DNA of 64,000 bases from Promethearchaeota archaeon. Its GTDB lineage: Archaea; Asgardarchaeota; Lokiarchaeia; Sigyniarchaeales; SOKP01. Positions 1-64,000 of this stretch are shown here, piece by piece. The stretch spans positions 125,716 to 189,715 of the forward strand of contig JAHLWS010000082.1 of the NCBI GenBank assembly GCA_019057795.1, read 5' to 3'. A model generated the notes under the pieces. It saw only the letters and a list, made by a program, of their open reading frames with translations. It was not told where the DNA came from and ran no database searches. A program made the translations under genes and the position numbers. Numbering within the stretch: the first letter of the stretch is position 1; each line of letters opens with the position of its first letter.

Positions 1-834
1 ATCAATATTTCCAGCCACACCTATCTTATGATCAAACAATTCTTGGGTTTTAGTAATGTCAACATATGGTCCAATGCTCAATGTATTTAACCTATCAATT
101 TTTTTAAGATAAGGCGCAACAACATTTAGATGTGACGTTATCTTTCCACACATATGAAGGATATTATAGTCATACACATTAAGGATCTCAGGTAGATAAT
201 CTATACTGAATTCTTTTACATGAGTAGGTCTCAACATCTGAAGATCATGTTCACAGATTACAAAGATTGTTGCTCCAGCTTCTTTCAAAACAGAAATGTA
301 CTCCTTAATTATTTCAATAGTTCGTTTGACTATTTGGTGTACAAAATTAGGGTTTTTTACTAGCCTTCTTATCAAAGCTTTATAAGGCATTAGCTGTAAG
401 CTAAAAGTTATTGGTCCCGTCATGAAAGCTGCTACAGGGACATTAGCTTCCTCGGCAAGAATTCGCGTGCCTTCAATCAAAACTCTTGTACTTTCTGTTA
501 ACATGAAATCTGGTATTTCTAATCTTTCTAAATCACTCTCTGATTCAATCACATATTTGGTAATCCAGGGGTTTTTATTAGGCGGATAAGTAACTTCTGC
601 CCCACAAGCTTCGGCAACCGGCCAGCTTGGTTCAACCTGAATTGTTGTTATATCATAACCATACAAATCCAATGCTTTTAGGTGAGCATTTGCAGCTTTT
701 TTCGCATCCTTATACATACTATTATAAGTCAGCCTATTTATGATCCCCGCATGATCCCCGATTTGGGGAAATACTGGTGGTCGATCAACTGAACGACCTT
801 TCAAAGCAGCAAAAATACGATCAAATGAATCCAT
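1..834 (-). CDS. Uroporphyrinogen decarboxylase-family (MtaA/CmuA-like) methyltransferase, 3' end outside window
   Basis: Manual translation from ATG at 834: MDSFDRIFAALKGRSVDRPPVFPQIGDHAG...; EACGAEV, GPITFS and LHMCG motifs typical of the URO-D/MtaA fold; not in ORF track because it runs off the window. Confidence 0.8.
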   Translation of the reverse strand, partial: MDSFDRIFAALKGRSVDRPPVFPQIGDHAGIINRLTYNSMYKDAKKAANAHLKALDLYGYDITTIQVEPSWPVAEACGAEVTYPPNKNPWITKYVIESESDLERLEIPDFMLTESTRVLIEGTRILAEEANVPVAAFMTGPITFSLQLMPYKALIRRLVKNPNFVHQIVKRTIEIIKEYISVLKEAGATIFVICEHDLQMLRPTHVKEFSIDYLPEILNVYDYNILHMCGKITSHLNVVAPYLKKIDRLNTLSIGPYVDITKTQELFDHKIGVAGNID

Positions 835-943
835 TATGTATAATATTCACTTTAATTTATAAAAATAAAAATTAGAGACTAAATAAATCTAATATTTTTA
901 AATAATTAAATATAAAATATTCTGAAGTTTTCTACTTCTGAAG

Positions 944-1504
944 ATGCCATTCTTTCAAATAAAATATGACGATGTTTATTTTGATCCTAAAGTTCAGGAG
1001 ATGTGTATTTCACCTAGTTTTAAGTGTCCTTTTTATGAGCATTCGTGGAGTTGTCCTCCAAATTCACCTTATCTTGAAAAAGCTATGTCAACTTACACAG
1101 AATTTTATTTAATCTACTCTACATTTGATCTAGAAGAATACATAAAGAAAGAAAAGGAAAAGACAAACAGATCAGAATTTTTCATTAAAAACACATTTTT
1201 GCTCACCAAAAGTTTCGAATTAAATGATTTGGAAACTGAATTCGATAAATTCTTAACCCAATATAATAAAAAGTATAAAAAACGACTTCTTTTGTACGAT
1301 GGGACATGTAAATACTGTAAAATTCAAAACGCGGGAAATTGCACCTTTGATTCTGGCGAACCATGCCGTTTTCCAAGAATGATAAGATATTCTATGGAAG
1401 CTGTAGGGATTGAAGTTATAAGGACAGTACTTGAACTGAATTTGGATGTTAAGTATCCCTCCAATAAATATTCATTTAGATTTGGCTTAGTTTGCTTTAA
1501 ATAA
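944..1504 (+). CDS. DUF2284-like predicted metal-binding protein
   Basis: Cys pattern C..CPFY..SWSCPP, GTCKYC, CRFP..RYSMEAVGI. Confidence 0.75.
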   Translation: MPFFQIKYDDVYFDPKVQEMCISPSFKCPFYEHSWSCPPNSPYLEKAMSTYTEFYLIYSTFDLEEYIKKEKEKTNRSEFFIKNTFLLTKSFELNDLETEFDKFLTQYNKKYKKRLLLYDGTCKYCKIQNAGNCTFDSGEPCRFPRMIRYSMEAVGIEVIRTVLELNLDVKYPSNKYSFRFGLVCFK

Positions 1505-1527
1505 AAAAAAAAATAAAATTAAAGTAA

Positions 1528-2784
1528 TTAATATTTTCCGTATTCCATTACAGCTTCAGTCATCGCTTTTACGTTTTCTACTTTCGCGTCGCCCATTCCA
1601 TTAAATTCGGTTGTTACTATGTAACCCCCGCCAGGTTTGTACTTGTTTATCGTTTCTTTCATGTGATCTTTGACCTGTTGGGGCGTTCCACTAATGAGAA
1701 GTGATGAAAGGATGCCACCAGCGATACAATATTTATCTCCTACAACTTCTTTTACTTTTGATAGGTCTGTTTTATCAAACCAAAGAATTACTTTCCCTTC
1801 CGGAAGTTCCGTAAGAGTGTCTAATAAATGATCCATACGGCCTTGGAAGCATAAAAGAGGCGTAAAATCTGCTTCAATTAATTCGTTGACAATTCTTTTT
1901 ATATAAGGGAAATGGAATTCCCTATATTGTTCAGGTGATAAATATGTATTATACCACGTCGGGCAGAACACCCTACGAGAGCCTGTTGTTTGCTTTGAGA
2001 TAGCACCTGTCAATTTCCCCACCGCTGCTAGTACGCCAGTTAAGGCATCACAAGCTGCTTTGACTTTCTCGGGCATTCTATAGAGATCTAATGTAAGTTT
2101 ATCAAAATCTCTTAACCATGCTCCAATAAAATCTAATGGATTTGGAGTCAAAGCTAAATACCATGGAAGCCAAGCCTCTTCTTTCATTTTCCCAATAAAT
2201 TCCCCGAAAAAAGCTGGAAATTTAGCAAGTTCTTGACCCATCTTTAATAAAGTACCTACTCCTGTTGGAGAATCTAAATTTGCTAAATTCTTATATGCTC
2301 TCGGCACAACGGTTTTCATGAGAAATTCAAAGGGTTGCTCTATAAGGCTATCGTATTCATCATCGTTCATAACGGGCTTGTCCATAACGAATTGTGATTC
2401 AACATTTTTTCCTACTTCTCTACCTGGATTTGAAGAGTAAACATCAGCTAAAATATCGTGTGATGCACCTCCAGCTAGAACGGAAGAGACAGCAACTCCT
2501 ATAGCTAAATCGGCATCATATCCTGCTAACGCTAGTCCCAGAGGTACGCTTTCAAATGATCGAAGGGAATTATATCCATCCCAGTTAAAATCTCTAGCGA
2601 ATTTAGCCATGACTTCTATGTATTTATTATTATCATGGAACATATCCTCATAACTTACTCCAGCATATTTTGCGGGAAAATAAGTCGTGTTTATCGCTAT
2701 AGGAACTCTATCCGGTTCTTTTGCTGCTGCTGCGGTTTCTAATCTCTCTAATTTCGCTTTATAAATTTCTTCAGCATTGTCCAT
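1528..2784 (-). CDS. Uroporphyrinogen decarboxylase-family methyltransferase (MT2-like)
   Basis: EPDRVPI N-terminus, LSPEQYREFHFPY, C-terminal GGGYI...ENVKAM; ATG at 2784 preferred over track start 2796; adjacent to corrinoid protein. Confidence 0.8.
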   Translation of the reverse strand: MDNAEEIYKAKLERLETAAAAKEPDRVPIAINTTYFPAKYAGVSYEDMFHDNNKYIEVMAKFARDFNWDGYNSLRSFESVPLGLALAGYDADLAIGVAVSSVLAGGASHDILADVYSSNPGREVGKNVESQFVMDKPVMNDDEYDSLIEQPFEFLMKTVVPRAYKNLANLDSPTGVGTLLKMGQELAKFPAFFGEFIGKMKEEAWLPWYLALTPNPLDFIGAWLRDFDKLTLDLYRMPEKVKAACDALTGVLAAVGKLTGAISKQTTGSRRVFCPTWYNTYLSPEQYREFHFPYIKRIVNELIEADFTPLLCFQGRMDHLLDTLTELPEGKVILWFDKTDLSKVKEVVGDKYCIAGGILSSLLISGTPQQVKDHMKETINKYKPGGGYIVTTEFNGMGDAKVENVKAMTEAVMEYGKY

Positions 2785-2788
2785 TATT

Positions 2789-3412
2789 CTAGGCACCTCC
2801 TACCCAATTTTTGATTATTTTTACACCATCTATTACATCATTAACCCAAGCATCCGCCCCTACATAATCACAAACACTCTGATCCGTCCGTTCTCCTCCA
2901 ATTATGACTTTTACTTTCTCTCTTAAATTACCACTTGCAATTGTTTCTATAGCATTCTTCATAGGCTCTATTGATAATGTAAGCAACCCACTCATACCTA
3001 CAACAAGTGGATTATGTTCTTTAATCGCATCTACAAATTTCTGAGCGGGAACATCTACACCTAAATCAATAACCTCAAAACCTTCAGCTTTTAAGAAGTT
3101 AATTGCTATATCTTTCCCTATATTATGTATGTCTCCCTCTACTGTTCCTATGACTACCTTTCCCAAACTTTCAGTAGCAGCTCCAACTAATTTTGGCATT
3201 AATAGTTCCATAGCTTGATTGAAAATCTCTCCTGCCATAATTAGGTCTGTTAAAAATATTGTATCACCAGATCCTTTGCCTATCTCTGTCATACCTATTC
3301 TACATGCTTCCAAAACTTTGATGGGATCTTCACCAGCATCAAGTTTTTCTTTTACTAATTTTAAAACCTTTTCTTCCTCTAAATTTGTAATTGCTTCAGA
3401 TATTTCATTCAT
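2789..3412 (-). CDS. Corrinoid (cobalamin-binding) methyltransferase protein
   Basis: B12-binding motif GDIHNIGK, DLGVDVP, SGLL, IIGG. Confidence 0.92.
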   Translation of the reverse strand: MNEISEAITNLEEEKVLKLVKEKLDAGEDPIKVLEACRIGMTEIGKGSGDTIFLTDLIMAGEIFNQAMELLMPKLVGAATESLGKVVIGTVEGDIHNIGKDIAINFLKAEGFEVIDLGVDVPAQKFVDAIKEHNPLVVGMSGLLTLSIEPMKNAIETIASGNLREKVKVIIGGERTDQSVCDYVGADAWVNDVIDGVKIIKNWVGGA

Positions 3413-3658
3413 ACTTATTTTACCTCACTTTAAGTTAATATTATAATACGAAAAAAAGTATTGCATTCGAATTTTTTTTTTAGGCTTTAAACTTTTTTCT
3501 TATATCTCATAAATAGGAAACTTATCCTATTAAATAAATTTTACCAGATTTGAAGTCTAGTTAAACATTTATCAATATTCAATAAGCTTTGCATAAAAAT
3601 TGAAGATATTTCCCCAATATCGAGTTTTTTAGAAACTTTTTCAGGAGAATATTAAATT

Positions 3659-3997
3659 TTAGTATTCACGCCAAGTATATTTACACTTAATGCATCTAAA
3701 AAAAGATGTACTTGGTTCGTCGGCACTTCGAGTTTGTTCTTGCCAAGCCTCTGCTTCTCTATAACCGCATTTTGGACAATCTTGCTTAACTTTTAGGTGG
3801 ACAGAAATTTTATCTTCTTCTGAGACAATAATTAGATTTTTTTCTAAAGCTTCTTTTTTTCTATTAATAATCTCGTTAATTTGTTCTATGCTTTGCTCTA
3901 ATTCTTTTTGATAACCACACTTACAAGCTAAAGTTGATTTTCCATCCAAAACTTCTTTACGTAAAAGACTTGAACATTCCGGACAAAATTCGACCAT
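3659..3997 (-). CDS. tfs: Transcription factor S (TFS/RpoM family)
   Basis: FCPEC N-terminal Zn ribbon; QTRSADEP acidic hairpin; C-terminal CxxC..WREY. Confidence 0.93.
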   Translation of the reverse strand: MVEFCPECSSLLRKEVLDGKSTLACKCGYQKELEQSIEQINEIINRKKEALEKNLIIVSEEDKISVHLKVKQDCPKCGYREAEAWQEQTRSADEPSTSFFRCIKCKYTWREY

Positions 3998-4172
3998 TTA
4001 ATCACAGTTAAACTTATTATTGTTCCTTAACTTTTCTAAATAAGCATATCTAATAAAATTTTTGCTTTTAAAAGATTATTTACTTTAAGAAATTAGAAAT
4101 TAACTAATTCTAACAAGTTTGCTATATTTTTTATTGAAAATCAGAATCATTTTAGATAGTTTATGGATAAAA

Positions 4173-4496
4173 TTAAACTAATTTTAACTCTTTTTTGATT
4201 TCATACAGCTTTAGATAATATTCAAAGTTAAGATTACTTTTATCTTGTATAATTTCTGCTTCTACTTCCTTTTCTCCTTCTATCTTAAAGTTTAACTTAC
4301 CAATAACATTAATTAGATTATTTATTTGAAAAGGATATTCAACTGCTTGTATATCGACCTTTATTTCTTCAGTTTTATCGTTCAAAATAATGTAGTCATT
4401 TTCAACGATATCCTTAACGTAACCCGTTATTTGAATTCGAATATCGGAGTTTTTTATATCTTTAATCGTCCTTTGAATTGCAACGTCGCGAACCAT
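4173..4496 (-). CDS. Small OB-fold protein (RPA small-subunit-like)
   Basis: IRIQITGYV...ILND...INVIGK beta pattern of a single OB fold; divergent from PCNA. Confidence 0.55.
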   Translation of the reverse strand: MVRDVAIQRTIKDIKNSDIRIQITGYVKDIVENDYIILNDKTEEIKVDIQAVEYPFQINNLINVIGKLNFKIEGEKEVEAEIIQDKSNLNFEYYLKLYEIKKELKLV

Positions 4497-4669
4497 TTTA
4501 TTAGGAATTTTTTTTTTTTTATATAGATCTAAAAATTTATGGGGGCTATAAATAATTAATTCAAAAATTACAAATAAGTATTATTAAAGGTCTAATACTG
4601 AATTTTATAAATATTGGTAATAAAACAATATTATTATAAATTAGCAATCAATAAAAGTACTGATTAAAT

Positions 4670-5473
4670 ATGTCATTTACTCTTAGGTTAGATAATAGTA
4701 GGATATTAAAGGTAATTACAGAAACGCTTTCAAGTATTATTGATGAAACTGAATTTAAAGTTACTCCTAAGGAATTTATTATTACAGCAATGGATCCAAG
4801 TCGAATCTGTCTGTTAAAATTGTCTATAAAAAAAGAAAGTTTTGACGATTATAAATGTAGCAAGGAAACTAAAATTGGTTTAAATTTAGACGATTTAGAT
4901 AAAATACTGAAGAGAAGTGCTTCTAACGACTCTCTTGAGATCGATTTTAAAGAGACCGACCAAAAAATCAAAATAAAAATGGAAAGAGAAGGAAAAAGTC
5001 GTTCACGAACTTTCAGTTTAGCTTTAATTGATCTTGATAGGGAAGAAATTCCTATGGAAAACTTGTTAAAAATCGAGTACCCAGCTAAATGGGTTATAGA
5101 TACGGATTTTCTTATAGAAGCAATAAAAGACGCTGAAATTTATTCGGAAATACTTAATATGAAAGCTATTAAAGATGAAGGATTACTTTTTAGCTCAACG
5201 GGACAAATCGGTGAAATGGAGTATAGTATTAGCACAGATGATTTAATTCAGAGTGATATCGAGGAAACTTGTAGTGGAGCGTATAGTCTTACCTTTTTGA
5301 AAGCAATTCTAAAAATGGCTCCGATAACTGAAAAACTAGAGGTATCTTTAAAAACAGATCACCCTTTAAAAATGAGTTTTGGTCTTTTAGAGGGCGGTGA
5401 ATTAAGTTATTTCCTCGCGCCTCGTGTCGAAGAAGCTGACTTTGACGACGACGACGATATGGATGAATTCTAA
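4670..5473 (+). CDS. pcn: DNA polymerase sliding clamp PCNA
   Basis: AMDPSRICL, YSLTFL, C-terminal YFLAPRVE with acidic tail. Confidence 0.96.
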   Translation: MSFTLRLDNSRILKVITETLSSIIDETEFKVTPKEFIITAMDPSRICLLKLSIKKESFDDYKCSKETKIGLNLDDLDKILKRSASNDSLEIDFKETDQKIKIKMEREGKSRSRTFSLALIDLDREEIPMENLLKIEYPAKWVIDTDFLIEAIKDAEIYSEILNMKAIKDEGLLFSSTGQIGEMEYSISTDDLIQSDIEETCSGAYSLTFLKAILKMAPITEKLEVSLKTDHPLKMSFGLLEGGELSYFLAPRVEEADFDDDDDMDEF

Positions 5474-5597
5474 GATTTTTCCATCAATTGTTTTGAAAAC
5501 GATAATAAACCAATTAACTCTTTGCGGTTAAATTGGAAAACTCCTATATCAATTATATGTACTTATTTTATATTTAAAAAGTAAGGTAAGAGAAGCT

Positions 5598-6812
5598 TTG
5601 AGCATACCAACTGATTTAGTAAACCGTTATCCTTGGCTTCCTTCTTTAAAACGTTTTTATTCTGATATTGCCGATAAACTCCCTTCTGAATTTATTTCTG
5701 ATATTTTTTCTAAAAGCGATAGTAAGCAAATTTCTGAACATATTCTTATAATTTTTGAATCTGCTTTTAATAATTTGGAAGATATCCCGAATTTAAAGGA
5801 CGAAAACTTGTCTATCCAAGTATATATTTTACTTAATATTTTAGTTTATACCCTAGATAATAAGTTAATAACAAATAGAATCGCGAATTTGTATTCTAAG
5901 GATGCTTATAGCAAGATGGAACGAGATAACAGCGAATCGGCTCTTTACGATATATGTTTAGATTTGGAATTGAGAGTTAATTTTTATGATCCTCCCATTA
6001 GATATGGAAATAAAATGTTAAAAGATAATCGTGAAAAACAAGTAACTAACTTTACTATTTACTATATTGATTATCTTAAACTTGCTTCACATTTACGAGA
6101 TGAATACAGAAAATTAGCCCATAATCCACTAGAAAATGGTTATGTGTACATTAAAAATAGAAGTTTAATGCGTTTGATACAAGAATATGTTAGAAATAAA
6201 ATCCTTATTGAAGAGACGGAAGATAAAGCCTCATTAAAATCATTTCTTGAAGAAGTTCTTAAAATTCAAGAATTTAAAGAACTATATGAAAAAATCAATA
6301 GTATTTGGGCAAAGAGAAAAGAAGATTTTGATTTTACATTTAAAATCGATATTACTGGTAAAACTGATATTCTGAAGCTTTATCCTCCGTGTGTAAAGGA
6401 AATCTTAAAAAAAGCTGGGGAAGGACAAAATTTAGTGCATTATGAACGGCTCTTTATAGTTTGGTTTTTACTCGCTTTAGAGTATCCAGTTGAAAAAGTT
6501 GTAGATGTATTTTCTACTTTACCTGATTTTGATAGAGAAAAAACTAATTATCAAGTAGAATATGCAAAGAAAAAAAAATACGTTCCATATCAGTGTTCTA
6601 CTTTACAATCAATTACCCTTTGTATGAAAGAGAAATATAAAGATAAGCTGTGTCAAGAAGGATACGGTTCAAAAGAACTAACTGAGAGAAAAAAATTAAA
6701 TCATCCTTTAAATTATGTCAGAATAAAACAATACAGAGATGAGAAAGAAGAAGAATACCTTAAAAATAAGGCAAAAAGAGAACTGGAGGAATCACAGAAG
6801 CAAAATGGTTGA
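5598..6812 (+). CDS. priL: DNA primase large subunit
   Basis: YPWL N-terminus, YPPCV...LVHYER, PYQC..LC Fe-S ligands, HPLNY; between PCNA and PriS. Confidence 0.9.
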   Translation: MSIPTDLVNRYPWLPSLKRFYSDIADKLPSEFISDIFSKSDSKQISEHILIIFESAFNNLEDIPNLKDENLSIQVYILLNILVYTLDNKLITNRIANLYSKDAYSKMERDNSESALYDICLDLELRVNFYDPPIRYGNKMLKDNREKQVTNFTIYYIDYLKLASHLRDEYRKLAHNPLENGYVYIKNRSLMRLIQEYVRNKILIEETEDKASLKSFLEEVLKIQEFKELYEKINSIWAKRKEDFDFTFKIDITGKTDILKLYPPCVKEILKKAGEGQNLVHYERLFIVWFLLALEYPVEKVVDVFSTLPDFDREKTNYQVEYAKKKKYVPYQCSTLQSITLCMKEKYKDKLCQEGYGSKELTERKKLNHPLNYVRIKQYRDEKEEEYLKNKAKRELEESQKQNG

Positions 6813-8088
6813 ATACACATATCTAAAAAGGTTATTTCAAGCCTATTACCAAGAAAAACAATTTGATCTCCCTAAAGTAAGTTCTTTCAACTTAAGGGAA
6901 TTTGGTTTAATCCCTTGGGAAAAAAAAGTTTTTATGAAGAGACATATGAGTTTTGATAATCTGGATAATCTAAGATATTATTTAATAAAGGATGCTCCAA
7001 GACACTTATATTCCAGTGGTTCACTTTATCTAAAACCTGATGCACGAGATATGAATAATAAAGAGTACCAAGGGTGTGATTTTATTATTGATATTGATGT
7101 CGATCACTTCTATACTCCATGTAAAGATCAACACGATCTATGGACTTGTAAAGATTGTGGAGATGAGGGAACAGGCATGCCGAAAATTTGCCCAAAATGT
7201 AAGGGTTCAAAGTTTACTAAAGTCAGTTGGGTGTGTGATCAATGTTTAGATGCTGCTAAAAACGAGATTACTAAATTAATTTCTAATTATCTTAGCCCCG
7301 ATTTTGGAATTGAAGAAAAAGATATGAAAATTGCGTTTTCAGGTCACAGAGGATATCACCTTAAAATTGAAAGTGAAGAGCTTAGAAAACTCACTAGTGA
7401 GGAAAGGAGAGAAATTGTAGATTACATCACCGGAGAAAATATAAATTTTGAAATTTTAGGATTAAATGAAAGATCTAACATAATCTACGGACTGCTGGTG
7501 AACAACATTGGATGGTCCCAAAAAATAATGAATAAAGTTATTGAAGTATTAAAACAGCCTAAAAATATAGTAAAAAATATGCTTTTAGATGAAAATTTAT
7601 TTGATTTCACGCCATTTTATGTTAGAAGCTTTTTAAACTATAAAGATGATTTCCTAGAGCTAATTACTAAAGGAGAAAGAAATGTTTGGGCTATTGAAGG
7701 CTTTGGTTTAACTAATTGGAAGAAACTCCTAAGAGGAATTGTTAAACAAATAGGAGTTGAATTAGACGAGCCGGTATCAATAGATATACATCGACTCATA
7801 CGATATCCTGGATCGTTACATGGAAAAACAGGATTTAAAGTTCAAGAAATTGAATTAAATGAACTTGACGGTTTTAACCCTTTAGATGAATCTAATGAGA
7901 AATTAGATCCAATCGTGTTTAAAAGTAAAAAAAAATTGACCCAAAAATTAGAAATAGTGGAAAATAAATTACCAATCACTAAAATCAAGGGTGAATCGTT
8001 TGGTCCCTATGTCAAAGGTGAAAAAATAGAAGTTCCTCACCACATTGCAGTATTTTTATTATGTAAAGAAGTTGCTAAAACTATTTAA
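6805..8088 (+). CDS. priS: DNA primase small (catalytic) subunit with Zn-ribbon insert
   Basis: REFG, DIDVD catalytic motif, FSGHRGYH, DIHRLIRYPGSLHGKTG; likely ATG at 6805 overlapping the priL stop. Confidence 0.93.
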   Translation: MVEYTYLKRLFQAYYQEKQFDLPKVSSFNLREFGLIPWEKKVFMKRHMSFDNLDNLRYYLIKDAPRHLYSSGSLYLKPDARDMNNKEYQGCDFIIDIDVDHFYTPCKDQHDLWTCKDCGDEGTGMPKICPKCKGSKFTKVSWVCDQCLDAAKNEITKLISNYLSPDFGIEEKDMKIAFSGHRGYHLKIESEELRKLTSEERREIVDYITGENINFEILGLNERSNIIYGLLVNNIGWSQKIMNKVIEVLKQPKNIVKNMLLDENLFDFTPFYVRSFLNYKDDFLELITKGERNVWAIEGFGLTNWKKLLRGIVKQIGVELDEPVSIDIHRLIRYPGSLHGKTGFKVQEIELNELDGFNPLDESNEKLDPIVFKSKKKLTQKLEIVENKLPITKIKGESFGPYVKGEKIEVPHHIAVFLLCKEVAKTI

Positions 8089-8140
8089 GTTAAAATATTA
8101 TTAGGTAATATCCTTCATTATATCAATAGATTTAAAAATT

Positions 8141-8839
8141 TTGATGTTCATGAATTTAAAAGCTGATTACAAGAGACTTTATCAACATTGGCTTAAGGAA
8201 TTTGAGCAAACTGCCTTAGCACGCTTAACTCAAGAGGATTTTAATTATTTTAGTAAAATTGTTAAACATATCAAGAAATTTGAGCTAGAAAATAAACAAA
8301 AAGTTAAACTTCAATTATTAAATTCATACAAAGAGAATTTCAATTTTTTATTTACTGATTTCTTAAAAATTCGAGAGTTAAAATTATTAAATGCGGCTTT
8401 AATACTTCAAGAGATTGATTTTAACGACGTTATAGAAGCAGAAAAGCTTTTCTATCAAAATTTAATTAGTTCCATCAAAGGGTTTAAAAAGCTTAAGAAA
8501 ATCGCATTATACGACGATAACGAGTCCCTTGAATTGGAAGAAATTTTTGAAAAAGAAAATGTCATAGTTGAGCCTACACTAGTAGAAAAAGTTAAAGATG
8601 ACGAAAAAAATATCGTTCCTATTGATGACATTTCAGAAAAATCAAAAACAATTCAAACTAATCAATCAGCTCAATATAAATACACTCTCATTCGATTTAT
8701 CAGCCCTTCCCCTCCCTTAGTTGGAATCGATGGATTTAATTATGGACCTTTTCAGGAAGATGATATCGCTAATTTACCATATAAAAACGCGAAAATTCTT
8801 ATTTATGAGAAATTCGCAGAAAAAATAGATTTAATTTAA
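8141..8839 (+). CDS. GINS complex protein (Gins15/51 type)
   Basis: Helical A-domain plus C-terminal B-domain LVGIDGFNYGPFQEDDIANLPYKNAKIL; follows priS. Confidence 0.8.
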   Translation: MMFMNLKADYKRLYQHWLKEFEQTALARLTQEDFNYFSKIVKHIKKFELENKQKVKLQLLNSYKENFNFLFTDFLKIRELKLLNAALILQEIDFNDVIEAEKLFYQNLISSIKGFKKLKKIALYDDNESLELEEIFEKENVIVEPTLVEKVKDDEKNIVPIDDISEKSKTIQTNQSAQYKYTLIRFISPSPPLVGIDGFNYGPFQEDDIANLPYKNAKILIYEKFAEKIDLI

Positions 8840-9027
8840 CTTTTTTCAAACCTTTTCTTAAATTCCTCTTTAAAATATAAAATGCGATATTTCCCATACT
8901 TATCGATTAAAGAAAATTTTGGTGGTTTAGGATTAATCAATTTCCCACCGCAATATCTACATTTAGATTCTGGATTAATCAATCCATATCTACTGCAATC
9001 GCTACATTTTTGGAGGTATTTTGTCAA
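8836..9027 (-). CDS. nop10: H/ACA RNP protein Nop10
   Basis: CxxC..Y...CxxCGG...PPKFSLIDKYGKYR; downstream of aIF2alpha. Confidence 0.9.
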   Translation of the reverse strand: MTKYLQKCSDCSRYGLINPESKCRYCGGKLINPKPPKFSLIDKYGKYRILYFKEEFKKRFEKS

Positions 9028-9057
9028 CTTTATTACAAATCTCTGTTTATTTAGGTA

Positions 9058-9882
9058 TTAATCTCGTATAAACTCATAATTTCCGTTATTTTGTAGTGTT
9101 AATTTCTCAAGAACCTCTAGTGCATCTGATAGGATATTTTCTGCGTCTAGATAATCTTTAGAGACTACTTCTAATCTATAAAACGGTGCTCCGATATATG
9201 ATAAAGTTAACTTTCTCGTCTCCGTTGGAGTATCAACTACTTTTAAAACTTCATTCAATGTTTCTTTAATTTTGTCTACACCATCTCCACTTGTGTTAAC
9301 AAGTTTTAATTTTCCAATTATGTTTACTGTGGAGATCTCAACATTCTCATCAACAATTTTCAAGAAAGCTTGTTTGACTTCTTCGGGAATGTTTTCAAGA
9401 TCGTCCAAAATCTCTTTCCCTTCTTCTTTAAGAGCTTCAATAGCTTCTTGGTAAAAATCAAACTGTTCTTTTATAGGCCAGCCAATGAGCTCGTACGCTT
9501 CGCCCATACTTATATCGATACCCTCTGTTTCCGTTAAAAACTGTAGTAAATTTTCGTATTTACTCGCGTATTTATGTTCCTTTACTATCAGAGCTTTTTG
9601 GGCAGAGTTTACGCGTCTTAAGGATAAATCAATCTGTCCCTTATCAGGTACAACTTTTACAACTCTTAATACGATTCTTTGGTTTATTCTCACTATGCTC
9701 CTAATGTTTTTAACCCATCTACTCGAAATCTCACTAATATGTATCATTCCTCTTGCGCATTCTTCTGAAGGTAAGCCATCGAAATCAGGTAAATCCACGT
9801 AAATATACTGATGTTGAATGTCAACAACACGACCCATAATAAAAGCGCCTTCTCGAGGAAACGGGAGTCTATTCTTTACCAT
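9058..9882 (-). CDS. eif2a: Translation initiation factor 2 alpha subunit
   Basis: S1 domain GMIHISEISSRWVKNIR, KGQIDLSLRRV, YIGAPFYR. Confidence 0.95.
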   Translation of the reverse strand: MVKNRLPFPREGAFIMGRVVDIQHQYIYVDLPDFDGLPSEECARGMIHISEISSRWVKNIRSIVRINQRIVLRVVKVVPDKGQIDLSLRRVNSAQKALIVKEHKYASKYENLLQFLTETEGIDISMGEAYELIGWPIKEQFDFYQEAIEALKEEGKEILDDLENIPEEVKQAFLKIVDENVEISTVNIIGKLKLVNTSGDGVDKIKETLNEVLKVVDTPTETRKLTLSYIGAPFYRLEVVSKDYLDAENILSDALEVLEKLTLQNNGNYEFIRD

Positions 9883-10120
9883 AATATCTATCAGATTATT
9901 TGAATATTATTTTGATTTATAATAAATTAACAAATTATGACTTTTTACTTTTATTATCTTATTTAATAAAAAAGATTATTTTTTATCTCATCTTTTCAAA
10001 TATATCATAAATATAATTTAAAACTGTTCCTTAAGTGATCTAAAAATACCTAACTGGGTCGTTCATAATAAGTGGGCAAAAATAGCGGGAATAGACGAAT
10101 TAATCGCGAATGTCGTCGAT

Positions 10121-10522
10121 ATGAACATCGACTACGGGACTACTTGGGCGTTTAATTCTAATAATAACGACCCTAGCAACGACGATGAAAGCGTTATCGT
10201 CAAACAACTAAAGTTCTTTCATCAAAAAGATTTAGAAAAAAAATATAGCGATAAGAATTTGTATGTAAAAGCTTTTTACTTACATCACCTGTTAGATTAT
10301 TTTAGAGAAACTCGCTTTGATATTTACGATATTGACCTAATTTTTGATAAATTCCTACAAGAAAAAGTTAAAACTCAAATAGTAAATAACATAGGGAAAG
10401 AAATCAATTTCCAAAAAGAAATTCACCAAATTTTCGATCTTTTAAAAAAAAATAAAAGAGAATTATATTCCGATCTAAGAGGGGAATACTTAACAAGGTT
10501 AGATAATAAAAAGGAACAATGA
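10121..10522 (+). CDS. Hypothetical protein (frame open upstream to at least 10046)
   Basis: ORF track; upstream in-frame IPNWVVHNKWAKIAGI looks protein-like. Confidence 0.55.
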   Translation: MNIDYGTTWAFNSNNNDPSNDDESVIVKQLKFFHQKDLEKKYSDKNLYVKAFYLHHLLDYFRETRFDIYDIDLIFDKFLQEKVKTQIVNNIGKEINFQKEIHQIFDLLKKNKRELYSDLRGEYLTRLDNKKEQ

Positions 10523-10684
10523 AATTATGACCTAGTACTTTAACCAAGTGCTTTCCTCAGAAATATAACTTTAATTTATAGTAAAAAATAAATATTCAAT
10601 ATCATTAAAGTAGTTATCATTTAATCTAAAAATGTACAATTCAAAATTAATTCTTAAAAAAAAAAGTTAGGAAATTGATTAAAA

Positions 10685-11995
10685 ATGCCTACAGATAAAA
10701 AACATTTGAATTTAGTCATAATTGGGCACATAGATCACGGTAAGAGCACTTTGATGGGCGCCATGCTCATTAAAAGCGGTGCCATTTCAGATAGAGAGGC
10801 GCGGGAACTAGAGAAATTAGCAAAAGAATACGATAGAGAATCTTGGTCGTACGCTTATGTGTTTGACAGATTGAAAGAGGAAAGACAACGCGGTATTACC
10901 ATTGATTTAGCGTTTCGAAAGTTTGAAACAAAAACAAAATATTTTACCATAATTGACGCACCTGGACACGCAGATTTCGTAAAGAACATGATTACGGGCG
11001 CTTCTCAGGCGGACGCCGCCATCTTAGTAATTTCTGGAAAAAAAGGTGAAATGGAAGTTGGTATTGCCGCAAATGGCCAAACTCGAGAACACGCTTATTT
11101 AGCACAGACTTTAGGTGTTAAACAATTAGTCGTTGCTGTCAATAAAGCAGATGTCTACGATTATAGCGAAGAACGTTATAACGAAGTGAAAGATGCGGCC
11201 TCTGATCTTTTGAAAAGCATTGGTTTCCCCGTCAAGAAGATTCCATTCGTTCCAGTCTCGGGCATAAAAGCCGAGAATTTAACGGAAAAAACCGATAAGC
11301 TTTCTTGGTATGACGGTCCAACCTTACTTGAAGCAATCGACAACTTTGAAATACCTGAAAAACCTACTAACAAACCCTTGAGAATTCCTATCCAGGACGC
11401 TTATAATATTAAGGGTACAGGAGTCGTTCCTGTTGGAAGAGTAGAAACTGGCGTATTAAAGAAAAACGATAAAATTGTAATCATGCCAACGGGCTTTCAA
11501 GGCGAAATAAGAAGCATCGAGATGCATCACGAGGAAATTGATGTAGCAGAACCCGGTGATAATATCGGATTTAGCATTAGAGGTATTTCAATGGAAGATG
11601 TGGGGCGCGGCGATGTCATGGGTCATCCGAACAATGTTCCAACGGTAGTTACACCAAAAGGGAGCTGGACGGGACAGATTATTGTTATTTGGCATCCAAC
11701 CGTAATTGCTCAAGGATATACCCCTGTTGTTCACGCTCATACGGCTCAAGTAGCTGCTAAGTTCGTCGAACTGATTAAAAAGTTAGATCAGAAGACTGGT
11801 GCTGTGATCGAAGATAATCCGAAATTCCTTAAGAAAAACGAAGCCGCTATCGTCAAATTGCAACCGATTAAAAAGCTTTGTATTGAAAAATACGAAGAGT
11901 TCCCCGAACTTGGAAGGTTTGCGGTAAGAGATATGGGTAGAACGGCCTGCGTTGGGATTGTAAAAGACCTAGTGACAGGGGAAACAGAGGAATAA
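10685..11995 (+). CDS. tuf: Translation elongation factor EF-1alpha
   Basis: GHIDHGKST, RGITID, DAPGH, NKAD, LGRFAVRDMG. Confidence 0.98.
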   Translation: MPTDKKHLNLVIIGHIDHGKSTLMGAMLIKSGAISDREARELEKLAKEYDRESWSYAYVFDRLKEERQRGITIDLAFRKFETKTKYFTIIDAPGHADFVKNMITGASQADAAILVISGKKGEMEVGIAANGQTREHAYLAQTLGVKQLVVAVNKADVYDYSEERYNEVKDAASDLLKSIGFPVKKIPFVPVSGIKAENLTEKTDKLSWYDGPTLLEAIDNFEIPEKPTNKPLRIPIQDAYNIKGTGVVPVGRVETGVLKKNDKIVIMPTGFQGEIRSIEMHHEEIDVAEPGDNIGFSIRGISMEDVGRGDVMGHPNNVPTVVTPKGSWTGQIIVIWHPTVIAQGYTPVVHAHTAQVAAKFVELIKKLDQKTGAVIEDNPKFLKKNEAAIVKLQPIKKLCIEKYEEFPELGRFAVRDMGRTACVGIVKDLVTGETEE

Positions 11996-12003
11996 AGATT
12001 TAA

Positions 12004-12056
12004 CCTTTTTTTGATTTTTTATTTATATCTAATTTTATTTATTTTTTCATTTTTTC
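12004..12056 (+). terminator. T-rich archaeal terminator region after EF-1alpha
   Basis: Multiple oligo-T runs immediately after the stop codon. Confidence 0.45.
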
Positions 12057-12164
12057 TAATTAAACTGATTAAAAAAATTTCATATTATGTGAATATTATT
12101 TTCTTTTTTGAACAATTGCTTGCCTTTTCTAATTAAGGTAATTTTTGATTAGGAAGGGTTAATT

Positions 12165-12641
12165 TTGTTTTCTACAAAGAAAAAAATTTGTTTTATTGGA
12201 GAACAGAACGTTGGTAAATCATCACTGCTATCCTTATTACAGGGAAGGGAAGTCCAAAAAGAAAGAATTCCTACGGTGGGATTAGAAGTAGAAGACTCCA
12301 TTTTGAACGGTAAAAAGTGCTCAATATGGGATCTAGGCGGACAGAAAAGGTTTAAGTTCATGTGGCAGGATTTCTTGAAAGGTGCTGGTTTAGCAGTTAT
12401 AGTATGCGATTCAACCGAGAAAAATGTAAACCAAACTAAGGAGATTTATAATAGGTTTGAACGTACCTTAGGGACTAAAATTATTGCCATCGCGAATAAA
12501 CAAGACTTACCTGGTAGGTTAAGTGCTCAAGAAGTTCAGAAGAGGTTAGGAGGGTTAAAGACGTATGGAATGTCTGCTATTCGACCTGAATTGCGCGAAA
12601 GGATGAAAGAAATTTTAGAATACGAGATAGCTACTTTTTAA
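12165..12641 (+). CDS. Small GTPase, Arf/Ras superfamily
   Basis: G1 GEQNVGKS, G2 PTVG, G3 WDLGGQ, G4 NKQD, G5 SA. Confidence 0.9.
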   Translation: MFSTKKKICFIGEQNVGKSSLLSLLQGREVQKERIPTVGLEVEDSILNGKKCSIWDLGGQKRFKFMWQDFLKGAGLAVIVCDSTEKNVNQTKEIYNRFERTLGTKIIAIANKQDLPGRLSAQEVQKRLGGLKTYGMSAIRPELRERMKEILEYEIATF

Positions 12642-12661
12642 ATTATGTTCTACAGAAAGCT

Positions 12662-13222
12662 TTATAAGGCATTTCCTATTATGTGGGCTAGTCGAACTGG
12701 CTCAGGTATTTTTGAATCAATGCATATTTTTTTTAGCAAGGATTCTACCTCAGAAAATTGAATCCCTTTAGAATGAAAATAAATTTTGGAGATTCCACCT
12801 GCCGTTTCAACAGAAGTTTCATATAAATTACCGGCATTAACTATATTTTGAAGTTTTTCTTTATACCGGCTAGGAAAATTCTTAACAATCGCTTTTTTGA
12901 CAGCTTTAAGATCGACTTTTCTTTCGGTTATAGCTACGATTGGTTTGTTTATTCGCCTGTAAATTTCCTCTAAATCAATAATGTTAAATCCGCCAAAAGT
13001 AATTGTGTCAGTTAAAATGTATTGAATATGTTTTTCGTTTCGTTTAACGAGTTCGATCAAAACTTCTGTAGCGTCGCTTCCATCAATTGTTATTTCTTTT
13101 TTAACCATACTTACAATCCTAACACCTTGACAGACGATCCCTATTAAATCTGTAGTTTTAGAATGTGATTTGAGGTTAAATCTTGCATCGTCAAATCCAA
13201 TTGTTATTGGAAAATTCTTCAT
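12662..13222 (-). CDS. DUF99 family protein (endonuclease V-like fold)
   Basis: IGFDD, DGSDAT, ITFGGFNIID, IPEPVRLAHII. Confidence 0.88.
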   Translation of the reverse strand: MKNFPITIGFDDARFNLKSHSKTTDLIGIVCQGVRIVSMVKKEITIDGSDATEVLIELVKRNEKHIQYILTDTITFGGFNIIDLEEIYRRINKPIVAITERKVDLKAVKKAIVKNFPSRYKEKLQNIVNAGNLYETSVETAGGISKIYFHSKGIQFSEVESLLKKICIDSKIPEPVRLAHIIGNAL

Positions 13223-13224
13223 GC

Positions 13225-13677
13225 TTAATTCTCAGGTAAGAATTTTTTAATGTGATTTAAGAGCTTTGTGAACGCAATCTTGGCGCTTTCTATTTCGATA
13301 TGCCTTTCGTATAAATCTCCTGTAAGAGTATCTGCGAGGAAATTTATAATTTCCTTTATCGTCATTTTTTCAATAAACCAGATGTAAGCAATAATAGCTT
13401 CAACGGTGTCTGCGAGATCGTGAGCGTTTGCTCTGTTTTTCGAAAAACTTTTCATCTTTGCGTCTTTTAAAGCTTCTGCCAAAATTGTTTTGCTTACCTT
13501 CATACCCGTTCGAATAATTTTATTATTTTTGTTATTACGTGTTAAATACATGGATTTAGCAACCGAGTAAGTAAGATTAACAATACTATCTCCGATTTTA
13601 GCTAGCCCTTTATCAGTTCCTATGGATCTTTGGGTAAGATTAAGGTTTAAATCTTTTAATAAAAAATTATATGCCAT
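13225..13677 (-). CDS. Archaeal ribonuclease III-like protein
   Basis: DKGLAKIGDSIVNLTYS and ADTVEAIIAY RNase III-type motifs. Confidence 0.75.
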   Translation of the reverse strand: MAYNFLLKDLNLNLTQRSIGTDKGLAKIGDSIVNLTYSVAKSMYLTRNNKNNKIIRTGMKVSKTILAEALKDAKMKSFSKNRANAHDLADTVEAIIAYIWFIEKMTIKEIINFLADTLTGDLYERHIEIESAKIAFTKLLNHIKKFLPEN

Positions 13678-13736
13678 TAAGAATAGATGATCAGTAATTT
13701 CTTATAAACTTTTCATAAAACTGAAAAAAAGATTCA

Positions 13737-14243
13737 TTACATAAGTTTTTTAAATAATTTCTGGGTTTCAGCAACTTCATTTCTCAAAGCATCTATTCCT
13801 TTGAGAAAGATTTTTTTTAATTTGTATCCGTCTTCGAGTCTAATAAAAATTTGAGGTGGGGATAAGGCTATTTCCGTAATTTTATAAGCCGCAGCTATAA
13901 CCCCTTCGACCATTAACAAATGTTTTACAAGGATATTACAAAAACCATGCGATTGTCCTTCAAGGGTTAATGTATAATCGTTGTCGCCTGGACCACTTAC
14001 TATATTTAATTTTAATATTGTGTGCTCTGGTAGTTCTGGAGCTTGTTCTACTTCTTCTTCTTCTTCCGATTCAACTTTTTCAGTCTGTTCAGGTGTTTCA
14101 GCAAGAGGTGTCTCGTCCTTTTTCACAGATTCACTTGATACATCGGGGTAATGGCTATCTATATCTTCCTTGTCAAATATATCTTCTTCCTCGTCTTCAA
14201 GCTTGCTATCTTCTTCCTTTGGTCCAACTTTTTTTTTTGCCAC
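13737..14243 (-). CDS. rpoL: RNA polymerase subunit Rpo11/RpoL with acidic N-terminal extension
   Basis: C-terminal half LEGQSHGFCNIL...AAAYKI; csl4/DUF99 neighbourhood. Confidence 0.75.
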   Translation of the reverse strand: MAKKKVGPKEEDSKLEDEEEDIFDKEDIDSHYPDVSSESVKKDETPLAETPEQTEKVESEEEEEVEQAPELPEHTILKLNIVSGPGDNDYTLTLEGQSHGFCNILVKHLLMVEGVIAAAYKITEIALSPPQIFIRLEDGYKLKKIFLKGIDALRNEVAETQKLFKKLM

Positions 14244-14334
14244 TATATTCTACCAAAATCTGTGAATCTAATTTCTCTAATATAGAATTAAATAAATGTT
14301 TTTTGGTTAATTTTAAAAAAAGGGTTGACTCAAA

Positions 14335-14736
14335 TTAAGGCCACCATTCAGAAGACGGCGTATGAGGAAAATCTTCGCCGTACCATAATTCTCCTTCTTT
14401 TGCCTTTCTTTCGTAAAACCTGTGGTACTTCTCGTAACATTTAACGCAAAACCACTCCTTCATATGGGAATTAAAGGTCATGTCGCAGGTTCGGGAGCCG
14501 CACAAGACACATACGCAAATGGAGCTATCCCACGCGTATGCTAACTTGCTCTGCTTATCCGATAATTCCCAAACACGCTTCCCGTCCGCTTCGCTTTCTG
14601 TAGGCCTTAAACCTTTTCCTTCGTCCAATAACTTTCTCGTCTCAACGCGCTTAGCTGTAGAAATTACTTCTCTCAAGGCGTTTCGAAACCTTACCAGTTG
14701 AGGGTGCCGGACGGAAATCGTTCTTTTTTTTCTCAT
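14335..14736 (-). CDS. Hypothetical protein with CxxC zinc-finger motifs
   Basis: CVLC...CVKC; likely start MRKKRT at 14736 rather than track start 14847. Confidence 0.5.
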   Translation of the reverse strand: MRKKRTISVRHPQLVRFRNALREVISTAKRVETRKLLDEGKGLRPTESEADGKRVWELSDKQSKLAYAWDSSICVCVLCGSRTCDMTFNSHMKEWFCVKCYEKYHRFYERKAKEGELWYGEDFPHTPSSEWWP

Positions 14737-14849
14737 CGTTATCCTTACCAAGTAAACTTTCCTATTTAAATCAAACGCCCGCGCTAATTTTTTAAAAATA
14801 AAAATTAAAAGAATTGTATTCCGATAAAAGACTAAAAAGATAAGCAATT

Positions 14850-15071
14850 TTATAAATATCGATTAGCTAACTCTTTTAATCTTTCAGTTGCTAAATATTG
14901 GAGATCTTTAGGGCCAAACAACGAGATTTTTATTGAATTTCCTTCAACTTTACAGTTTAAGGTAAGATAATTTATTTTTTTTTGAACTTCTTCAAGAAAT
15001 TTAATAGTGTTATTTAACTCCCCATTTGAGTTATAAAAGTGTATTACTTTTCTTCCACCACGGCTACCCAA
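14850..15071 (-). CDS. Small conserved archaeal protein (DUF2067-like)
   Basis: Size, position after csl4, VEGNSIKISLFG pattern. Confidence 0.5.
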   Translation of the reverse strand: MGSRGGRKVIHFYNSNGELNNTIKFLEEVQKKINYLTLNCKVEGNSIKISLFGPKDLQYLATERLKELANRYL

Positions 15072-15100
15072 GAATAAAACCTTTAAAAAATAGTTCTTTT

Positions 15101-15697
15101 TTAATATCTTAAGTTTTCGGTTACATTTCCGTAATCGTCTGCTAATTTTCTGCTTTCAAGATTTCCACATCTGGGACATCTTAATCTATCTAACCCTATC
15201 TTCTTAAGAGTTGTTCCACATATTAAGCAATCAGCATGAATAACTCCAAAATTTCTTCCAGAGGTGCTTAATTTATATTCGTTATAATTCTGTTCAATTA
15301 CTTTTGCTCGAATAATATCGGTAGTTTGAAAAGCATCTGAGATCCTCTCAATGTATTTTTTAGATATCTGAGAAACATGAATATTTCCAAAATAAGAGCT
15401 ATTAAAATGAATTTTTCCATTGATTGTATGAAAATTAAGGCCCACAGAATACTGTCTTAAAAACAGGGCTGTGCCGATTACCCGATCGCCAATCTCTACT
15501 GTTTTTCGATTTTCTTCTTGATGGCCCCTTACTTCTATTAATCTTTTGTTCGTATCAATATTGATTATTCCAGTTTTAGTTGCAATAATTTGACCCTCTT
15601 TTACATAAGTAGACTGTTTATCGGGTAGAAATTCTTCTACAACACCTAAATATTGACCCGTAAGAACGATTTCTTTATTTTTCGCTGATTCTTTCAT
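15101..15697 (-). CDS. csl4: Exosome complex RNA-binding protein Csl4
   Basis: GQYLGVVEEF, S1 domain IHVSQI, DIIRAKV, Zn ribbon CLICG..CPRCGNLESRKLA. Confidence 0.92.
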   Translation of the reverse strand: MKESAKNKEIVLTGQYLGVVEEFLPDKQSTYVKEGQIIATKTGIINIDTNKRLIEVRGHQEENRKTVEIGDRVIGTALFLRQYSVGLNFHTINGKIHFNSSYFGNIHVSQISKKYIERISDAFQTTDIIRAKVIEQNYNEYKLSTSGRNFGVIHADCLICGTTLKKIGLDRLRCPRCGNLESRKLADDYGNVTENLRY

Positions 15698-15783
15698 AAT
15701 TTTAACAAAAATCTTTTAATTTCCCTATTAAATTATAATTAATTAACACAATTAAGTTTTTTCATAATTTTTCATAAACAGAT

Positions 15784-16422
15784 ATGAGAAAAAAAGATTT
15801 AATTTCGTTAATTCAAAAAACAGAAGTATTTTCTAATCCCAAAATCGAGTTAGAGCAATATTGCACTGATGCGAATAGTGCGGTAGACATCATATATTTT
15901 GCAGGAGTTGAATTTAACGACATAAAAAACCGATTAATAATCGATCTTGGCGCAGGAACTGGCAGACTATCGATCTCTTGCGCGTACCTTCAAGCTAAGT
16001 ATGTTTTAAGCATTGATATAGATTTTGACGCGATAAAGGTTTTAAAAGGAAATGTTAAAGATTTGAACCTTGAAGCTGTAATTTTACCTATGTGCGCTGA
16101 CATTAATAGGTTTGAAATCTCAGCGCATTTATATCCTAAAGAGTTAAATATCACGACAATTATGAACCCGCCTTTTGGAGTGCAAAAAAAAACCGCTGAT
16201 AGATTTTTTTTACAAAAAGCCTTTTCTTTCTCGGATGTAGTTTATTCGATTCATTTAGCCAATGAAAAAGTTCATAATTTTATATCTAAATTTGTAAGCT
16301 CAAAAAACTGGAGTATTAATTACGTATTACCTTTTAATTTAGTTTTAGAAAGGTCTTTTCCGTTCCATACAAAAAAGACAAAAAAAGTTGCTGTAAATGT
16401 TTATAGATTTATTAAAAATTAA
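15784..16422 (+). CDS. METTL5-family RNA methyltransferase
   Basis: PKIELEQY, DLGAGTG, MNPPFG, VYSIH. Confidence 0.9.
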   Translation: MRKKDLISLIQKTEVFSNPKIELEQYCTDANSAVDIIYFAGVEFNDIKNRLIIDLGAGTGRLSISCAYLQAKYVLSIDIDFDAIKVLKGNVKDLNLEAVILPMCADINRFEISAHLYPKELNITTIMNPPFGVQKKTADRFFLQKAFSFSDVVYSIHLANEKVHNFISKFVSSKNWSINYVLPFNLVLERSFPFHTKKTKKVAVNVYRFIKN

Positions 16423-16438
16423 AAAAAAATAGACTTAA

Positions 16439-17743
16439 TTATTGAAATTTTTTCCAAGAATCTAATTGTTTAGGATAATTAGCATTTGCCCCTAAGAATT
16501 CTTCAATTCTTAACAACTGGTTATATTTACAATTTCGATCAGATCTTGCCGTTGCGCCCGTTTTTAATTGTCCTGTACAAAGTCCAACTGCTAAATCTGC
16601 TATGAAGGGATCTTCAGTTTCGCCCGAACGATGGGATACCATAACATTAAATCCATTTTTGAAGGACATTTTTGCAGCATTTATTGCCTCAGTCAGCGAA
16701 CCTATTTGATTTACTTTTAATAACAACGCATTTCCCGCTTTTTCTTTAATTGCCCTTTCAAGTATTTTTATATTAGTAACTGTAAGGTCATCATCTACAA
16801 TTTGTATTGATTTATCGACTTTAGCAGTTAAATTGGCAAAACCACTAAACGCTTTTTCGTCAAATGGATCCTCTATTGACTTAAATGGATAATCTTTAAT
16901 TAAATCAAGATAATACTGTAACAATTCCCCTTCGGTTAACTTCTTACCGTCAATATTATATGTACCATCCTCAAAAAATTCACTCGCAGCCGCATCCATT
17001 CCTAGGAAAAAATCAGTTCCCATTAAAAAGCCCGCTTCCTCAATTGCTTCTATAATAATATCTACAGCATCTTTAGTTAAGGATAAGTTCGGGGCGAAGC
17101 CACCCTCATCACCCACATTAGTTGCTGAAGGCCCATATTTTTTGGCTAATAACTTCTTTAATGTTTGATACACCTCTGAGACGTTTTGGATTGCTTGAGC
17201 GAAATTTGGTGCTCCTAAGGGTAATATCATAAATTCTTGTATCGATAAATTATTGCCCGCATGTTCCCCCCCATTTATAATATTGCAGCATGGTAATGGT
17301 AATAAGAAATCTTTTCGAGTCTTATGATATGCTAATTCATGGAGATGAGCAAATAATGGTTTCTCAGATATAAGCGCAGCTAACTTTGCAACAGCTAAAG
17401 ACACTGAAAGTATTGCATTGGCACCCAAGTTGCTTTTGTTTTCAGTGCCATCAATTGAAAGCATTTCTTTATCTAACTTTTCTTGTTCCCTCACATCAAA
17501 TCCGTTTAATTTTTTCCCTAAAATATCGTTAACATTTGATACTGCTTTAGTTACATGTTTACCTAAGAAAGCAACTCCTCCATCTCTCAATTCAAGAGCC
17601 TCTAAAACACCTGTTGATGCGCCTGAAGGAACAGCCGCTCTTGCATAAATCTTACCTACATAAACATCGGTTTCAACTGTCGGATTTCCACGCGAATCTA
17701 AAATCCAACGAGACTTAATTTCTGTAATTTTAAAGTCAGTCAT
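16439..17743 (-). CDS. eno: Enolase
   Basis: DSRGNPTVE, PSGASTG, GDEGGFAP, SHRSGETED, KYNQLLRIEE. Confidence 0.98.
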   Translation of the reverse strand: MTDFKITEIKSRWILDSRGNPTVETDVYVGKIYARAAVPSGASTGVLEALELRDGGVAFLGKHVTKAVSNVNDILGKKLNGFDVREQEKLDKEMLSIDGTENKSNLGANAILSVSLAVAKLAALISEKPLFAHLHELAYHKTRKDFLLPLPCCNIINGGEHAGNNLSIQEFMILPLGAPNFAQAIQNVSEVYQTLKKLLAKKYGPSATNVGDEGGFAPNLSLTKDAVDIIIEAIEEAGFLMGTDFFLGMDAAASEFFEDGTYNIDGKKLTEGELLQYYLDLIKDYPFKSIEDPFDEKAFSGFANLTAKVDKSIQIVDDDLTVTNIKILERAIKEKAGNALLLKVNQIGSLTEAINAAKMSFKNGFNVMVSHRSGETEDPFIADLAVGLCTGQLKTGATARSDRNCKYNQLLRIEEFLGANANYPKQLDSWKKFQ

Positions 17744-17861
17744 TCTAAAAATTCCTATTCTGTTTATTAAAGTTCTGTAATAATAATAAATAAAGAAACT
17801 TTAATTCTTAATAATATTTTTTTATATATTATTATAAGCTTTATTAGAATTTAGTGTTTAA

Positions 17862-18833
17862 ATGTCAACAGATAACAGACCTTGGGTAGAAAAGTATAGA
17901 CCTCGCCTTTTAGGTGATGTCGTTAATCAAAAGGGAATTATAAAGCGTTTACAACAATTTATTAAGGATAAATCGATGCCCCACCTTATATTTGCTGGTC
18001 CAGCAGGTACTGGGAAAACAACTTCTGCTCTAGCAATGGTTAGGGGACTGTATGGTAGAAAAATGGCGATTAATACTACTTTTTTGGAATTAAATGCAAG
18101 CGATGCAAGAGGTATTAATGTTATCAGAACTTACATTAAGGATTTTGCAAAAGCAAAACCTCCGTCTGACATACCGTTCAAAATTTTAATCTTAGACGAG
18201 GCGGACAATATGACGGCGCCTGCTCAGCAAGCACTAAGGAGAACAATGGAAAAATACACAAAAAATTGTAGGATGGTTTTAATTTGTAACTATTCTAATA
18301 AAATTATCCCCCCAATCCAATCTAGATGCGTTGTTTTTAGATTTTCCTCTTTGAATAATGAGGACATTAAAGAGAGAATAAAATATATCGCTAATCAAGA
18401 ACAAATGAGCCTAACACCAGATGGGTTAATTGCTTTAGTAGATGTATCGAAGGGAGACTGTCGTCGAGCTATAAATTACTTGCAATCTTGCGGTACAATT
18501 TCAAAAAAAATCGATCAAGATATAGTTTTTCGTGTTGCTGGCGAAGTACCATCAGATAAAATAAGAGAAATTTTAAAAACTGCTATTGAAGGGCAATTAC
18601 AATTTTCCTTGAAATTACTTAACGATATCATAAGAGAATACGGTTTGTCGGGCATCAATATTATTAAAAATATACATCGAGAGATTTATGACTTACAAAT
18701 TTCAGAAAACCTGAAAATTGAGCTTTCTAAACTCTTAGCTGAATCGGAATACCGATTAAGCCAAGGAGGTACGGAAGAGATTCAATTACAAGCGTTATTA
18801 GCCAATATTGTTATGTTGCATGAAATTAAATAA
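17862..18833 (+). CDS. rfcS: Replication factor C small subunit
   Basis: PWVEKYRP, GPAGTGKT, ELNASD, LDEAD, SRC motif. Confidence 0.97.
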   Translation: MSTDNRPWVEKYRPRLLGDVVNQKGIIKRLQQFIKDKSMPHLIFAGPAGTGKTTSALAMVRGLYGRKMAINTTFLELNASDARGINVIRTYIKDFAKAKPPSDIPFKILILDEADNMTAPAQQALRRTMEKYTKNCRMVLICNYSNKIIPPIQSRCVVFRFSSLNNEDIKERIKYIANQEQMSLTPDGLIALVDVSKGDCRRAINYLQSCGTISKKIDQDIVFRVAGEVPSDKIREILKTAIEGQLQFSLKLLNDIIREYGLSGINIIKNIHREIYDLQISENLKIELSKLLAESEYRLSQGGTEEIQLQALLANIVMLHEIK

Positions 18834-19658
18834 TTTTTTTTTTAAAGCGAATTTTTGCTCTTGCTCTCTAAAATATTTATCCCTTCTCTCTTCTGATTTA
18901 TTATCGATTACGAAACTTACATTATTACCATAGTTGATATCCCACAAGATCAATCCAAAAGGATCAGCAGGTTGATAAGAGATATCTTTGGATGGGTCAA
19001 ATAAATCAATAAATTCTTCATAACTGATTTTACCAAAGCCTACTTCTAAAATCTTAGCTACCATTCGTCTTATTTGTTGCCTTAGAAAAGCTCTGCTTTT
19101 AAAATCGAACATAATAAAATTCCCTTCTATATTAATTGAGGTCGTAATCATATCTCTAATGTATTTTACTTTTTCTTTTCCTGGCTTAGAAAAATTTTTA
19201 AAGTTATGTCGTCCCTCTAGAGCCTTACATACCTTTTTCATCGCCTTAAAATTAACTATGGAGTCATCTTTAAGGATGGCTTTTGGATATGGCATAATAT
19301 ATTTGTAATGCCTAAACTGTGCGTTATATCTTGAATAAAAGTCTGTTGGAACTTTTGAATAAGCCCAGAGGCCAATATTTTTTGGCAAAGCAGAATTTAT
19401 CTCCATCAATATGGGTATTTTTTCAGTAATAAAAGAAAATGTTGATCCTCGAGCTGAAACTAACCTATCGGTTCTGCTTGCCACCTCGAAACCCGATTTC
19501 TTAGATTCATGTATATAATTCTTTTCTTGTAAAGCTGTTAGTAAGCAGTCTTCAATAGTTAAACAATTGGGTTGTCGTTGAGAACCGAAATATTCCTCCG
19601 CTCCTATGTAATAAAATTTAAAGAGATATCTTGTTTTTTCCATTCCTAATAATTTCAT
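18798..19658 (-). CDS. truA: tRNA pseudouridine(38-40) synthase
   Basis: GSQRQP, ASRTD, GRHNFKNFS, FLRQQIRRMV. Confidence 0.9.
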   Translation of the reverse strand: MKLLGMEKTRYLFKFYYIGAEEYFGSQRQPNCLTIEDCLLTALQEKNYIHESKKSGFEVASRTDRLVSARGSTFSFITEKIPILMEINSALPKNIGLWAYSKVPTDFYSRYNAQFRHYKYIMPYPKAILKDDSIVNFKAMKKVCKALEGRHNFKNFSKPGKEKVKYIRDMITTSINIEGNFIMFDFKSRAFLRQQIRRMVAKILEVGFGKISYEEFIDLFDPSKDISYQPADPFGLILWDINYGNNVSFVIDNKSEERRDKYFREQEQKFALKKKLFNFMQHNNIG

Positions 19659-19835
19659 CTTTAAAATTATATTAATTTTATGTATGAAATCGGAATTTTC
19701 AAATAAAATAAACTCATGTTATAATATTGAGATTAATTAATTTATCAAAAAATAATCTTTTAATGGAATTTAACATTTATATTTTTAAATTTCATATGAT
19801 AATTTCAGTATATTAAAAGCGTTTAGAAAGAGAAT

Positions 19836-22800
19836 ATGTCCAAAATTTATTCATCATTAAAAAACTCACGAGATCGTTTAAGAGCGAGTATTACAATAAA
19901 ATCATATAATGTTTTATTTTTCTCCGCATTGTTTTTAGTTTTATTTTTATCTATTCTCATAAGGTTATCTCCAATTGCATCGGGGAATTACTTAATTAAA
20001 GCTTTTGACCCGTGGATACAATATTACAACGCCGAATACCTATCAACACACTCTGTTTTCGAATATTTTAATTGGATTGATTATAAAAGTTGGTATCCAG
20101 AGGGATACGCTCGTGGAAATCTTAGACCTGGGTTAACATTCACTGTAGTAACTATATTTCAAATAATTAATTCAATTGGGATTCCAATATCCCTTTATGA
20201 TGTTTGTTTCTATTTTCCCGCTTTTATGGGCGGAGCTTCTGTTTTAGCGATCTACCTCTTGGGAAAAGAAGTGCTAGACCGAAGATGTGGGCTAGTGGCT
20301 GCGTTCTTCTTGGCGTTTAATCCGGGGTTTATGCAACGAACAATGGCGGGTTTTTTTGATAATGAAACAATTGGTGTATTTGCAACTCTCATGACATTAT
20401 ATTTCTTTGTTAAAACTTTACGAACAGGTAAAATCCTCGATTCCTTTTTGGGTGGTTTATTTTTAGGATATTTAGCCTTGAGTTGGGGTGGATATAATTT
20501 TGTATATTTAATTCTACCCCTGGTATGTGGTATTTTAGTCTTACTCAAAAAGTACGACTCAAATGTCTTAATAGCGTATGCAGGAATCGAAGGTGTAGGA
20601 ATATTAGTTTTTTCATATGGTTCTACTTTCAACTATGCTAGCTTTTTCAATAGTTTGGAACTATTTGGAATTTTTCTTTTTACAATATTACTAATCATTT
20701 TTCATATGATTCATATAAAGAAAGGTGATTATCCTCGATTATATAACGGCTTATTAGACTTAATAAAATGGGGCTTAATACCGCTTGTTGTAGTAGGAGG
20801 CATAATTATATGGGTGGCACCTGATTTACTTCCATTTGGATTTGGGAATAGATTAATGAGCGTTATAAATCCTTTGGTTCGAGATGGTTTGAATCTTGTT
20901 TCGTCTGTAGCCGAACACATGCCAAGTTCTTGGAGCGTATTCTACTATAATACTTTAATCCCCCTAATGCTTTTACCCCTTGGGTTGTTCTTCTTGTTCA
21001 AAAGAGGTAACTCTGCGGATTTTTTATTAATAACTTTTATGATTTTGCTCTTTTACTTTACCGGTAGTATGATACGAATAATATTATTGTTTGCTCCTGC
21101 TGCATGTTTGGTAGGTGCCTACGGATTAGTTAGCGTTTTGAAAATTTTTGGCAGTTTTTTTGGAGAAAAAAGAATGGGAATCAGTAGGAAACGAAAACGC
21201 CAAGTTAAAAGAATGGTAGGGAAATCTGAAATTGGCGCGGTTTACTTTATTGTTGGAATAATGTTATTCGTCCAAGTAATCCATGCCTCTAATATGGCTA
21301 CTCTTACACTGTCACAAAGTCAAATTGCACCAGGAGATTTTCATGATTGGGAAGAAACGCTAACCTGGATGAAAACAAACCTTCCTGGAACGAGCGTTGT
21401 CGTGTCGTGGTGGGACTACGGTTATTGGATCACTCCAATAGGAAACATGACTACGGTTAACGATAATGGAACAATTAATGGAACACGAATAGGTATGACG
21501 GGAATGGCACTAATGCAAACAAACGAGATATATAGCGCCAAAGTTTTTAAAGCACTAAAAGCAGATTATGTCTTAGTCTATTTTGGAATGCTCTATCCGA
21601 ATTTAGGCGGTGATGAAGGTAAATGGCCGTGGATGGTAAGGATTTGTAACGATCACTACGAAACCTATAAAAATTATGGCATGGAGGAGGATAATTGGGC
21701 TCCAAATTCTGTGTTTGTTGAAAGCGAATATTTTAACGATACTCTTTCGAAGCCAACAGCAAAATGGTTCGATAGTACACTAGTAAAATTAATGTTTTCT
21801 GGAATTGAAACTGACCCCCCACCAGACCCAAGAAACCCCCGAACCTTTGAGGAGGTTTATCGTCGCGAGATTAACTCGAGAACAGATGACGAAGGGAACC
21901 TATATGTTACTCACATACCAGAAGATGGAGAATACAATTTTGGAGTATTTAGAGAATTATATTTCTCTACAAACGGGATGGTTAAATTATTTAGTCTTGA
22001 TTATACTGCTTTGGATTCAAGTTTTCAAATAGAAAACCCCGAAGTATTCGATACCGGTTATGCAACTTTCAAGATAAAAAACACAGGATCGAAAGATTTA
22101 ACTATTTCCGATGTCAGAATAAATAATATGAGTTATGATTTCGATTTGGGTAAAGGTAGTAGTACACATATACTAAATGCCCTCGAAAATGACTTGGTTT
22201 GGGTTGATATAAAAACAAGCAATCAATCCTTTCAAATTAACGATGTCGTAAAAATTACAGTAGAAGCTGAATCAGTAGCCTTGGATGATAAACCTTATAT
22301 CTTTACAAATAGTACGAACAATTTCTTTGTTGAAGAAGCTAGGGAAGGAGACATAAAAATTAATAAACCTAATAGTAAAGTTGTCCAAATCAATGCGACT
22401 AATAGTGAGATATATCTCGAAGTTGAGAATACTGGAGATGCAACCGTGATCTTGAAAGATTTTTATGTAGATAACGAAAATAATACCTTTGTAGATAAGC
22501 ATTATATATCTGGTTCCCCTATATTAGAACCTGGCCAAAAAGCTTATGTCAAAATAACAAATTCAACAGTTCAGTTTTATCCGTTCAACGGAACTGAACA
22601 TAAAATAGGTGTTATTACTCCAAATAACATCAAAGATGAGCTATTATTTACGTCGAATTATGAAGATTTCAAAATTTCAATTGTAGATGAAAGTAGAATT
22701 GCTTCACCTGAAGCCTTAATTGCTACTCACAGCGATTTTAGGAAACATATTCCAATTAATTTTGACAATACTTACGCATATACTTACGATAACGGAACTA

Positions 22801-23711
22801 CTATGGTTAATATTAAAATTAAAAACACTGGAGACATCATATTAGGACTCGAATCGATAAACATAACAAAATCTACTAATTGGACGTCTGTTGAAGATTT
22901 TATACCATTTAATTTAAACCCTGGTGAAGAGAGAAGCATAAAGGTAATTGCCTCCGATTATTTGGTGGATCTAAATGTAAATGACGAGCTCGGAATTATA
23001 ATCACAGCAAATTTTAATGGCTCTACCAAAGCTTCTGATATTGGATTTGTGCATACAATCATTGACAAACCAGATATACAAATTATCGACTATATCGAAA
23101 ATCAAACTATATCTTATATTGCCGCTAACGAGACAGGTAAAATTTTAATAAAAAACACTGGAGACGAGTCAATAACTTTAGATAAATTATATTTAAATAT
23201 CACAACTATGTTATCATTTGAGAGCGATGTAAATTTTGAATATGGAGATATATCTCTAGATGCTCAAGAATGCGCTTTAGTATCTTTTAATATTGCGGGG
23301 TTGATGTTAAATGCGTCTAATATCGTTAATGTCAATATAACAACTAACACTACTGCTCAAGTTTCCATGGATTTCTCTGCATCTGTAGATTCTTCCCTTT
23401 ACGATATAAATATTAACGATGATGGAACAACAGCATCAGATACTCAAAATGTAATAATATCAATAGAAAATAACGGGTTATTCACTGTTGAAGTATATTC
23501 AGTTTATATTAATGACACATTTATCCCATTGAATAGTTTTACTGAAAGTATATACGAAATCGGAGCGGGCAATTCAATTCAATTTACAATAAGCATGGAT
23601 GATCTCGAAAGTATAATGGAACGTACCATTGGATTAAACGACGTATTAATAATAATAGTCCGAACCAAAGAAGGAGCAGAAGATATCCACGAAGAAACTG
23701 TAACCTCTTAA
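19836..23711 (+). CDS. aglB: Oligosaccharyltransferase AglB/STT3 with long C-terminal beta-sandwich repeat extension
   Basis: AFDPW, DNE, SVAEH, WWDYG and DEGKW motifs; multiple TM segments; repeated I.NTG motifs after ~aa 730. Confidence 0.93.
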   Translation: MSKIYSSLKNSRDRLRASITIKSYNVLFFSALFLVLFLSILIRLSPIASGNYLIKAFDPWIQYYNAEYLSTHSVFEYFNWIDYKSWYPEGYARGNLRPGLTFTVVTIFQIINSIGIPISLYDVCFYFPAFMGGASVLAIYLLGKEVLDRRCGLVAAFFLAFNPGFMQRTMAGFFDNETIGVFATLMTLYFFVKTLRTGKILDSFLGGLFLGYLALSWGGYNFVYLILPLVCGILVLLKKYDSNVLIAYAGIEGVGILVFSYGSTFNYASFFNSLELFGIFLFTILLIIFHMIHIKKGDYPRLYNGLLDLIKWGLIPLVVVGGIIIWVAPDLLPFGFGNRLMSVINPLVRDGLNLVSSVAEHMPSSWSVFYYNTLIPLMLLPLGLFFLFKRGNSADFLLITFMILLFYFTGSMIRIILLFAPAACLVGAYGLVSVLKIFGSFFGEKRMGISRKRKRQVKRMVGKSEIGAVYFIVGIMLFVQVIHASNMATLTLSQSQIAPGDFHDWEETLTWMKTNLPGTSVVVSWWDYGYWITPIGNMTTVNDNGTINGTRIGMTGMALMQTNEIYSAKVFKALKADYVLVYFGMLYPNLGGDEGKWPWMVRICNDHYETYKNYGMEEDNWAPNSVFVESEYFNDTLSKPTAKWFDSTLVKLMFSGIETDPPPDPRNPRTFEEVYRREINSRTDDEGNLYVTHIPEDGEYNFGVFRELYFSTNGMVKLFSLDYTALDSSFQIENPEVFDTGYATFKIKNTGSKDLTISDVRINNMSYDFDLGKGSSTHILNALENDLVWVDIKTSNQSFQINDVVKITVEAESVALDDKPYIFTNSTNNFFVEEAREGDIKINKPNSKVVQINATNSEIYLEVENTGDATVILKDFYVDNENNTFVDKHYISGSPILEPGQKAYVKITNSTVQFYPFNGTEHKIGVITPNNIKDELLFTSNYEDFKISIVDESRIASPEALIATHSDFRKHIPINFDNTYAYTYDNGTTMVNIKIKNTGDIILGLESINITKSTNWTSVEDFIPFNLNPGEERSIKVIASDYLVDLNVNDELGIIITANFNGSTKASDIGFVHTIIDKPDIQIIDYIENQTISYIAANETGKILIKNTGDESITLDKLYLNITTMLSFESDVNFEYGDISLDAQECALVSFNIAGLMLNASNIVNVNITTNTTAQVSMDFSASVDSSLYDININDDGTTASDTQNVIISIENNGLFTVEVYSVYINDTFIPLNSFTESIYEIGAGNSIQFTISMDDLESIMERTIGLNDVLIIIVRTKEGAEDIHEETVTS

Positions 23712-23766
23712 TTTTTTTTTATTTATTTTTTAGAAAAAATCATAAGTTATGTTTGATTAAAAAATC

Positions 23767-23785
23767 TATAGACCTATCGTCTATA
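23767..23785. promoter_or_regulatory. Inverted repeat TATAGAC-N5-GTCTATA upstream of uvrB, possible operator
   Basis: Seen in sequence ~50 bp upstream of the uvrB start. Confidence 0.3.
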
Positions 23786-23835
23786 AATTGGATTCAACTT
23801 CATCTTAATTAACTTCAAAATTTGGCGCTTAACTT

Positions 23836-25830
23836 ATGATTGCTAAGTTCAAAATTGTTTCTAGCTTTGAACCTTCCGGGGACCAACCAGAAGCAATCAA
23901 GTCCCTTGCTGGCAATATAAAAAGCGGAAAAAAGTTTCAAACTCTTTTAGGTGCGACAGGTACTGGCAAAACATTTTCTATTGCACAAGTCATACAAAAA
24001 ATCCAAAAACCTACGTTAGTAATGGCACCTAACAAAACATTGGCTGCGCAGTTGTATAATGAACTAAAAGAATTATTCCCCCATAATACCGTCCATTATT
24101 TTGTTTCATATTACGATTACTACCAACCAGAAGCATATCTTCCGGTAACAGGGATGTACATTGAGAAAGATTTTAGCGTAAATGAAGAGATTGAAAGGTT
24201 AAGATTAGCTGCTACACACGCAATTAGGACCCGAAATGATGTCATAATAGTCGCAACGGTTTCTTGCATTTATGGAATTGGAGATCCCAAAGTTTGGACG
24301 GCCATCTCTATAAACCTTGAAGTTGGTCAAAGTATTAAGAGAAAAGACATCATCAAGAGATTAATATTAATGAATTATGAGAGAAAAGATATCGAATTTA
24401 AACCAGGGGTCATAAGAGTTAGAGGAGACATAATAGATATCTTTCCAGCTTATTTAGATACTGCTATTCGTATATCCTTATTTGGAGATGAAATCGAATC
24501 TATTCAAGAAATTCATCATGTTTCAAATAATATAATAAAAAATTTATCTAATTGCAGAATTTTTCCCGCAACTCATTTTATTATACCAGAAGAAAATAAA
24601 GCAAAAGCCTTGGTTTCAATAGAGGAAGAATTAGAAATCCAAATAGCAAAATTCATGAAGGAAAAAAAATACGCTGAAGCGCAACGCATTGAGAAAAGAG
24701 GAAAATTTGATCTCGAAATGATGAGGGAAATGGGATGGTGTAAGGGAGTAGAAAACTACTCTAGGCACTTAGATGGAAGACCTCCCGGTAGTCCCCCTAT
24801 GTGTTTAATCGATTACTTTCCAGAAGACTTTTTAATCGTTGTTGATGAGAGTCATATCACGATTCCGCAAATTCATGGAATGATAGGTGGAGATAGATCG
24901 AGAAAAAAGAATCTTGTGGACTTTGGGTGGAGATTACCATCGGCATATGATAACAGACCTTTAGAATTCGAAGAATGGGAATCAAAGATAAAGTATATAA
25001 TTTTTATGAGTGCAACTCCTGGAAATTGGGAGTTAGAAAAGAGTAGTGGCATTTCCGCAGAACAAATAATTAGACCGACTGGATTAGTTGATCCTGATGT
25101 GGAGATTCGTCCTGCAAAAAATCAGATTGATGATCTCCTAGACGAAATTCGAAAGGTGATTAAAAACAAAGGGAGAATTTTAGTAACAACTCTTACAAAA
25201 CGAATGTCAGAAGATATAGCAGAATATTACGCTGAACTTGGTTTAAAGATTGCTTACTTACATTCTGAAGTAGGTACAGTAGAAAGATTTGAAATATTAA
25301 GATCTCTTAGGGATGGTACTTATGATATTATAGTTGGGATTAATCTCCTAAGAGAAGGATTAGATTTGCCTGAAGTACAACTAGTTGCTATTTTAGATGC
25401 AGATAAATTAGGGTTTCTGAGAGATACAAGATCGCTAATTCAAACTATTGGAAGAGCTTCGCGAAACATAGATGGAAGAGCAATTTTATACGCAGGGAAA
25501 ATTACCTCCGCGATGAAGGCGGCAATAGACGAAACTAACAGAAGAAGAAAGAAACAAGTAGATTATAACAAAAAAAATAATATTACGCCTCAAACGATAA
25601 GGAAAAGCATTTTAAATTCACTTTCAGAAGAGAAGGAATTCAAGGAGAAAGAAAAAACCAAATTAAAGAGAAAGATTAAGGATAAGATTGAAGAGTTAGA
25701 AAAAGAAGGAGACAAAGATTTGATTATTCATTATCTTGAAAACAAAATGTTCTTGGCAGCTAAAGAACTTAGGTTTGAAGATGCTGCTTACTTAAGAGAT
25801 AAAATAAAGGCAATAAAGGAAGATTATTAA
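23836..25830 (+). CDS. uvrB: Excinuclease ABC subunit B
   Basis: GATGTGKT, YYDYYQPEAY, DESH, GINLLREGLDLPEV, C-terminal UVR domain FEDAAYLRD. Confidence 0.98.
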   Translation: MIAKFKIVSSFEPSGDQPEAIKSLAGNIKSGKKFQTLLGATGTGKTFSIAQVIQKIQKPTLVMAPNKTLAAQLYNELKELFPHNTVHYFVSYYDYYQPEAYLPVTGMYIEKDFSVNEEIERLRLAATHAIRTRNDVIIVATVSCIYGIGDPKVWTAISINLEVGQSIKRKDIIKRLILMNYERKDIEFKPGVIRVRGDIIDIFPAYLDTAIRISLFGDEIESIQEIHHVSNNIIKNLSNCRIFPATHFIIPEENKAKALVSIEEELEIQIAKFMKEKKYAEAQRIEKRGKFDLEMMREMGWCKGVENYSRHLDGRPPGSPPMCLIDYFPEDFLIVVDESHITIPQIHGMIGGDRSRKKNLVDFGWRLPSAYDNRPLEFEEWESKIKYIIFMSATPGNWELEKSSGISAEQIIRPTGLVDPDVEIRPAKNQIDDLLDEIRKVIKNKGRILVTTLTKRMSEDIAEYYAELGLKIAYLHSEVGTVERFEILRSLRDGTYDIIVGINLLREGLDLPEVQLVAILDADKLGFLRDTRSLIQTIGRASRNIDGRAILYAGKITSAMKAAIDETNRRRKKQVDYNKKNNITPQTIRKSILNSLSEEKEFKEKEKTKLKRKIKDKIEELEKEGDKDLIIHYLENKMFLAAKELRFEDAAYLRDKIKAIKEDY

Positions 25831-25884
25831 ATAAAAGCGTGAAATTTTTCTTTTATTATGAATTGAAGGTTAATAGGAGCAAAC

Positions 25885-26019
25885 ATGATCGTAGATTCTA
25901 TAATTATAAAAGGAGCTAGGCAAAACAACTTAAAAAACATAGATGTTGTAATTCCAAGAAATAAATTAGTAGTAATTACAGGAATTAGTGGAAGTGGAAA
26001 ATCCGAAATAATGATTTAA
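25885..26019 (+). pseudogene. uvrA: 5' fragment of excinuclease ABC subunit A, truncated after the first Walker A
   Basis: [40 protein letters not shown] then EIMI-stop; GGAG RBS upstream; directly after uvrB. Confidence 0.9.
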
Positions 26020-26249
26020 TTACTATCCTAAGGTTTTTCAGAGACTAAAATTTCTTTAAGAGAATCAATATCTTTTTTTAATTTAAGAATATCTAAAATT
26101 TGGTTTAGCTTAGTATCTATAAACAGTTTTTTTATAGGTTGCTTATGCCTAATATATTACATTTATTATTTTAAGTTGACAAATCGCTTAGTAATGAGAT
26201 CTATAATTCCATATAATCAACTGTCATTGCGCATTGAATTAAGACTTTT

Positions 26250-27398
26250 TCACAATATGATTATGTTAATAGCGTCCAATAGAGTTTGTAAGGTTAATTT
26301 TAATGGTGGGTAAGTTTCTAAAGCTGAATTAAACAAAATATACATTTTTCTTAACGCTTCAATTTTCTTATTTTTAAGATTTAAAGATTTAACTGCAAGT
26401 AATAACTCGTCCATTTTACTCCGAATATTTAACCTATTGTCACGTAAATCCGACTCATCAATCAGTAATCTTATTTTTGACATTATGGTAGATATTTCTG
26501 AACCTGAGATATCTTTAAGTTGTTCTTCTCTTTTCGAATTTGAATACGAAGGAATTATACCTAAAACTTCTTTGATTTTTTCTAATCTATCAATATCTTC
26601 AATTAATATTTTATTATCTGGAAGGTTTCTATAAAGAACTAAAAGATTTTCTAAAGCACGATCGATTTTATCTCTCCAGTTATTTCTATATTCCTTATCA
26701 ATTTGCCTAATTATTTGATGGACCGTAAAATTTCCCTTTTTTTGAACTTCCTTTAGAATAGTTATTACTTCTTGATTAATGGATCCTCCATGATACGGGT
26801 AAAATTCTCTATCTTTTAGTATATTTAGTAGACTTATTAGTTGAGAAAAATCTCTGGGTCGGTGTGAAAAGTATAGAGGTTTATGATTATTATCAAGAGA
26901 TGTAAGATATATTTGATAGAGTAATTTTTCGAAAATAAGTCGAAATAAAAATGGTAAAAGCCGATATAAATCATCATCGTATGCACATTTATTAATTAGA
27001 TGTTTTACTCTATCAAATTCAAGAAGATTATAGTCTTTAAAATTAACTAGAATATAAATTTTCGAATTAATTTGACTAATCTTGGTTTTTTGAAGATTTC
27101 GAAACTTTGATTGAAATCCTTCGAACTTACTAATGATTGAGGGTTTTACTTTAATATATATTGGAATACCTCCCGCCATTGTCTTTCCTTGTTCTATAAT
27201 CCATTTTGATTTAAGAGAATCTAAACTAACTATAAAATCATTTTCACTGATAGAAAATTGATCTTGGAATTTTCTTTTAATATGTTCAAAAAAGGTCTTA
27301 CCATCAATTAAACTTTCAGGTTTTTCCCTATAAGATTTATACAATTCGGCTATTAAAATTTGATTTAGTTCAGTGATAGTCGGTTGTTTTGAGCTCAT
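26250..27398 (-). CDS. Hypothetical protein with HEPN-like (DUF4145-type) domain
   Basis: FRLIFEKLL ... QKKGNFTVH resembles the HEPN ExxL / RxxGNxxxH pair. Confidence 0.45.
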   Translation of the reverse strand: MSSKQPTITELNQILIAELYKSYREKPESLIDGKTFFEHIKRKFQDQFSISENDFIVSLDSLKSKWIIEQGKTMAGGIPIYIKVKPSIISKFEGFQSKFRNLQKTKISQINSKIYILVNFKDYNLLEFDRVKHLINKCAYDDDLYRLLPFLFRLIFEKLLYQIYLTSLDNNHKPLYFSHRPRDFSQLISLLNILKDREFYPYHGGSINQEVITILKEVQKKGNFTVHQIIRQIDKEYRNNWRDKIDRALENLLVLYRNLPDNKILIEDIDRLEKIKEVLGIIPSYSNSKREEQLKDISGSEISTIMSKIRLLIDESDLRDNRLNIRSKMDELLLAVKSLNLKNKKIEALRKMYILFNSALETYPPLKLTLQTLLDAINIIIL

Positions 27399-27856
27399 GA
27401 TCTATATAAAACATTTAATAATTATGAAGAATGTTTTACTTTATAATAATAATAACATCTAATAGAATGATCAATTTTATCATTATTTAAAATTAGATTT
27501 TCATCGAAAATATAAATATTGGTTAATTTTTCATAATTTCTTGTACGAATAGAGTTCTATTGATAATTGATATGTAATAAAACTTTTAGTCTTTTATGGA
27601 ACACTAATTAAATAATTAGTTATCTTATCTAAGATAAAGAAAGATAAGTTCTTCAACATCTTTCTGAATTAGGTTAACTTTAAAGCCTTATACAATGATT
27701 TTCTTGATTTTTTATTGTCTAAATGATATTAACAATTCTAAGCTAAAAAATTTATTAGATTAAAAACTAATTAATTCTACATTTCATTCTTACTATTTAT
27801 GACGAGATCATCGAGAATAATGGATAAAACAGCAAGTTAATACTATTTTTCAACAT

Positions 27857-28810
27857 TTATATCAATTCTGGTGGTAGTCCTTGTTTAATTTCCACTCTTT
27901 TTCTCATTTCACTCCTACATTCAGGAAAATCTTTTAACATTCTATATGCAATTTCAAATTCTTTATCTATGCAATAAACGAATCGATTACAATATCCCAC
28001 TAATCTTGAATTAACATATACTACATTTTGGTAATCCATTTTATTTTCAAGAGTATCAAGTAAACCAATTATATGATTTTCAATATAGGGAGTTGGCTCA
28101 ACAATATGTAAGCATAAATCAGAATTTATTGGGATGTAAAATTCAAAACCTTTGCAAAGATAACCCATTCCATTTGCTATTAAGTTATCATACTTTTTCA
28201 TTTTTTTGTAATATACATTATCCTTCAGAATTGGATGATCTGCGGTGTAAAAGGGTATATATGGATTTGATTCATTTTTTAATAGATAAATTCGATAATT
28301 AACCATTGTTGGTAAGCATTTTTCAATCAAATTTCTTGTATGAAGAATTTGGCTGTGTTCCATATACATATCACTATATTCTATTCTAAAGTCTTTTCCT
28401 TTATATTGTGGAGCTTTCCTTGGAATGATAGAATGTTGAATGACCGCTTTTGTCAAGCTTTCAGCCATTTGCTTTAATTCATTTCTTCTCTCTTTTGTCC
28501 TTAAATCTTGGGTTATGATCCACGTCATTAAATTAAATCTCTCTTCTTTACTCAACCCAACAACAGATTTATCTTCAATTATCTTATTAATTACTTTAAT
28601 TCCATTTCCTTCTATTACTGATAACCAATCTTCAAAAAATTGTGGATAAAAGTGTTTAATGACCGTAGCATTCTTTATATTTATGCGAATTGGTTTCGGA
28701 TTATTCATATTTTTATCAAATTGATATAAAAAAAAAGCATTGTTAATTTTCTTACTGAAATTTTGAAGGAATGCTCGTTGAACTGTATGATTTCTCTTTG
28801 TTTCACTCAT
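27857..28810 (-). CDS. DUF4238 domain protein
   Basis: N-terminal NHTVQRAFLQNF, FYTADHPI, FYIPINSDLCL. Confidence 0.75.
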   Translation of the reverse strand: MSETKRNHTVQRAFLQNFSKKINNAFFLYQFDKNMNNPKPIRINIKNATVIKHFYPQFFEDWLSVIEGNGIKVINKIIEDKSVVGLSKEERFNLMTWIITQDLRTKERRNELKQMAESLTKAVIQHSIIPRKAPQYKGKDFRIEYSDMYMEHSQILHTRNLIEKCLPTMVNYRIYLLKNESNPYIPFYTADHPILKDNVYYKKMKKYDNLIANGMGYLCKGFEFYIPINSDLCLHIVEPTPYIENHIIGLLDTLENKMDYQNVVYVNSRLVGYCNRFVYCIDKEFEIAYRMLKDFPECRSEMRKRVEIKQGLPPELI

Positions 28811-29487
28811 TATTTTTCGCTTCTATTTATTTACCCATTTATTGTATTGAATTATTTCCATTCAGTTTTATCTTGATTAATTGTTTAAATTATTATTATT
28901 TTAATATGATTATTATCTTGTTAATTTTTAAATAATAGCAGAGTATTGAAATATCTAATTTTATTATTATTAGTAATAATTAGGTTATTGTTATTGACTT
29001 TAGGTTTTAATATCATTATTTGTTTGATATAATATCATAAGTCACTATTTAATGCAACTGATGTTGATGATTGAGAAAATTGTGCTTTATAGAATTATTT
29101 TAAAGAGTTGCAAAATAAAATTCAAAGCTGACGAAAATTAATTTCGTCAGAAAGATCATTAAGATTTAAATAGAACATAGGTAATAACACAACTTAATAT
29201 TTAAAAAAAGTAATTTTTTATTAAAATGTAAAAAACTAATTTTCCAAATTTGGATTTTTTTCTTATATAGCTCTTGGATAAAGATTAATTATGTCTGAGT
29301 ACTTATCTAGTTGCGATTGTGAATAAACAAATCATTTCTCATAATTCCTTGAAGTTTTGATAATAAAGATTTAAAATTTTTAATAATAAGGTTAATTTAT
29401 AGATTCAATAAAACCCTTATTTTACATATATAAAATAAATAATAAATCATATTGAATAATCAGAATTTACTTATTGCGTGAAAAAAT

Positions 29488-31002
29488 ATGAAAGAATTTA
29501 TATTTTCTTTTAATTATACGGGCTATATTTCTACGGGAATTGAAAAAATTGATGAAAAAACACTTACTTTGAATGGATTTAATATATATACTCAAGATTT
29601 GGAGTATCCAAAACTATTAAATGAAATAAAAAAAAAATATGGACAAGAGATTGAAATCAATGGTTTCAAATATCTGCAAATTCAACACTCTAATATTTAT
29701 GCTCATTCTCCTACTAATCATTTACTGGTATCTTTCAGACTCAAATGGGAAACCTACACTGATGAGATGTTTGATGCGCTTCAAAACAATATGGAAACTA
29801 TTTTTAACTCGATAAAAGATTGTAATAAAAATTATTTTTTCACTACGAATTTATTTGTTGATTTTCAAATCTCATCATTCATAGAGAAATATATTACATC
29901 AGAATTAATAGACGAGGATTTAAATGTCAGTCCTACATATAGAATTCAAGGGACAGGATTTTTTATTACATTTACCTCTTTTGTTCATAAAAATTATTCT
30001 GAAATTATTAGTAAAGCCATAAAAAGTTTCATAGACAACAAATTTGTTAATCTTATGGGAACAAGAGCTTTAAATGTGAATGAAATTAAGTTACATCACC
30101 TATCAGAGGGAAATTTTAAAAAATTAGAAGGTTACATGTCTGTGGAATTATTACCTTTTCTCTCTCGACAAATTTCAAATTATAATATTAATATTGTACA
30201 TTTATTGCATACATTTAAGAGTATTTTGTTTGATATGCAAAATTCTATTCAGAATTATGAATATTTAGTCCTAATTGATTTAGAGAGATATTTTAATGAA
30301 ATCAGAAATAGTTTAGATGCAAAATTTAGATTATTTCCGAATATGGAATATGGAGATCTCTTTTTTACTGAAAATCCGACAAAACTAAATCAAGAAATTC
30401 ATTCATATAAAAAAAAATTATTTGAACTGCATAAAGTGTATTATCAAGACTTTCAATTATATCGAAATAGCTTAAAAACAGAATTAAGTAGAATAATGGA
30501 CAACATTAGATTCTTAATTGGTCAAAAGAGAGATAAAATCAAAATATATTCTAAGTCTAAACTAAAGGGTATTTTAGAAAACTTAAAGGATGAAAATGAG
30601 TTTCAAGATATAATTTATGAGGTTTTACATGATCTGGGTTTTACCGATATAAAAATAAATTGTGGCCGACGTGGACATTCAGAGTTTGGAAAGGATATTA
30701 TATTTTCACATAGAAATGTGTTTAAACATCAAGAGTGGGATGCCATAGTCGTTAAAACAGGAAAGATTGATCAACCTGAAGGAAGGGGAGAAATTCGTAA
30801 ATATATTCAAGATATAATTGATAAAGGTTCAGAAGCCTTTGATATTCCTTATGAAGATGAAAAGGGTAGAAAATTTCAAATTACACGAGTCTTTATTGCC
30901 ACTAATGATAAAATTACTGATTTTGCCAAACAATCAATAAGGGCTAAAATAGAAGGAAATATATTCTTTATTGAAAAAGACACATTATTAGATTTATGTT
31001 AG
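29488..31002 (+). CDS. Protein with C-terminal restriction endonuclease-like (Mrr-type PD-(D/E)xK) domain
   Basis: ENEFQDIIYEVLHDLGF...EFGKDIIF...AIVVK. Confidence 0.65.
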   Translation: MKEFIFSFNYTGYISTGIEKIDEKTLTLNGFNIYTQDLEYPKLLNEIKKKYGQEIEINGFKYLQIQHSNIYAHSPTNHLLVSFRLKWETYTDEMFDALQNNMETIFNSIKDCNKNYFFTTNLFVDFQISSFIEKYITSELIDEDLNVSPTYRIQGTGFFITFTSFVHKNYSEIISKAIKSFIDNKFVNLMGTRALNVNEIKLHHLSEGNFKKLEGYMSVELLPFLSRQISNYNINIVHLLHTFKSILFDMQNSIQNYEYLVLIDLERYFNEIRNSLDAKFRLFPNMEYGDLFFTENPTKLNQEIHSYKKKLFELHKVYYQDFQLYRNSLKTELSRIMDNIRFLIGQKRDKIKIYSKSKLKGILENLKDENEFQDIIYEVLHDLGFTDIKINCGRRGHSEFGKDIIFSHRNVFKHQEWDAIVVKTGKIDQPEGRGEIRKYIQDIIDKGSEAFDIPYEDEKGRKFQITRVFIATNDKITDFAKQSIRAKIEGNIFFIEKDTLLDLC

Positions 31003-31367
31003 TTTCAAACTTGATCTGGAATACTTACGATTTTTTCCGCTAGAGATCCATCCTGGAACAGAAATATATAAACAAGCAATATACAACCATATAATACAGT
31101 CTGAAAAAGAACCTTACTTAAACGATAAAAATTATCCTATATATGAAACATCTTATTTATCCAAGGAATATCTCTTTCAAATACAGGAAATGGTTGAAAA
31201 TGTTATTGATGTGCCTTCATTTAAACGATAACAATCTTCCGGATTGTGTGTTTAATTTAATCAATTACTTTTCGGGTAGGATAAAGAAAAAGGGATCATC
31301 CTTGGAGAAGGTATTAACATTCTTGGTTTAGATGGATTATCATTTAATTTTAATTTCTAATTTTTGG

Positions 31368-32105
31368 TTAGCGCCCATAAGACCATAAAACCATATCGAC
31401 TTTTCTTGGTGTCCAAAAATCCGTTTTATTTTGAATATTTAATTCATCAGCTTTTCTTTTTAAGATATCGATCAAAATCGCTCCTTGAGAGGGACTAATG
31501 CTTTCAGGATTGATCTCAGTAATTATTTTTCGTTCTGGAAGATCATGAATTTCTAATAATCTCTTCACAACAAATTGATCAACTGTTCCATAATTAGAAG
31601 GGAATAAAATTGATAATAACCCCGAAGCACCGGCAATACCTAATCCCTTTATTTCTGCCGCTTTTCTCAAAGCATATTCGATAGCTTCATCTTTCAAGCT
31701 TAATATTTCATCGCGCAGTAATAATAACTCATCTAATTTATTTTCGATTTCATACTTTCTAAGATGTTTAGTGTTATATGCATATATATTTGCTGCAGTG
31801 AATTTCCAGACGAAATATTTGTCTAAGAGAAAGTCATACCATTCTTTAGGGCTCAATTCGTTAATCGTACTAAGTTTTATTTGCTCTAATTCCTTCGTTA
31901 AATCGAAATTAGAAGATTTTATTAAATCCCAGTAATGATTTAAATATTTTCTCCAAATTGTGTCACTTTTTAAGTTCCAAAACTGCTTAAAGGATAGAGA
32001 TTCAGTTTCTAACATGCTTATAAGAGTGTGTTTTATCTCCTCCTTGCTTAAACTATCAAAATCTTTTATGATTCTTTCAATAACCTTTTTTTGTTCTAAA
32101 TTCAT
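31368..32105 (-). CDS. Helix-hairpin-helix DNA glycosylase-like protein
   Basis: IKGLGIAGASGLL HhH, TVD acidic residue, C-terminal TPRKVDMVLW. Confidence 0.5.
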   Translation of the reverse strand: MNLEQKKVIERIIKDFDSLSKEEIKHTLISMLETESLSFKQFWNLKSDTIWRKYLNHYWDLIKSSNFDLTKELEQIKLSTINELSPKEWYDFLLDKYFVWKFTAANIYAYNTKHLRKYEIENKLDELLLLRDEILSLKDEAIEYALRKAAEIKGLGIAGASGLLSILFPSNYGTVDQFVVKRLLEIHDLPERKIITEINPESISPSQGAILIDILKRKADELNIQNKTDFWTPRKVDMVLWSYGR

Positions 32106-32250
32106 TTTAACTCCTTAAAATATTAAAAAATTGCTAATTCTTTTAAAATATTCTAATAGAAATCAATCATCAATTTTCATGAAAAAAAATATGAGTAAAT
32201 AATTAAAGGTAAGAATAGGGATATATTTTATTGACAAATTTATATTTTTA

Positions 32251-32502
32251 TTGGTAATTTTTTTGAAAAAGTATAATTGCATCTTCTGTAATCAAGAACT
32301 GAATAAAGAGAATAAATCTACTGAACATATTATTCCTCAATGCATGGGAGGAAGACTTAAGTCAAAATTAATTATCTGTCGATCATGTAACCGTAAATTT
32401 GGGACTGAGTTTGATGAAGCACTTATTGAGAGATATGGGCTTATTTTGCATCTCATACGCTTTTTCAATAAAATCTTCTCAATTTACAAATTCAAACTTT
32501 AG
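32251..32502 (+). pseudogene. HNH endonuclease N-terminal fragment
   Basis: CIFC...STEHIIPQCMGG...ICRSCNRKFG; ends shortly after the HNH core. Confidence 0.65.
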
Positions 32503-32605
32503 CTTTCCCAATTTTTAATAATTACTTGGGGAGAAAATTTATTTAATTTTAGGTGACCTTATTATAAATGAGGAATGATGTCCGAAAATAAAAACTCAAA
32601 CAATA

Positions 32606-34291
32606 ATGAATGAAAACCAAAGCTGGAATGAAAAGATAGATAAGTTAAAATTATATGTTAAAAGAATTGGAAATCTTTTATTTCAAAATAAAGAAGACCA
32701 GATAAAAAAAATAAAGAAGAAAATTGAGCAGCTAATACCTAATGCTTACATGATCGAAGATAGGATTATTATAAAGAAAATTATAAATATTTATAATTCC
32801 TTAAGTGAAACAATTTTTAAGAAGATAGCAGAGAATTTAGGACTTGATTTATTAAATTCCTTAATGTATTTACATGAAATAATTCAGAGTAATACAGTTA
32901 GTAAGACTATCCATGAAATTATTCACAAAATTAAAGATTCCGGATATAATCAGAAAGAAATGATAAATTTAAGAAGAATTACAAGATATATTTTAAATTT
33001 AGAATACACATTAATATCATCAATGGAATATCTCTTGAAATGTCATAAAGAACAAATAATATCTTTTACCAAAAATACAAAAAATTCTATTGGTTATATT
33101 CTTAAATTCATTGAAGAGTTTTTTAAATATCTATATACAAAAGAGCAACTTTTATGGCTCAAATCCCCTTTTTTAGAAAAGGTATCATTAATTCTAGGTC
33201 CAGGTCTTTATTATTATTTTAAAATTCTTCATTCAAAAGAAGAAATTAGGGAACTCCATGAAAAGAAATTTGATATATATCTTAAATTTGATCTTGAAAA
33301 TGAAATTCCAGATTTTAATGAACTTATCAACCAATTTTCTGAATTAAAAGAGATTTGGATTTCTAAATTGGGGTACGATGTTGAAAAATATATATTGGCA
33401 GTTCTAAAACTGAATGACTTAATGATAGAAAAATTTAATTGTTTCTTTTCTGAATACCAGAATTTTTTTGTACCAAATATAAAAAATGTGAGCGAAAAAC
33501 ATATTGAAGTAATTGATGCTGAATTTAAAAATTATTTAGTAGAGTTAATAGAAAATTACTATAAAAATGCAAGAAACTATAATTGCATTATTGATCTTAA
33601 AGATTTAAGAAGAAAATTTATGAATTATATAAGTAATGATAAGAAAGAAATAGCGAAAATCATCAGAGAACTGTGTATAGATCCTCAAGAACCATTTATA
33701 GCTACATATAATACTTTTGCAAATCGTTTTATTTTTCCTTTGGGGGGAAGTAAGGCATTTTTTTATCCAAATAACACATATGCTGTTTTAAAAGAAAGAT
33801 TATATATGGAATTATCCAAAATCGGAGATCCTGAAAAGGAATCCGTACTCCTTAGAGACCTGAAAAGAATTCTTGAGAGCAGAGGTTATAATGTACATCC
33901 ATTGTCAGGAATTCCAATGATCGGTCAAAATAAAAAAATAATCGGTGAAATAGACATAATTGCTTATAAGTTAACTACACTTCTAATTATCGAATCAAAA
34001 ATTATACCATATAAAAAAACCTCAGTAACGAGATTAGAGACTATTGATTATACTCTAAAAAACATCTCGAAAAAATTAACTAGATTTGATAAAAATATAG
34101 AGTATTTTTTTAAATTGTGTAATAATTCCTCTAATTTTTTAAATTATAATCATGAGACATTGGACATTAATCGTTTTAATAGAATTAATTTCTTTTTTAT
34201 TTCGCCTGATATAATTTATAACCCACCTCCTTTTAAGAGAGAGAGAAAAATAGAATTAGTTAATCCCCGATTATTTGAAAGAATGATATGA
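32606..34291 (+). CDS. Protein with C-terminal NERD/PD-(D/E)xK nuclease-like domain
   Basis: IGEIDIIAY...LLIIESK. Confidence 0.6.
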   Translation: MNENQSWNEKIDKLKLYVKRIGNLLFQNKEDQIKKIKKKIEQLIPNAYMIEDRIIIKKIINIYNSLSETIFKKIAENLGLDLLNSLMYLHEIIQSNTVSKTIHEIIHKIKDSGYNQKEMINLRRITRYILNLEYTLISSMEYLLKCHKEQIISFTKNTKNSIGYILKFIEEFFKYLYTKEQLLWLKSPFLEKVSLILGPGLYYYFKILHSKEEIRELHEKKFDIYLKFDLENEIPDFNELINQFSELKEIWISKLGYDVEKYILAVLKLNDLMIEKFNCFFSEYQNFFVPNIKNVSEKHIEVIDAEFKNYLVELIENYYKNARNYNCIIDLKDLRRKFMNYISNDKKEIAKIIRELCIDPQEPFIATYNTFANRFIFPLGGSKAFFYPNNTYAVLKERLYMELSKIGDPEKESVLLRDLKRILESRGYNVHPLSGIPMIGQNKKIIGEIDIIAYKLTTLLIIESKIIPYKKTSVTRLETIDYTLKNISKKLTRFDKNIEYFFKLCNNSSNFLNYNHETLDINRFNRINFFFISPDIIYNPPPFKRERKIELVNPRLFERMI

Positions 34292-34434
34292 ATTTAATTT
34301 TATTCTATTAGGATTAGTACACATTTAGAATCTGACTAGGAAAAAATTAAATAGGTTTATTATTTGAAAACAAATTGTATATATGAAGATCTTACTGGAA
34401 AAACGATTGAGATTCCAAATTTTTATAGTGTAAC

Positions 34435-34535
34435 TTCCTCTGCCTTCAACCAAGATATCGGCAACTGGGATGTTTCAAGCGTTACAGCCATGATGTATAT
34501 GTTCGATGGGGCTTCTGCCTTCAACCAAAATATAC
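34435..34535 (+). pseudogene. Fragment of BspA/DUF285 surface repeat
   Basis: SAFNQDIGNWDVSSVTAMMYMFDGASAFNQNI embedded in the chimeric ORF 34364..34741. Confidence 0.75.
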
Positions 34536-35136
34536 GCGTCGTTCTTGTAGTAAGAATTGATGATGTGGTTGATATGAATGTGCACGTAGACATTCTTCGG
34601 CACAAAGGTGCCGGACTTCGTCCAATAATTCGTGTACAAATTCAATTTTCATCGATAATGAAATTTCAGATGCTTGATGATCTTGCTATTTTTGTACAAA
34701 TTAACGAAATTTATTTAATTTTTATCTTATCATTGGATTAATAATGTTAAATTCACCGACAAATTATGCCTAAATGTTAAATAATGTTAAATTATAAAAA
34801 ATTTTAATGTATTTTTATTATTCTTTAATTAATTCTTTTTATCACACCAATATCAATTTTGGAATAATTTCCCGAAAAAATTATATATTGAATAATAATA
34901 TTTATAATGCAAATAGATAATGTAATTTTAAGTTTTATTTTAATTCCTTTGTACTTAACTTTTGAAGTTATCTATTAAAGTAAGAATGGATACAATATAC
35001 TTTTGCTTCTTTCAAAATATTAAAACTTAGAATATACACATTTTATAGACTAAAAATTGTAAGAATTGGAAAATTAAAAAGAAAAATTAGTGTTCATTAA
35101 GAGTCAATTGATTTATTAGAAAATTAAATATTTTAA

Positions 35137-38100
35137 ATGATGATTATGGCTGTACCAAGAGATATTGAAATTCGACCGAAATATATTGATGCTTTAACTC
35201 TATTTCAGCGGAAAATAAAAGACATTGAAGAATCTAAATTTTTTAATTTTTATTTTACGGGTTCAAGAAATGTTCAATTAAGGATAACAGCAAATAAAAC
35301 AGATGATGGATGGGTTGGAAGTTGTTCTCTTAATGAGCCAAATGAAGAATCAATTAAAGCATTTATTTTATCCTTTCGCTTTTTTATCCTAGGTAATGAA
35401 AGCTGTTCATTAAAACAAATTGGAGATAATGTTCTACCTAATATTGAAACATATTTCCCAGAGCAGGTAAATAAAATTGTTAATATAAGAGAAAAAGTCA
35501 ATGAGTACTTAGATAATTCTCCAGATTTCCAATTTAAGTTCAACATTGGCAAAAGGATTATAGAATTTAGCTCAAATAGGGAAATTAAAGAGATTTTCAT
35601 ATTTGGCCATTATGCTCACGCTAGTTCAAAGGATGATAAAAAGAAGATATATGACTTTATTCATTTAAATGCAGATGAGGGAATAAATCCCATTAAAAGG
35701 AATATATTTCGTGTTGGTGCTATTAATATTATATTAACACTTACAAATTTTTTTCGAAGTATTTCATTTGAGATCAGTATAATATTGAATAAGATAATTG
35801 ATATCTATATGAACCAAGCAGAACAAGCATTAAAGGACAATAAATTAAAGCAGAGTGAAAGATCATTCAAAAATGCGTTATATATAGCAAATGCATTAGA
35901 AAATAAAGATGTAAGAGCAGATTTATATCTAAAACTTAAAGAAGTTTATATTAAAAGTGATAATGAAGAAATTGCTAAAAATTTCCAAGGAAAATACGAG
36001 GAAATAAAAGATTCAGTAAAGTATTTACCGAAAGAATTTTGGACTAATGATTATTATAGGAAAAAATATTCGTTACCCGACGAGTATAATAAAATTCTAA
36101 ATGAAATATTAGAGAATCCAGAAGATTTTCTAGATATACCTATCATAGTTTTACCAATTGAAAAGATATATCAATTAAAGCGGTTTGAAAAATTAATTAT
36201 AGCTAAAAATTTCAAGATATATCAAGAGGAAGAAAAAATAATTTTATATTATAAGCAAATAATATCCAAGGACCACGAAAAATCTTATTGGGCACACGAA
36301 AGATTTGAGTTTAATAAAAATGCTGAATATTTATGCCGTTTTCCATTTATAGACGATTCAGGTGTTATTTTTTTAACTAATTCTAAAAATTTTTTCGCTA
36401 AATGGTTTTTATCTTGGAGAGAAATTAGGAATATTATTCAGAATTCTGGAATAAATTACATATTTTTACAACGATATATAGATTATTTGATTGATATAGA
36501 ACTTGAGAAAGAAATAAATCTTGAAGTCTTTAATAGAATGCGAGTTATTAAGGATTTAGAGTCATTAACTTATTCAATTAAAGGTCCGGAAGAAATAAAT
36601 CATCACTTTTATGGTTTAAAAAATATTCTAGAACCAATACTCGAGATCTCAACATTTCCAAGGCTTAAATTAGTAATAGATTTAAAGAATGATATGCATT
36701 ATGTAAAAACTCATATTATTGAGCCGTTTTTAAAGGAAAAATTCAAAGGATTGAAGTGGTTTTCATTTGCACTTAAAATTGTTCTATATATATCCATTAC
36801 AGGTAATGAACAAATTATTAAAAACATAAATGATTCAAAATTAATCGAACTCAATAGAATTTGTAAAATTATTGAAGGTAAATCTGTTTCAAAAGACTTT
36901 TTTGAAGAATTTTTCAAATTTTGTGATGAATATATTCAAGATTATATCTCAAATCGGGTTGATCCGAAATATAAAATAGCATGGTACAATAAAGGTACCT
37001 CCTCCTATATCCTAGAGCAATATAATGAAGCTATAGATCACTTTGATATGGCTCTTGCGATAGATCCGAATGATAAACCTTCTTGGTTTTATAGAGGGAT
37101 ATGTTACTTCAAAATCGATAAATTTGAAGATTCTATTCAGAGTTATCAAAGAGTTCTTGAGATTGACCCAAATGATAAAGAAGTGTGGTTCTATAAAGGA
37201 ATATCCTTCTATAGATTAAAACAATATCAAGATTCCATTGAATGTTTTAAGAATGCACTTGAAAATAAACCTGAGGATTCTCAAATTTGGTTTTATAAAG
37301 GAATTTCATATCACCTTTTAAAAAATTATGAAATGGCAATAAAATGCTTTGATAATGTTATTGAATATGATCCCGAATTCATAGATGCATGGAATAAAAA
37401 GGCAGTTGTTTATTATGATTTAGATGAATTTCAACAAACAATTGATTGTAGTGAAAAAGTGATTAAGATTGAACCAAATAACAAGCAAGCATTATATAAT
37501 ATTGGTATCTCATTGTTGAATTTAGAAAAATACAACCAAGCAAATCAATTCTTTGAAAAAATATTAACTTTTTATCCTGAATTTAAGCAAGCTAAGATTA
37601 AATTAGGATTTTCGTTATGTAAAATAGAAGATTTCAATAAAGCGCTGAAAATATTCAAAGAATTAATAGAAATTGATCCTAATGATAGTGTAGCGTTGAA
37701 TAATATGGGAAATTGCTTACATAGCCTAAATCAAGATGAGAATGCTTTAGAATGTTACGAAAAAGTTCTGGAAATTGACAAAAATTACAAAATTGCTTGG
37801 TATAATAAAGGACTCTCATTATATAATTTAGGACGATTTCATCAAGCATTAGAATGTTATGCTAATGCACTCAATATTGATCCACATTATATTGATGCTT
37901 TAATCAATAAAGGTAATACGAATTGTGCCTTACATAAATATATGTTGGGAATTCAAGATTATGATAAAGCCCTTGAGATAAATCCAGATAATAAGAGAGC
38001 ATTATATAATAAAGGTAAAGCTTTAGCAAGATTGGAAAAATATGAAGATGCATTAAAATATTATAATCAATTTCTAAGTCATGATCAAAACGATAAGATT

Positions 38101-38784
38101 GTATGGTTTGAGGTTGGAACTATATATCATCGTTTAAAAAAAAATAAGGGAGCTCTTAAGTGTTATAAGGAAGTACTTAAGATAGATCCTCAATACACAG
38201 AAGCTTTAAATAATATTGGAGTTGCTTATGGAGAATTAAATAAATATGAAAAAGCAATCCAACAGTATGAAAAAGCCCTCAATTTAAAACCAAAATCAAA
38301 AGGGGTCTTATATAATAAAAGCATTGCATTAGAAAAATTAGAAAAATTCACAGAAGCTATCGAAAATCTTGATTATGTCATTAATTTAGATCCAAATTAT
38401 AAAGAAGTTTGGAATAGAAAAGGCGTGCTATTGAGTAAAATAGAAAACTTCAAAGAGTCTATTAAATGCTTTGATGAGGCTTTAAGAATTGATCCAAATA
38501 ACATCCCTGCTTTAAATAATAAAGCTATATCTTATTTGAAATCAGGACTATATGATGAGGCTTATACTTTATTTAAAAAAGTTTATCAGCTTGACCAAGA
38601 TGATGGTAACTTTAATTACAATCAAGCTTGCATAGCTGCTCTTAAAAATGAAACATATAAAGCTTTAAAACTTTTAAATATAGCAGTTGATTATGATGAA
38701 AAATATATAGAAATTGCTAAAGATGATCAAGATTTTAAGAATATTAAAGATTTAGATGATTTTAAGAACCTGATTAATAAATAA
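35137..38784 (+). CDS. Large TPR-repeat protein with N-terminal putative HEPN-like domain
   Basis: Many 34-aa W/Y-x-NKG...A...YDKAL.IDP repeats from ~aa 610; terminal YNQAC...DQDF cap; N-terminal FGHYAH. Confidence 0.8.
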   Translation: MMIMAVPRDIEIRPKYIDALTLFQRKIKDIEESKFFNFYFTGSRNVQLRITANKTDDGWVGSCSLNEPNEESIKAFILSFRFFILGNESCSLKQIGDNVLPNIETYFPEQVNKIVNIREKVNEYLDNSPDFQFKFNIGKRIIEFSSNREIKEIFIFGHYAHASSKDDKKKIYDFIHLNADEGINPIKRNIFRVGAINIILTLTNFFRSISFEISIILNKIIDIYMNQAEQALKDNKLKQSERSFKNALYIANALENKDVRADLYLKLKEVYIKSDNEEIAKNFQGKYEEIKDSVKYLPKEFWTNDYYRKKYSLPDEYNKILNEILENPEDFLDIPIIVLPIEKIYQLKRFEKLIIAKNFKIYQEEEKIILYYKQIISKDHEKSYWAHERFEFNKNAEYLCRFPFIDDSGVIFLTNSKNFFAKWFLSWREIRNIIQNSGINYIFLQRYIDYLIDIELEKEINLEVFNRMRVIKDLESLTYSIKGPEEINHHFYGLKNILEPILEISTFPRLKLVIDLKNDMHYVKTHIIEPFLKEKFKGLKWFSFALKIVLYISITGNEQIIKNINDSKLIELNRICKIIEGKSVSKDFFEEFFKFCDEYIQDYISNRVDPKYKIAWYNKGTSSYILEQYNEAIDHFDMALAIDPNDKPSWFYRGICYFKIDKFEDSIQSYQRVLEIDPNDKEVWFYKGISFYRLKQYQDSIECFKNALENKPEDSQIWFYKGISYHLLKNYEMAIKCFDNVIEYDPEFIDAWNKKAVVYYDLDEFQQTIDCSEKVIKIEPNNKQALYNIGISLLNLEKYNQANQFFEKILTFYPEFKQAKIKLGFSLCKIEDFNKALKIFKELIEIDPNDSVALNNMGNCLHSLNQDENALECYEKVLEIDKNYKIAWYNKGLSLYNLGRFHQALECYANALNIDPHYIDALINKGNTNCALHKYMLGIQDYDKALEINPDNKRALYNKGKALARLEKYEDALKYYNQFLSHDQNDKIVWFEVGTIYHRLKKNKGALKCYKEVLKIDPQYTEALNNIGVAYGELNKYEKAIQQYEKALNLKPKSKGVLYNKSIALEKLEKFTEAIENLDYVINLDPNYKEVWNRKGVLLSKIENFKESIKCFDEALRIDPNNIPALNNKAISYLKSGLYDEAYTLFKKVYQLDQDDGNFNYNQACIAALKNETYKALKLLNIAVDYDEKYIEIAKDDQDFKNIKDLDDFKNLINK

Positions 38785-38951
38785 ATCTAATGTTCCACCA
38801 ATGATCATTAATTACTTTTATAATCCAAATACAAGAAAAAGGACTATGCGCCACTACTCCTCTAATAACTCTGATAATGCTGGTAAATAATGGTATAATT
38901 CAGAAACTAATAATCAAATTTTAATTTGATTCAAGTAAACTAGAATTAATG

Positions 38952-39092
38952 TTATTTTGGCTCCCCTACATATGTAGCCATTATCGTGATTCTTTCCTTT
39001 TCTGGATCAATTCCTAATTCTCTAAAAGTTTTATGACTTGGCAGGAATTTTCCCTTATACATAAAAGATACACTTGCTAAATTCTTATTTAC
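38952..39092 (-). pseudogene. Ubiquitin-like (beta-grasp) C-terminal fragment without start codon
   Basis: Manual translation VNKNLASVSFMYKGKFLPSHKTFRELGIDPEKERITIMATYVGEPK*. Confidence 0.4.
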
Positions 39093-39120
39093 TTAACTAA
39101 ATTATAATATCTAGAAACTT

Positions 39121-39450
39121 ATGTCTTTTCCTGAATTTAGTACCCAATCAAATTTTAAATTTCATTTAAAGAACATTAAAGAATTACTAAATGATACCAA
39201 TATTCTTAATCGAATTCCAAACTTTTCTCTCTCTAACCCAAATCACTTTTATAAGAGGGAAGATAAGCGAGGTTGGTGGATGGCTACAAAGCAAATTGTA
39301 ATTAGACATTATATAAATGAGTATTTGACTATTTTAGGTAGAGATCGTCGGAAGTTTATAAATCTCTATTTTATTGATCTATTAAGCAGTTTTGGGATGA
39401 ATAAAATAACAAAAAGTGGGGGTAAAGATGATATTATAAAAATACAATAA
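39121..39450 (+). pseudogene. Truncated three-Cys-motif partner (TcmP)-like methyltransferase-fold protein
   Basis: W...K...RHYINEYLTIL...YFIDLLSSFG matches the family N-terminus; stops at 109 aa. Confidence 0.5.
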
Positions 39451-39567
39451 TTAAAATATTCAATGTATTAATAAAATAACAAGCTAAATAAAATTAAAAA
39501 TAAAAACCCTCTAATTAGGAGATGAGAATAAAAAGGAAAATTTTTGAGAAAAAGTTTTGTTATGAGG

Positions 39568-40638
39568 TTAAGGATTATTCCTTCTAATAGTAACTTTCCC
39601 TGTCGCCCATAAATTATCTCTAGTGTGGATTTTTAGGCAATTTTTACAGACAATTTGAGTAATATGGGGGGGAAAATATACTTCATGAACTTCTCCACAT
39701 GAACATGTAAGTATTATAACAGATTTTTGGTCATGTTTTCTTAAATGAAAATATAAATCAAGATATAATGCAAATACATCTATTCCACGGTCTAAGACAA
39801 TCAACTTGTGGAAGAATTTCCATAAATCCTCCATAGGAATTGTTTTATCATATGAAAGAGATCCATCATGTTTTCTATCTCTAATACGAACGTTATTGTC
39901 GTCAACAGGAATGATCCCGCATGTATCCTTATGTGAGGGAGCGTTTCTAACATGTATAAGTTCGATTAGGGTATTTTTTACAATATCTGGGGGGGTTCTA
40001 TTATTATTCGCATTTAATTGAAAAATTAAGTATAAGTAGTTCCCATATGTCTTATTCTCATGTTTTCCCCATTCATCACCTAGATGCTTGCACCTAGATA
40101 GAAAAAGTGGATAATGATTACCATAATTCAGTTCAAAGGCATTTATTATGTCGATAATATCTGATTCGCTAGAATCATAAGCATCCATAAGACTTTGTTC
40201 TGAATAAATCTTATTCAATTTTTTAATTTGAGCATTGTATGCAGGTACATCCGAAACAGGTGCCATCGTATGCAGTAATGTGCAAAAATTTTCTGGAAGG
40301 AGTTGTAGGTAAGTGTTTGTCCTAGATATTAAATATTTAAACCATTCAGTAGATAGTTGAAGAATAGCATCAGGAAATTTTCCTACTTTATTCAAAATTA
40401 TGTGAGTAAGCACTTCCTTAATCAAACGAATAAATAAAAATTCCCATGGATAAAGATGAATCTTTTTCTTGTTTATAACCGACCATAATTTTTGTAACAA
40501 TGGATCTACTTCAATCCAATCAAATAAATCTTTAAATGAAAGCACCAACTTAGATGCATGATCATTTATAAAATCATTAATCTTGTTTGGATCTAAATTA
40601 TCCCACCATATTTTAAATATATAATCTAATTCTGACAT
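39568..40638 (-). CDS. HEPN-motif protein with C-terminal Zn ribbon
   Basis: RNAPSH (RxxxxH); CSC...CKNC. Confidence 0.55.
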   Translation of the reverse strand: MSELDYIFKIWWDNLDPNKINDFINDHASKLVLSFKDLFDWIEVDPLLQKLWSVINKKKIHLYPWEFLFIRLIKEVLTHIILNKVGKFPDAILQLSTEWFKYLISRTNTYLQLLPENFCTLLHTMAPVSDVPAYNAQIKKLNKIYSEQSLMDAYDSSESDIIDIINAFELNYGNHYPLFLSRCKHLGDEWGKHENKTYGNYLYLIFQLNANNNRTPPDIVKNTLIELIHVRNAPSHKDTCGIIPVDDNNVRIRDRKHDGSLSYDKTIPMEDLWKFFHKLIVLDRGIDVFALYLDLYFHLRKHDQKSVIILTCSCGEVHEVYFPPHITQIVCKNCLKIHTRDNLWATGKVTIRRNNP

Positions 40639-40900
40639 AATTGCATTTGAATCTGAATTTACGTTCTTAATTATAATTTAGTGTTGTCAAATATAAATAA
40701 TTAATGCAGAGAAATGGAATCTGATGAGTATTATTAATATATTGTTTTCTTTCATTTTATGGCAAATCCGCCCATACGTCATATTGGATAGTATGTATTT
40801 GTTTGTTCTGATTGTTATATCCTTATATAAAGTCTATGCTTTTTGGAAAATAGGAAATCTCAAGACATTTTGAATTAGAATTTATAATATACCCCGAATT

Positions 40901-40934
40901 TTGTTTTGATTTTAACCAAAACAAAGCAAAACAA
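40901..40934. repeat. Three copies of TTGTTTTG(A/G/C)T, one forward and two inverted
   Basis: TTGTTTTGAT 40901-10; ACCAAAACAA 40915-24; AGCAAAACAA 40925-34. Confidence 0.6.
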
Positions 40935-41019
40935 TGCTATGTATAGTAATCTGCTATCTTTTTAACAAAAACCTTTATTAAGGTGGATATCTTTAATTAT
41001 TATAAAAAATATAATTTTT

Positions 41020-42636
41020 ATGGAGATCATTATATTAATAATAGCATTATCAGATTGGAGAGTTCAAAATATTGGACTTTTTCTTGATTATTTAGAAGAA
41101 TTAGAGGAAAAACCAGATGTTATAGTCTATGCTGGCGATGATATAGAACGATTTAATCGAGTGGAATACAGATTTTTGCCAAATGAAGAAAAAAAAGAAC
41201 GAAGGAATCGATTTATTGAGAAGAATCAATCATTTAAAGCATTAGATAAAAAATCCTTAGAAGATAATATCCAAAAATATGAAAATGAAACCAAGAGTGA
41301 TGTAAATAAATTTGAAAAAATAGCGAACTATTCAAAATATGGTTTGTGTGCAGTTGCAGGAAACGACGATCCTCCTTATTATAAAAATGCAATAAATGGA
41401 AAAAACGTGCATAATATACACGATAACCCAATCGTTATCGACAACTTTGCATTAATTGGGATAGAAGGAACTGTTAGTGAAATAGGTACACTTTTACATA
41501 CTGAAAAAGAAGTGAAGACTCATTTGAAAAATATGGTAAATCGAGTTGGTAATAAGCAATTAATTATCGTTTCACATTCCCCACCATTTAAAATCCTTGA
41601 TTTCGCTATGAGATTTGGCAAAAGTCATATAGGTTCTACTTCGTTAAGAAATTTTATTGATAAGTATACTGATAGAACAAGAATGGTAATTTCAGGGCAT
41701 GTTCACTTACAGGGAGGAAAATCCGAGAAATTTAAAGACACATTAGTTGTAAATTGTGCGTCTCATGATTTTCCTGGATCTCCCGGAAAGGTAGCTATTA
41801 TAGATATCTCTCCTAGTAGTGTTGATATAAAATGGAAAACCCATTATGGTTTAATGGATGTTCCTTTCGTTGCAGAAAAAAGGGCTGAAGTATTAAAAGA
41901 AAATGGAATTAGACGTATGAAACAACTGGCAGCATTATCTTTCGATGACCCTTTATCCAAAAAAATCGGGTCCTTTCCTTTAATCGTTACTTATGCGAAA
42001 GCAATAATTTCTAATAAAATCATAGTTAAAAAAGGTATCAAGTCTGCTTTTGATACCATTGAAAGCGAAAATATCTACTTCTTTGATGCGGAGTATAACA
42101 CAGCGACTACACGCTCTGGACCATACGGTATTTTTCTTTTAGGATGGATGGATATAAATGGAAAAATACAACAATTATTTCTTGATAATCCTCAGGATGA
42201 GAAGAAAATGTTAAAAAACTTCTCAGAATGGGTAGAGAGAGAAAATCCATTATTTATAGCGTACGGTTCGAAAACTGCTGATGTTCCCCATTTGCGTAAT
42301 TGTTTTTCTAGGTTTGAAATGTCCTTTAAGCATATAGAAAATTCATTTTTCGATCTCTATGGTGATTTACTCTATACTCAAAGTTATAAGAAACAAAAAT
42401 ATTTTTTACCCATACCAACTCCTTGCGGGCTTAAAGATGTCTCTAAGTTTTTAGGTTTTCCCCCATCAGATTTGAAATTGTCTATTGGTATTGAAGCTCC
42501 ATTGGAATATGAAAAGTTCTTAAGAAAAAGAAATAAATCTGCTAAGGAAAAAATTAAAAACGATCTAATGAGTTATAATCAGGACGATCTGAAAAGAACC
42601 AAATATATTTATGACTGTATGAAGAAAAAAATCTGA
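41020..42636 (+). CDS. Metallophosphoesterase - HhH - RNase H-like (YprB/RNase_H_2) exonuclease fusion
   Basis: AGDD, AGNDD, SHSPP, SGHVH; VPFVAEKRAEVL; FFDAEY, LKDV, YNQDDL. Confidence 0.75.
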   Translation: MEIIILIIALSDWRVQNIGLFLDYLEELEEKPDVIVYAGDDIERFNRVEYRFLPNEEKKERRNRFIEKNQSFKALDKKSLEDNIQKYENETKSDVNKFEKIANYSKYGLCAVAGNDDPPYYKNAINGKNVHNIHDNPIVIDNFALIGIEGTVSEIGTLLHTEKEVKTHLKNMVNRVGNKQLIIVSHSPPFKILDFAMRFGKSHIGSTSLRNFIDKYTDRTRMVISGHVHLQGGKSEKFKDTLVVNCASHDFPGSPGKVAIIDISPSSVDIKWKTHYGLMDVPFVAEKRAEVLKENGIRRMKQLAALSFDDPLSKKIGSFPLIVTYAKAIISNKIIVKKGIKSAFDTIESENIYFFDAEYNTATTRSGPYGIFLLGWMDINGKIQQLFLDNPQDEKKMLKNFSEWVERENPLFIAYGSKTADVPHLRNCFSRFEMSFKHIENSFFDLYGDLLYTQSYKKQKYFLPIPTPCGLKDVSKFLGFPPSDLKLSIGIEAPLEYEKFLRKRNKSAKEKIKNDLMSYNQDDLKRTKYIYDCMKKKI

Positions 42637-42736
42637 AATATCTAGAAAATAAATATTCGATCGTTGAAAGCGTATTAGATGACAATAATTTTGTTGTATT
42701 TTAAATCAAATAATTGGATTCCTATTTAAACCAACT

Positions 42737-43156
42737 CTAAAGGGGAAACCATGGCAATCTACATCCTTCTAGGCAGAGTAAACTTGCTACGGAATTCGTG
42801 AATTGTGTTAAACTCAACCTTCCTTCAACATTTTCAAACAGAATGGGATATGTCCCAGGCCACTCTAAATTCTCAATTTGCTCAAAAGTAACGCTTGGAT
42901 CAATCATTTGCATTACCTCAAACAATCCATAAGGACCTTCACCGCAATACCCCCAAGTCAAACCAGACATCCACAATTGAGCATTTTCGCCAATTATAAT
43001 AACATATTGATGATAAAGTTCTGGATTCAACTGCCATTCTCGCTCTGCGAAGTAAAGAACAATATATTTAACCTTATCCACCTTATTAAAATGTTCCTTA
43101 AAAAATCTCAGAGCGTCTCGAGTAGACTTTAACGAACCTTGTTTAATAATTTGCAT
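42737..43156 (-). CDS. Hypothetical protein (WGYxGxGP motif, seen in mobile-element proteins)
   Basis: SGLTWGYCGEGPYGL; TATA-like box ~22 nt upstream. Confidence 0.55.
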   Translation of the reverse strand: MQIIKQGSLKSTRDALRFFKEHFNKVDKVKYIVLYFAEREWQLNPELYHQYVIIIGENAQLWMSGLTWGYCGEGPYGLFEVMQMIDPSVTFEQIENLEWPGTYPILFENVEGRLSLTQFTNSVASLLCLEGCRLPWFPL

Positions 43157-43269
43157 AATAGTATGTTAGAATAAAAGTATTTAAAAGAAAAAATAAATCG
43201 ATCCAAAGAAAAATAATTATAAAATCTTATTTTACCGCGACTCGGTTGAAAATAGAACAAATCAGCTTA

Positions 43270-43412
43270 ATCCCAAAAAACTGGATTGGATTATCGATAA
43301 AATTGATCCAGACATTATCATACATGTTCATACAGAAAATTTAGATTGGTTTAAAGAATGTTATGGAGATAAAGCAAAAATTTTAAAAAAAGGAAAGAAA
43401 ATAATCATATAA
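43270..43412 (+). pseudogene. C-terminal fragment of an RNase J/MBL beta-CASP protein
   Basis: PKKLDWIIDKIDPDIIIHVHTENLDWF...* resembles the P..IIPVHTE terminal motif; no start codon. Confidence 0.55.
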
Positions 43413-43462
43413 GAATTACACAAATTAAGTTGAGCAATTTATCATAGAATGTGTGAGAAAAG

Positions 43463-43627
43463 ATGAAGGATGAAGATAAAGTAAAATTATGGGAATATCA
43501 CGAAGCTAATATGAAGCCAAAAATGATTGCTAAAGAATTAGGTTATAGTGTTTCGACAATTAAAAGAGTTATTGAAGAATATCAAGATATAAAGGACATA
43601 CAACTTGAGAGAGAAGAAGATTTATAA
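43463..43627 (+). CDS. Small helix-turn-helix protein (54 aa)
   Basis: MKDEDKVKLWEYHEANMKPKMIAKELGYSVSTIKRVI...; below ORF-track cutoff. Confidence 0.65.
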   Translation: MKDEDKVKLWEYHEANMKPKMIAKELGYSVSTIKRVIEEYQDIKDIQLEREEDL

Positions 43628-43634
43628 TTAATAA

Positions 43635-46600
43635 TTATTCTTGAAATAGTCTCTTATTCACTTCTCTCGCATTAAAAAAACCCTTATGAAAGAGTAAATC
43701 TGCAATATCTTCATACTGAACCTTGAAATCCTGGGTCTCATGTTTTCTACTTATTTCCTTAAGAATATCTATTATAATACTTTCAGTATTAGTATATAGC
43801 CATGTTAGGGGTTTTCCTTTTAATAATTTAATGATAATCCTAAGAACTCCAAAACTATTTAGTTCAATATAATTCAACAATATTTTTAAAATGAAATGAG
43901 GAAAAATATCTAAATTCCCTTTTGTTAGATCTAAAACTTCATCTAATAATTGGAGGTAAATATCCTCAACATCTAATTTTTCAAACAACAATCCATACCA
44001 GTGAAATTCTTTAAATTTTTCTTCAGAGGTTAAACCTTCATCAGATTTTGCTTTCCTTATCCTGAATTCCCATAATTCCATAATCCTCTCAATAATTTCA
44101 TCCTTTTTATCTAATTCACTTGCACGATCAAAAACTTTTATTGTATGCCACATAGCTCTTGAACGCAATTCAGGAGTTGCGTTTGAAAAAAACAGTCTTA
44201 TAATGGAACCTGCTTGTAAATCTTCGATTGCATTAACAAATAAAAGTACAATGTGATATGCTAAATTTTCTAATGCTCTTTCAGTGTATAAAGTGCTTGA
44301 CATATCAACAATAGCAGTTAGGTAATGATCATACATATGGCTATATATGTATCCATTTAGATTATTATACGAAATATAACTCTCCCATGCGATTTTCCAT
44401 ATTTCTTTATTATCTACTGAAAAAATGATAGAAATTTTAGAAGTTGCCCAATCTTTATTTAAGTAAAAAATATCAAAAAGTCTATATGATATAATAGAAT
44501 AGTCAATAATGGCAGTGTCTGTATTTGGGTCTAGAATTTCTTCTAGTTTTTCTTTTACCTCGGGTACCATCCTATCATTTTCATTTAGACTGAAGAGTTT
44601 AGCACAATACAAAGCATATGCTAGAAAAGTTCTTAATACAGATCCTCTAAATGTATTTATAGAAAATATGACATAATCTTCATACCCTGAATCTTTAATA
44701 TCAAATAAATCTAATTCTGGAACGCTTATATCAAAGGAATAAGAAATAATTTCCCATATTTTGCTAATAATTTCTGTGTTAATTGTAAGGTCATCGCGAC
44801 TGAGAATCTCTCTCAAAAACGTAAGCATTGCTTTCCAGATATCCAATTTACTAGAATCTCCGAGGTCATACTTGTATTTATTAAAAATCTCGATTATTAC
44901 TTGGATGATTTCGAGTGCATTAAACTCAATTCCGTCTTTAATAGCGTGCTTATAACCTTCAATTATATATGGAATATATATTATAGGAATATCTTGAAAG
45001 TCCTTTATGAGCTGCTTATATTTTGAAGGATTTTTTGTAATCACTTTACTTATAAAGACACCTAATCCATCTTTAGAAGTAAGAAATTCATTATCACCTG
45101 GACTCCAGTCATTTAAGTATCTAATAAGTTCATGAATAGATAAATTTTCAATTTGTTCGATTGTCAATGGTGATCCTGAAAAAAATCTTGGTTGTTGTGT
45201 TAATTTTTCCTTTTCAGAAGGTTTAACCTTTATAGTTGAGGTCATTAACTCATTATAAATTTCTTTTAAATCCGAGGGAAGATGTGTTTTTAATGGTTCT
45301 AAAATACTTTTTAACCAATTTGATCTAGTGCGTTGCTTCCACTTCTGAAATTCGGTTTCATTTGAAAAATCCTCTATTTTATAGGGGTATTTTAAAAAAT
45401 CTGGTCCATCTCTTAACCAATTAAAAATTAATAATTTTTCCTCTTCAGAAAGTTTAAGAAAATGATTACATAATAGCTCATGGTATTCAATCCAATAAAT
45501 ATTATCTTCAAAAAATTGTTTATTAGTAAGACTGGTGTATAAATTACTTTCTAATTGCTTAGGATATAAGTTAACCAAATATAGTTCGATTCTTCTAAAA
45601 ATGGTCCATTTAAATTCAGAAAGAACTTTAAAATTAGAAATGAGAAGTACATTACTCTCTTCAGCTATTTTTTCATAATAATGTAAAATTAGATTTATTA
45701 GATAATTTTTAGTATCTTTTATCGCATGCAAACGAGAAACAGAATCAAGTGATCTCCTCCATCTTTCAGATTTATCTTTATATGTATCATTTTCAATATA
45801 GAATTCCGAACTTAATTTTATATCTAATGAAGAGCTGATTATTCGTATGAATCTATTTAAAGAATTTTCAATCTCAATTTCTATAATATTGGTAATGAAA
45901 TCCTCGAAATCAGAGAGTAAAAAATGAAATTTGTAGTCAATATTTCTGTTTTCTACTTTTATTGCCGGTTCTTCTGTACTAAAGATAATTTTAATTAAAT
46001 TATAAGCTACATCCAGTTCTTCTTCTAATATAAATTTATTAACCATTTTCTTTAAAATGACATATTCTTGAATTGAAGAATAATATTTTATCCATTTTTC
46101 AATAATTGGCAGTGCATTCTGCGAGATTTTCACAGGCATATTGTACAAACATTCGAAAAGAGGTCTAAATATTCTGTAATTCTTAGTATTTTCAAGATTT
46201 TTGATTACATTAAATACTTTTTCAGGAATAAGGTGAGATATCCTTATTAAATAATTTACAGGGGGCCAAATAGAAATCATTAAGAAGCCTTCTATTGATT
46301 CTGCTTCAGGTTCAGAAAACAAATTCCTTTTTTCCAATAGATCAAACCATTTAGAGGAAGAAAGTCTCGTAAAGAAATATTGTGAATGAGTAGGATGATT
46401 TAATAGTTGTAGCAATTTTTTTATATGAATTTGTTCAGGAACATCAATTTCTAATAGATCATCTAATTCTTGTAAAATTTCCTTATTCGGTTTTAATACT
46501 TCATACACAATATATTCAAATTCGGTTAGATTCTCCTCAAATTCAATATCTTTAGTAGTTATATCATGGCTTGCTAACTTAGAAAAGTATTCACAAAGAT

Positions 46601-47405
46601 CTCTTAACTTATTAAATAATGATGATATCCTTTCAAAAGCTGGTTTTGGGAGCAATTCAGTATTTTTTATGAATCCATCTTTTAAATTGCTTAACATTTT
46701 ACAAATATACAAGAGTGAATTTGCTGATTGAGAAAATCTATTTACATGTTTCTCATTTTTAAAGGTTAATTTTGCACCTTTATAATTTTCTGCAGCAATA
46801 TCATCTAGTTTGAGTAACCTAGAAATTAGTTTATTTTCCCTGATACCTGTTAATTCCTCGGGCTTTTCTAAGTTATCTAGTAATTTAGAAATAATATCTG
46901 CTGGTATAATTAAATCTGAATAAGTCCTCCTAATTTCGGGAAATTGATCAAGAAATCTTTTAATCTCTTCAGCACCCCAAATATGAATATTTGGAATGAC
47001 TTTTTTGAACTTAGGTAATATTTCATTCTCAATTTTATCTTTTGTGCCTGTTTGATAAACTGGAGAGAGAGATACATTCGTTATAAGAATGTAATTATCA
47101 CAAGGGTATTTGTATTTGTTTATAATTTTATTTAATTCATCATCAATATCTTGTTTAATTGCCTCTCTTGCTTTTTCCATCCCAATTTGATCTATATCAT
47201 GAAATTTTGCTTGAAATATCCATTTGCCATTCCAGCGTGCAGGTTCAGAAGGATATGGTGCTTCACCTTCGAATGTGGCTTCTCGAGATCCATCCTTACC
47301 CATTCCAAATACTTTAGCGCCTGGGCCTATTACCCTTTGAACTAAGGCTTGAGATAAGAACTCAAATTCTTCTGAGCCTAATTTATTAAGATTATATTTT
47401 GGCAT
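43635..47405 (-). CDS. Large protein: N-terminal restriction endonuclease-like domain plus long alpha-helical region
   Basis: FEFLSQAL...GKDGSREATF...IFQAKF PD-(D/E)xK variant; no P-loop found. Confidence 0.7.
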   Translation of the reverse strand: MPKYNLNKLGSEEFEFLSQALVQRVIGPGAKVFGMGKDGSREATFEGEAPYPSEPARWNGKWIFQAKFHDIDQIGMEKAREAIKQDIDDELNKIINKYKYPCDNYILITNVSLSPVYQTGTKDKIENEILPKFKKVIPNIHIWGAEEIKRFLDQFPEIRRTYSDLIIPADIISKLLDNLEKPEELTGIRENKLISRLLKLDDIAAENYKGAKLTFKNEKHVNRFSQSANSLLYICKMLSNLKDGFIKNTELLPKPAFERISSLFNKLRDLCEYFSKLASHDITTKDIEFEENLTEFEYIVYEVLKPNKEILQELDDLLEIDVPEQIHIKKLLQLLNHPTHSQYFFTRLSSSKWFDLLEKRNLFSEPEAESIEGFLMISIWPPVNYLIRISHLIPEKVFNVIKNLENTKNYRIFRPLFECLYNMPVKISQNALPIIEKWIKYYSSIQEYVILKKMVNKFILEEELDVAYNLIKIIFSTEEPAIKVENRNIDYKFHFLLSDFEDFITNIIEIEIENSLNRFIRIISSSLDIKLSSEFYIENDTYKDKSERWRRSLDSVSRLHAIKDTKNYLINLILHYYEKIAEESNVLLISNFKVLSEFKWTIFRRIELYLVNLYPKQLESNLYTSLTNKQFFEDNIYWIEYHELLCNHFLKLSEEEKLLIFNWLRDGPDFLKYPYKIEDFSNETEFQKWKQRTRSNWLKSILEPLKTHLPSDLKEIYNELMTSTIKVKPSEKEKLTQQPRFFSGSPLTIEQIENLSIHELIRYLNDWSPGDNEFLTSKDGLGVFISKVITKNPSKYKQLIKDFQDIPIIYIPYIIEGYKHAIKDGIEFNALEIIQVIIEIFNKYKYDLGDSSKLDIWKAMLTFLREILSRDDLTINTEIISKIWEIISYSFDISVPELDLFDIKDSGYEDYVIFSINTFRGSVLRTFLAYALYCAKLFSLNENDRMVPEVKEKLEEILDPNTDTAIIDYSIISYRLFDIFYLNKDWATSKISIIFSVDNKEIWKIAWESYISYNNLNGYIYSHMYDHYLTAIVDMSSTLYTERALENLAYHIVLLFVNAIEDLQAGSIIRLFFSNATPELRSRAMWHTIKVFDRASELDKKDEIIERIMELWEFRIRKAKSDEGLTSEEKFKEFHWYGLLFEKLDVEDIYLQLLDEVLDLTKGNLDIFPHFILKILLNYIELNSFGVLRIIIKLLKGKPLTWLYTNTESIIIDILKEISRKHETQDFKVQYEDIADLLFHKGFFNAREVNKRLFQE

Positions 47406-47718
47406 GGGGTAATTAAGAGTGTGTTTTTAGTTAGATATCTGATTATTTTATTGACTGAGTTAATTAGATTTTTTCACATATTTAAGAATTTAGGATTATG
47501 TTATTAGGCGAAAATTTTGAAAAAGAGCAATATTATTTTAACCTTATGAAGAGAGGAGTGTTTTATGATCTCTAATCTTTCTTCTTCATTTGCATTTAAT
47601 AGACGCTCTCGGAAGTGTTTTCTTCTTTCAATCGCATAATCTATCCATGCAAAATGAATTCTAACATTTTCGGGATTCCTTGATATGATAATTTGATTTC
47701 AATGATAGAAATTCAAAT

Positions 47719-48510
47719 CTAAATAAAAGCATATTTAGAATTATTAATAAGTTTATGGAGAAAATGTGCTATACCTAAATAGCTAATTTCAACTGTTTTT
47801 TCTTTTTTATCTTTAGGATTTGGATGAATGTTCAAAGCTGAAATTTTATTTAGTTTTTGGAGATAACCATTTAAAGATCCTCTAGATAAAGACTCATTCC
47901 TTTTATTTTCTAAAGCTTGCTTAATTTCTTCTAATGAATCATACATTTTTCGATTATACAATAACGGATTATCATTAAAAGATTGTTCTTGCTTGAAGAA
48001 ATCAAGACAATTTTCATAAACACCAAAAAATAACTCTAGAAATTCGAACTGTTTAACTGATATCAGTGGAAAAGGAATGGTAGGTAAATTCATATTCGAG
48101 TAAATTCCCACTTCTTCACTTCCTTCGTATATGAAATCACCGTGAATAATCCTTGTATTAGTTATAGAACAAGCTATATATAACCAAATAACCATATATC
48201 TCAATCCTCCAGATATATTTACCGTAACATTATCGAATCCTTGAAGTTTTTGCTGGTAAATAAAGTGTGTTAATTCTGCTATCGGTTTTGTTTGAATATG
48301 AAAGTCGAATTCAACAGTTTGAACAAAGATTTTACGTTCCTCATAATATTTTATTAATTTATTGAGATTTTTTTTTGCTTCAGGTGTACCGGATAGAGGT
48401 TGTTTTTCCGTAATTAAGGTTATTTTATGGATAATCTCCTTATCAATAGAATAAATAAGTTTTTCTGGTAAATGTCCCACTAAAACAATTTGATTGTAAT
48501 TTCCATTCAT
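47719..48510 (-). CDS. Csa3/DUF6293-like CARF-domain winged-helix transcriptional regulator
   Basis: N-terminal IVLVGH strand, VNISGGLRYM CARF motif, C-terminal SRGSLNGYLQKL...KTVEISYLG wHTH. Confidence 0.75.
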   Translation of the reverse strand: MNGNYNQIVLVGHLPEKLIYSIDKEIIHKITLITEKQPLSGTPEAKKNLNKLIKYYEERKIFVQTVEFDFHIQTKPIAELTHFIYQQKLQGFDNVTVNISGGLRYMVIWLYIACSITNTRIIHGDFIYEGSEEVGIYSNMNLPTIPFPLISVKQFEFLELFFGVYENCLDFFKQEQSFNDNPLLYNRKMYDSLEEIKQALENKRNESLSRGSLNGYLQKLNKISALNIHPNPKDKKEKTVEISYLGIAHFLHKLINNSKYAFI

Positions 48511-48591
48511 GAGTAACTATTTTTTCTTTATATAAATCTAAGTTTATATATTTCATTAAAATTATTATTTATAAATTAATAACATTTTTTA

Positions 48592-48603
48592 TAAACATGT
48601 TTA
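48592..48603. promoter_or_regulatory. Perfect palindrome TAAACATGTTTA in the divergent promoter region
   Basis: Lies between the TATA-like box of the regulator (48529-36) and that of the operon (~48626-40). Confidence 0.4.
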
Positions 48604-48692
48604 CTTTTTTTTAGATATATATATGAAAAAGTATATAAACGAACAAATTCACTTTGTGACATGTATTAAGAGATAATAAAAGGCGACCGGTT

Positions 48693-48884
48693 ATGAGTTT
48701 AGATAATTTAATAATGAGAAAAAAGGAAAGTAATTTGAAATTATTTAAAACAACTAATGGAAAAAAATTTAATGAGATAAAGGTCAGTCATGATTTAAAT
48801 AATAATGAATATATAATCAAATTAAAGACAATTTTTTTGCTTTTTCGCTATAAAATTGAAATAAGGTGTGAAAATGGGCGCTGA
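48693..48884 (+). CDS. Small hypothetical protein, possible first gene of the operon
   Basis: ORF track; overlaps the next start. Confidence 0.35.
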   Translation: MSLDNLIMRKKESNLKLFKTTNGKKFNEIKVSHDLNNNEYIIKLKTIFLLFRYKIEIRCENGR

Positions 48885-51489
48885 AATCTCTTTTCCGTCG
48901 GGAAAAATCCCTATATCAACGTTAGAAAGGTATTCTTATTGCAAAAAACAAGGGATTCTCTCGATAAGAAAGAAAGAAATAAGAAAAAAAGACACAAAAA
49001 AAAAAGTTATAGGACGAATCCTTCACGAAGTTTTTAAGAATTTTCACGAAGAATGGACAGATATTATGTATAGCCGCCGTGAAAAACGATGTGGTATTAA
49101 CCGTTTAAAATTAATCCTCGAAGCAGCTGTGGACCAAGCAAGGGTAACAATGGAAAGCGATCCATCGTATTTGGCCTATGAAGCTCCACTCAATAAAGGT
49201 TTTAAGAGGATGATGGAGGGTCGGAACGGATTTGTGTCTCAAATTAGCAACGCTGCCAGAAAACTCGCAAAAAATAATGATCTTTTTAGATCTGATGAAC
49301 TACCTCGAACTTATTTCAAAGGAGAGCCGAAGTTTGAATGGGATGTAGGATTAGAACATTCTCAGCTATACGGAAGAATCGATTGTTTGGTTGAAAAAGA
49401 ACAAGAACGCGAATTTTTTATATGGGAGTTCAAAACTGGAATTGTTCCCGACGAACCTTTTGAAGGTCACGTCTTAGAAGCGGTTGGGTATGCTGTTGTA
49501 TACGAACAAGAAAGCGAAATGAAGTGTATAGGACTAAAAATCCTTTATTACGGCGAAAAGGAATTTAATATAGCGTTCACCGATTTCCATAGGGATAAAG
49601 TTAATTCCCAAATCCAAGAACTGTTTGATTACGAAGAAAAAGGAGATATTCCTCACGTTTTAATGGGTAGTAAATGTAATGAATGCGATTTTTATGATGA
49701 TTGCGTTAAGGAAAGCAAAGTTATACAATTGTCTGGAGCAGAAGAAGACATCTCCGAAACAATCGATTCGGATTTAGATTTGGAGAAAGAAGAACAAGAA
49801 TTAGAAAGTTTTGAAGAGACGGTAACTGAATCCGGTGAAATAGAAAAAACAACTCCAACACCAATACAAAAAGAAGTGAAATCAACAACAACTAAGAATG
49901 ATAAACAAGCTATTTCTACTCCAAAAATGTTAGCAGATAAGGAATTTGTTCCTAAAGAAGCTATTGGGATCGTCATACAATCGGAACAACGCGGATACTT
50001 GTTATCTACAGAAAAGAGCAATCTGCTCTCAGGTGCGATAAAGCAAGAATTTCAAAGGAAGTTGTATCCTGGTCAGGTTCTGATAACAGCGAACGAGAAA
50101 ATAAAAGAAATGCCATCTGCCATCGTAGAAGTGAAAGAAATAAAATCCTTTCCTAAGACGCTCTCCGCCCCGTTTCGCAAGATTGAAATGTTCAATATTT
50201 TGATCGAGACTTCTCCTTTTATGTATTACGAAAATCAGCGGTATTCAAAAGTTTTGTTTCCAGCTAATTTTTCCAGTCATTATTTTAGACTTCCTTCTAA
50301 ACCAGAATTGATGAGAATCATGAATTTGTTTGGTGAGGGGATCAATTTAGGATTAGTCACTTACGAAATGTTAGAAAATGAATTACCCGACATGGAACTT
50401 ATTTATAAATACCCGTTCTCGTTTAAGGAAACGGGGTATAAAGGGATATTTGTTGTTGGTTCTCCTGGAAAGGGAAAGACTAATTTATTAAAAATTCTAA
50501 TCAATGGCATATCGCAATATGTCGGAACAAGAGATGGACTGCCTCCAGCTGTTATAGTATTAGATATCACAGGGCAATTTGGTCAGCTTGATAAGCCCAC
50601 TAAATATGCTACAACCTTTGACGAGGAACTTTGGAAATTATTGGATATGAAAATAGTGAATAAATTAAAAGTATTTAAGATTATACATGATTGTGGCGAT
50701 GGAACGCACACACTATCGTTAAACGCCATAGATCCCGAACTAATTAGTTTATTGTTTCCAGAGTTGCCCCCCACTTCTTCCACGAATTTTAAACGGATGG
50801 TTAAGATGATATTCAAGGATTATCCCGCAGTCAATTATGAGAATTTTGCTAACAAAATTAACGAAATCATACGACGAGAAAGCAGCACGCTAAACTCTCA
50901 AGTTGCTAAGGCAATACAAGGGGCAATAACTAATGGACCCATTGATATTTTTGATCAAGGAGGTAAAGTATTACAAGTAAAGGATATTTTAGTACCTGGT
51001 CAAGTATCTGTCATCCAAATCGATCACATTGTCGATAAAATGCCGGTTTTATTATATTTACTTTTGATGATTAACAGAAAGAAGATTTACGAAAACGATC
51101 AAACACCCGTTATAATGGTACTAGACGAAGCTCACGAGCTATTTCCAAAAAGTGCTAATCCCGGAGAAAAAGAATATTTGCGACGGGTTTCCCAGAGTTT
51201 AATTCGAATCGCTCGACGCGGAAGGAAAAAGCACTTTGGTTTAATTTTTGCATCTCAACAACCCCACGACATAATACCTGAAATTATTGGAGTGTTCCAA
51301 ACTAAAATTATTATGGGTTTAGAAGCAACTTCAGGGAATTGGATAAAAGATACGCTTGGTAGAGAATATGTGACTTTGATATTTAGTCTTGGTCAAGGAT
51401 ATGCTCGAATTTGGAACGCAGAACTCCATAAGGGGACGTTAGTTCCGTTATTTATCCCAAAAGCACCTAATAAACACGAAGAGGATTAG
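48868..51489 (+). CDS. Cas4-like Fe-S PD-(D/E)xK nuclease fused to HerA/DUF87 ATPase
   Basis: YSYC..., GRILH, GRID, EFKTG, CNECDFYDDC; acidic linker; GSPGKGKT, LDEAH, RRGRK..ASQQP. Confidence 0.85.
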   Translation: MKMGAEISFPSGKIPISTLERYSYCKKQGILSIRKKEIRKKDTKKKVIGRILHEVFKNFHEEWTDIMYSRREKRCGINRLKLILEAAVDQARVTMESDPSYLAYEAPLNKGFKRMMEGRNGFVSQISNAARKLAKNNDLFRSDELPRTYFKGEPKFEWDVGLEHSQLYGRIDCLVEKEQEREFFIWEFKTGIVPDEPFEGHVLEAVGYAVVYEQESEMKCIGLKILYYGEKEFNIAFTDFHRDKVNSQIQELFDYEEKGDIPHVLMGSKCNECDFYDDCVKESKVIQLSGAEEDISETIDSDLDLEKEEQELESFEETVTESGEIEKTTPTPIQKEVKSTTTKNDKQAISTPKMLADKEFVPKEAIGIVIQSEQRGYLLSTEKSNLLSGAIKQEFQRKLYPGQVLITANEKIKEMPSAIVEVKEIKSFPKTLSAPFRKIEMFNILIETSPFMYYENQRYSKVLFPANFSSHYFRLPSKPELMRIMNLFGEGINLGLVTYEMLENELPDMELIYKYPFSFKETGYKGIFVVGSPGKGKTNLLKILINGISQYVGTRDGLPPAVIVLDITGQFGQLDKPTKYATTFDEELWKLLDMKIVNKLKVFKIIHDCGDGTHTLSLNAIDPELISLLFPELPPTSSTNFKRMVKMIFKDYPAVNYENFANKINEIIRRESSTLNSQVAKAIQGAITNGPIDIFDQGGKVLQVKDILVPGQVSVIQIDHIVDKMPVLLYLLLMINRKKIYENDQTPVIMVLDEAHELFPKSANPGEKEYLRRVSQSLIRIARRGRKKHFGLIFASQQPHDIIPEIIGVFQTKIIMGLEATSGNWIKDTLGREYVTLIFSLGQGYARIWNAELHKGTLVPLFIPKAPNKHEED

Positions 51490-51503
51490 GGGAGCGACTA
51501 TAT

Positions 51504-52880
51504 ATGTTAAAATTCCTGCCGCTCGGAGGAGGGAACGATATAGGAGCAAGCTCGTATCTCGTGCAGATCAATCGATTCAACTTCTTATTGGACGCAGGAT
51601 TAAGACCAAGGAGCTTTAAAAATACGCCTAAATACATTAAAATGTTTGAATTAATCGAGGATTGGTCCCAAATCGATGCGGTCTTTATAAGCCACCCCCA
51701 CCTCGATCATGTGGGCTCTCTACCTAAAGTGTTTGAAGCCAATCCAAAAGTCCCTATTTTTGTTCCTGAACAAAGTTTACCATTAATAGAAGTGCAGATA
51801 TATGGATCTTTAACTTACCAAAAGCGAATCAAGAAATACGCCGAAGATTATCTAGGAGTAGAATATTCAATCGACTTAGTATCGAATTGTCTATCAAACA
51901 TAAAAGAAATCGCATATAATAAGTTAACAAAAATAAAAAAGACCAATGTAACCTTTGAATTTTGGCCCGCAGGACATATTTTAGGGTCAGCGAGCATATT
52001 TATTAAAACGAGAAAGGGCAGCCTTGTATATACGGGAGACGTTTCTACCCATGAAAGGCCCTCAATTCCCGATCTATCTTATCCTTCTCGAAAGGTGGAT
52101 CTATTGATTATGGAAAGCACTTATTTAAGTTCCAATCACGAGATATCACCGCAAGAAGGGTTCGATCAATTATATTTAAAAGTAAAGGACATTACCGAAA
52201 AGGGAAACCACGTTCTGATCCCCAGTTTTGCTTTAGGTAAGGCTCAAGACATTATCAAGATGTTTATCGAGCGTAATAAAGCAGAAGATAATCCCGTTCC
52301 CATTTATTTAGACGGTTTGGTAAAGAAAATTACTCGGATTTATAGCAAAGTGTTAGGTGAATCCCTGTTTTTTAGCTTGAAGGACGGTTCGTGCAACTTT
52401 ATTTCGGGTATACATAATGATGTGAATGAATATAAAAAGTTTTTAGAGCGTCATCCAGGGATAGCTATTATTTCAAGTTCTGGTATGCTCCTAGATGGGA
52501 GCAAGTCCGCTCGATGGGCAGAGGCCATCCTCCCATACGAGGGAAACGGTTTATTCTTTACTGGTTATCTCGACGAAGAATCTCCAGGAGCGAAGCTATT
52601 AAAGTGCGTCTCCGAAAAAGTAATATCTCTTAACGGTGAAATTATCCCACTTAACGCACATATAGATAGATTCTATATTAGTACTCATTCTTCTGCGTCT
52701 GAATTGGCTAATCTCGTTGAGATGGTAAAGCCTAAAGCCGTCGTGTTAGTACACGGAAATAATCCGGCGCAAAAAATTGCAGAATTTCAACAAGCATGTG
52801 AGAGAAAAATTAACAGAAAATTACCAATTATAAAATCTATAAATGAAGAAATGATAGAATTAGGTGAAATGTTTGAGTGA
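51504..52880 (+). CDS. MBL-fold beta-CASP nuclease (CPSF73/aCPSF-like)
   Basis: LGGGNDIGAS, SHPHLDH, AGHILGSA, TGD, ESTY, SSGML, STH, LVHG. Confidence 0.9.
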   Translation: MLKFLPLGGGNDIGASSYLVQINRFNFLLDAGLRPRSFKNTPKYIKMFELIEDWSQIDAVFISHPHLDHVGSLPKVFEANPKVPIFVPEQSLPLIEVQIYGSLTYQKRIKKYAEDYLGVEYSIDLVSNCLSNIKEIAYNKLTKIKKTNVTFEFWPAGHILGSASIFIKTRKGSLVYTGDVSTHERPSIPDLSYPSRKVDLLIMESTYLSSNHEISPQEGFDQLYLKVKDITEKGNHVLIPSFALGKAQDIIKMFIERNKAEDNPVPIYLDGLVKKITRIYSKVLGESLFFSLKDGSCNFISGIHNDVNEYKKFLERHPGIAIISSSGMLLDGSKSARWAEAILPYEGNGLFFTGYLDEESPGAKLLKCVSEKVISLNGEIIPLNAHIDRFYISTHSSASELANLVEMVKPKAVVLVHGNNPAQKIAEFQQACERKINRKLPIIKSINEEMIELGEMFE

Positions 52881-54051
52881 AGAGCTATTAAACCTTGTTT
52901 ATGAATTGAACGCTAAATGCCTTCAAAAATTAGAAGATTTAGACGAAGAGACTAAAGATAAAAATAACCATGAATACATTATCATGAGAAATTATGTCCA
53001 GAAAAAAGATTTTTATCCTAAAGATTTGACAAAAGCTATTAATCAACCGCAAAGAGTCGTCCTTAATATGGTTCGAGATATAGGCTTTATCCATTTTAAG
53101 AATAGACGATTATATGTCCAGAGGAAATATTTAGATTGGATACGATTGGTGGTCAAGGATGTCATCATTTTCTTTAACTATCCAATAAACAAAAAAATGA
53201 ACCGGGGTATCGATTATGTTAATTCATTTATGAAAAAGAAGCAACAAATCAAAAATTATAAAATAATACTATTAAACGCCTTCGAGTCGGAAGGACTTTT
53301 ATTATTCCCGATTGAGTTACTAAACGAAATGAAGGTGATACTTAAAAACGCAAGTTGGGGTGTGTGTATGTATTATTTTAAAGAATTATACGAAATTTAT
53401 CTTAAAATGTACCCAGAACTCGATTACCAAAGTGTACAATCAGACGATATGGATCTTTCTGAACCAGATGAAACTGATACTGAAGAAGTACTTGATGACA
53501 ATGCAGAACAACTTGAAGCTGAAATTTCCATTAATCCAAGAGATTTGATGGAACAAAATCAGAAACTAAATAACGAACTTAGCGAATCTAGAGCGGTGTG
53601 CGATTTTCTTACTATGCAATACGACGATCTAATGGTATCAATGGATAACTTGAAGAAGGTTTCGACCGAGCAAGATTTTAGAAAAGTGTTTTTGGCGTTT
53701 AATTCTATTGAAAATAACAATGTGCTGGACGCTTTCTTTATCGCTAAATCAACTTTAGATACATTAAAAAGTTCCGGTTGGGAGCCCTTTCCACCTGAAC
53801 TTAAATCAATATTGTATATTTTTGATCTTTTTGCAGAATTCTTTAATAGACAAGCCCTTATCACTAATTATAAGTTAGGAGAAGAGGTATTAATAACCAT
53901 AGAAAACATCTCTAATTTTGAATATAAGGGTCAAGAATTAAAAAAAGGAATGGAAGTGCTAGCAAGAGTGCGATCCCCAGCTTGGTATTATCAGGGAAGA
54001 TTGATTTCAAAAGCGAGCGTTTTAGAAATTAAAGGTGGAGGAAAAGAATAA
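52864..54051 (+). CDS. Coiled-coil protein with GrpE-like C-terminus
   Basis: Acidic linker, long coiled coil, terminal VRSPAWYYQGRLISKASV comparable to the GrpE beta domain; directly before Hsp70. Confidence 0.55.
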   Translation: MKCLSEELLNLVYELNAKCLQKLEDLDEETKDKNNHEYIIMRNYVQKKDFYPKDLTKAINQPQRVVLNMVRDIGFIHFKNRRLYVQRKYLDWIRLVVKDVIIFFNYPINKKMNRGIDYVNSFMKKKQQIKNYKIILLNAFESEGLLLFPIELLNEMKVILKNASWGVCMYYFKELYEIYLKMYPELDYQSVQSDDMDLSEPDETDTEEVLDDNAEQLEAEISINPRDLMEQNQKLNNELSESRAVCDFLTMQYDDLMVSMDNLKKVSTEQDFRKVFLAFNSIENNNVLDAFFIAKSTLDTLKSSGWEPFPPELKSILYIFDLFAEFFNRQALITNYKLGEEVLITIENISNFEYKGQELKKGMEVLARVRSPAWYYQGRLISKASVLEIKGGGKE

Positions 54052-54052
54052 A

Positions 54053-56770
54053 ATGGCAGATACGACAAGAGAGTTTTATCTAGGAATCGACTTAGGTACC
54101 ACCAATTCCTCCATAGCTTGGGGGAGTGTTGGAAAAAATGGAATCTTTAAACCACGGATGGTAGACATGCAATTACCAATGGCAGACGGTTCTTGGGAAG
54201 CGAAGCAACTCTTACCTTCGTTTTTTTATTTACCGAAAGATCAAAAAGATCATGAAGTCGGGTATAAAGCCAAACAAATGTTAAAGACACAACCAGGAAG
54301 AGTAATTCGATCAATCAAGACCAAAATGGGACAGGATTGGAAAAAAACTATAGACGAGAAAGAATTTACACCTGAGGATATTTCTTCTTATATCTTGAAA
54401 CAATTGCTTATTGGAATAAAAAGAACTTTTCGAACAACTATAAACGATATTGTTGTTACGGTTCCAGCGTCTTTTGATAGTGAAATGAGAAGCGCTACGT
54501 TAGAGGCCGCGAGAAAAGCGGGAATAAAGGTTAAGAACGACAATGGGTCTCCAAGAAACATCCTATTGGACGAGCCGAGGGCGTGTCTCTATGATTTTGT
54601 TAATCGGCAAAAACAAGGAGAAATCCCCGACCACATAATAGATTTTTCAACAAAAAAACGCATTTTAGTGTATGATTTGGGAGGAGGGACGTTAGATGTA
54701 TCTTTACATGAAGTAAATTTTGAATCCCCAGAACATCCCTTAGTAAATATTGAAGATATCGCCATATCAAGGTATACGGACATCGGAGGAGATAATTTTG
54801 ACGAAAAACTTACAGATTATTTGTTTCAGAGATATTGTGAGGAATTTAAGTTAAAACTGCAAGACTATTCCGATATTGAAATCGAATGCGCTAAGATGTC
54901 TCTTTTTTATTATGTGGAGTCTTTTAAGCGAATGATTACTAACGACGCTTTACGAAGAGAAGAGATGTTTGAAGATTACGAGCCGGAAGATGTGCGTCAA
55001 TCAATAATGGCTGGATATTTGTTAGAGCAACATCCATTAAGCGTTGAATTATCTCTAAAGGAATACGAGGAGATCATGGAAGAATTTTTAGCAAAAGACA
55101 TTAAATATCCCACTACATCGAATATCGGAGAAAGAATTGGCGAAAGAAACTTGATTTCACCTGTATTAGATGTTTTAAATAAAGCGTTTAAAAAATTAAA
55201 TAGGATTGTGAAACCCGATTTAATATTACTCTCAGGAGGGATGACGAAATTGCCTATGGTTCGTAAACGATTGTCCGCTTTTTTTGGCATGGAACCTCAA
55301 ACCATTCCCGATCCAGATAAAGCTGTCTCTAGAGGGGCTGCAATTTACCATTACTACTTACATCAAGGTTACCGACCTACTGCAATATTAGCCGAATCAA
55401 TCATTCTTGAGATGAAAGACCACAAAATGCTAGAACTTGTCCCCTCAGGCGTTTCTTTACCTTACGAAGAAGAGTTTATCTTTAAAATTGGAGGCAAGAA
55501 ATACGTAGATATTCCGTTATATCGAACAGATTCATCGCACCCACTTGCGCAGCCTAGATTTAGTCTTTCTAAACTTTATCCTTCTAAAACAAGAATAAAA
55601 GCAAAAATAAATGTCAATTTACTTAAAGTAATGGAATTCCAAGCGTGGGTGAAAGAATTTCCCTCAGACAAAATTACTATTACAATTGACTTCAACAAAG
55701 ACACAGAGCAGAAAAAGACTGGTGTTGAAGTAAAGCAGCGCATCGAACCTTTCGTGGAAGAAAAAATTGAAGAATCACGACAGTTCACAAAAGAAAAAGA
55801 AAGCGATTCTCGTGTAGTGCAATATAACGAACTCGTAGAGTTTTTCCATTCGATTCCTTATACTAATAAACCTAATTATGCTAAACTTACAGAGGTAGAA
55901 ATCGTTAACTCAAGGAATATTGATCGAGTTGTCAAAGGGCTGCTTAAAATACAGAGAAAAACTCACCATAAAATAAGGGAAAAAATTATTTTGTTACTTG
56001 GAGATATTGTTTCAGAACCTCGAGTCCACGAAAATTATCCTAATGTTATCTATGGCGTTAACCAAAACATGGTTCGCTATGTGGATATGATACAAAATTT
56101 GGATAATCCAAACTCCAAAGAAATTAATATTTCAGTAAGATACGCGATTGAAACAATAGGAAAAACAAAGACCGTAGACCTACAAAGAAACATTATAACT
56201 TCCTTAATTTCTTGGGTAAAAGAACCAATCTTTCATAAAATTAGAAGTGCGATACTCACTAGCTTGGGAAAAATGCCACCTGATAACGAAATATTGGCTT
56301 TTCTGGTAGAATTTATATCAAAACCTCAGAAAAAGAACACTCTTATTCCTTCTTTATGGGCGTTAGGGAAACAAGGATCGAGAGATTTAACAAATCCTAT
56401 CATTATAGACTATATGGGGAATGTACACGAAACTATCTTACAAAAAATGGATTCTACAGTAGATTTTGAGATCATTCAATACATTTCCTACACACTGCTT
56501 GAAATATGCAAAATAAATCCAAATCATCCAGAAAATTGCGTTAGCAAAGACGCTCGAGCCGGAGTAATACAAAGAATGGAGAGTAAACTTATAAATCTCG
56601 AGAAACCCTTTAAAAATAAAAAGTTTAGCCACTTAGACAAGAAATTAAAAGACTGGGGTCGTTTTTTATCAACTCAGAGGTGGATTAATCTAACAATTCA
56701 AGCGTTAAAAGGATTAGAGTTTTCAGACGAAGACATCGAACTCTTAGACGGTTTTAGAAGAAATAAATAA
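54053..56770 (+). CDS. Atypical Hsp70/DnaK-family protein with C-terminal HEAT/ARM-like repeats
   Basis: GIDLGTTNS, TVPASF, DEP, DLGGGTLD, GGDNFD, SGGMTKLP, AVSRGAA; C-terminal AIETIGK/ILTSLGK/LWALGK helical repeats; ATG 54053 after GGAGG. Confidence 0.88.
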   Translation: MADTTREFYLGIDLGTTNSSIAWGSVGKNGIFKPRMVDMQLPMADGSWEAKQLLPSFFYLPKDQKDHEVGYKAKQMLKTQPGRVIRSIKTKMGQDWKKTIDEKEFTPEDISSYILKQLLIGIKRTFRTTINDIVVTVPASFDSEMRSATLEAARKAGIKVKNDNGSPRNILLDEPRACLYDFVNRQKQGEIPDHIIDFSTKKRILVYDLGGGTLDVSLHEVNFESPEHPLVNIEDIAISRYTDIGGDNFDEKLTDYLFQRYCEEFKLKLQDYSDIEIECAKMSLFYYVESFKRMITNDALRREEMFEDYEPEDVRQSIMAGYLLEQHPLSVELSLKEYEEIMEEFLAKDIKYPTTSNIGERIGERNLISPVLDVLNKAFKKLNRIVKPDLILLSGGMTKLPMVRKRLSAFFGMEPQTIPDPDKAVSRGAAIYHYYLHQGYRPTAILAESIILEMKDHKMLELVPSGVSLPYEEEFIFKIGGKKYVDIPLYRTDSSHPLAQPRFSLSKLYPSKTRIKAKINVNLLKVMEFQAWVKEFPSDKITITIDFNKDTEQKKTGVEVKQRIEPFVEEKIEESRQFTKEKESDSRVVQYNELVEFFHSIPYTNKPNYAKLTEVEIVNSRNIDRVVKGLLKIQRKTHHKIREKIILLLGDIVSEPRVHENYPNVIYGVNQNMVRYVDMIQNLDNPNSKEINISVRYAIETIGKTKTVDLQRNIITSLISWVKEPIFHKIRSAILTSLGKMPPDNEILAFLVEFISKPQKKNTLIPSLWALGKQGSRDLTNPIIIDYMGNVHETILQKMDSTVDFEIIQYISYTLLEICKINPNHPENCVSKDARAGVIQRMESKLINLEKPFKNKKFSHLDKKLKDWGRFLSTQRWINLTIQALKGLEFSDEDIELLDGFRRNK

Positions 56771-56988
56771 CACTATGATAGTAAAATTCTTATCTTCACT
56801 TCTTATATTTTTTGTCTTCCATTCAATCTTAAAAGATTTATTATTATTATTTGCTTTGTCTTTCCCGAAAATTTATGACTCTTTTAGGATATAAATCTCA
56901 TAATTTAATTTCTCATTTTGATGAATAATAACAATAATATAAAAGCCTCATCGCTAATAATGGCACGAACGAATCAATCTCTTTTTTT

Positions 56989-57213
56989 TTATCTAAAAAT
57001 CCTGAAGTATTTAATCCCAGTGTTAAGCCCACACACAGCCAAAAGTACGATGGACGCGACAATGACGCCAATCATCTTAGATCGATACCGCTGACCGCCC
57101 CAAATTAGGCAAATCATCCCAATTAAGAACCCAAATAAGCCCATAATCGAACCAAGTGCGATTAAATACTCAACTCCTCCTAAAACCTCTTCGAAATAAT
57201 CGAATACTACCAT
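56989..57213 (-). CDS. Small two-TM membrane protein (pilin/VirB2-like size and topology)
   Basis: Two hydrophobic segments separated by the basic loop GGQRYRSK. Confidence 0.5.
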   Translation of the reverse strand: MVVFDYFEEVLGGVEYLIALGSIMGLFGFLIGMICLIWGGQRYRSKMIGVIVASIVLLAVCGLNTGIKYFRIFR

Positions 57214-57237
57214 AATGAATAGATTTAAAAACAGGAA

Positions 57238-57292
57238 TATTTAAAAGAAAAATTATTATTAATTTTTAAGTTGAGTTTCGGGATATTGGTAA
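57238..57292 (+). repeat. Direct repeat copy 1 (~55 bp)
   Basis: TATTTAAAAGAAAAATTATTATTAA..TTAAGTTGAGTTTCGGGATATTGGTAA; matches 60072-60127. Confidence 0.85.
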
Positions 57293-57433
57293 CTTTTTTT
57301 TTGTTGTTTAAGCGAAATACTATTTGTTTTATTTAAAGGAAAAAACCTAAAAAATAATTGAACTACCTACCCCTAAAGGAGCCGGATTCTGCTTTAATAA
57401 TGGTAAAAGTAAAAAAATAAAAAAAAAAAGAAG

Positions 57434-57814
57434 TTATTTGAAGCTCTTTTCGTAATTACTTAGCCACGACTTAATCGACTCTATTGTTTTGGAATAATCG
57501 ACTACTCTGGTGTTGCCACTTGCGGTCATAGAGCCGGACACTGTTCTCTCGTTGTACATGCCTGGAATCGCTTGATATGTGGCTCGGTTACCTTGTTTTT
57601 CTGCTTCTTTCGCGATATCTACTCCTAAATCGCGCAACGCTTTAGAGGGGAAAGCTCCGCAAGGAGCAACGATCTCTGCGAATAATTCGGCTGCTTGAAC
57701 CCACGCGGGATCTTGGTATTCGTTTAAAGGTGTTTCTAATAATTCTCTAATTTTTAGAGCTATATGGTTGGAAATACCTCCTCGTACGTCAAATTTATGA
57801 TCGTCACCTGCCAT
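57434..57814 (-). CDS. Hypothetical protein
   Basis: ORF track; likely start MAGDDHK at 57814. Confidence 0.6.
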   Translation of the reverse strand: MAGDDHKFDVRGGISNHIALKIRELLETPLNEYQDPAWVQAAELFAEIVAPCGAFPSKALRDLGVDIAKEAEKQGNRATYQAIPGMYNERTVSGSMTASGNTRVVDYSKTIESIKSWLSNYEKSFK

Positions 57815-58050
57815 ATTTTTGTTGCCTCGTTTTATACTGGTAATTATATTTATCATTCATCGTTATTAATTTTCACGTCGTAATTATTTATTCTACAATT
57901 TAATTTTATTTAAAGGAAAAAAATCTTGAAAATTACTAACTAAGAAAAAAAAATTCCAAACAACTTAAAATCAAATACTACTCGATGAGATTGTTTTTAG
58001 TATTAATTTATATTTATAAAAGTTCAATATAATAATAAGACAAAAATAAG

Positions 58051-58269
58051 ATGGAGTTAGAATTGTTGGATCCAAAAAAAGAATTTAAAATTAACGAATA
58101 TTTTAGAGCTGTATTGTATAATAGTTCGATTCGCATTAAATTTTTAAAAGAGATAAATTTAGCTCGGAATAGGAGCCATAATATAAGCAATAACTTAATC
58201 GACATCAAAAAAAAACTAAAACAAAAAGGCGTAATAATCAACTATGGACGGTGGAATCCTGTCTTTTAA
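58051..58269 (+). CDS. Small hypothetical protein
   Basis: ORF track, ATG start. Confidence 0.4.
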   Translation: MELELLDPKKEFKINEYFRAVLYNSSIRIKFLKEINLARNRSHNISNNLIDIKKKLKQKGVIINYGRWNPVF

Positions 58270-58378
58270 GATCCTTGGGGATAATTTTAAAATAATAGCG
58301 CTATCCAAAAATTTTCCTTTATATAATTAAAAAAAAAGTAGATAGTAAGATTATTTAAACGAAACTACATGAATTATA

Positions 58379-58888
58379 ATGGAACGATTAGGTAAGACCT
58401 TTCTATTGGTTATTGAACCTCTTGACTTTAGTTTGAAGGAGAATGCGTTCAACTGTAGCGAATTTGGGTTCATGTTTGGGACTGAATCATCGTGGTATCT
58501 TAACAATATATTTAAATTCTGCAGGGATTATTATAGGACTCGAATCGATCATCTAAAATCAAACGCTTTAGGTTCCTTAAAGAAAGAGATCGAAGAAAGT
58601 CTGGAACAAATTATTAATAAAGACATTAAAAACGACGAGGATTTACTTCGATTAATGGGAATATTTATTGACCTGTCTTTTTTTACCGCATATTCTCGAG
58701 ATAAAACCACCTATTTAACCGTATTTACCATGGACATTGAATCTCAACTTCTTTATTGTTGTTATGTTGGGTCTAACGAATATAAAGATCCGGAGGAGCT
58801 TTCTAAACAATTCTTTAAAAAGATAAAGAGCACTAGCTTAAATAAAAACGATGGTTCTTGTTTTGAAATCTACCAATTCCTTGATTAA
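58379..58888 (+). CDS. Hypothetical protein
   Basis: ORF track; TATA-like box upstream. Confidence 0.6.
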   Translation: MERLGKTFLLVIEPLDFSLKENAFNCSEFGFMFGTESSWYLNNIFKFCRDYYRTRIDHLKSNALGSLKKEIEESLEQIINKDIKNDEDLLRLMGIFIDLSFFTAYSRDKTTYLTVFTMDIESQLLYCCYVGSNEYKDPEELSKQFFKKIKSTSLNKNDGSCFEIYQFLD

Positions 58889-58940
58889 CTCCTTGAAGTA
58901 TGATTAGAAATTTTATTTTGGATTTAATTTAATTTAATTT

Positions 58941-58981
58941 TTGTTTTGATTTGTTTTGATTTGTTTTGGTTTTGTTTTGAT
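58941..58981. repeat. Four near-tandem copies of TTGTTTTG(A/G)T
   Basis: Seen directly at 58941, 58951, 58961 and 58972. Confidence 0.75.
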
Positions 58982-59000
58982 TCCGATTTTTGTATCTTAT

Positions 59001-59043
59001 ATTATTTACGCAGCGTATTATTTTGATACGCTCCGTAATTAAT
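59001..59043. other. Hairpin TTACGCAGCGTAT-N7-ATACGCTCCGTAA
   Basis: 13-bp stem with one mismatch, extendable by AT pairs. Confidence 0.6.
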
Positions 59044-59118
59044 CCAAAAAGTTTATATAGACGATTTCAATTAGTAACATAATACTAAAAAAAATTAATC
59101 CTTGATGAAGCGAACAAT

Positions 59119-60045
59119 TTGAGTTTATCAGAATTTATTAAACAGCCAGACGTTAGGGCTAAGTTTAGACAAGAGTTTGTAAAGCTTCGAATTAATTTAG
59201 ATAAACCGTTAATAGCACCTGTTATAACTTCGAACCCTCAAAAGATCGGTACCGCGTTCGATTACTTGCTGAGATTTTTCGCAAATTACCTAAACCCTAA
59301 CGCGTTGTCTTATCAATGGGTTGCAGAAACGTCTTTAGAAATCTTAGATAAACTCAAGGACGACAATACGATGATAATAGATTCGAAATCTAAAATAGGT
59401 AAAGTTCGTACCTTGGATCAATTATCTGCTAGGTATATTGAGGAGTTTAAAGAACTAAAAAACAAATCCTATTCCGAAGCGAAAAAAACTATTAAGAAAG
59501 CGAAAAAGAATCTTAGCGCTTACTTAAATTCAGGGAAAATGAACGATAGTTTGATTGCTTCTGCGTTAAGTCTTGCTAAATTAGACGAATTAAAAAGAGC
59601 AGGTTATTTACCACCTACTGAAAAGCCGATCCCAGGTAAAAAAGATATGGAAGACTTACGAAAACTCTTTTCCATAATTAATCCAAAAACATTTAAAGCA
59701 AAGCACACTTGCGTGCTTAATCCTCACTTCGGTCCAGAAGCTTCGCAGTTATTACGCGCAGATGGCGATCTTATTCTCGACGACATGTTAATTGAAATTA
59801 AAACGGTAAAAAACTTTAAGGTAGACAGGAGTAATTTCGATCAATTGTTAGGATATTACACGATGTATCGAATTGGTGGAATTTGGAGGATGTCTCCCTG
59901 CAACCGCATTACAAAGATAGGTATATATTTTTCTCGACACGGATACCTTCACACATATAAAATTGATGAAATAGTAGACGAGACCACTTATCTCGACTTT
60001 ATTGAATGGTTCAAAAAAAGAGCGATAGAAAGTGCTTCAAAGTAA
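59119..60045 (+). CDS. PD-(D/E)xK nuclease-family protein
   Basis: GTAFDY, ADGDLI...IEIKT...QLLGY. Confidence 0.7.
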   Translation: MSLSEFIKQPDVRAKFRQEFVKLRINLDKPLIAPVITSNPQKIGTAFDYLLRFFANYLNPNALSYQWVAETSLEILDKLKDDNTMIIDSKSKIGKVRTLDQLSARYIEEFKELKNKSYSEAKKTIKKAKKNLSAYLNSGKMNDSLIASALSLAKLDELKRAGYLPPTEKPIPGKKDMEDLRKLFSIINPKTFKAKHTCVLNPHFGPEASQLLRADGDLILDDMLIEIKTVKNFKVDRSNFDQLLGYYTMYRIGGIWRMSPCNRITKIGIYFSRHGYLHTYKIDEIVDETTYLDFIEWFKKRAIESASK

Positions 60046-60071
60046 TTACTTAAAGTGGGGGTTAAACCGAT

Positions 60072-60127
60072 TATTTAAAAGAAAAATTATTATTAAATTA
60101 TTAAGTTGACTTTCGGGATATTGGTAA
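60072..60127 (+). repeat. Direct repeat copy 2 (~56 bp)
   Basis: Matches 57238-57292 with few differences. Confidence 0.85.
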
Positions 60128-60481
60128 TACTTCTAATTCAAAAACCATTTTAAGAGATTTACTAGATAATTCGACCATAAGTACTGTTCTCGTAAAATTC
60201 AATAATGTCGTAAACAACATTCCATTCTTCGCCAAAAAAAATTAAATGTTATTTATTTAGCCTTTTTGATTGATTTGTACTTACCGCGTCTATCGGTTCT
60301 TTAAATAAATTAATCCACATTCTTGCAAAAATTTTATTTTGTCTTAATTCTAAAGTTTTCAAATTTGTCATTTTTTGTTTAAATACTCAAAATAATTCAA
60401 AAATTTCAATAAATAATTTTATCAAAAAATCACGCGTTGAATTTTTCTTTATAAACAAACGCTGATTTAGAATTCAAATGA

Positions 60482-60802
60482 ATGCTAATTACAAATAAAA
60501 TCAAAAATAACAAAAAAAAGGTGTATGAACATATGATTGATTTATTAAGGTTTATGTATCCCAATGCTTCTGGTGAGTATTTAATTCAGATTAGTAACTT
60601 CTGCGTTTTGCTCGGTTGGTTTCTTATTTGTTTAGTAGTATTGGGTACTTCTGTAGAAGCAGTTGCACAAAGGAAAATAATATACGAAGGATTTCCACTT
60701 ATTTTCATTGGGCTTTTTTTGGTGATACCCATGGGGATGCATTCGAACATATCCGTTACGAATTTTTTCTATTGTATTCAATACCTAATTCCAAACCCAT
60801 AA
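60482..60802 (+). CDS. Small membrane protein
   Basis: Two hydrophobic segments; upstream TATA-like box. Confidence 0.55.
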   Translation: MLITNKIKNNKKKVYEHMIDLLRFMYPNASGEYLIQISNFCVLLGWFLICLVVLGTSVEAVAQRKIIYEGFPLIFIGLFLVIPMGMHSNISVTNFFYCIQYLIPNP

Positions 60803-60827
60803 ACCAAAAGAAAGAGGTGATTTAAAA

Positions 60828-61586
60828 ATGTTTGAAGAAATACCGTTTGTTATAGGATTTTTACTGGTTTCGCTCATATTATCCGTTGTATTTTTTAATA
60901 TAGAGTACAAACCTCTAAAAATTGCAGTTCAGGCAGTAGCCATAGTTGGAATTATCGTTCACGAGATTTCGCACGTTCTTATGTGTGTAGTTACAAACAC
61001 AAAGATCAATAGCGTCACCTTATTAAAGAAATTGGAAAATGAGCAACCTAGTAATAAAATCTACAGTGGACAAGTAAACATTCAACCTGATCCAAGGATA
61101 AGTTTCTTACAAGCTCTCGTTGTAGGTTTAGCCCCGTTATTCGTATCTTTCTGGTTCTTCTTTTTTCTTCTCAGCGAATTATCTAACCCAAATATTACAG
61201 ATTTTATGGCGATTTTTTACGTGTTTCTTATGGTATCATTGCTTTTAGGTGCCGCGCCGTCTACTGCCGATCTATCTCAGATAGCATCTGCGTTCACTTA
61301 TGATACTGCCTATTCGATATATCAATTACTACTTTTAGTTATTTCAATTTTTTCAGTGTGGATAATTATTACGGCACAGCAAATTCCTATCATACACGAA
61401 ATCATCAATTACATTTTCATTCTATTGATATATTACGCATTTAAATACTCGTTTATTGGAGTAAACCGGTTGTTCCATCGCATCTTTAAGAATAGGAGTT
61501 TACCTGATTACAATCCTATCAAACGCAAAAGAGTGATGAGACAGTTTAACACTAAAAGAACAAGAGAAAAAGAAGCCCAATGGTGA
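60828..61586 (+). CDS. Membrane zinc metalloprotease (M50/M50B-like)
   Basis: HEISH in a TM helix, GLAP, PSTAD. Confidence 0.7.
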   Translation: MFEEIPFVIGFLLVSLILSVVFFNIEYKPLKIAVQAVAIVGIIVHEISHVLMCVVTNTKINSVTLLKKLENEQPSNKIYSGQVNIQPDPRISFLQALVVGLAPLFVSFWFFFFLLSELSNPNITDFMAIFYVFLMVSLLLGAAPSTADLSQIASAFTYDTAYSIYQLLLLVISIFSVWIIITAQQIPIIHEIINYIFILLIYYAFKYSFIGVNRLFHRIFKNRSLPDYNPIKRKRVMRQFNTKRTREKEAQW

Positions 61587-61614
61587 CGAAAAAGGAGGAA
61601 TTTTATAAATAGAA

Positions 61615-63573
61615 ATGGAAATAGTAGGATATAATTCAAGAATTGAAATAACACAAGTATTGCCCTGTGTAAGCGATGATATAACGGGAGATCCTGAAAT
61701 AAGACGTAACAAATTATTGCGTAGTTCGTGGTTATATGATCCATTTGGAAATAATTTAACTTATGGAGTGGTATTTAATGTTAATAAGGGTTTTTCATGG
61801 GAATTTTTCTTGTATGCTAAAACCGCCGAAATGGCTGAAGAATTAGGTGAGGCTTTATTGATGAATCTACAAGAGAAATATAAAGGATTAGATGGAAAAG
61901 TGAGCGTGTATCCTCTCTATTCGAAATATTTAGATATAAAAAGACGACTTTATGAAATAATTATTCCCTCTCATCCTCCAATAAAATTTCAGTTTCTTAG
62001 GAAGATAATTAATTATTATAAGACACCTCAAAGAAAAATAGATGCAAATATATTTATTTTATGGAAAAGGGATGATTTGCATATACAACCAGATCCATTG
62101 AGTTATATGCTAAGAATTTTCATTTCTTTAAATCCTAACCAAAATTATTTTATGAATTTCGATAAGCAAGAATCTTCGATTAACGCTGTTCTTAGATACT
62201 TTATTTCCGATATGTCCATACCACCATATATTAAAGCAGAATATAAGTCGCTCTCTCCAATTAATTGGATTGCTCTATTAACCTGCAATGTATTTCCAAA
62301 GAGATCCGATCGTGGACTTGGTCCAGGTCAAAATTTTCCCAGAGAGTTAATGCCGAAATTTATAAGATCTAATGAGATCGACTTCGATATCCCACATGAA
62401 ATGCCTTTGTTAAATCCTCCTATACTAGAAAACAGAAATTCAATCAATTTGCCGATTTCTAAAAACGATCCTAATTTTATTTATATCGGAGAAAAATTGA
62501 AAGACGGAGTCTTAAGCACTGATTTAGGATTAATTGAAATAGACAGTCTCACGACCCATTTGAATATTTTTGGGAAAACTGGAACGGGAAAATCAACTTT
62601 GATAAAAATGATATTGAATGACTTACATAATAAAAGACCAGATGTTGGAATATTAATCCTAAATTTAGCGAAGCCATACTTAGAGGACGATTATCCTATG
62701 GCTCATGTTTATAAGTTTCCCTCTGAAAAATTTAGAGTGCCATATATTATACCTTTTGATAGGGCAATGATCTCAATTAAAGAGACTAGTAACGTTTTTG
62801 CGGCTTGTTTAGGATTAGAACATATGGGACCAGGGATATTTTCTGAAACATTTCAAATCTGTTATTCCAAACATAAAAGATTTCCTAAAGAAGTCAAAGC
62901 ATTTTTTAGTTGCGTTGATGAGTGTATGAAAGCAAAAGCGTGGGAACCTGAATACAAACAGCACATTCGTACTGCGTTCAAACGTAGGATTAGTGAAATG
63001 TTTTATAGACCTGATCTTGAAGCTACGCTTAACCTATTTGAGAGCGAATCAAGCAGTATTCCAGAATGGTTTATAAAATGGAAGGAGGGGGAAACCGTCT
63101 TACTTGACTTAACTAAATGTCTAGAGGACGAACAACATTTGATAGGTATGTTGATTCTTAATATGATTGAGATTTTAATTTCTATAGATAAGGAAAAAAC
63201 CAATAAATTAAAATATCTCATCGCAATGGACGAGGCGCATCGAATCCTAGGAAAATCAAACGATAAACATCCCGAATCTCCGGAATTTATAATGAAAAAT
63301 AGAACCAACGCTCATTTTTCAAGAAATTTTAACGAATGGAGAGCAAAAGGTATAGGAATCATTACAGCAGATCAACATCCTCATTTACTCCTTGATGTTG
63401 CAATTGATTCTGCAAGAAATAAAATCTTATTCCAACTAGGGTATCCAGACAATCAAATCTTCACAGGAAATATGAGAGAAAGAGAAATGCTTCTGACTCT
63501 TTGGGAAAGATACGCTTTAGTTATAACAAACGCGGAACGTTATTTAATGAAAACGGCAGACGATAACATTTAA
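61615..63573 (+). CDS. HerA/VirB4-like (DUF87) ATPase
   Basis: HLNIFGKTGTGKS, MDEAHR, EWRAKG...DQHP. Confidence 0.8.
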   Translation: MEIVGYNSRIEITQVLPCVSDDITGDPEIRRNKLLRSSWLYDPFGNNLTYGVVFNVNKGFSWEFFLYAKTAEMAEELGEALLMNLQEKYKGLDGKVSVYPLYSKYLDIKRRLYEIIIPSHPPIKFQFLRKIINYYKTPQRKIDANIFILWKRDDLHIQPDPLSYMLRIFISLNPNQNYFMNFDKQESSINAVLRYFISDMSIPPYIKAEYKSLSPINWIALLTCNVFPKRSDRGLGPGQNFPRELMPKFIRSNEIDFDIPHEMPLLNPPILENRNSINLPISKNDPNFIYIGEKLKDGVLSTDLGLIEIDSLTTHLNIFGKTGTGKSTLIKMILNDLHNKRPDVGILILNLAKPYLEDDYPMAHVYKFPSEKFRVPYIIPFDRAMISIKETSNVFAACLGLEHMGPGIFSETFQICYSKHKRFPKEVKAFFSCVDECMKAKAWEPEYKQHIRTAFKRRISEMFYRPDLEATLNLFESESSSIPEWFIKWKEGETVLLDLTKCLEDEQHLIGMLILNMIEILISIDKEKTNKLKYLIAMDEAHRILGKSNDKHPESPEFIMKNRTNAHFSRNFNEWRAKGIGIITADQHPHLLLDVAIDSARNKILFQLGYPDNQIFTGNMREREMLLTLWERYALVITNAERYLMKTADDNI

Positions 63574-63630
63574 TGAATTAATTCCTGTGTATAATTTGTG
63601 TAAATAAAACATAGAGGACTTGAAATAAAA

Positions 63631-64000
63631 ATGGATTTTGGAAGTGAAGTTGAAGACGATAAGGGATATTTAGACGAACAGAAAGGAGAAGATGAAGAGA
63701 AAAAAGAAGATGACCTTAATGAAGACTCTGAATTAGAGGAAGAAAAAGATTTTGAAGACGATCAAATTAAAAGTGGGGAATTTGGAGATGATTATCAAGA
63801 ATTACCAGAAGAAAAAGAAGAGAGTATATGGGACGATATCGATTGGAGCGAAGATATGCATAGTGACGGAGAAAAAACTATATGGGACGAGATCGATTGG
63901 AACGAAGATATACATGGTGAGGGAGAAAAAACTATATGGGACGAGATCGATTGGAACGAAGATATACATGGTGAGGGAGAAAAAACTATATGGGACGAGA
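63631..64000 (+). CDS. Highly acidic protein with 18-aa tandem repeats, runs off window
   Basis: MDFGSEVEDDKGY... then (TIWDEIDWNEDIHGEGEK)n; GAGG RBS upstream. Confidence 0.75.
   Translation, partial: MDFGSEVEDDKGYLDEQKGEDEEKKEDDLNEDSELEEEKDFEDDQIKSGEFGDDYQELPEEKEESIWDDIDWSEDMHSDGEKTIWDEIDWNEDIHGEGEKTIWDEIDWNEDIHGEGEKTIWDE
63823..64000 (+). repeat. 54-bp coding tandem repeat, at least 3.3 units
   Basis: Units start at 63823 (degenerate), 63877, 63931 and 63985. Confidence 0.9.

What the first reader, a model, noticed from the sequence alone, without database searches (positions are those of the whole stretch)
47719..56770. Candidate undescribed defence system: CARF regulator plus Cas4-HerA, beta-CASP nuclease, GrpE-like and Hsp70-HEAT operon
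Seen: four large genes with overlapping or near-abutting starts and stops, recognisable catalytic motifs and SD-like RBSs, divergent from a Csa3-like CARF-wHTH gene, inside an accessory island. Known: HerA ATPases pair with nucleases or other effectors in anti-phage systems (e.g. Sir2-HerA, DUF4297-HerA), MBL/beta-CASP proteins are nucleases, and CARF domains bind nucleotide second messengers. Inference: a dedicated Hsp70/GrpE pair may sense or hold a client (viral protein, or the nucleases themselves) and license DNA and RNA degradation. I know of no named system combining these five components.
Basis: partly seen in the sequence, partly recalled or inferred. Interest (0 to 1): 0.92.

Follow-up and report, generated by a model that had tools for sequence, protein, structure and literature searches.

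The report
Hsp70-GrpE-nuclease cassette with Cas4-HerA
An Asgard archaeon carries, in a patch of anti-virus genes, a four-gene operon that wires a private Hsp70 chaperone and its own GrpE-type partner to an RNA-type nuclease and a DNA-cutting motor; no paper I could find describes it, so it is probably a new kind of chaperone-controlled immune system.

Summary
All five genes exist at the stated coordinates with intact catalytic motifs, and the guessed "GrpE-like" gene really is a divergent GrpE.

- **Conserved core:** three genes form a widespread module: a CPSF73/aCPSF1-type beta-CASP nuclease, a GrpE-like factor with winged-helix head, and a lidless Hsp70 with a helical-repeat tail. The GrpE-like family has 348 clusters at 50% identity. 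It is scattered across archaea and bacteria.
- **Local additions:** the Cas4-HerA fusion is a lineage-specific fourth gene, restricted to one Asgard-centred clade. The CARF regulator is optional, present in 3 of 7 four-gene loci with readable flanks.
- **Not a heat-shock locus:** the genome has two canonical dnaK-grpE loci, and the module was not found in 40 congeneric species.
- **Genomic context:** it usually sits among defence genes, including Dsr1-like, R-M, SIR2-HerA and DarTG/OLD. In two bacteria it lies in or beside type III CRISPR loci. A few copies have housekeeping neighbours.
- **Prior description:** no named system matches. The closest described part is CnuD of type III CoCoNuTs.

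Defence function and mechanism are inferred, not shown. This scan had already noted the three-gene core on other DNA. New here are the Cas4-HerA and CARF additions.

The parts
47719..48510 (-). CARF-like (HFX_2341/Csa3-type) putative ligand-responsive transcription regulator, transcribed divergently from the operon. It is a facultative partner.
   Evidence: Pfam HFX_2341_N E=2.2e-7 (above cut-off) and Csa3_N E=2.5e-4. PADLOC CARF3 E=1.7e-18. Atlas neighbours are HFX_2341_N plus WHD_DUF6293 regulators. An orthologue sits in the same position in L031 and a non-similar CARF sits there in L001. It is absent in L002, L005, L028 and L029.
48511..48867 (.). AT-rich divergent intergenic (promoter) region containing the palindrome TAAACATGTTTA at about 48591-48602.
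   Evidence: Read directly from the sequence. The repeats here do not stand out from the AT-rich background. An operator function was not tested.
48868..51489 (+). Cas4-like Fe-S PD-(D/E)xK nuclease (residues about 1-285) joined by an acidic linker (about 290-345) to a HerA-type hexameric translocase ATPase (about 350-873).
   Evidence: Pfam PDDEXK_1, Cas_Cas4, DUF87 and HerA_C. PADLOC Cas4 and HerA models. Motif positions. The fusion family has only 17 clusters at 90% identity, and all but one lie on contigs that carry the cassette. The catalytic D172, Walker A, Walker B and R786 are invariant.
51504..52880 (+). beta-CASP metallo-nuclease of the CPSF73 / aCPSF1 / Cas14 (RNase) type.
   Evidence: Pfam Lactamase_B, Beta-Casp and RMMBL. 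NCBIfam aCPSF1 E=1.3e-57 and Cas14 E=3.7e-47, both far below the equivalog cut-offs. PDB CPSF73 E=6e-39 and Cas14 E=3.5e-31, with no Artemis/SNM1 hit at E<1e-5. The catalytic motifs are invariant in 10 orthologues.
52864..54051 (+). Private GrpE-like nucleotide-exchange factor. It has an N-terminal tandem winged-helix-like domain (about 24-182), an acidic disordered linker (190-222), a long helix (225-279), a helical pair and a C-terminal beta domain (332-388).
   Evidence: AF2 pLDDT 90.5 and pTM 0.80. The top Foldseek hits are all GrpE. The top six VIA-align hits are GrpE at Z 7.3-8.4 over residues 222-392, and the next unrelated hit scores 5.6. 40 of 113 family members hit Pfam GrpE. The natural fusion protein P0269 joins beta-CASP to this domain.
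54035..56770 (+). Divergent Hsp70. It has an intact NBD (15-443) and an SBD-beta sandwich (450-552), and its alpha-helical lid is replaced by about 340 aa of HEAT/ARM-like helical repeats (572-909).
   Evidence: Pfam HSP70 E=2.1e-37. AF2 pLDDT 89.5. VIA-align to DnaK gives Z 44.5 over model residues 12-557. K95, E180, D214, G216-218, T219 and D221 are invariant in 84 homologues. Homologues carry the HEAT_2 and HEAT_PBS Pfam domains.

Best explanation
The locus is an expanded variant of a widespread, undescribed three-gene module, and it most likely acts as an anti-mobile-element (defence) system in which an Hsp70 ATPase cycle gates nucleases.

**Shown**
- Domain identities and intact active sites of all components.
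- Strict gene linkage in the order nuclease, GrpE-like factor, Hsp70-HEAT.
- A natural fusion of the nuclease to the GrpE-like domain.
- Sporadic, cross-domain distribution.
- Frequent placement in defence islands and in type III CRISPR loci.

**Inferred mechanism**
1. The Hsp70-HEAT protein is the sensor and switch. Its helical-repeat tail and/or SBD-beta bind a trigger, such as a viral protein, a nascent chain or an RNP.
2. This drives ATP hydrolysis without a J-protein.
3. The GrpE-like factor binds the ADP-state NBD, as GrpE does. It carries or contacts the beta-CASP RNase-type nuclease.
4. That either delivers the nuclease to the bound target or releases it from inhibition, and nucleotide exchange resets the switch.
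5. In the Asgard clade, the Cas4-HerA fusion adds an ATP-driven DNA end-degrading arm, giving combined RNA and DNA attack.
6. Where present, the CARF-wHTH protein tunes operon transcription in response to a small nucleotide ligand. That ligand may be cyclic oligoadenylate from the genome's own type III CRISPR systems.
For: **Linkage**
- The four-gene cassette is conserved in the window, L001, L002/3, L005, L006, L028, L029/30 and L031.
- The three-gene core is present in every other locus examined: L007, L009, L010, L020-L026 and L037.

**Physical coupling**
- P0269 fuses the beta-CASP to the GrpE-like domain.

**GrpE identity**
-.

**Active sites conserved**
-.

**Accessory nature**
- The GrpE-like gene was not found in 40 other species of the genus. 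It was found in 9 of 400 genomes of the phylum.
- It was found in 1 of 401 genomes of the Melioribacteraceae genome's phylum.
- The host genome has two canonical dnaK-grpE loci.

**Defence context**
- Window: Dsr1-like 5.7e-46, PDC-S61-like, PDC-S10-like and a further HerA.
- L031: type III R-M.
- L001: HEPN plus a type IIG R-M.
- L002: SIR2-HerA.
- L028: type IIG R-M.
- L007: inside a type III-A CRISPR-cas locus.
- L010: beside a type III-B locus.
- L037: integrase, Macro/DarT and an OLD nuclease.

**Type III CRISPR in the same genome**
-.

**Weak hint of expression**
- Metatranscriptome contigs of close relatives cover parts of all four genes and bridge two gene junctions.
Against: - There is no functional test of any member.
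- Some copies have only housekeeping neighbours: L009, and L023/L024, where it looks vertically kept within one Asgard genus.
- The context sample is small, about 15 loci, and was not compared with a background rate.
- The RNA evidence comes from one study and from assembled contigs, which may include DNA carry-over.
- The CARF link is facultative, and none of the four core proteins has a cyclic-nucleotide sensor domain.
Confidence: 0.55

Rival explanations
1. It is a housekeeping or stress module for RNA and protein quality control. A specialised Hsp70/GrpE pair works with a CPSF73-type RNase, for example on stalled ribosomes or nascent chains, or in RNA 3'-end processing. It has no role in conflicts with mobile elements.
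For: - The beta-CASP is closest to the RNA-processing enzymes aCPSF1, CPSF73 and TTHA0252.
- The Hsp70 keeps a full catalytic NBD and a peptide-binding-type SBD-beta.
- Copies in L009, L023 and L024 have metabolic or transport neighbours.
- The module is kept in several genomes of one Asgard genus.
Against: - Distribution is very patchy: not found in 40 congeners, found in 9 of 400 in the phylum and 1 of 401 in another phylum.
- It has spread across both domains.
- It is repeatedly placed in defence islands, CRISPR loci and an integrase-flanked island.
- The host already has canonical DnaK/GrpE.
- The recruitment of Cas4-HerA, a DNA nuclease-translocase, is hard to fit to RNA quality control.
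Confidence: 0.2
2. It is an ancillary effector arm of type III CRISPR-Cas signalling. The cassette is switched on, transcriptionally through the CARF-wHTH protein, only when Cas10 makes cyclic oligoadenylates, and it has no autonomous sensing.
For: - A CARF regulator is divergently paired in the window, L031 and L001.
- The core lies inside a type III-A locus next to a Card1-like CARF nuclease (L007) and beside a type III-B locus (L010).
- The host genome has two Cas10-containing loci.
Against: - 4 of 7 four-gene loci lack any CARF gene.
- Most loci are not near cas genes, and none lie on the window's 190-kb contig.
- No CARF or SAVED domain occurs in the four core proteins.
- The module is not listed among type III accessory families in Shah et al. 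2018/19 (PMC6546367), nor in the 2025 CRISPR classification (PMC12669027).
Confidence: 0.12
3. It is part of a mobile element's own machinery, or a DNA-repair module. Cas4-like nuclease plus HerA would act as an end-resection or packaging motor, with beta-CASP as an Artemis-like DNA nuclease assisted by a chaperone.
For: - Cas4-like nucleases and HerA/FtsK-type ATPases occur in archaeal viruses (my own knowledge).
- PHROG hits to the Cas4, HerA and MBL domains.
- The cassette's GC content (0.35-0.37) differs from the flanks (0.25-0.30).
- A Rad51-like neighbour in L029.
Against: - No capsid, integrase or replication genes lie next to the cassette in the window.
- The flanks differ between loci while the cassette stays intact.
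- The PHROG hits are generic domain matches. The GrpE-like and CARF proteins have none.
- The beta-CASP carries the RMMBL domain and gave no Artemis/SNM1 match.
Confidence: 0.08

Closest known systems
CnuD / CnuCD of type III CoCoNuT (McrBC-type) systems (Bell, Makarova, Wolf, Koonin, eLife 2024; PMC11090510). This is a computational description.
   Same: - An Hsp70-like NBD/SBD followed by HEAT-like helical repeats.
- Encoded in defence contexts and predicted to work with nucleases on RNA.
- Some CoCoNuT superoperons also carry CARF proteins.
   Different: - No McrB-like GTPase (CnuB), no McrC/DUF2357 (CnuC), no long coiled-coil protein and no HEPN domain lie in or next to this cassette.
- CnuD is reported to have degenerate Walker-A-like motifs, whereas here the ATPase residues are invariant.
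- No GrpE-like partner or beta-CASP nuclease is described for CoCoNuTs.
- Direct orthology to CnuD could not be tested, because no CnuD sequence was available by reference.
Canonical DnaK-GrpE(-DnaJ) chaperone system
   Same: - Hsp70 NBD plus SBD-beta.
- A GrpE-fold exchange factor encoded immediately upstream, which is the grpE-dnaK gene order.
   Different: - The lid is replaced by helical repeats.
- The GrpE carries an extra winged-helix head and is barely recognisable by sequence.
- No J-protein is present.
- It is welded to nucleases.
- It is accessory rather than core, since the genome has two ordinary dnaK-grpE loci.
HSP70 + GrpE themes in GAP1-N2 GTPase-centred conflict systems (Kaur, Burroughs, Iyer, Aravind, eLife 2020; PMC7159879)
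   Same: It is a precedent for an Hsp70 and its GrpE being recruited as the NTP-dependent switch of a predicted conflict system. The idea of the NTPase acting as a switch between sensor repeats and effector is restated in bioRxiv 10.64898/2026.10.19.760177.
   Different: Those systems are built around TRAFAC GTPases, FNIII/DnaJ or TPR proteins and other effectors. None of these is present here, and no beta-CASP or Cas4-HerA is reported there.
HerA-based defence systems (SIR2-HerA, DUF4297-HerA) and the HerA-NurA end-resection pair
   Same: A HerA hexameric ATPase paired with a nuclease or other effector, located in defence islands.
   Different: - Here the nuclease is a Cas4-like Fe-S PD-(D/E)xK domain fused in cis.
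- Scores against the NCBIfam anti-phage HerA equivalogs are far below cut-off (35.9 bits against 850).
- The fusion is tied to the Hsp70 module.
Cas14, the beta-CASP effector of type VII CRISPR-Cas (Altae-Tran et al. 2023, PMC10910872; PMC12669027)
   Same: A CPSF73-like beta-CASP RNase recruited into prokaryotic immunity. The NCBIfam Cas14 model matches at E=3.7e-47.
   Different: - The Cas10-like C-terminal domain is missing: 458 aa against about 610 aa.
- There are no Cas5 or Cas7 partners.
- The score is far below the equivalog cut-off (161 bits against 800).

Membership tests
Type III CoCoNuT (CnuB/CnuC/CnuD) | McrB-like NxD GTPase (CnuB) and an McrC N-terminal DUF2357 protein (CnuC) in the operon | tested here: not met
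   A Pfam scan of every ORF of 80 aa or more between 43.6 and 60 kb found no AAA_5/McrB or DUF2357 hit. PADLOC found none either. The gene tables of the other cassette loci also show none.
Type III CoCoNuT (CnuB/CnuC/CnuD) | Hsp70-like NBD/SBD followed by HEAT-like helical repeats (the CnuD architecture) | tested here: met
   The AF2 model shows an NBD, an SBD-beta and helical repeats at 572-909. DnaK aligns at Z 44.5 over residues 12-557. Homologues carry HEAT Pfam domains.
Type III CoCoNuT (CnuB/CnuC/CnuD) | Degenerate Walker-A-like ATPase motifs in the Hsp70 domain, as reported for CnuD | tested here: not met
   The DLGTTNS, K95, E180 and DLGGGT motifs are invariant or nearly so across 84 homologues.
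Canonical DnaK/GrpE/DnaJ chaperone system | Hsp70 with NBD, SBD-beta and an alpha-helical lid | tested here: not met
   The NBD and SBD-beta are present, but the lid is replaced by about 340 aa of helical repeats. NCBIfam DnaK scores 128 bits against a cut-off of 648.
Canonical DnaK/GrpE/DnaJ chaperone system | GrpE-fold nucleotide-exchange factor | tested here: met
   The top six structural matches are GrpE at Z 7.3-8.4. 40 of 113 family members hit Pfam GrpE, best E=1.9e-10. The window protein itself gives no direct Pfam hit.
Canonical DnaK/GrpE/DnaJ chaperone system | Core, vertically conserved housekeeping locus with a J-protein | tested here: not met
   There are two separate canonical dnaK-grpE loci on contigs C41 and C56. 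The module was not found in 40 congeneric species. No DnaJ domain lies in the locus.
HerA anti-phage systems (SIR2-HerA, DUF4297-HerA) / HerA-NurA | HerA ATPase with Walker A/B and an arginine finger | tested here: met
   Pfam DUF87 and HerA_C, PADLOC HerA models, and the motifs at residues 531, 751 and 783.
HerA anti-phage systems (SIR2-HerA, DUF4297-HerA) / HerA-NurA | Separate SIR2, DUF4297 or NurA partner gene, and equivalog-level similarity | tested here: not met
   The cassette has no such partner. NCBIfam HerA_antiphage models score 26-36 bits against cut-offs of 800-850.
Type III CRISPR-Cas cOA ancillary effectors | CARF or SAVED sensor fused to, or part of, the effector, and linkage to cas10 | tested here: not met
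   CARF occurs only in the separate divergent regulator. Cas10 and RAMP genes lie on other contigs, C29 and C83. Linkage to type III loci is seen only in L007 and L010.
Type VII CRISPR-Cas Cas14 | beta-CASP plus a Cas10-like C-terminal domain, with Cas5 and Cas7 partners | tested here: not met
   The protein is 458 aa and matches only positions 5-435 of the 612-position Cas14 model, at 161 bits against a cut-off of 800. No RAMP genes lie on the contig.
Csa3 / HFX_2341 CARF-wHTH regulators | N-terminal CARF-like Rossmann domain | tested here: met
   Pfam HFX_2341_N scores 31.7 bits against a cut-off of 30. PADLOC CARF3 gives E=1.7e-18.
Csa3 / HFX_2341 CARF-wHTH regulators | C-terminal winged-helix DNA-binding domain, and ligand binding | tested here: inconclusive
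   There is no direct Pfam hit on residues 160-263. Atlas neighbours carry WHD_DUF6293. Ligand binding cannot be tested with these tools.

The most novel reading that the evidence does not exclude
An Hsp70 chaperone cycle, with its own GrpE-type exchange factor acting as adaptor, serves as the sensor and switch of a prokaryotic immune system that licenses a CPSF73-type RNase. In Asgard archaea it also licenses a Cas4-HerA DNA shredder. This would be a new mechanistic class, chaperone-gated nuclease immunity, shared by archaea and bacteria and plugged into type III CRISPR loci in some bacteria.
Probability: 0.4. Interest if true: 0.9.

Novelty: categorically new. Interest (0 to 1): 0.78.

Why it matters
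If it is confirmed, this would be the first immune system built around an Hsp70/GrpE cycle. It would add a chaperone ATPase to the known switches of prokaryotic immunity, which so far are STAND, ABC, McrB and HerA.

- **Testable link:** it would make it possible to test whether cells detect infection by sensing protein-folding load or nascent viral proteins.
- **Nuclease recruitment:** it shows that CPSF73-type RNases have been recruited to immunity more than once, Cas14 being the other case.
- **Asgard arsenal:** the Asgard variant documents modular growth of such a system through capture of a Cas4-HerA motor and a CARF regulator. [quoted passage not shown]
- **If it is housekeeping instead:** an Hsp70-coupled RNase would still be a new RNA or protein quality-control machine.

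Tried and rejected
**Named-system search**
- PADLOC HMMs gave only domain-level hits (Cas4, HerA, CARF). The beta-CASP and Hsp70 gave marginal hits only (PDC-M48B, LmuA, PDC-M61B).
- NCBIfam has no equivalog for any of the five proteins.

**Literature**
- Nine full-text searches were run, and PMC11090510, PMC12669027, PMC10910872, PMC6546367, PMC7159879, PMC12642450, PMC3710099 and PMC6514570 were read.
- None describes a beta-CASP + GrpE-like + Hsp70 module or a Cas4-HerA fusion.
- The DnaK-EACC1 protease fusions of PMC12642450 are unrelated.

**Searches that failed or found nothing**
- A profile of the GrpE-like family against PDB sequences found no GrpE. It found only a weak winged-helix-like match to topoisomerase I.
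- The search for related loci with the GrpE-like alignment failed because no stretch was conserved enough.
- No tRNA or Rfam element lies in 43-64 kb.

**Weak or ambiguous observations**
- The palindrome and repeats in the divergent intergenic region do not stand out from AT-rich background.
- RNA runs showed no cover on the CARF gene, and this is not interpretable.
- A contig joint skipping 47983-57916 has only 23 nt on one side and is not trusted.
- PHROGs gave no viral hallmark.
- A small ORF I suspected upstream of Cas4-HerA was mis-framed and was dropped.

Full report
**Observation**

The region holds five ORFs exactly as described: one on the minus strand (47719-48510) and four packed on the plus strand. 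The four are 48868-51489, 51504-52880, 52864-54051 and 54035-56770, separated by a 14-nt gap and then two 17-nt overlaps.

Domain assignments were checked with Pfam, PADLOC and NCBIfam.

- **Minus-strand gene.** It is a CARF-like protein of the HFX_2341/Csa3 type. Pfam HFX_2341_N is above its cut-off and PADLOC CARF3 gives E=1.7e-18. Language-model neighbours are HFX_2341_N plus winged-helix regulators.
- **Gene 1.** It fuses a Cas4-type Fe-S PD-(D/E)xK nuclease to a HerA ATPase through a very acidic linker.
  - Nuclease motifs: C25, D172, E187-x-K189 and C270xxCx5C.
  - ATPase motifs: Walker A at 531, Walker B at 751 and RRGRK at 783.
- **Gene 2.** It is a beta-CASP metallo-nuclease with every catalytic motif intact. 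Its closest relatives are RNases: aCPSF1 (E=1.3e-57), Cas14 (E=3.7e-47), CPSF73 (PDB E=6e-39) and TTHA0252. No Artemis/SNM1-type match appeared at E<1e-5.
- **Gene 4.** It is an Hsp70 whose catalytic residues are invariant across 84 homologues.
  - The AF2 model (pLDDT 89.5) shows an NBD, an SBD-beta sandwich and then about 340 residues of helical repeats in place of the lid.
  - DnaK superposes at Z 44.5 over residues 12-557.

**The "GrpE-like" gene**

Gene 3 has no Pfam, NCBIfam, PADLOC or PHROG hit of its own. A profile search of 1.84 billion representative proteins found 348 related clusters, sharing a conserved C-terminal stretch of about 160 residues.

- 40 of 113 aligned members hit Pfam GrpE, with a best E-value of 1.9e-10.
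- With that alignment, AF2 gave a confident model (pLDDT 90.5, pTM 0.80). It has a long helix at 225-279, a helical pair and a small beta domain at 332-388.
- The top Foldseek hits are all GrpE.
- The six best VIA-align matches are GrpE/GrpEL1 chains at Z 7.3-8.4 with 138-161 residues aligned. The next unrelated match scores 5.6.
- The N-terminal 180 residues look like tandem winged helices (Stn1, MYST and MntR-type matches at Z 4-5.6). They are followed by an acidic disordered linker.

One family member, P0269, is a natural fusion of an MBL/beta-CASP nuclease to the GrpE-like domain. This argues that the nuclease and the exchange factor act together physically.

**What the conserved unit is**

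I read gene neighbourhoods for homologues at decreasing identity.

The four-gene cassette recurs intact in L001, L002/L003, L005 (a Promethearchaeota MAG), L006, L028, L029/L030 and L031. Hsp70 identity in these ranges from 36 to 95%.

More distant Hsp70-HEAT proteins (29-34% identity) always sit behind a GrpE-like gene and an MBL/beta-CASP gene, but without Cas4-HerA.

- Bacterial loci: L007 (Melioribacteraceae), L009, L010 (Oceanotoga) and L037.
- Asgard loci: L020-L026.

The nuclease active-site residues are invariant even in the most divergent of these.

The Cas4-HerA fusion family is tiny, with 17 clusters at 90% identity. All but one lie on contigs that carry the cassette. The exception is a 28%-identical Odinarchaeota protein in a different context.

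A FastTree of the Hsp70s, with the host's own DnaKs as outgroup, gives the following.

- All Hsp70-HEAT proteins fall in one clade.
- The presumed four-gene group forms one sub-clade (SH-like support 100), next to the Asgard three-gene forms.
- Caveat: membership of that group was verified by context for only about nine of its 15 rows, and several branches are long.

The simplest reading is a widespread three-gene core that acquired Cas4-HerA once in an Asgard-centred lineage.

The CARF gene is facultative. It is present in the window, in L031 (an orthologue) and in L001. The L001 protein has no BLASTP similarity to the window's. It is absent from L002, L005, L028 and L029.

**Core heat-shock locus? 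No**

- The genome has two ordinary dnaK-grpE loci on other contigs.
- The GrpE-like gene was not found in 24, and then 40, other species of the same genus. Solid matches occurred in only 9 of 400 genomes sampled from the phylum.
- In the phylum of the Melioribacteraceae genome it was found in 1 of 401 genomes.
- These are samples and MAGs, so the correct wording is "not found", not "absent".
- The host encodes a eukaryote-type actin (Pfam Actin E=2.8e-132), so it is an Asgard archaeon.
- Near-identical DNA occurs in cold-seep and marine-sediment metagenomes from several studies.

**Context**

The window's 26-64 kb stretch is a low-GC island (0.25-0.30, against 0.35-0.37 for the cassette). It is rich in defence-type genes:

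- a Dsr1-like giant protein directly upstream (PADLOC E=5.7e-46);
- a PDC-S61-like gene;
- a PDC-S10-like gene;
- a second HerA.

Other four-gene loci have different neighbours. L031 keeps the downstream genes but has a type III R-M system in the upstream slot.

| Locus | Neighbours |
|---|---|
| L031 | type III R-M |
| L001 | HEPN and a type IIG R-M |
| L002 | SIR2-HerA and a helicase |
| L028 | type IIG R-M |

The three-gene loci vary more.

| Locus | Context |
|---|---|
| L007 | inside a type III-A CRISPR-cas locus |
| L010 | beside a type III-B locus |
| L037 | between a tyrosine integrase and Macro/DarT plus OLD-family genes |
| L009, L023, L024 | ordinary metabolic or transport neighbours |

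The defence association is therefore frequent but not universal, and I could not compare it with a background rate.

**Regulation and expression**

The host has two Cas10/RAMP loci on other contigs. A cyclic-oligoadenylate input to the CARF regulator is therefore possible, but it is only inferred.

Metatranscriptome contigs from one study cover parts of all four genes at 90-99% identity. They bridge the Cas4-HerA/beta-CASP junction and the beta-CASP/GrpE-like junction. This is a weak hint of expression, because assembled contigs cannot prove a single transcript or exclude DNA carry-over.

**Mechanism (inferred)**

The parts fit the sensor, NTPase switch and effector logic known from STAND-type and related conflict systems. 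Aravind and colleagues have noted that an HSP70 can take the switch role (PMC7159879; bioRxiv 10.64898/2026.10.19.760177).

1. The Hsp70-HEAT protein binds a trigger through its repeat tail and/or SBD-beta.
2. Trigger binding stimulates ATP hydrolysis, with no J-protein encoded in the locus.
3. The GrpE-like factor binds the ADP state of the NBD and brings in or releases the beta-CASP nuclease.
4. Nucleotide exchange resets the switch.

A titration variant is equally compatible: Hsp70 holds the nuclease until viral clients compete it off. In the Asgard clade, Cas4-HerA would add processive DNA degradation. None of these steps has been tested.

**Comparison with known systems**

- **CnuD of type III CoCoNuTs (PMC11090510).** This is the only described defence component with the same architecture (Hsp70 plus HEAT). 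Its defining partners, McrB-like CnuB and DUF2357 CnuC, are absent here. Its ATPase motifs are reported as degenerate, whereas they are intact here.
- **Canonical DnaK/GrpE/DnaJ.** The module shares folds and gene order with this system, but not the lid, the J-protein or the housekeeping distribution.
- **Cas14, SIR2-HerA/DUF4297-HerA and cOA ancillary effectors.** Each shares one feature and fails the others (see the membership table).
- **Literature.** Nine full-text searches and the catalogues of type III accessory genes and CRISPR-linked modules mention no such module.
- **Earlier notes of this scan.** They had already recorded the three-gene core in at least six other genomes and reached the same closest-known system. 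I reached the core independently before reading them. Their statement that the core occurs in over 80-100 gut, rumen and oral bacterial species was not tested here.

**Verdict**

This is a real, recurrent, undescribed cassette in a defence island. Its conserved heart is three genes, Cas4-HerA is a lineage-specific add-on, and CARF is optional.
- I rate defence by chaperone-gated nucleases at about 0.55. The rivals are housekeeping RNA/protein quality control (0.2), a purely CRISPR-dependent ancillary arm (0.12) and a mobile-element or repair function (0.08).

Noticed in passing
window 43635-47405 (-): A 1256-aa protein whose body (residues 310-1222) matches PADLOC Dsr1 at E=5.7e-46. Its head is not SIR2: there is only a weak Aga_TIR-PNTD hit on residues 3-178 and no Pfam hit. 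It may be a Dsr1-like sensor with a swapped effector domain.
   Followed up: no
window 60828-61586 and 61615-63573 (+); L031 15590-18335: A 252-aa gene followed by a 652-aa HerA/DUF87 ATPase (mad8-like, E=2.5e-13). The same pair lies downstream of the cassette in L031. It may be a separate two-gene HerA system.
   Followed up: partly
window 41020-42636 (+) and 59119-60045 (+): A Metallophos plus RNase_H_2 protein (PDC-S10-like, E=8.4e-16) and a PDC-S61-like / PD-(D/E)xK protein (E=6.4e-13). Both are further candidate defence genes in the island.
   Followed up: no
window 56909-57275: Contig depth in sediment metagenomes jumps to about 2200, against about 100 for the flanks. This suggests a short multicopy or widely shared element. 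It overlaps a 74-aa ORF (56989-57213, minus strand) with two hydrophobic stretches. There is no tRNA or Rfam hit.
   Followed up: partly
window 47983 / 57916: One metagenome contig joins these two points, skipping 9932 nt that include the whole cassette. It could be an empty-site allele, but only 23 nt lie on one side of the joint, so it is unreliable.
   Followed up: no
protein P0269 (from the representative library): A 771-aa natural fusion of an MBL/beta-CASP nuclease with the GrpE-like domain. Pfam GrpE gives E=1.5e-5 on residues 605-761.
   Followed up: partly
L007 700-19400 and L010 5600-18600: The three-gene core sits inside a Melioribacteraceae type III-A CRISPR-cas locus, between a Card1-like CARF nuclease and a Cas_NE0113 gene. 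In Oceanotoga it sits directly beside a type III-B (Cmr) locus.
   Followed up: partly
L037 3885-22643: The three-gene core is flanked by a tyrosine integrase, a Macro-domain gene, a 1587-aa DarT-containing protein and an OLD-family (AAA_15 plus TOPRIM) nuclease.
   Followed up: no
L027 8382-11760 (Odinarchaeota MAG): A distant Cas4-HerA fusion (28% identity) without the Hsp70 module. It is followed by a rhomboid-like 292-aa protein and lies near a 1354-aa SLFN_AlbA_2 protein.
   Followed up: no
own genome, contigs C41, C56, C29, C83: Two canonical dnaK-grpE loci and two type III CRISPR-cas loci are present. The assembly has 7.5% estimated contamination, so one copy of each could be foreign.
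   Followed up: no
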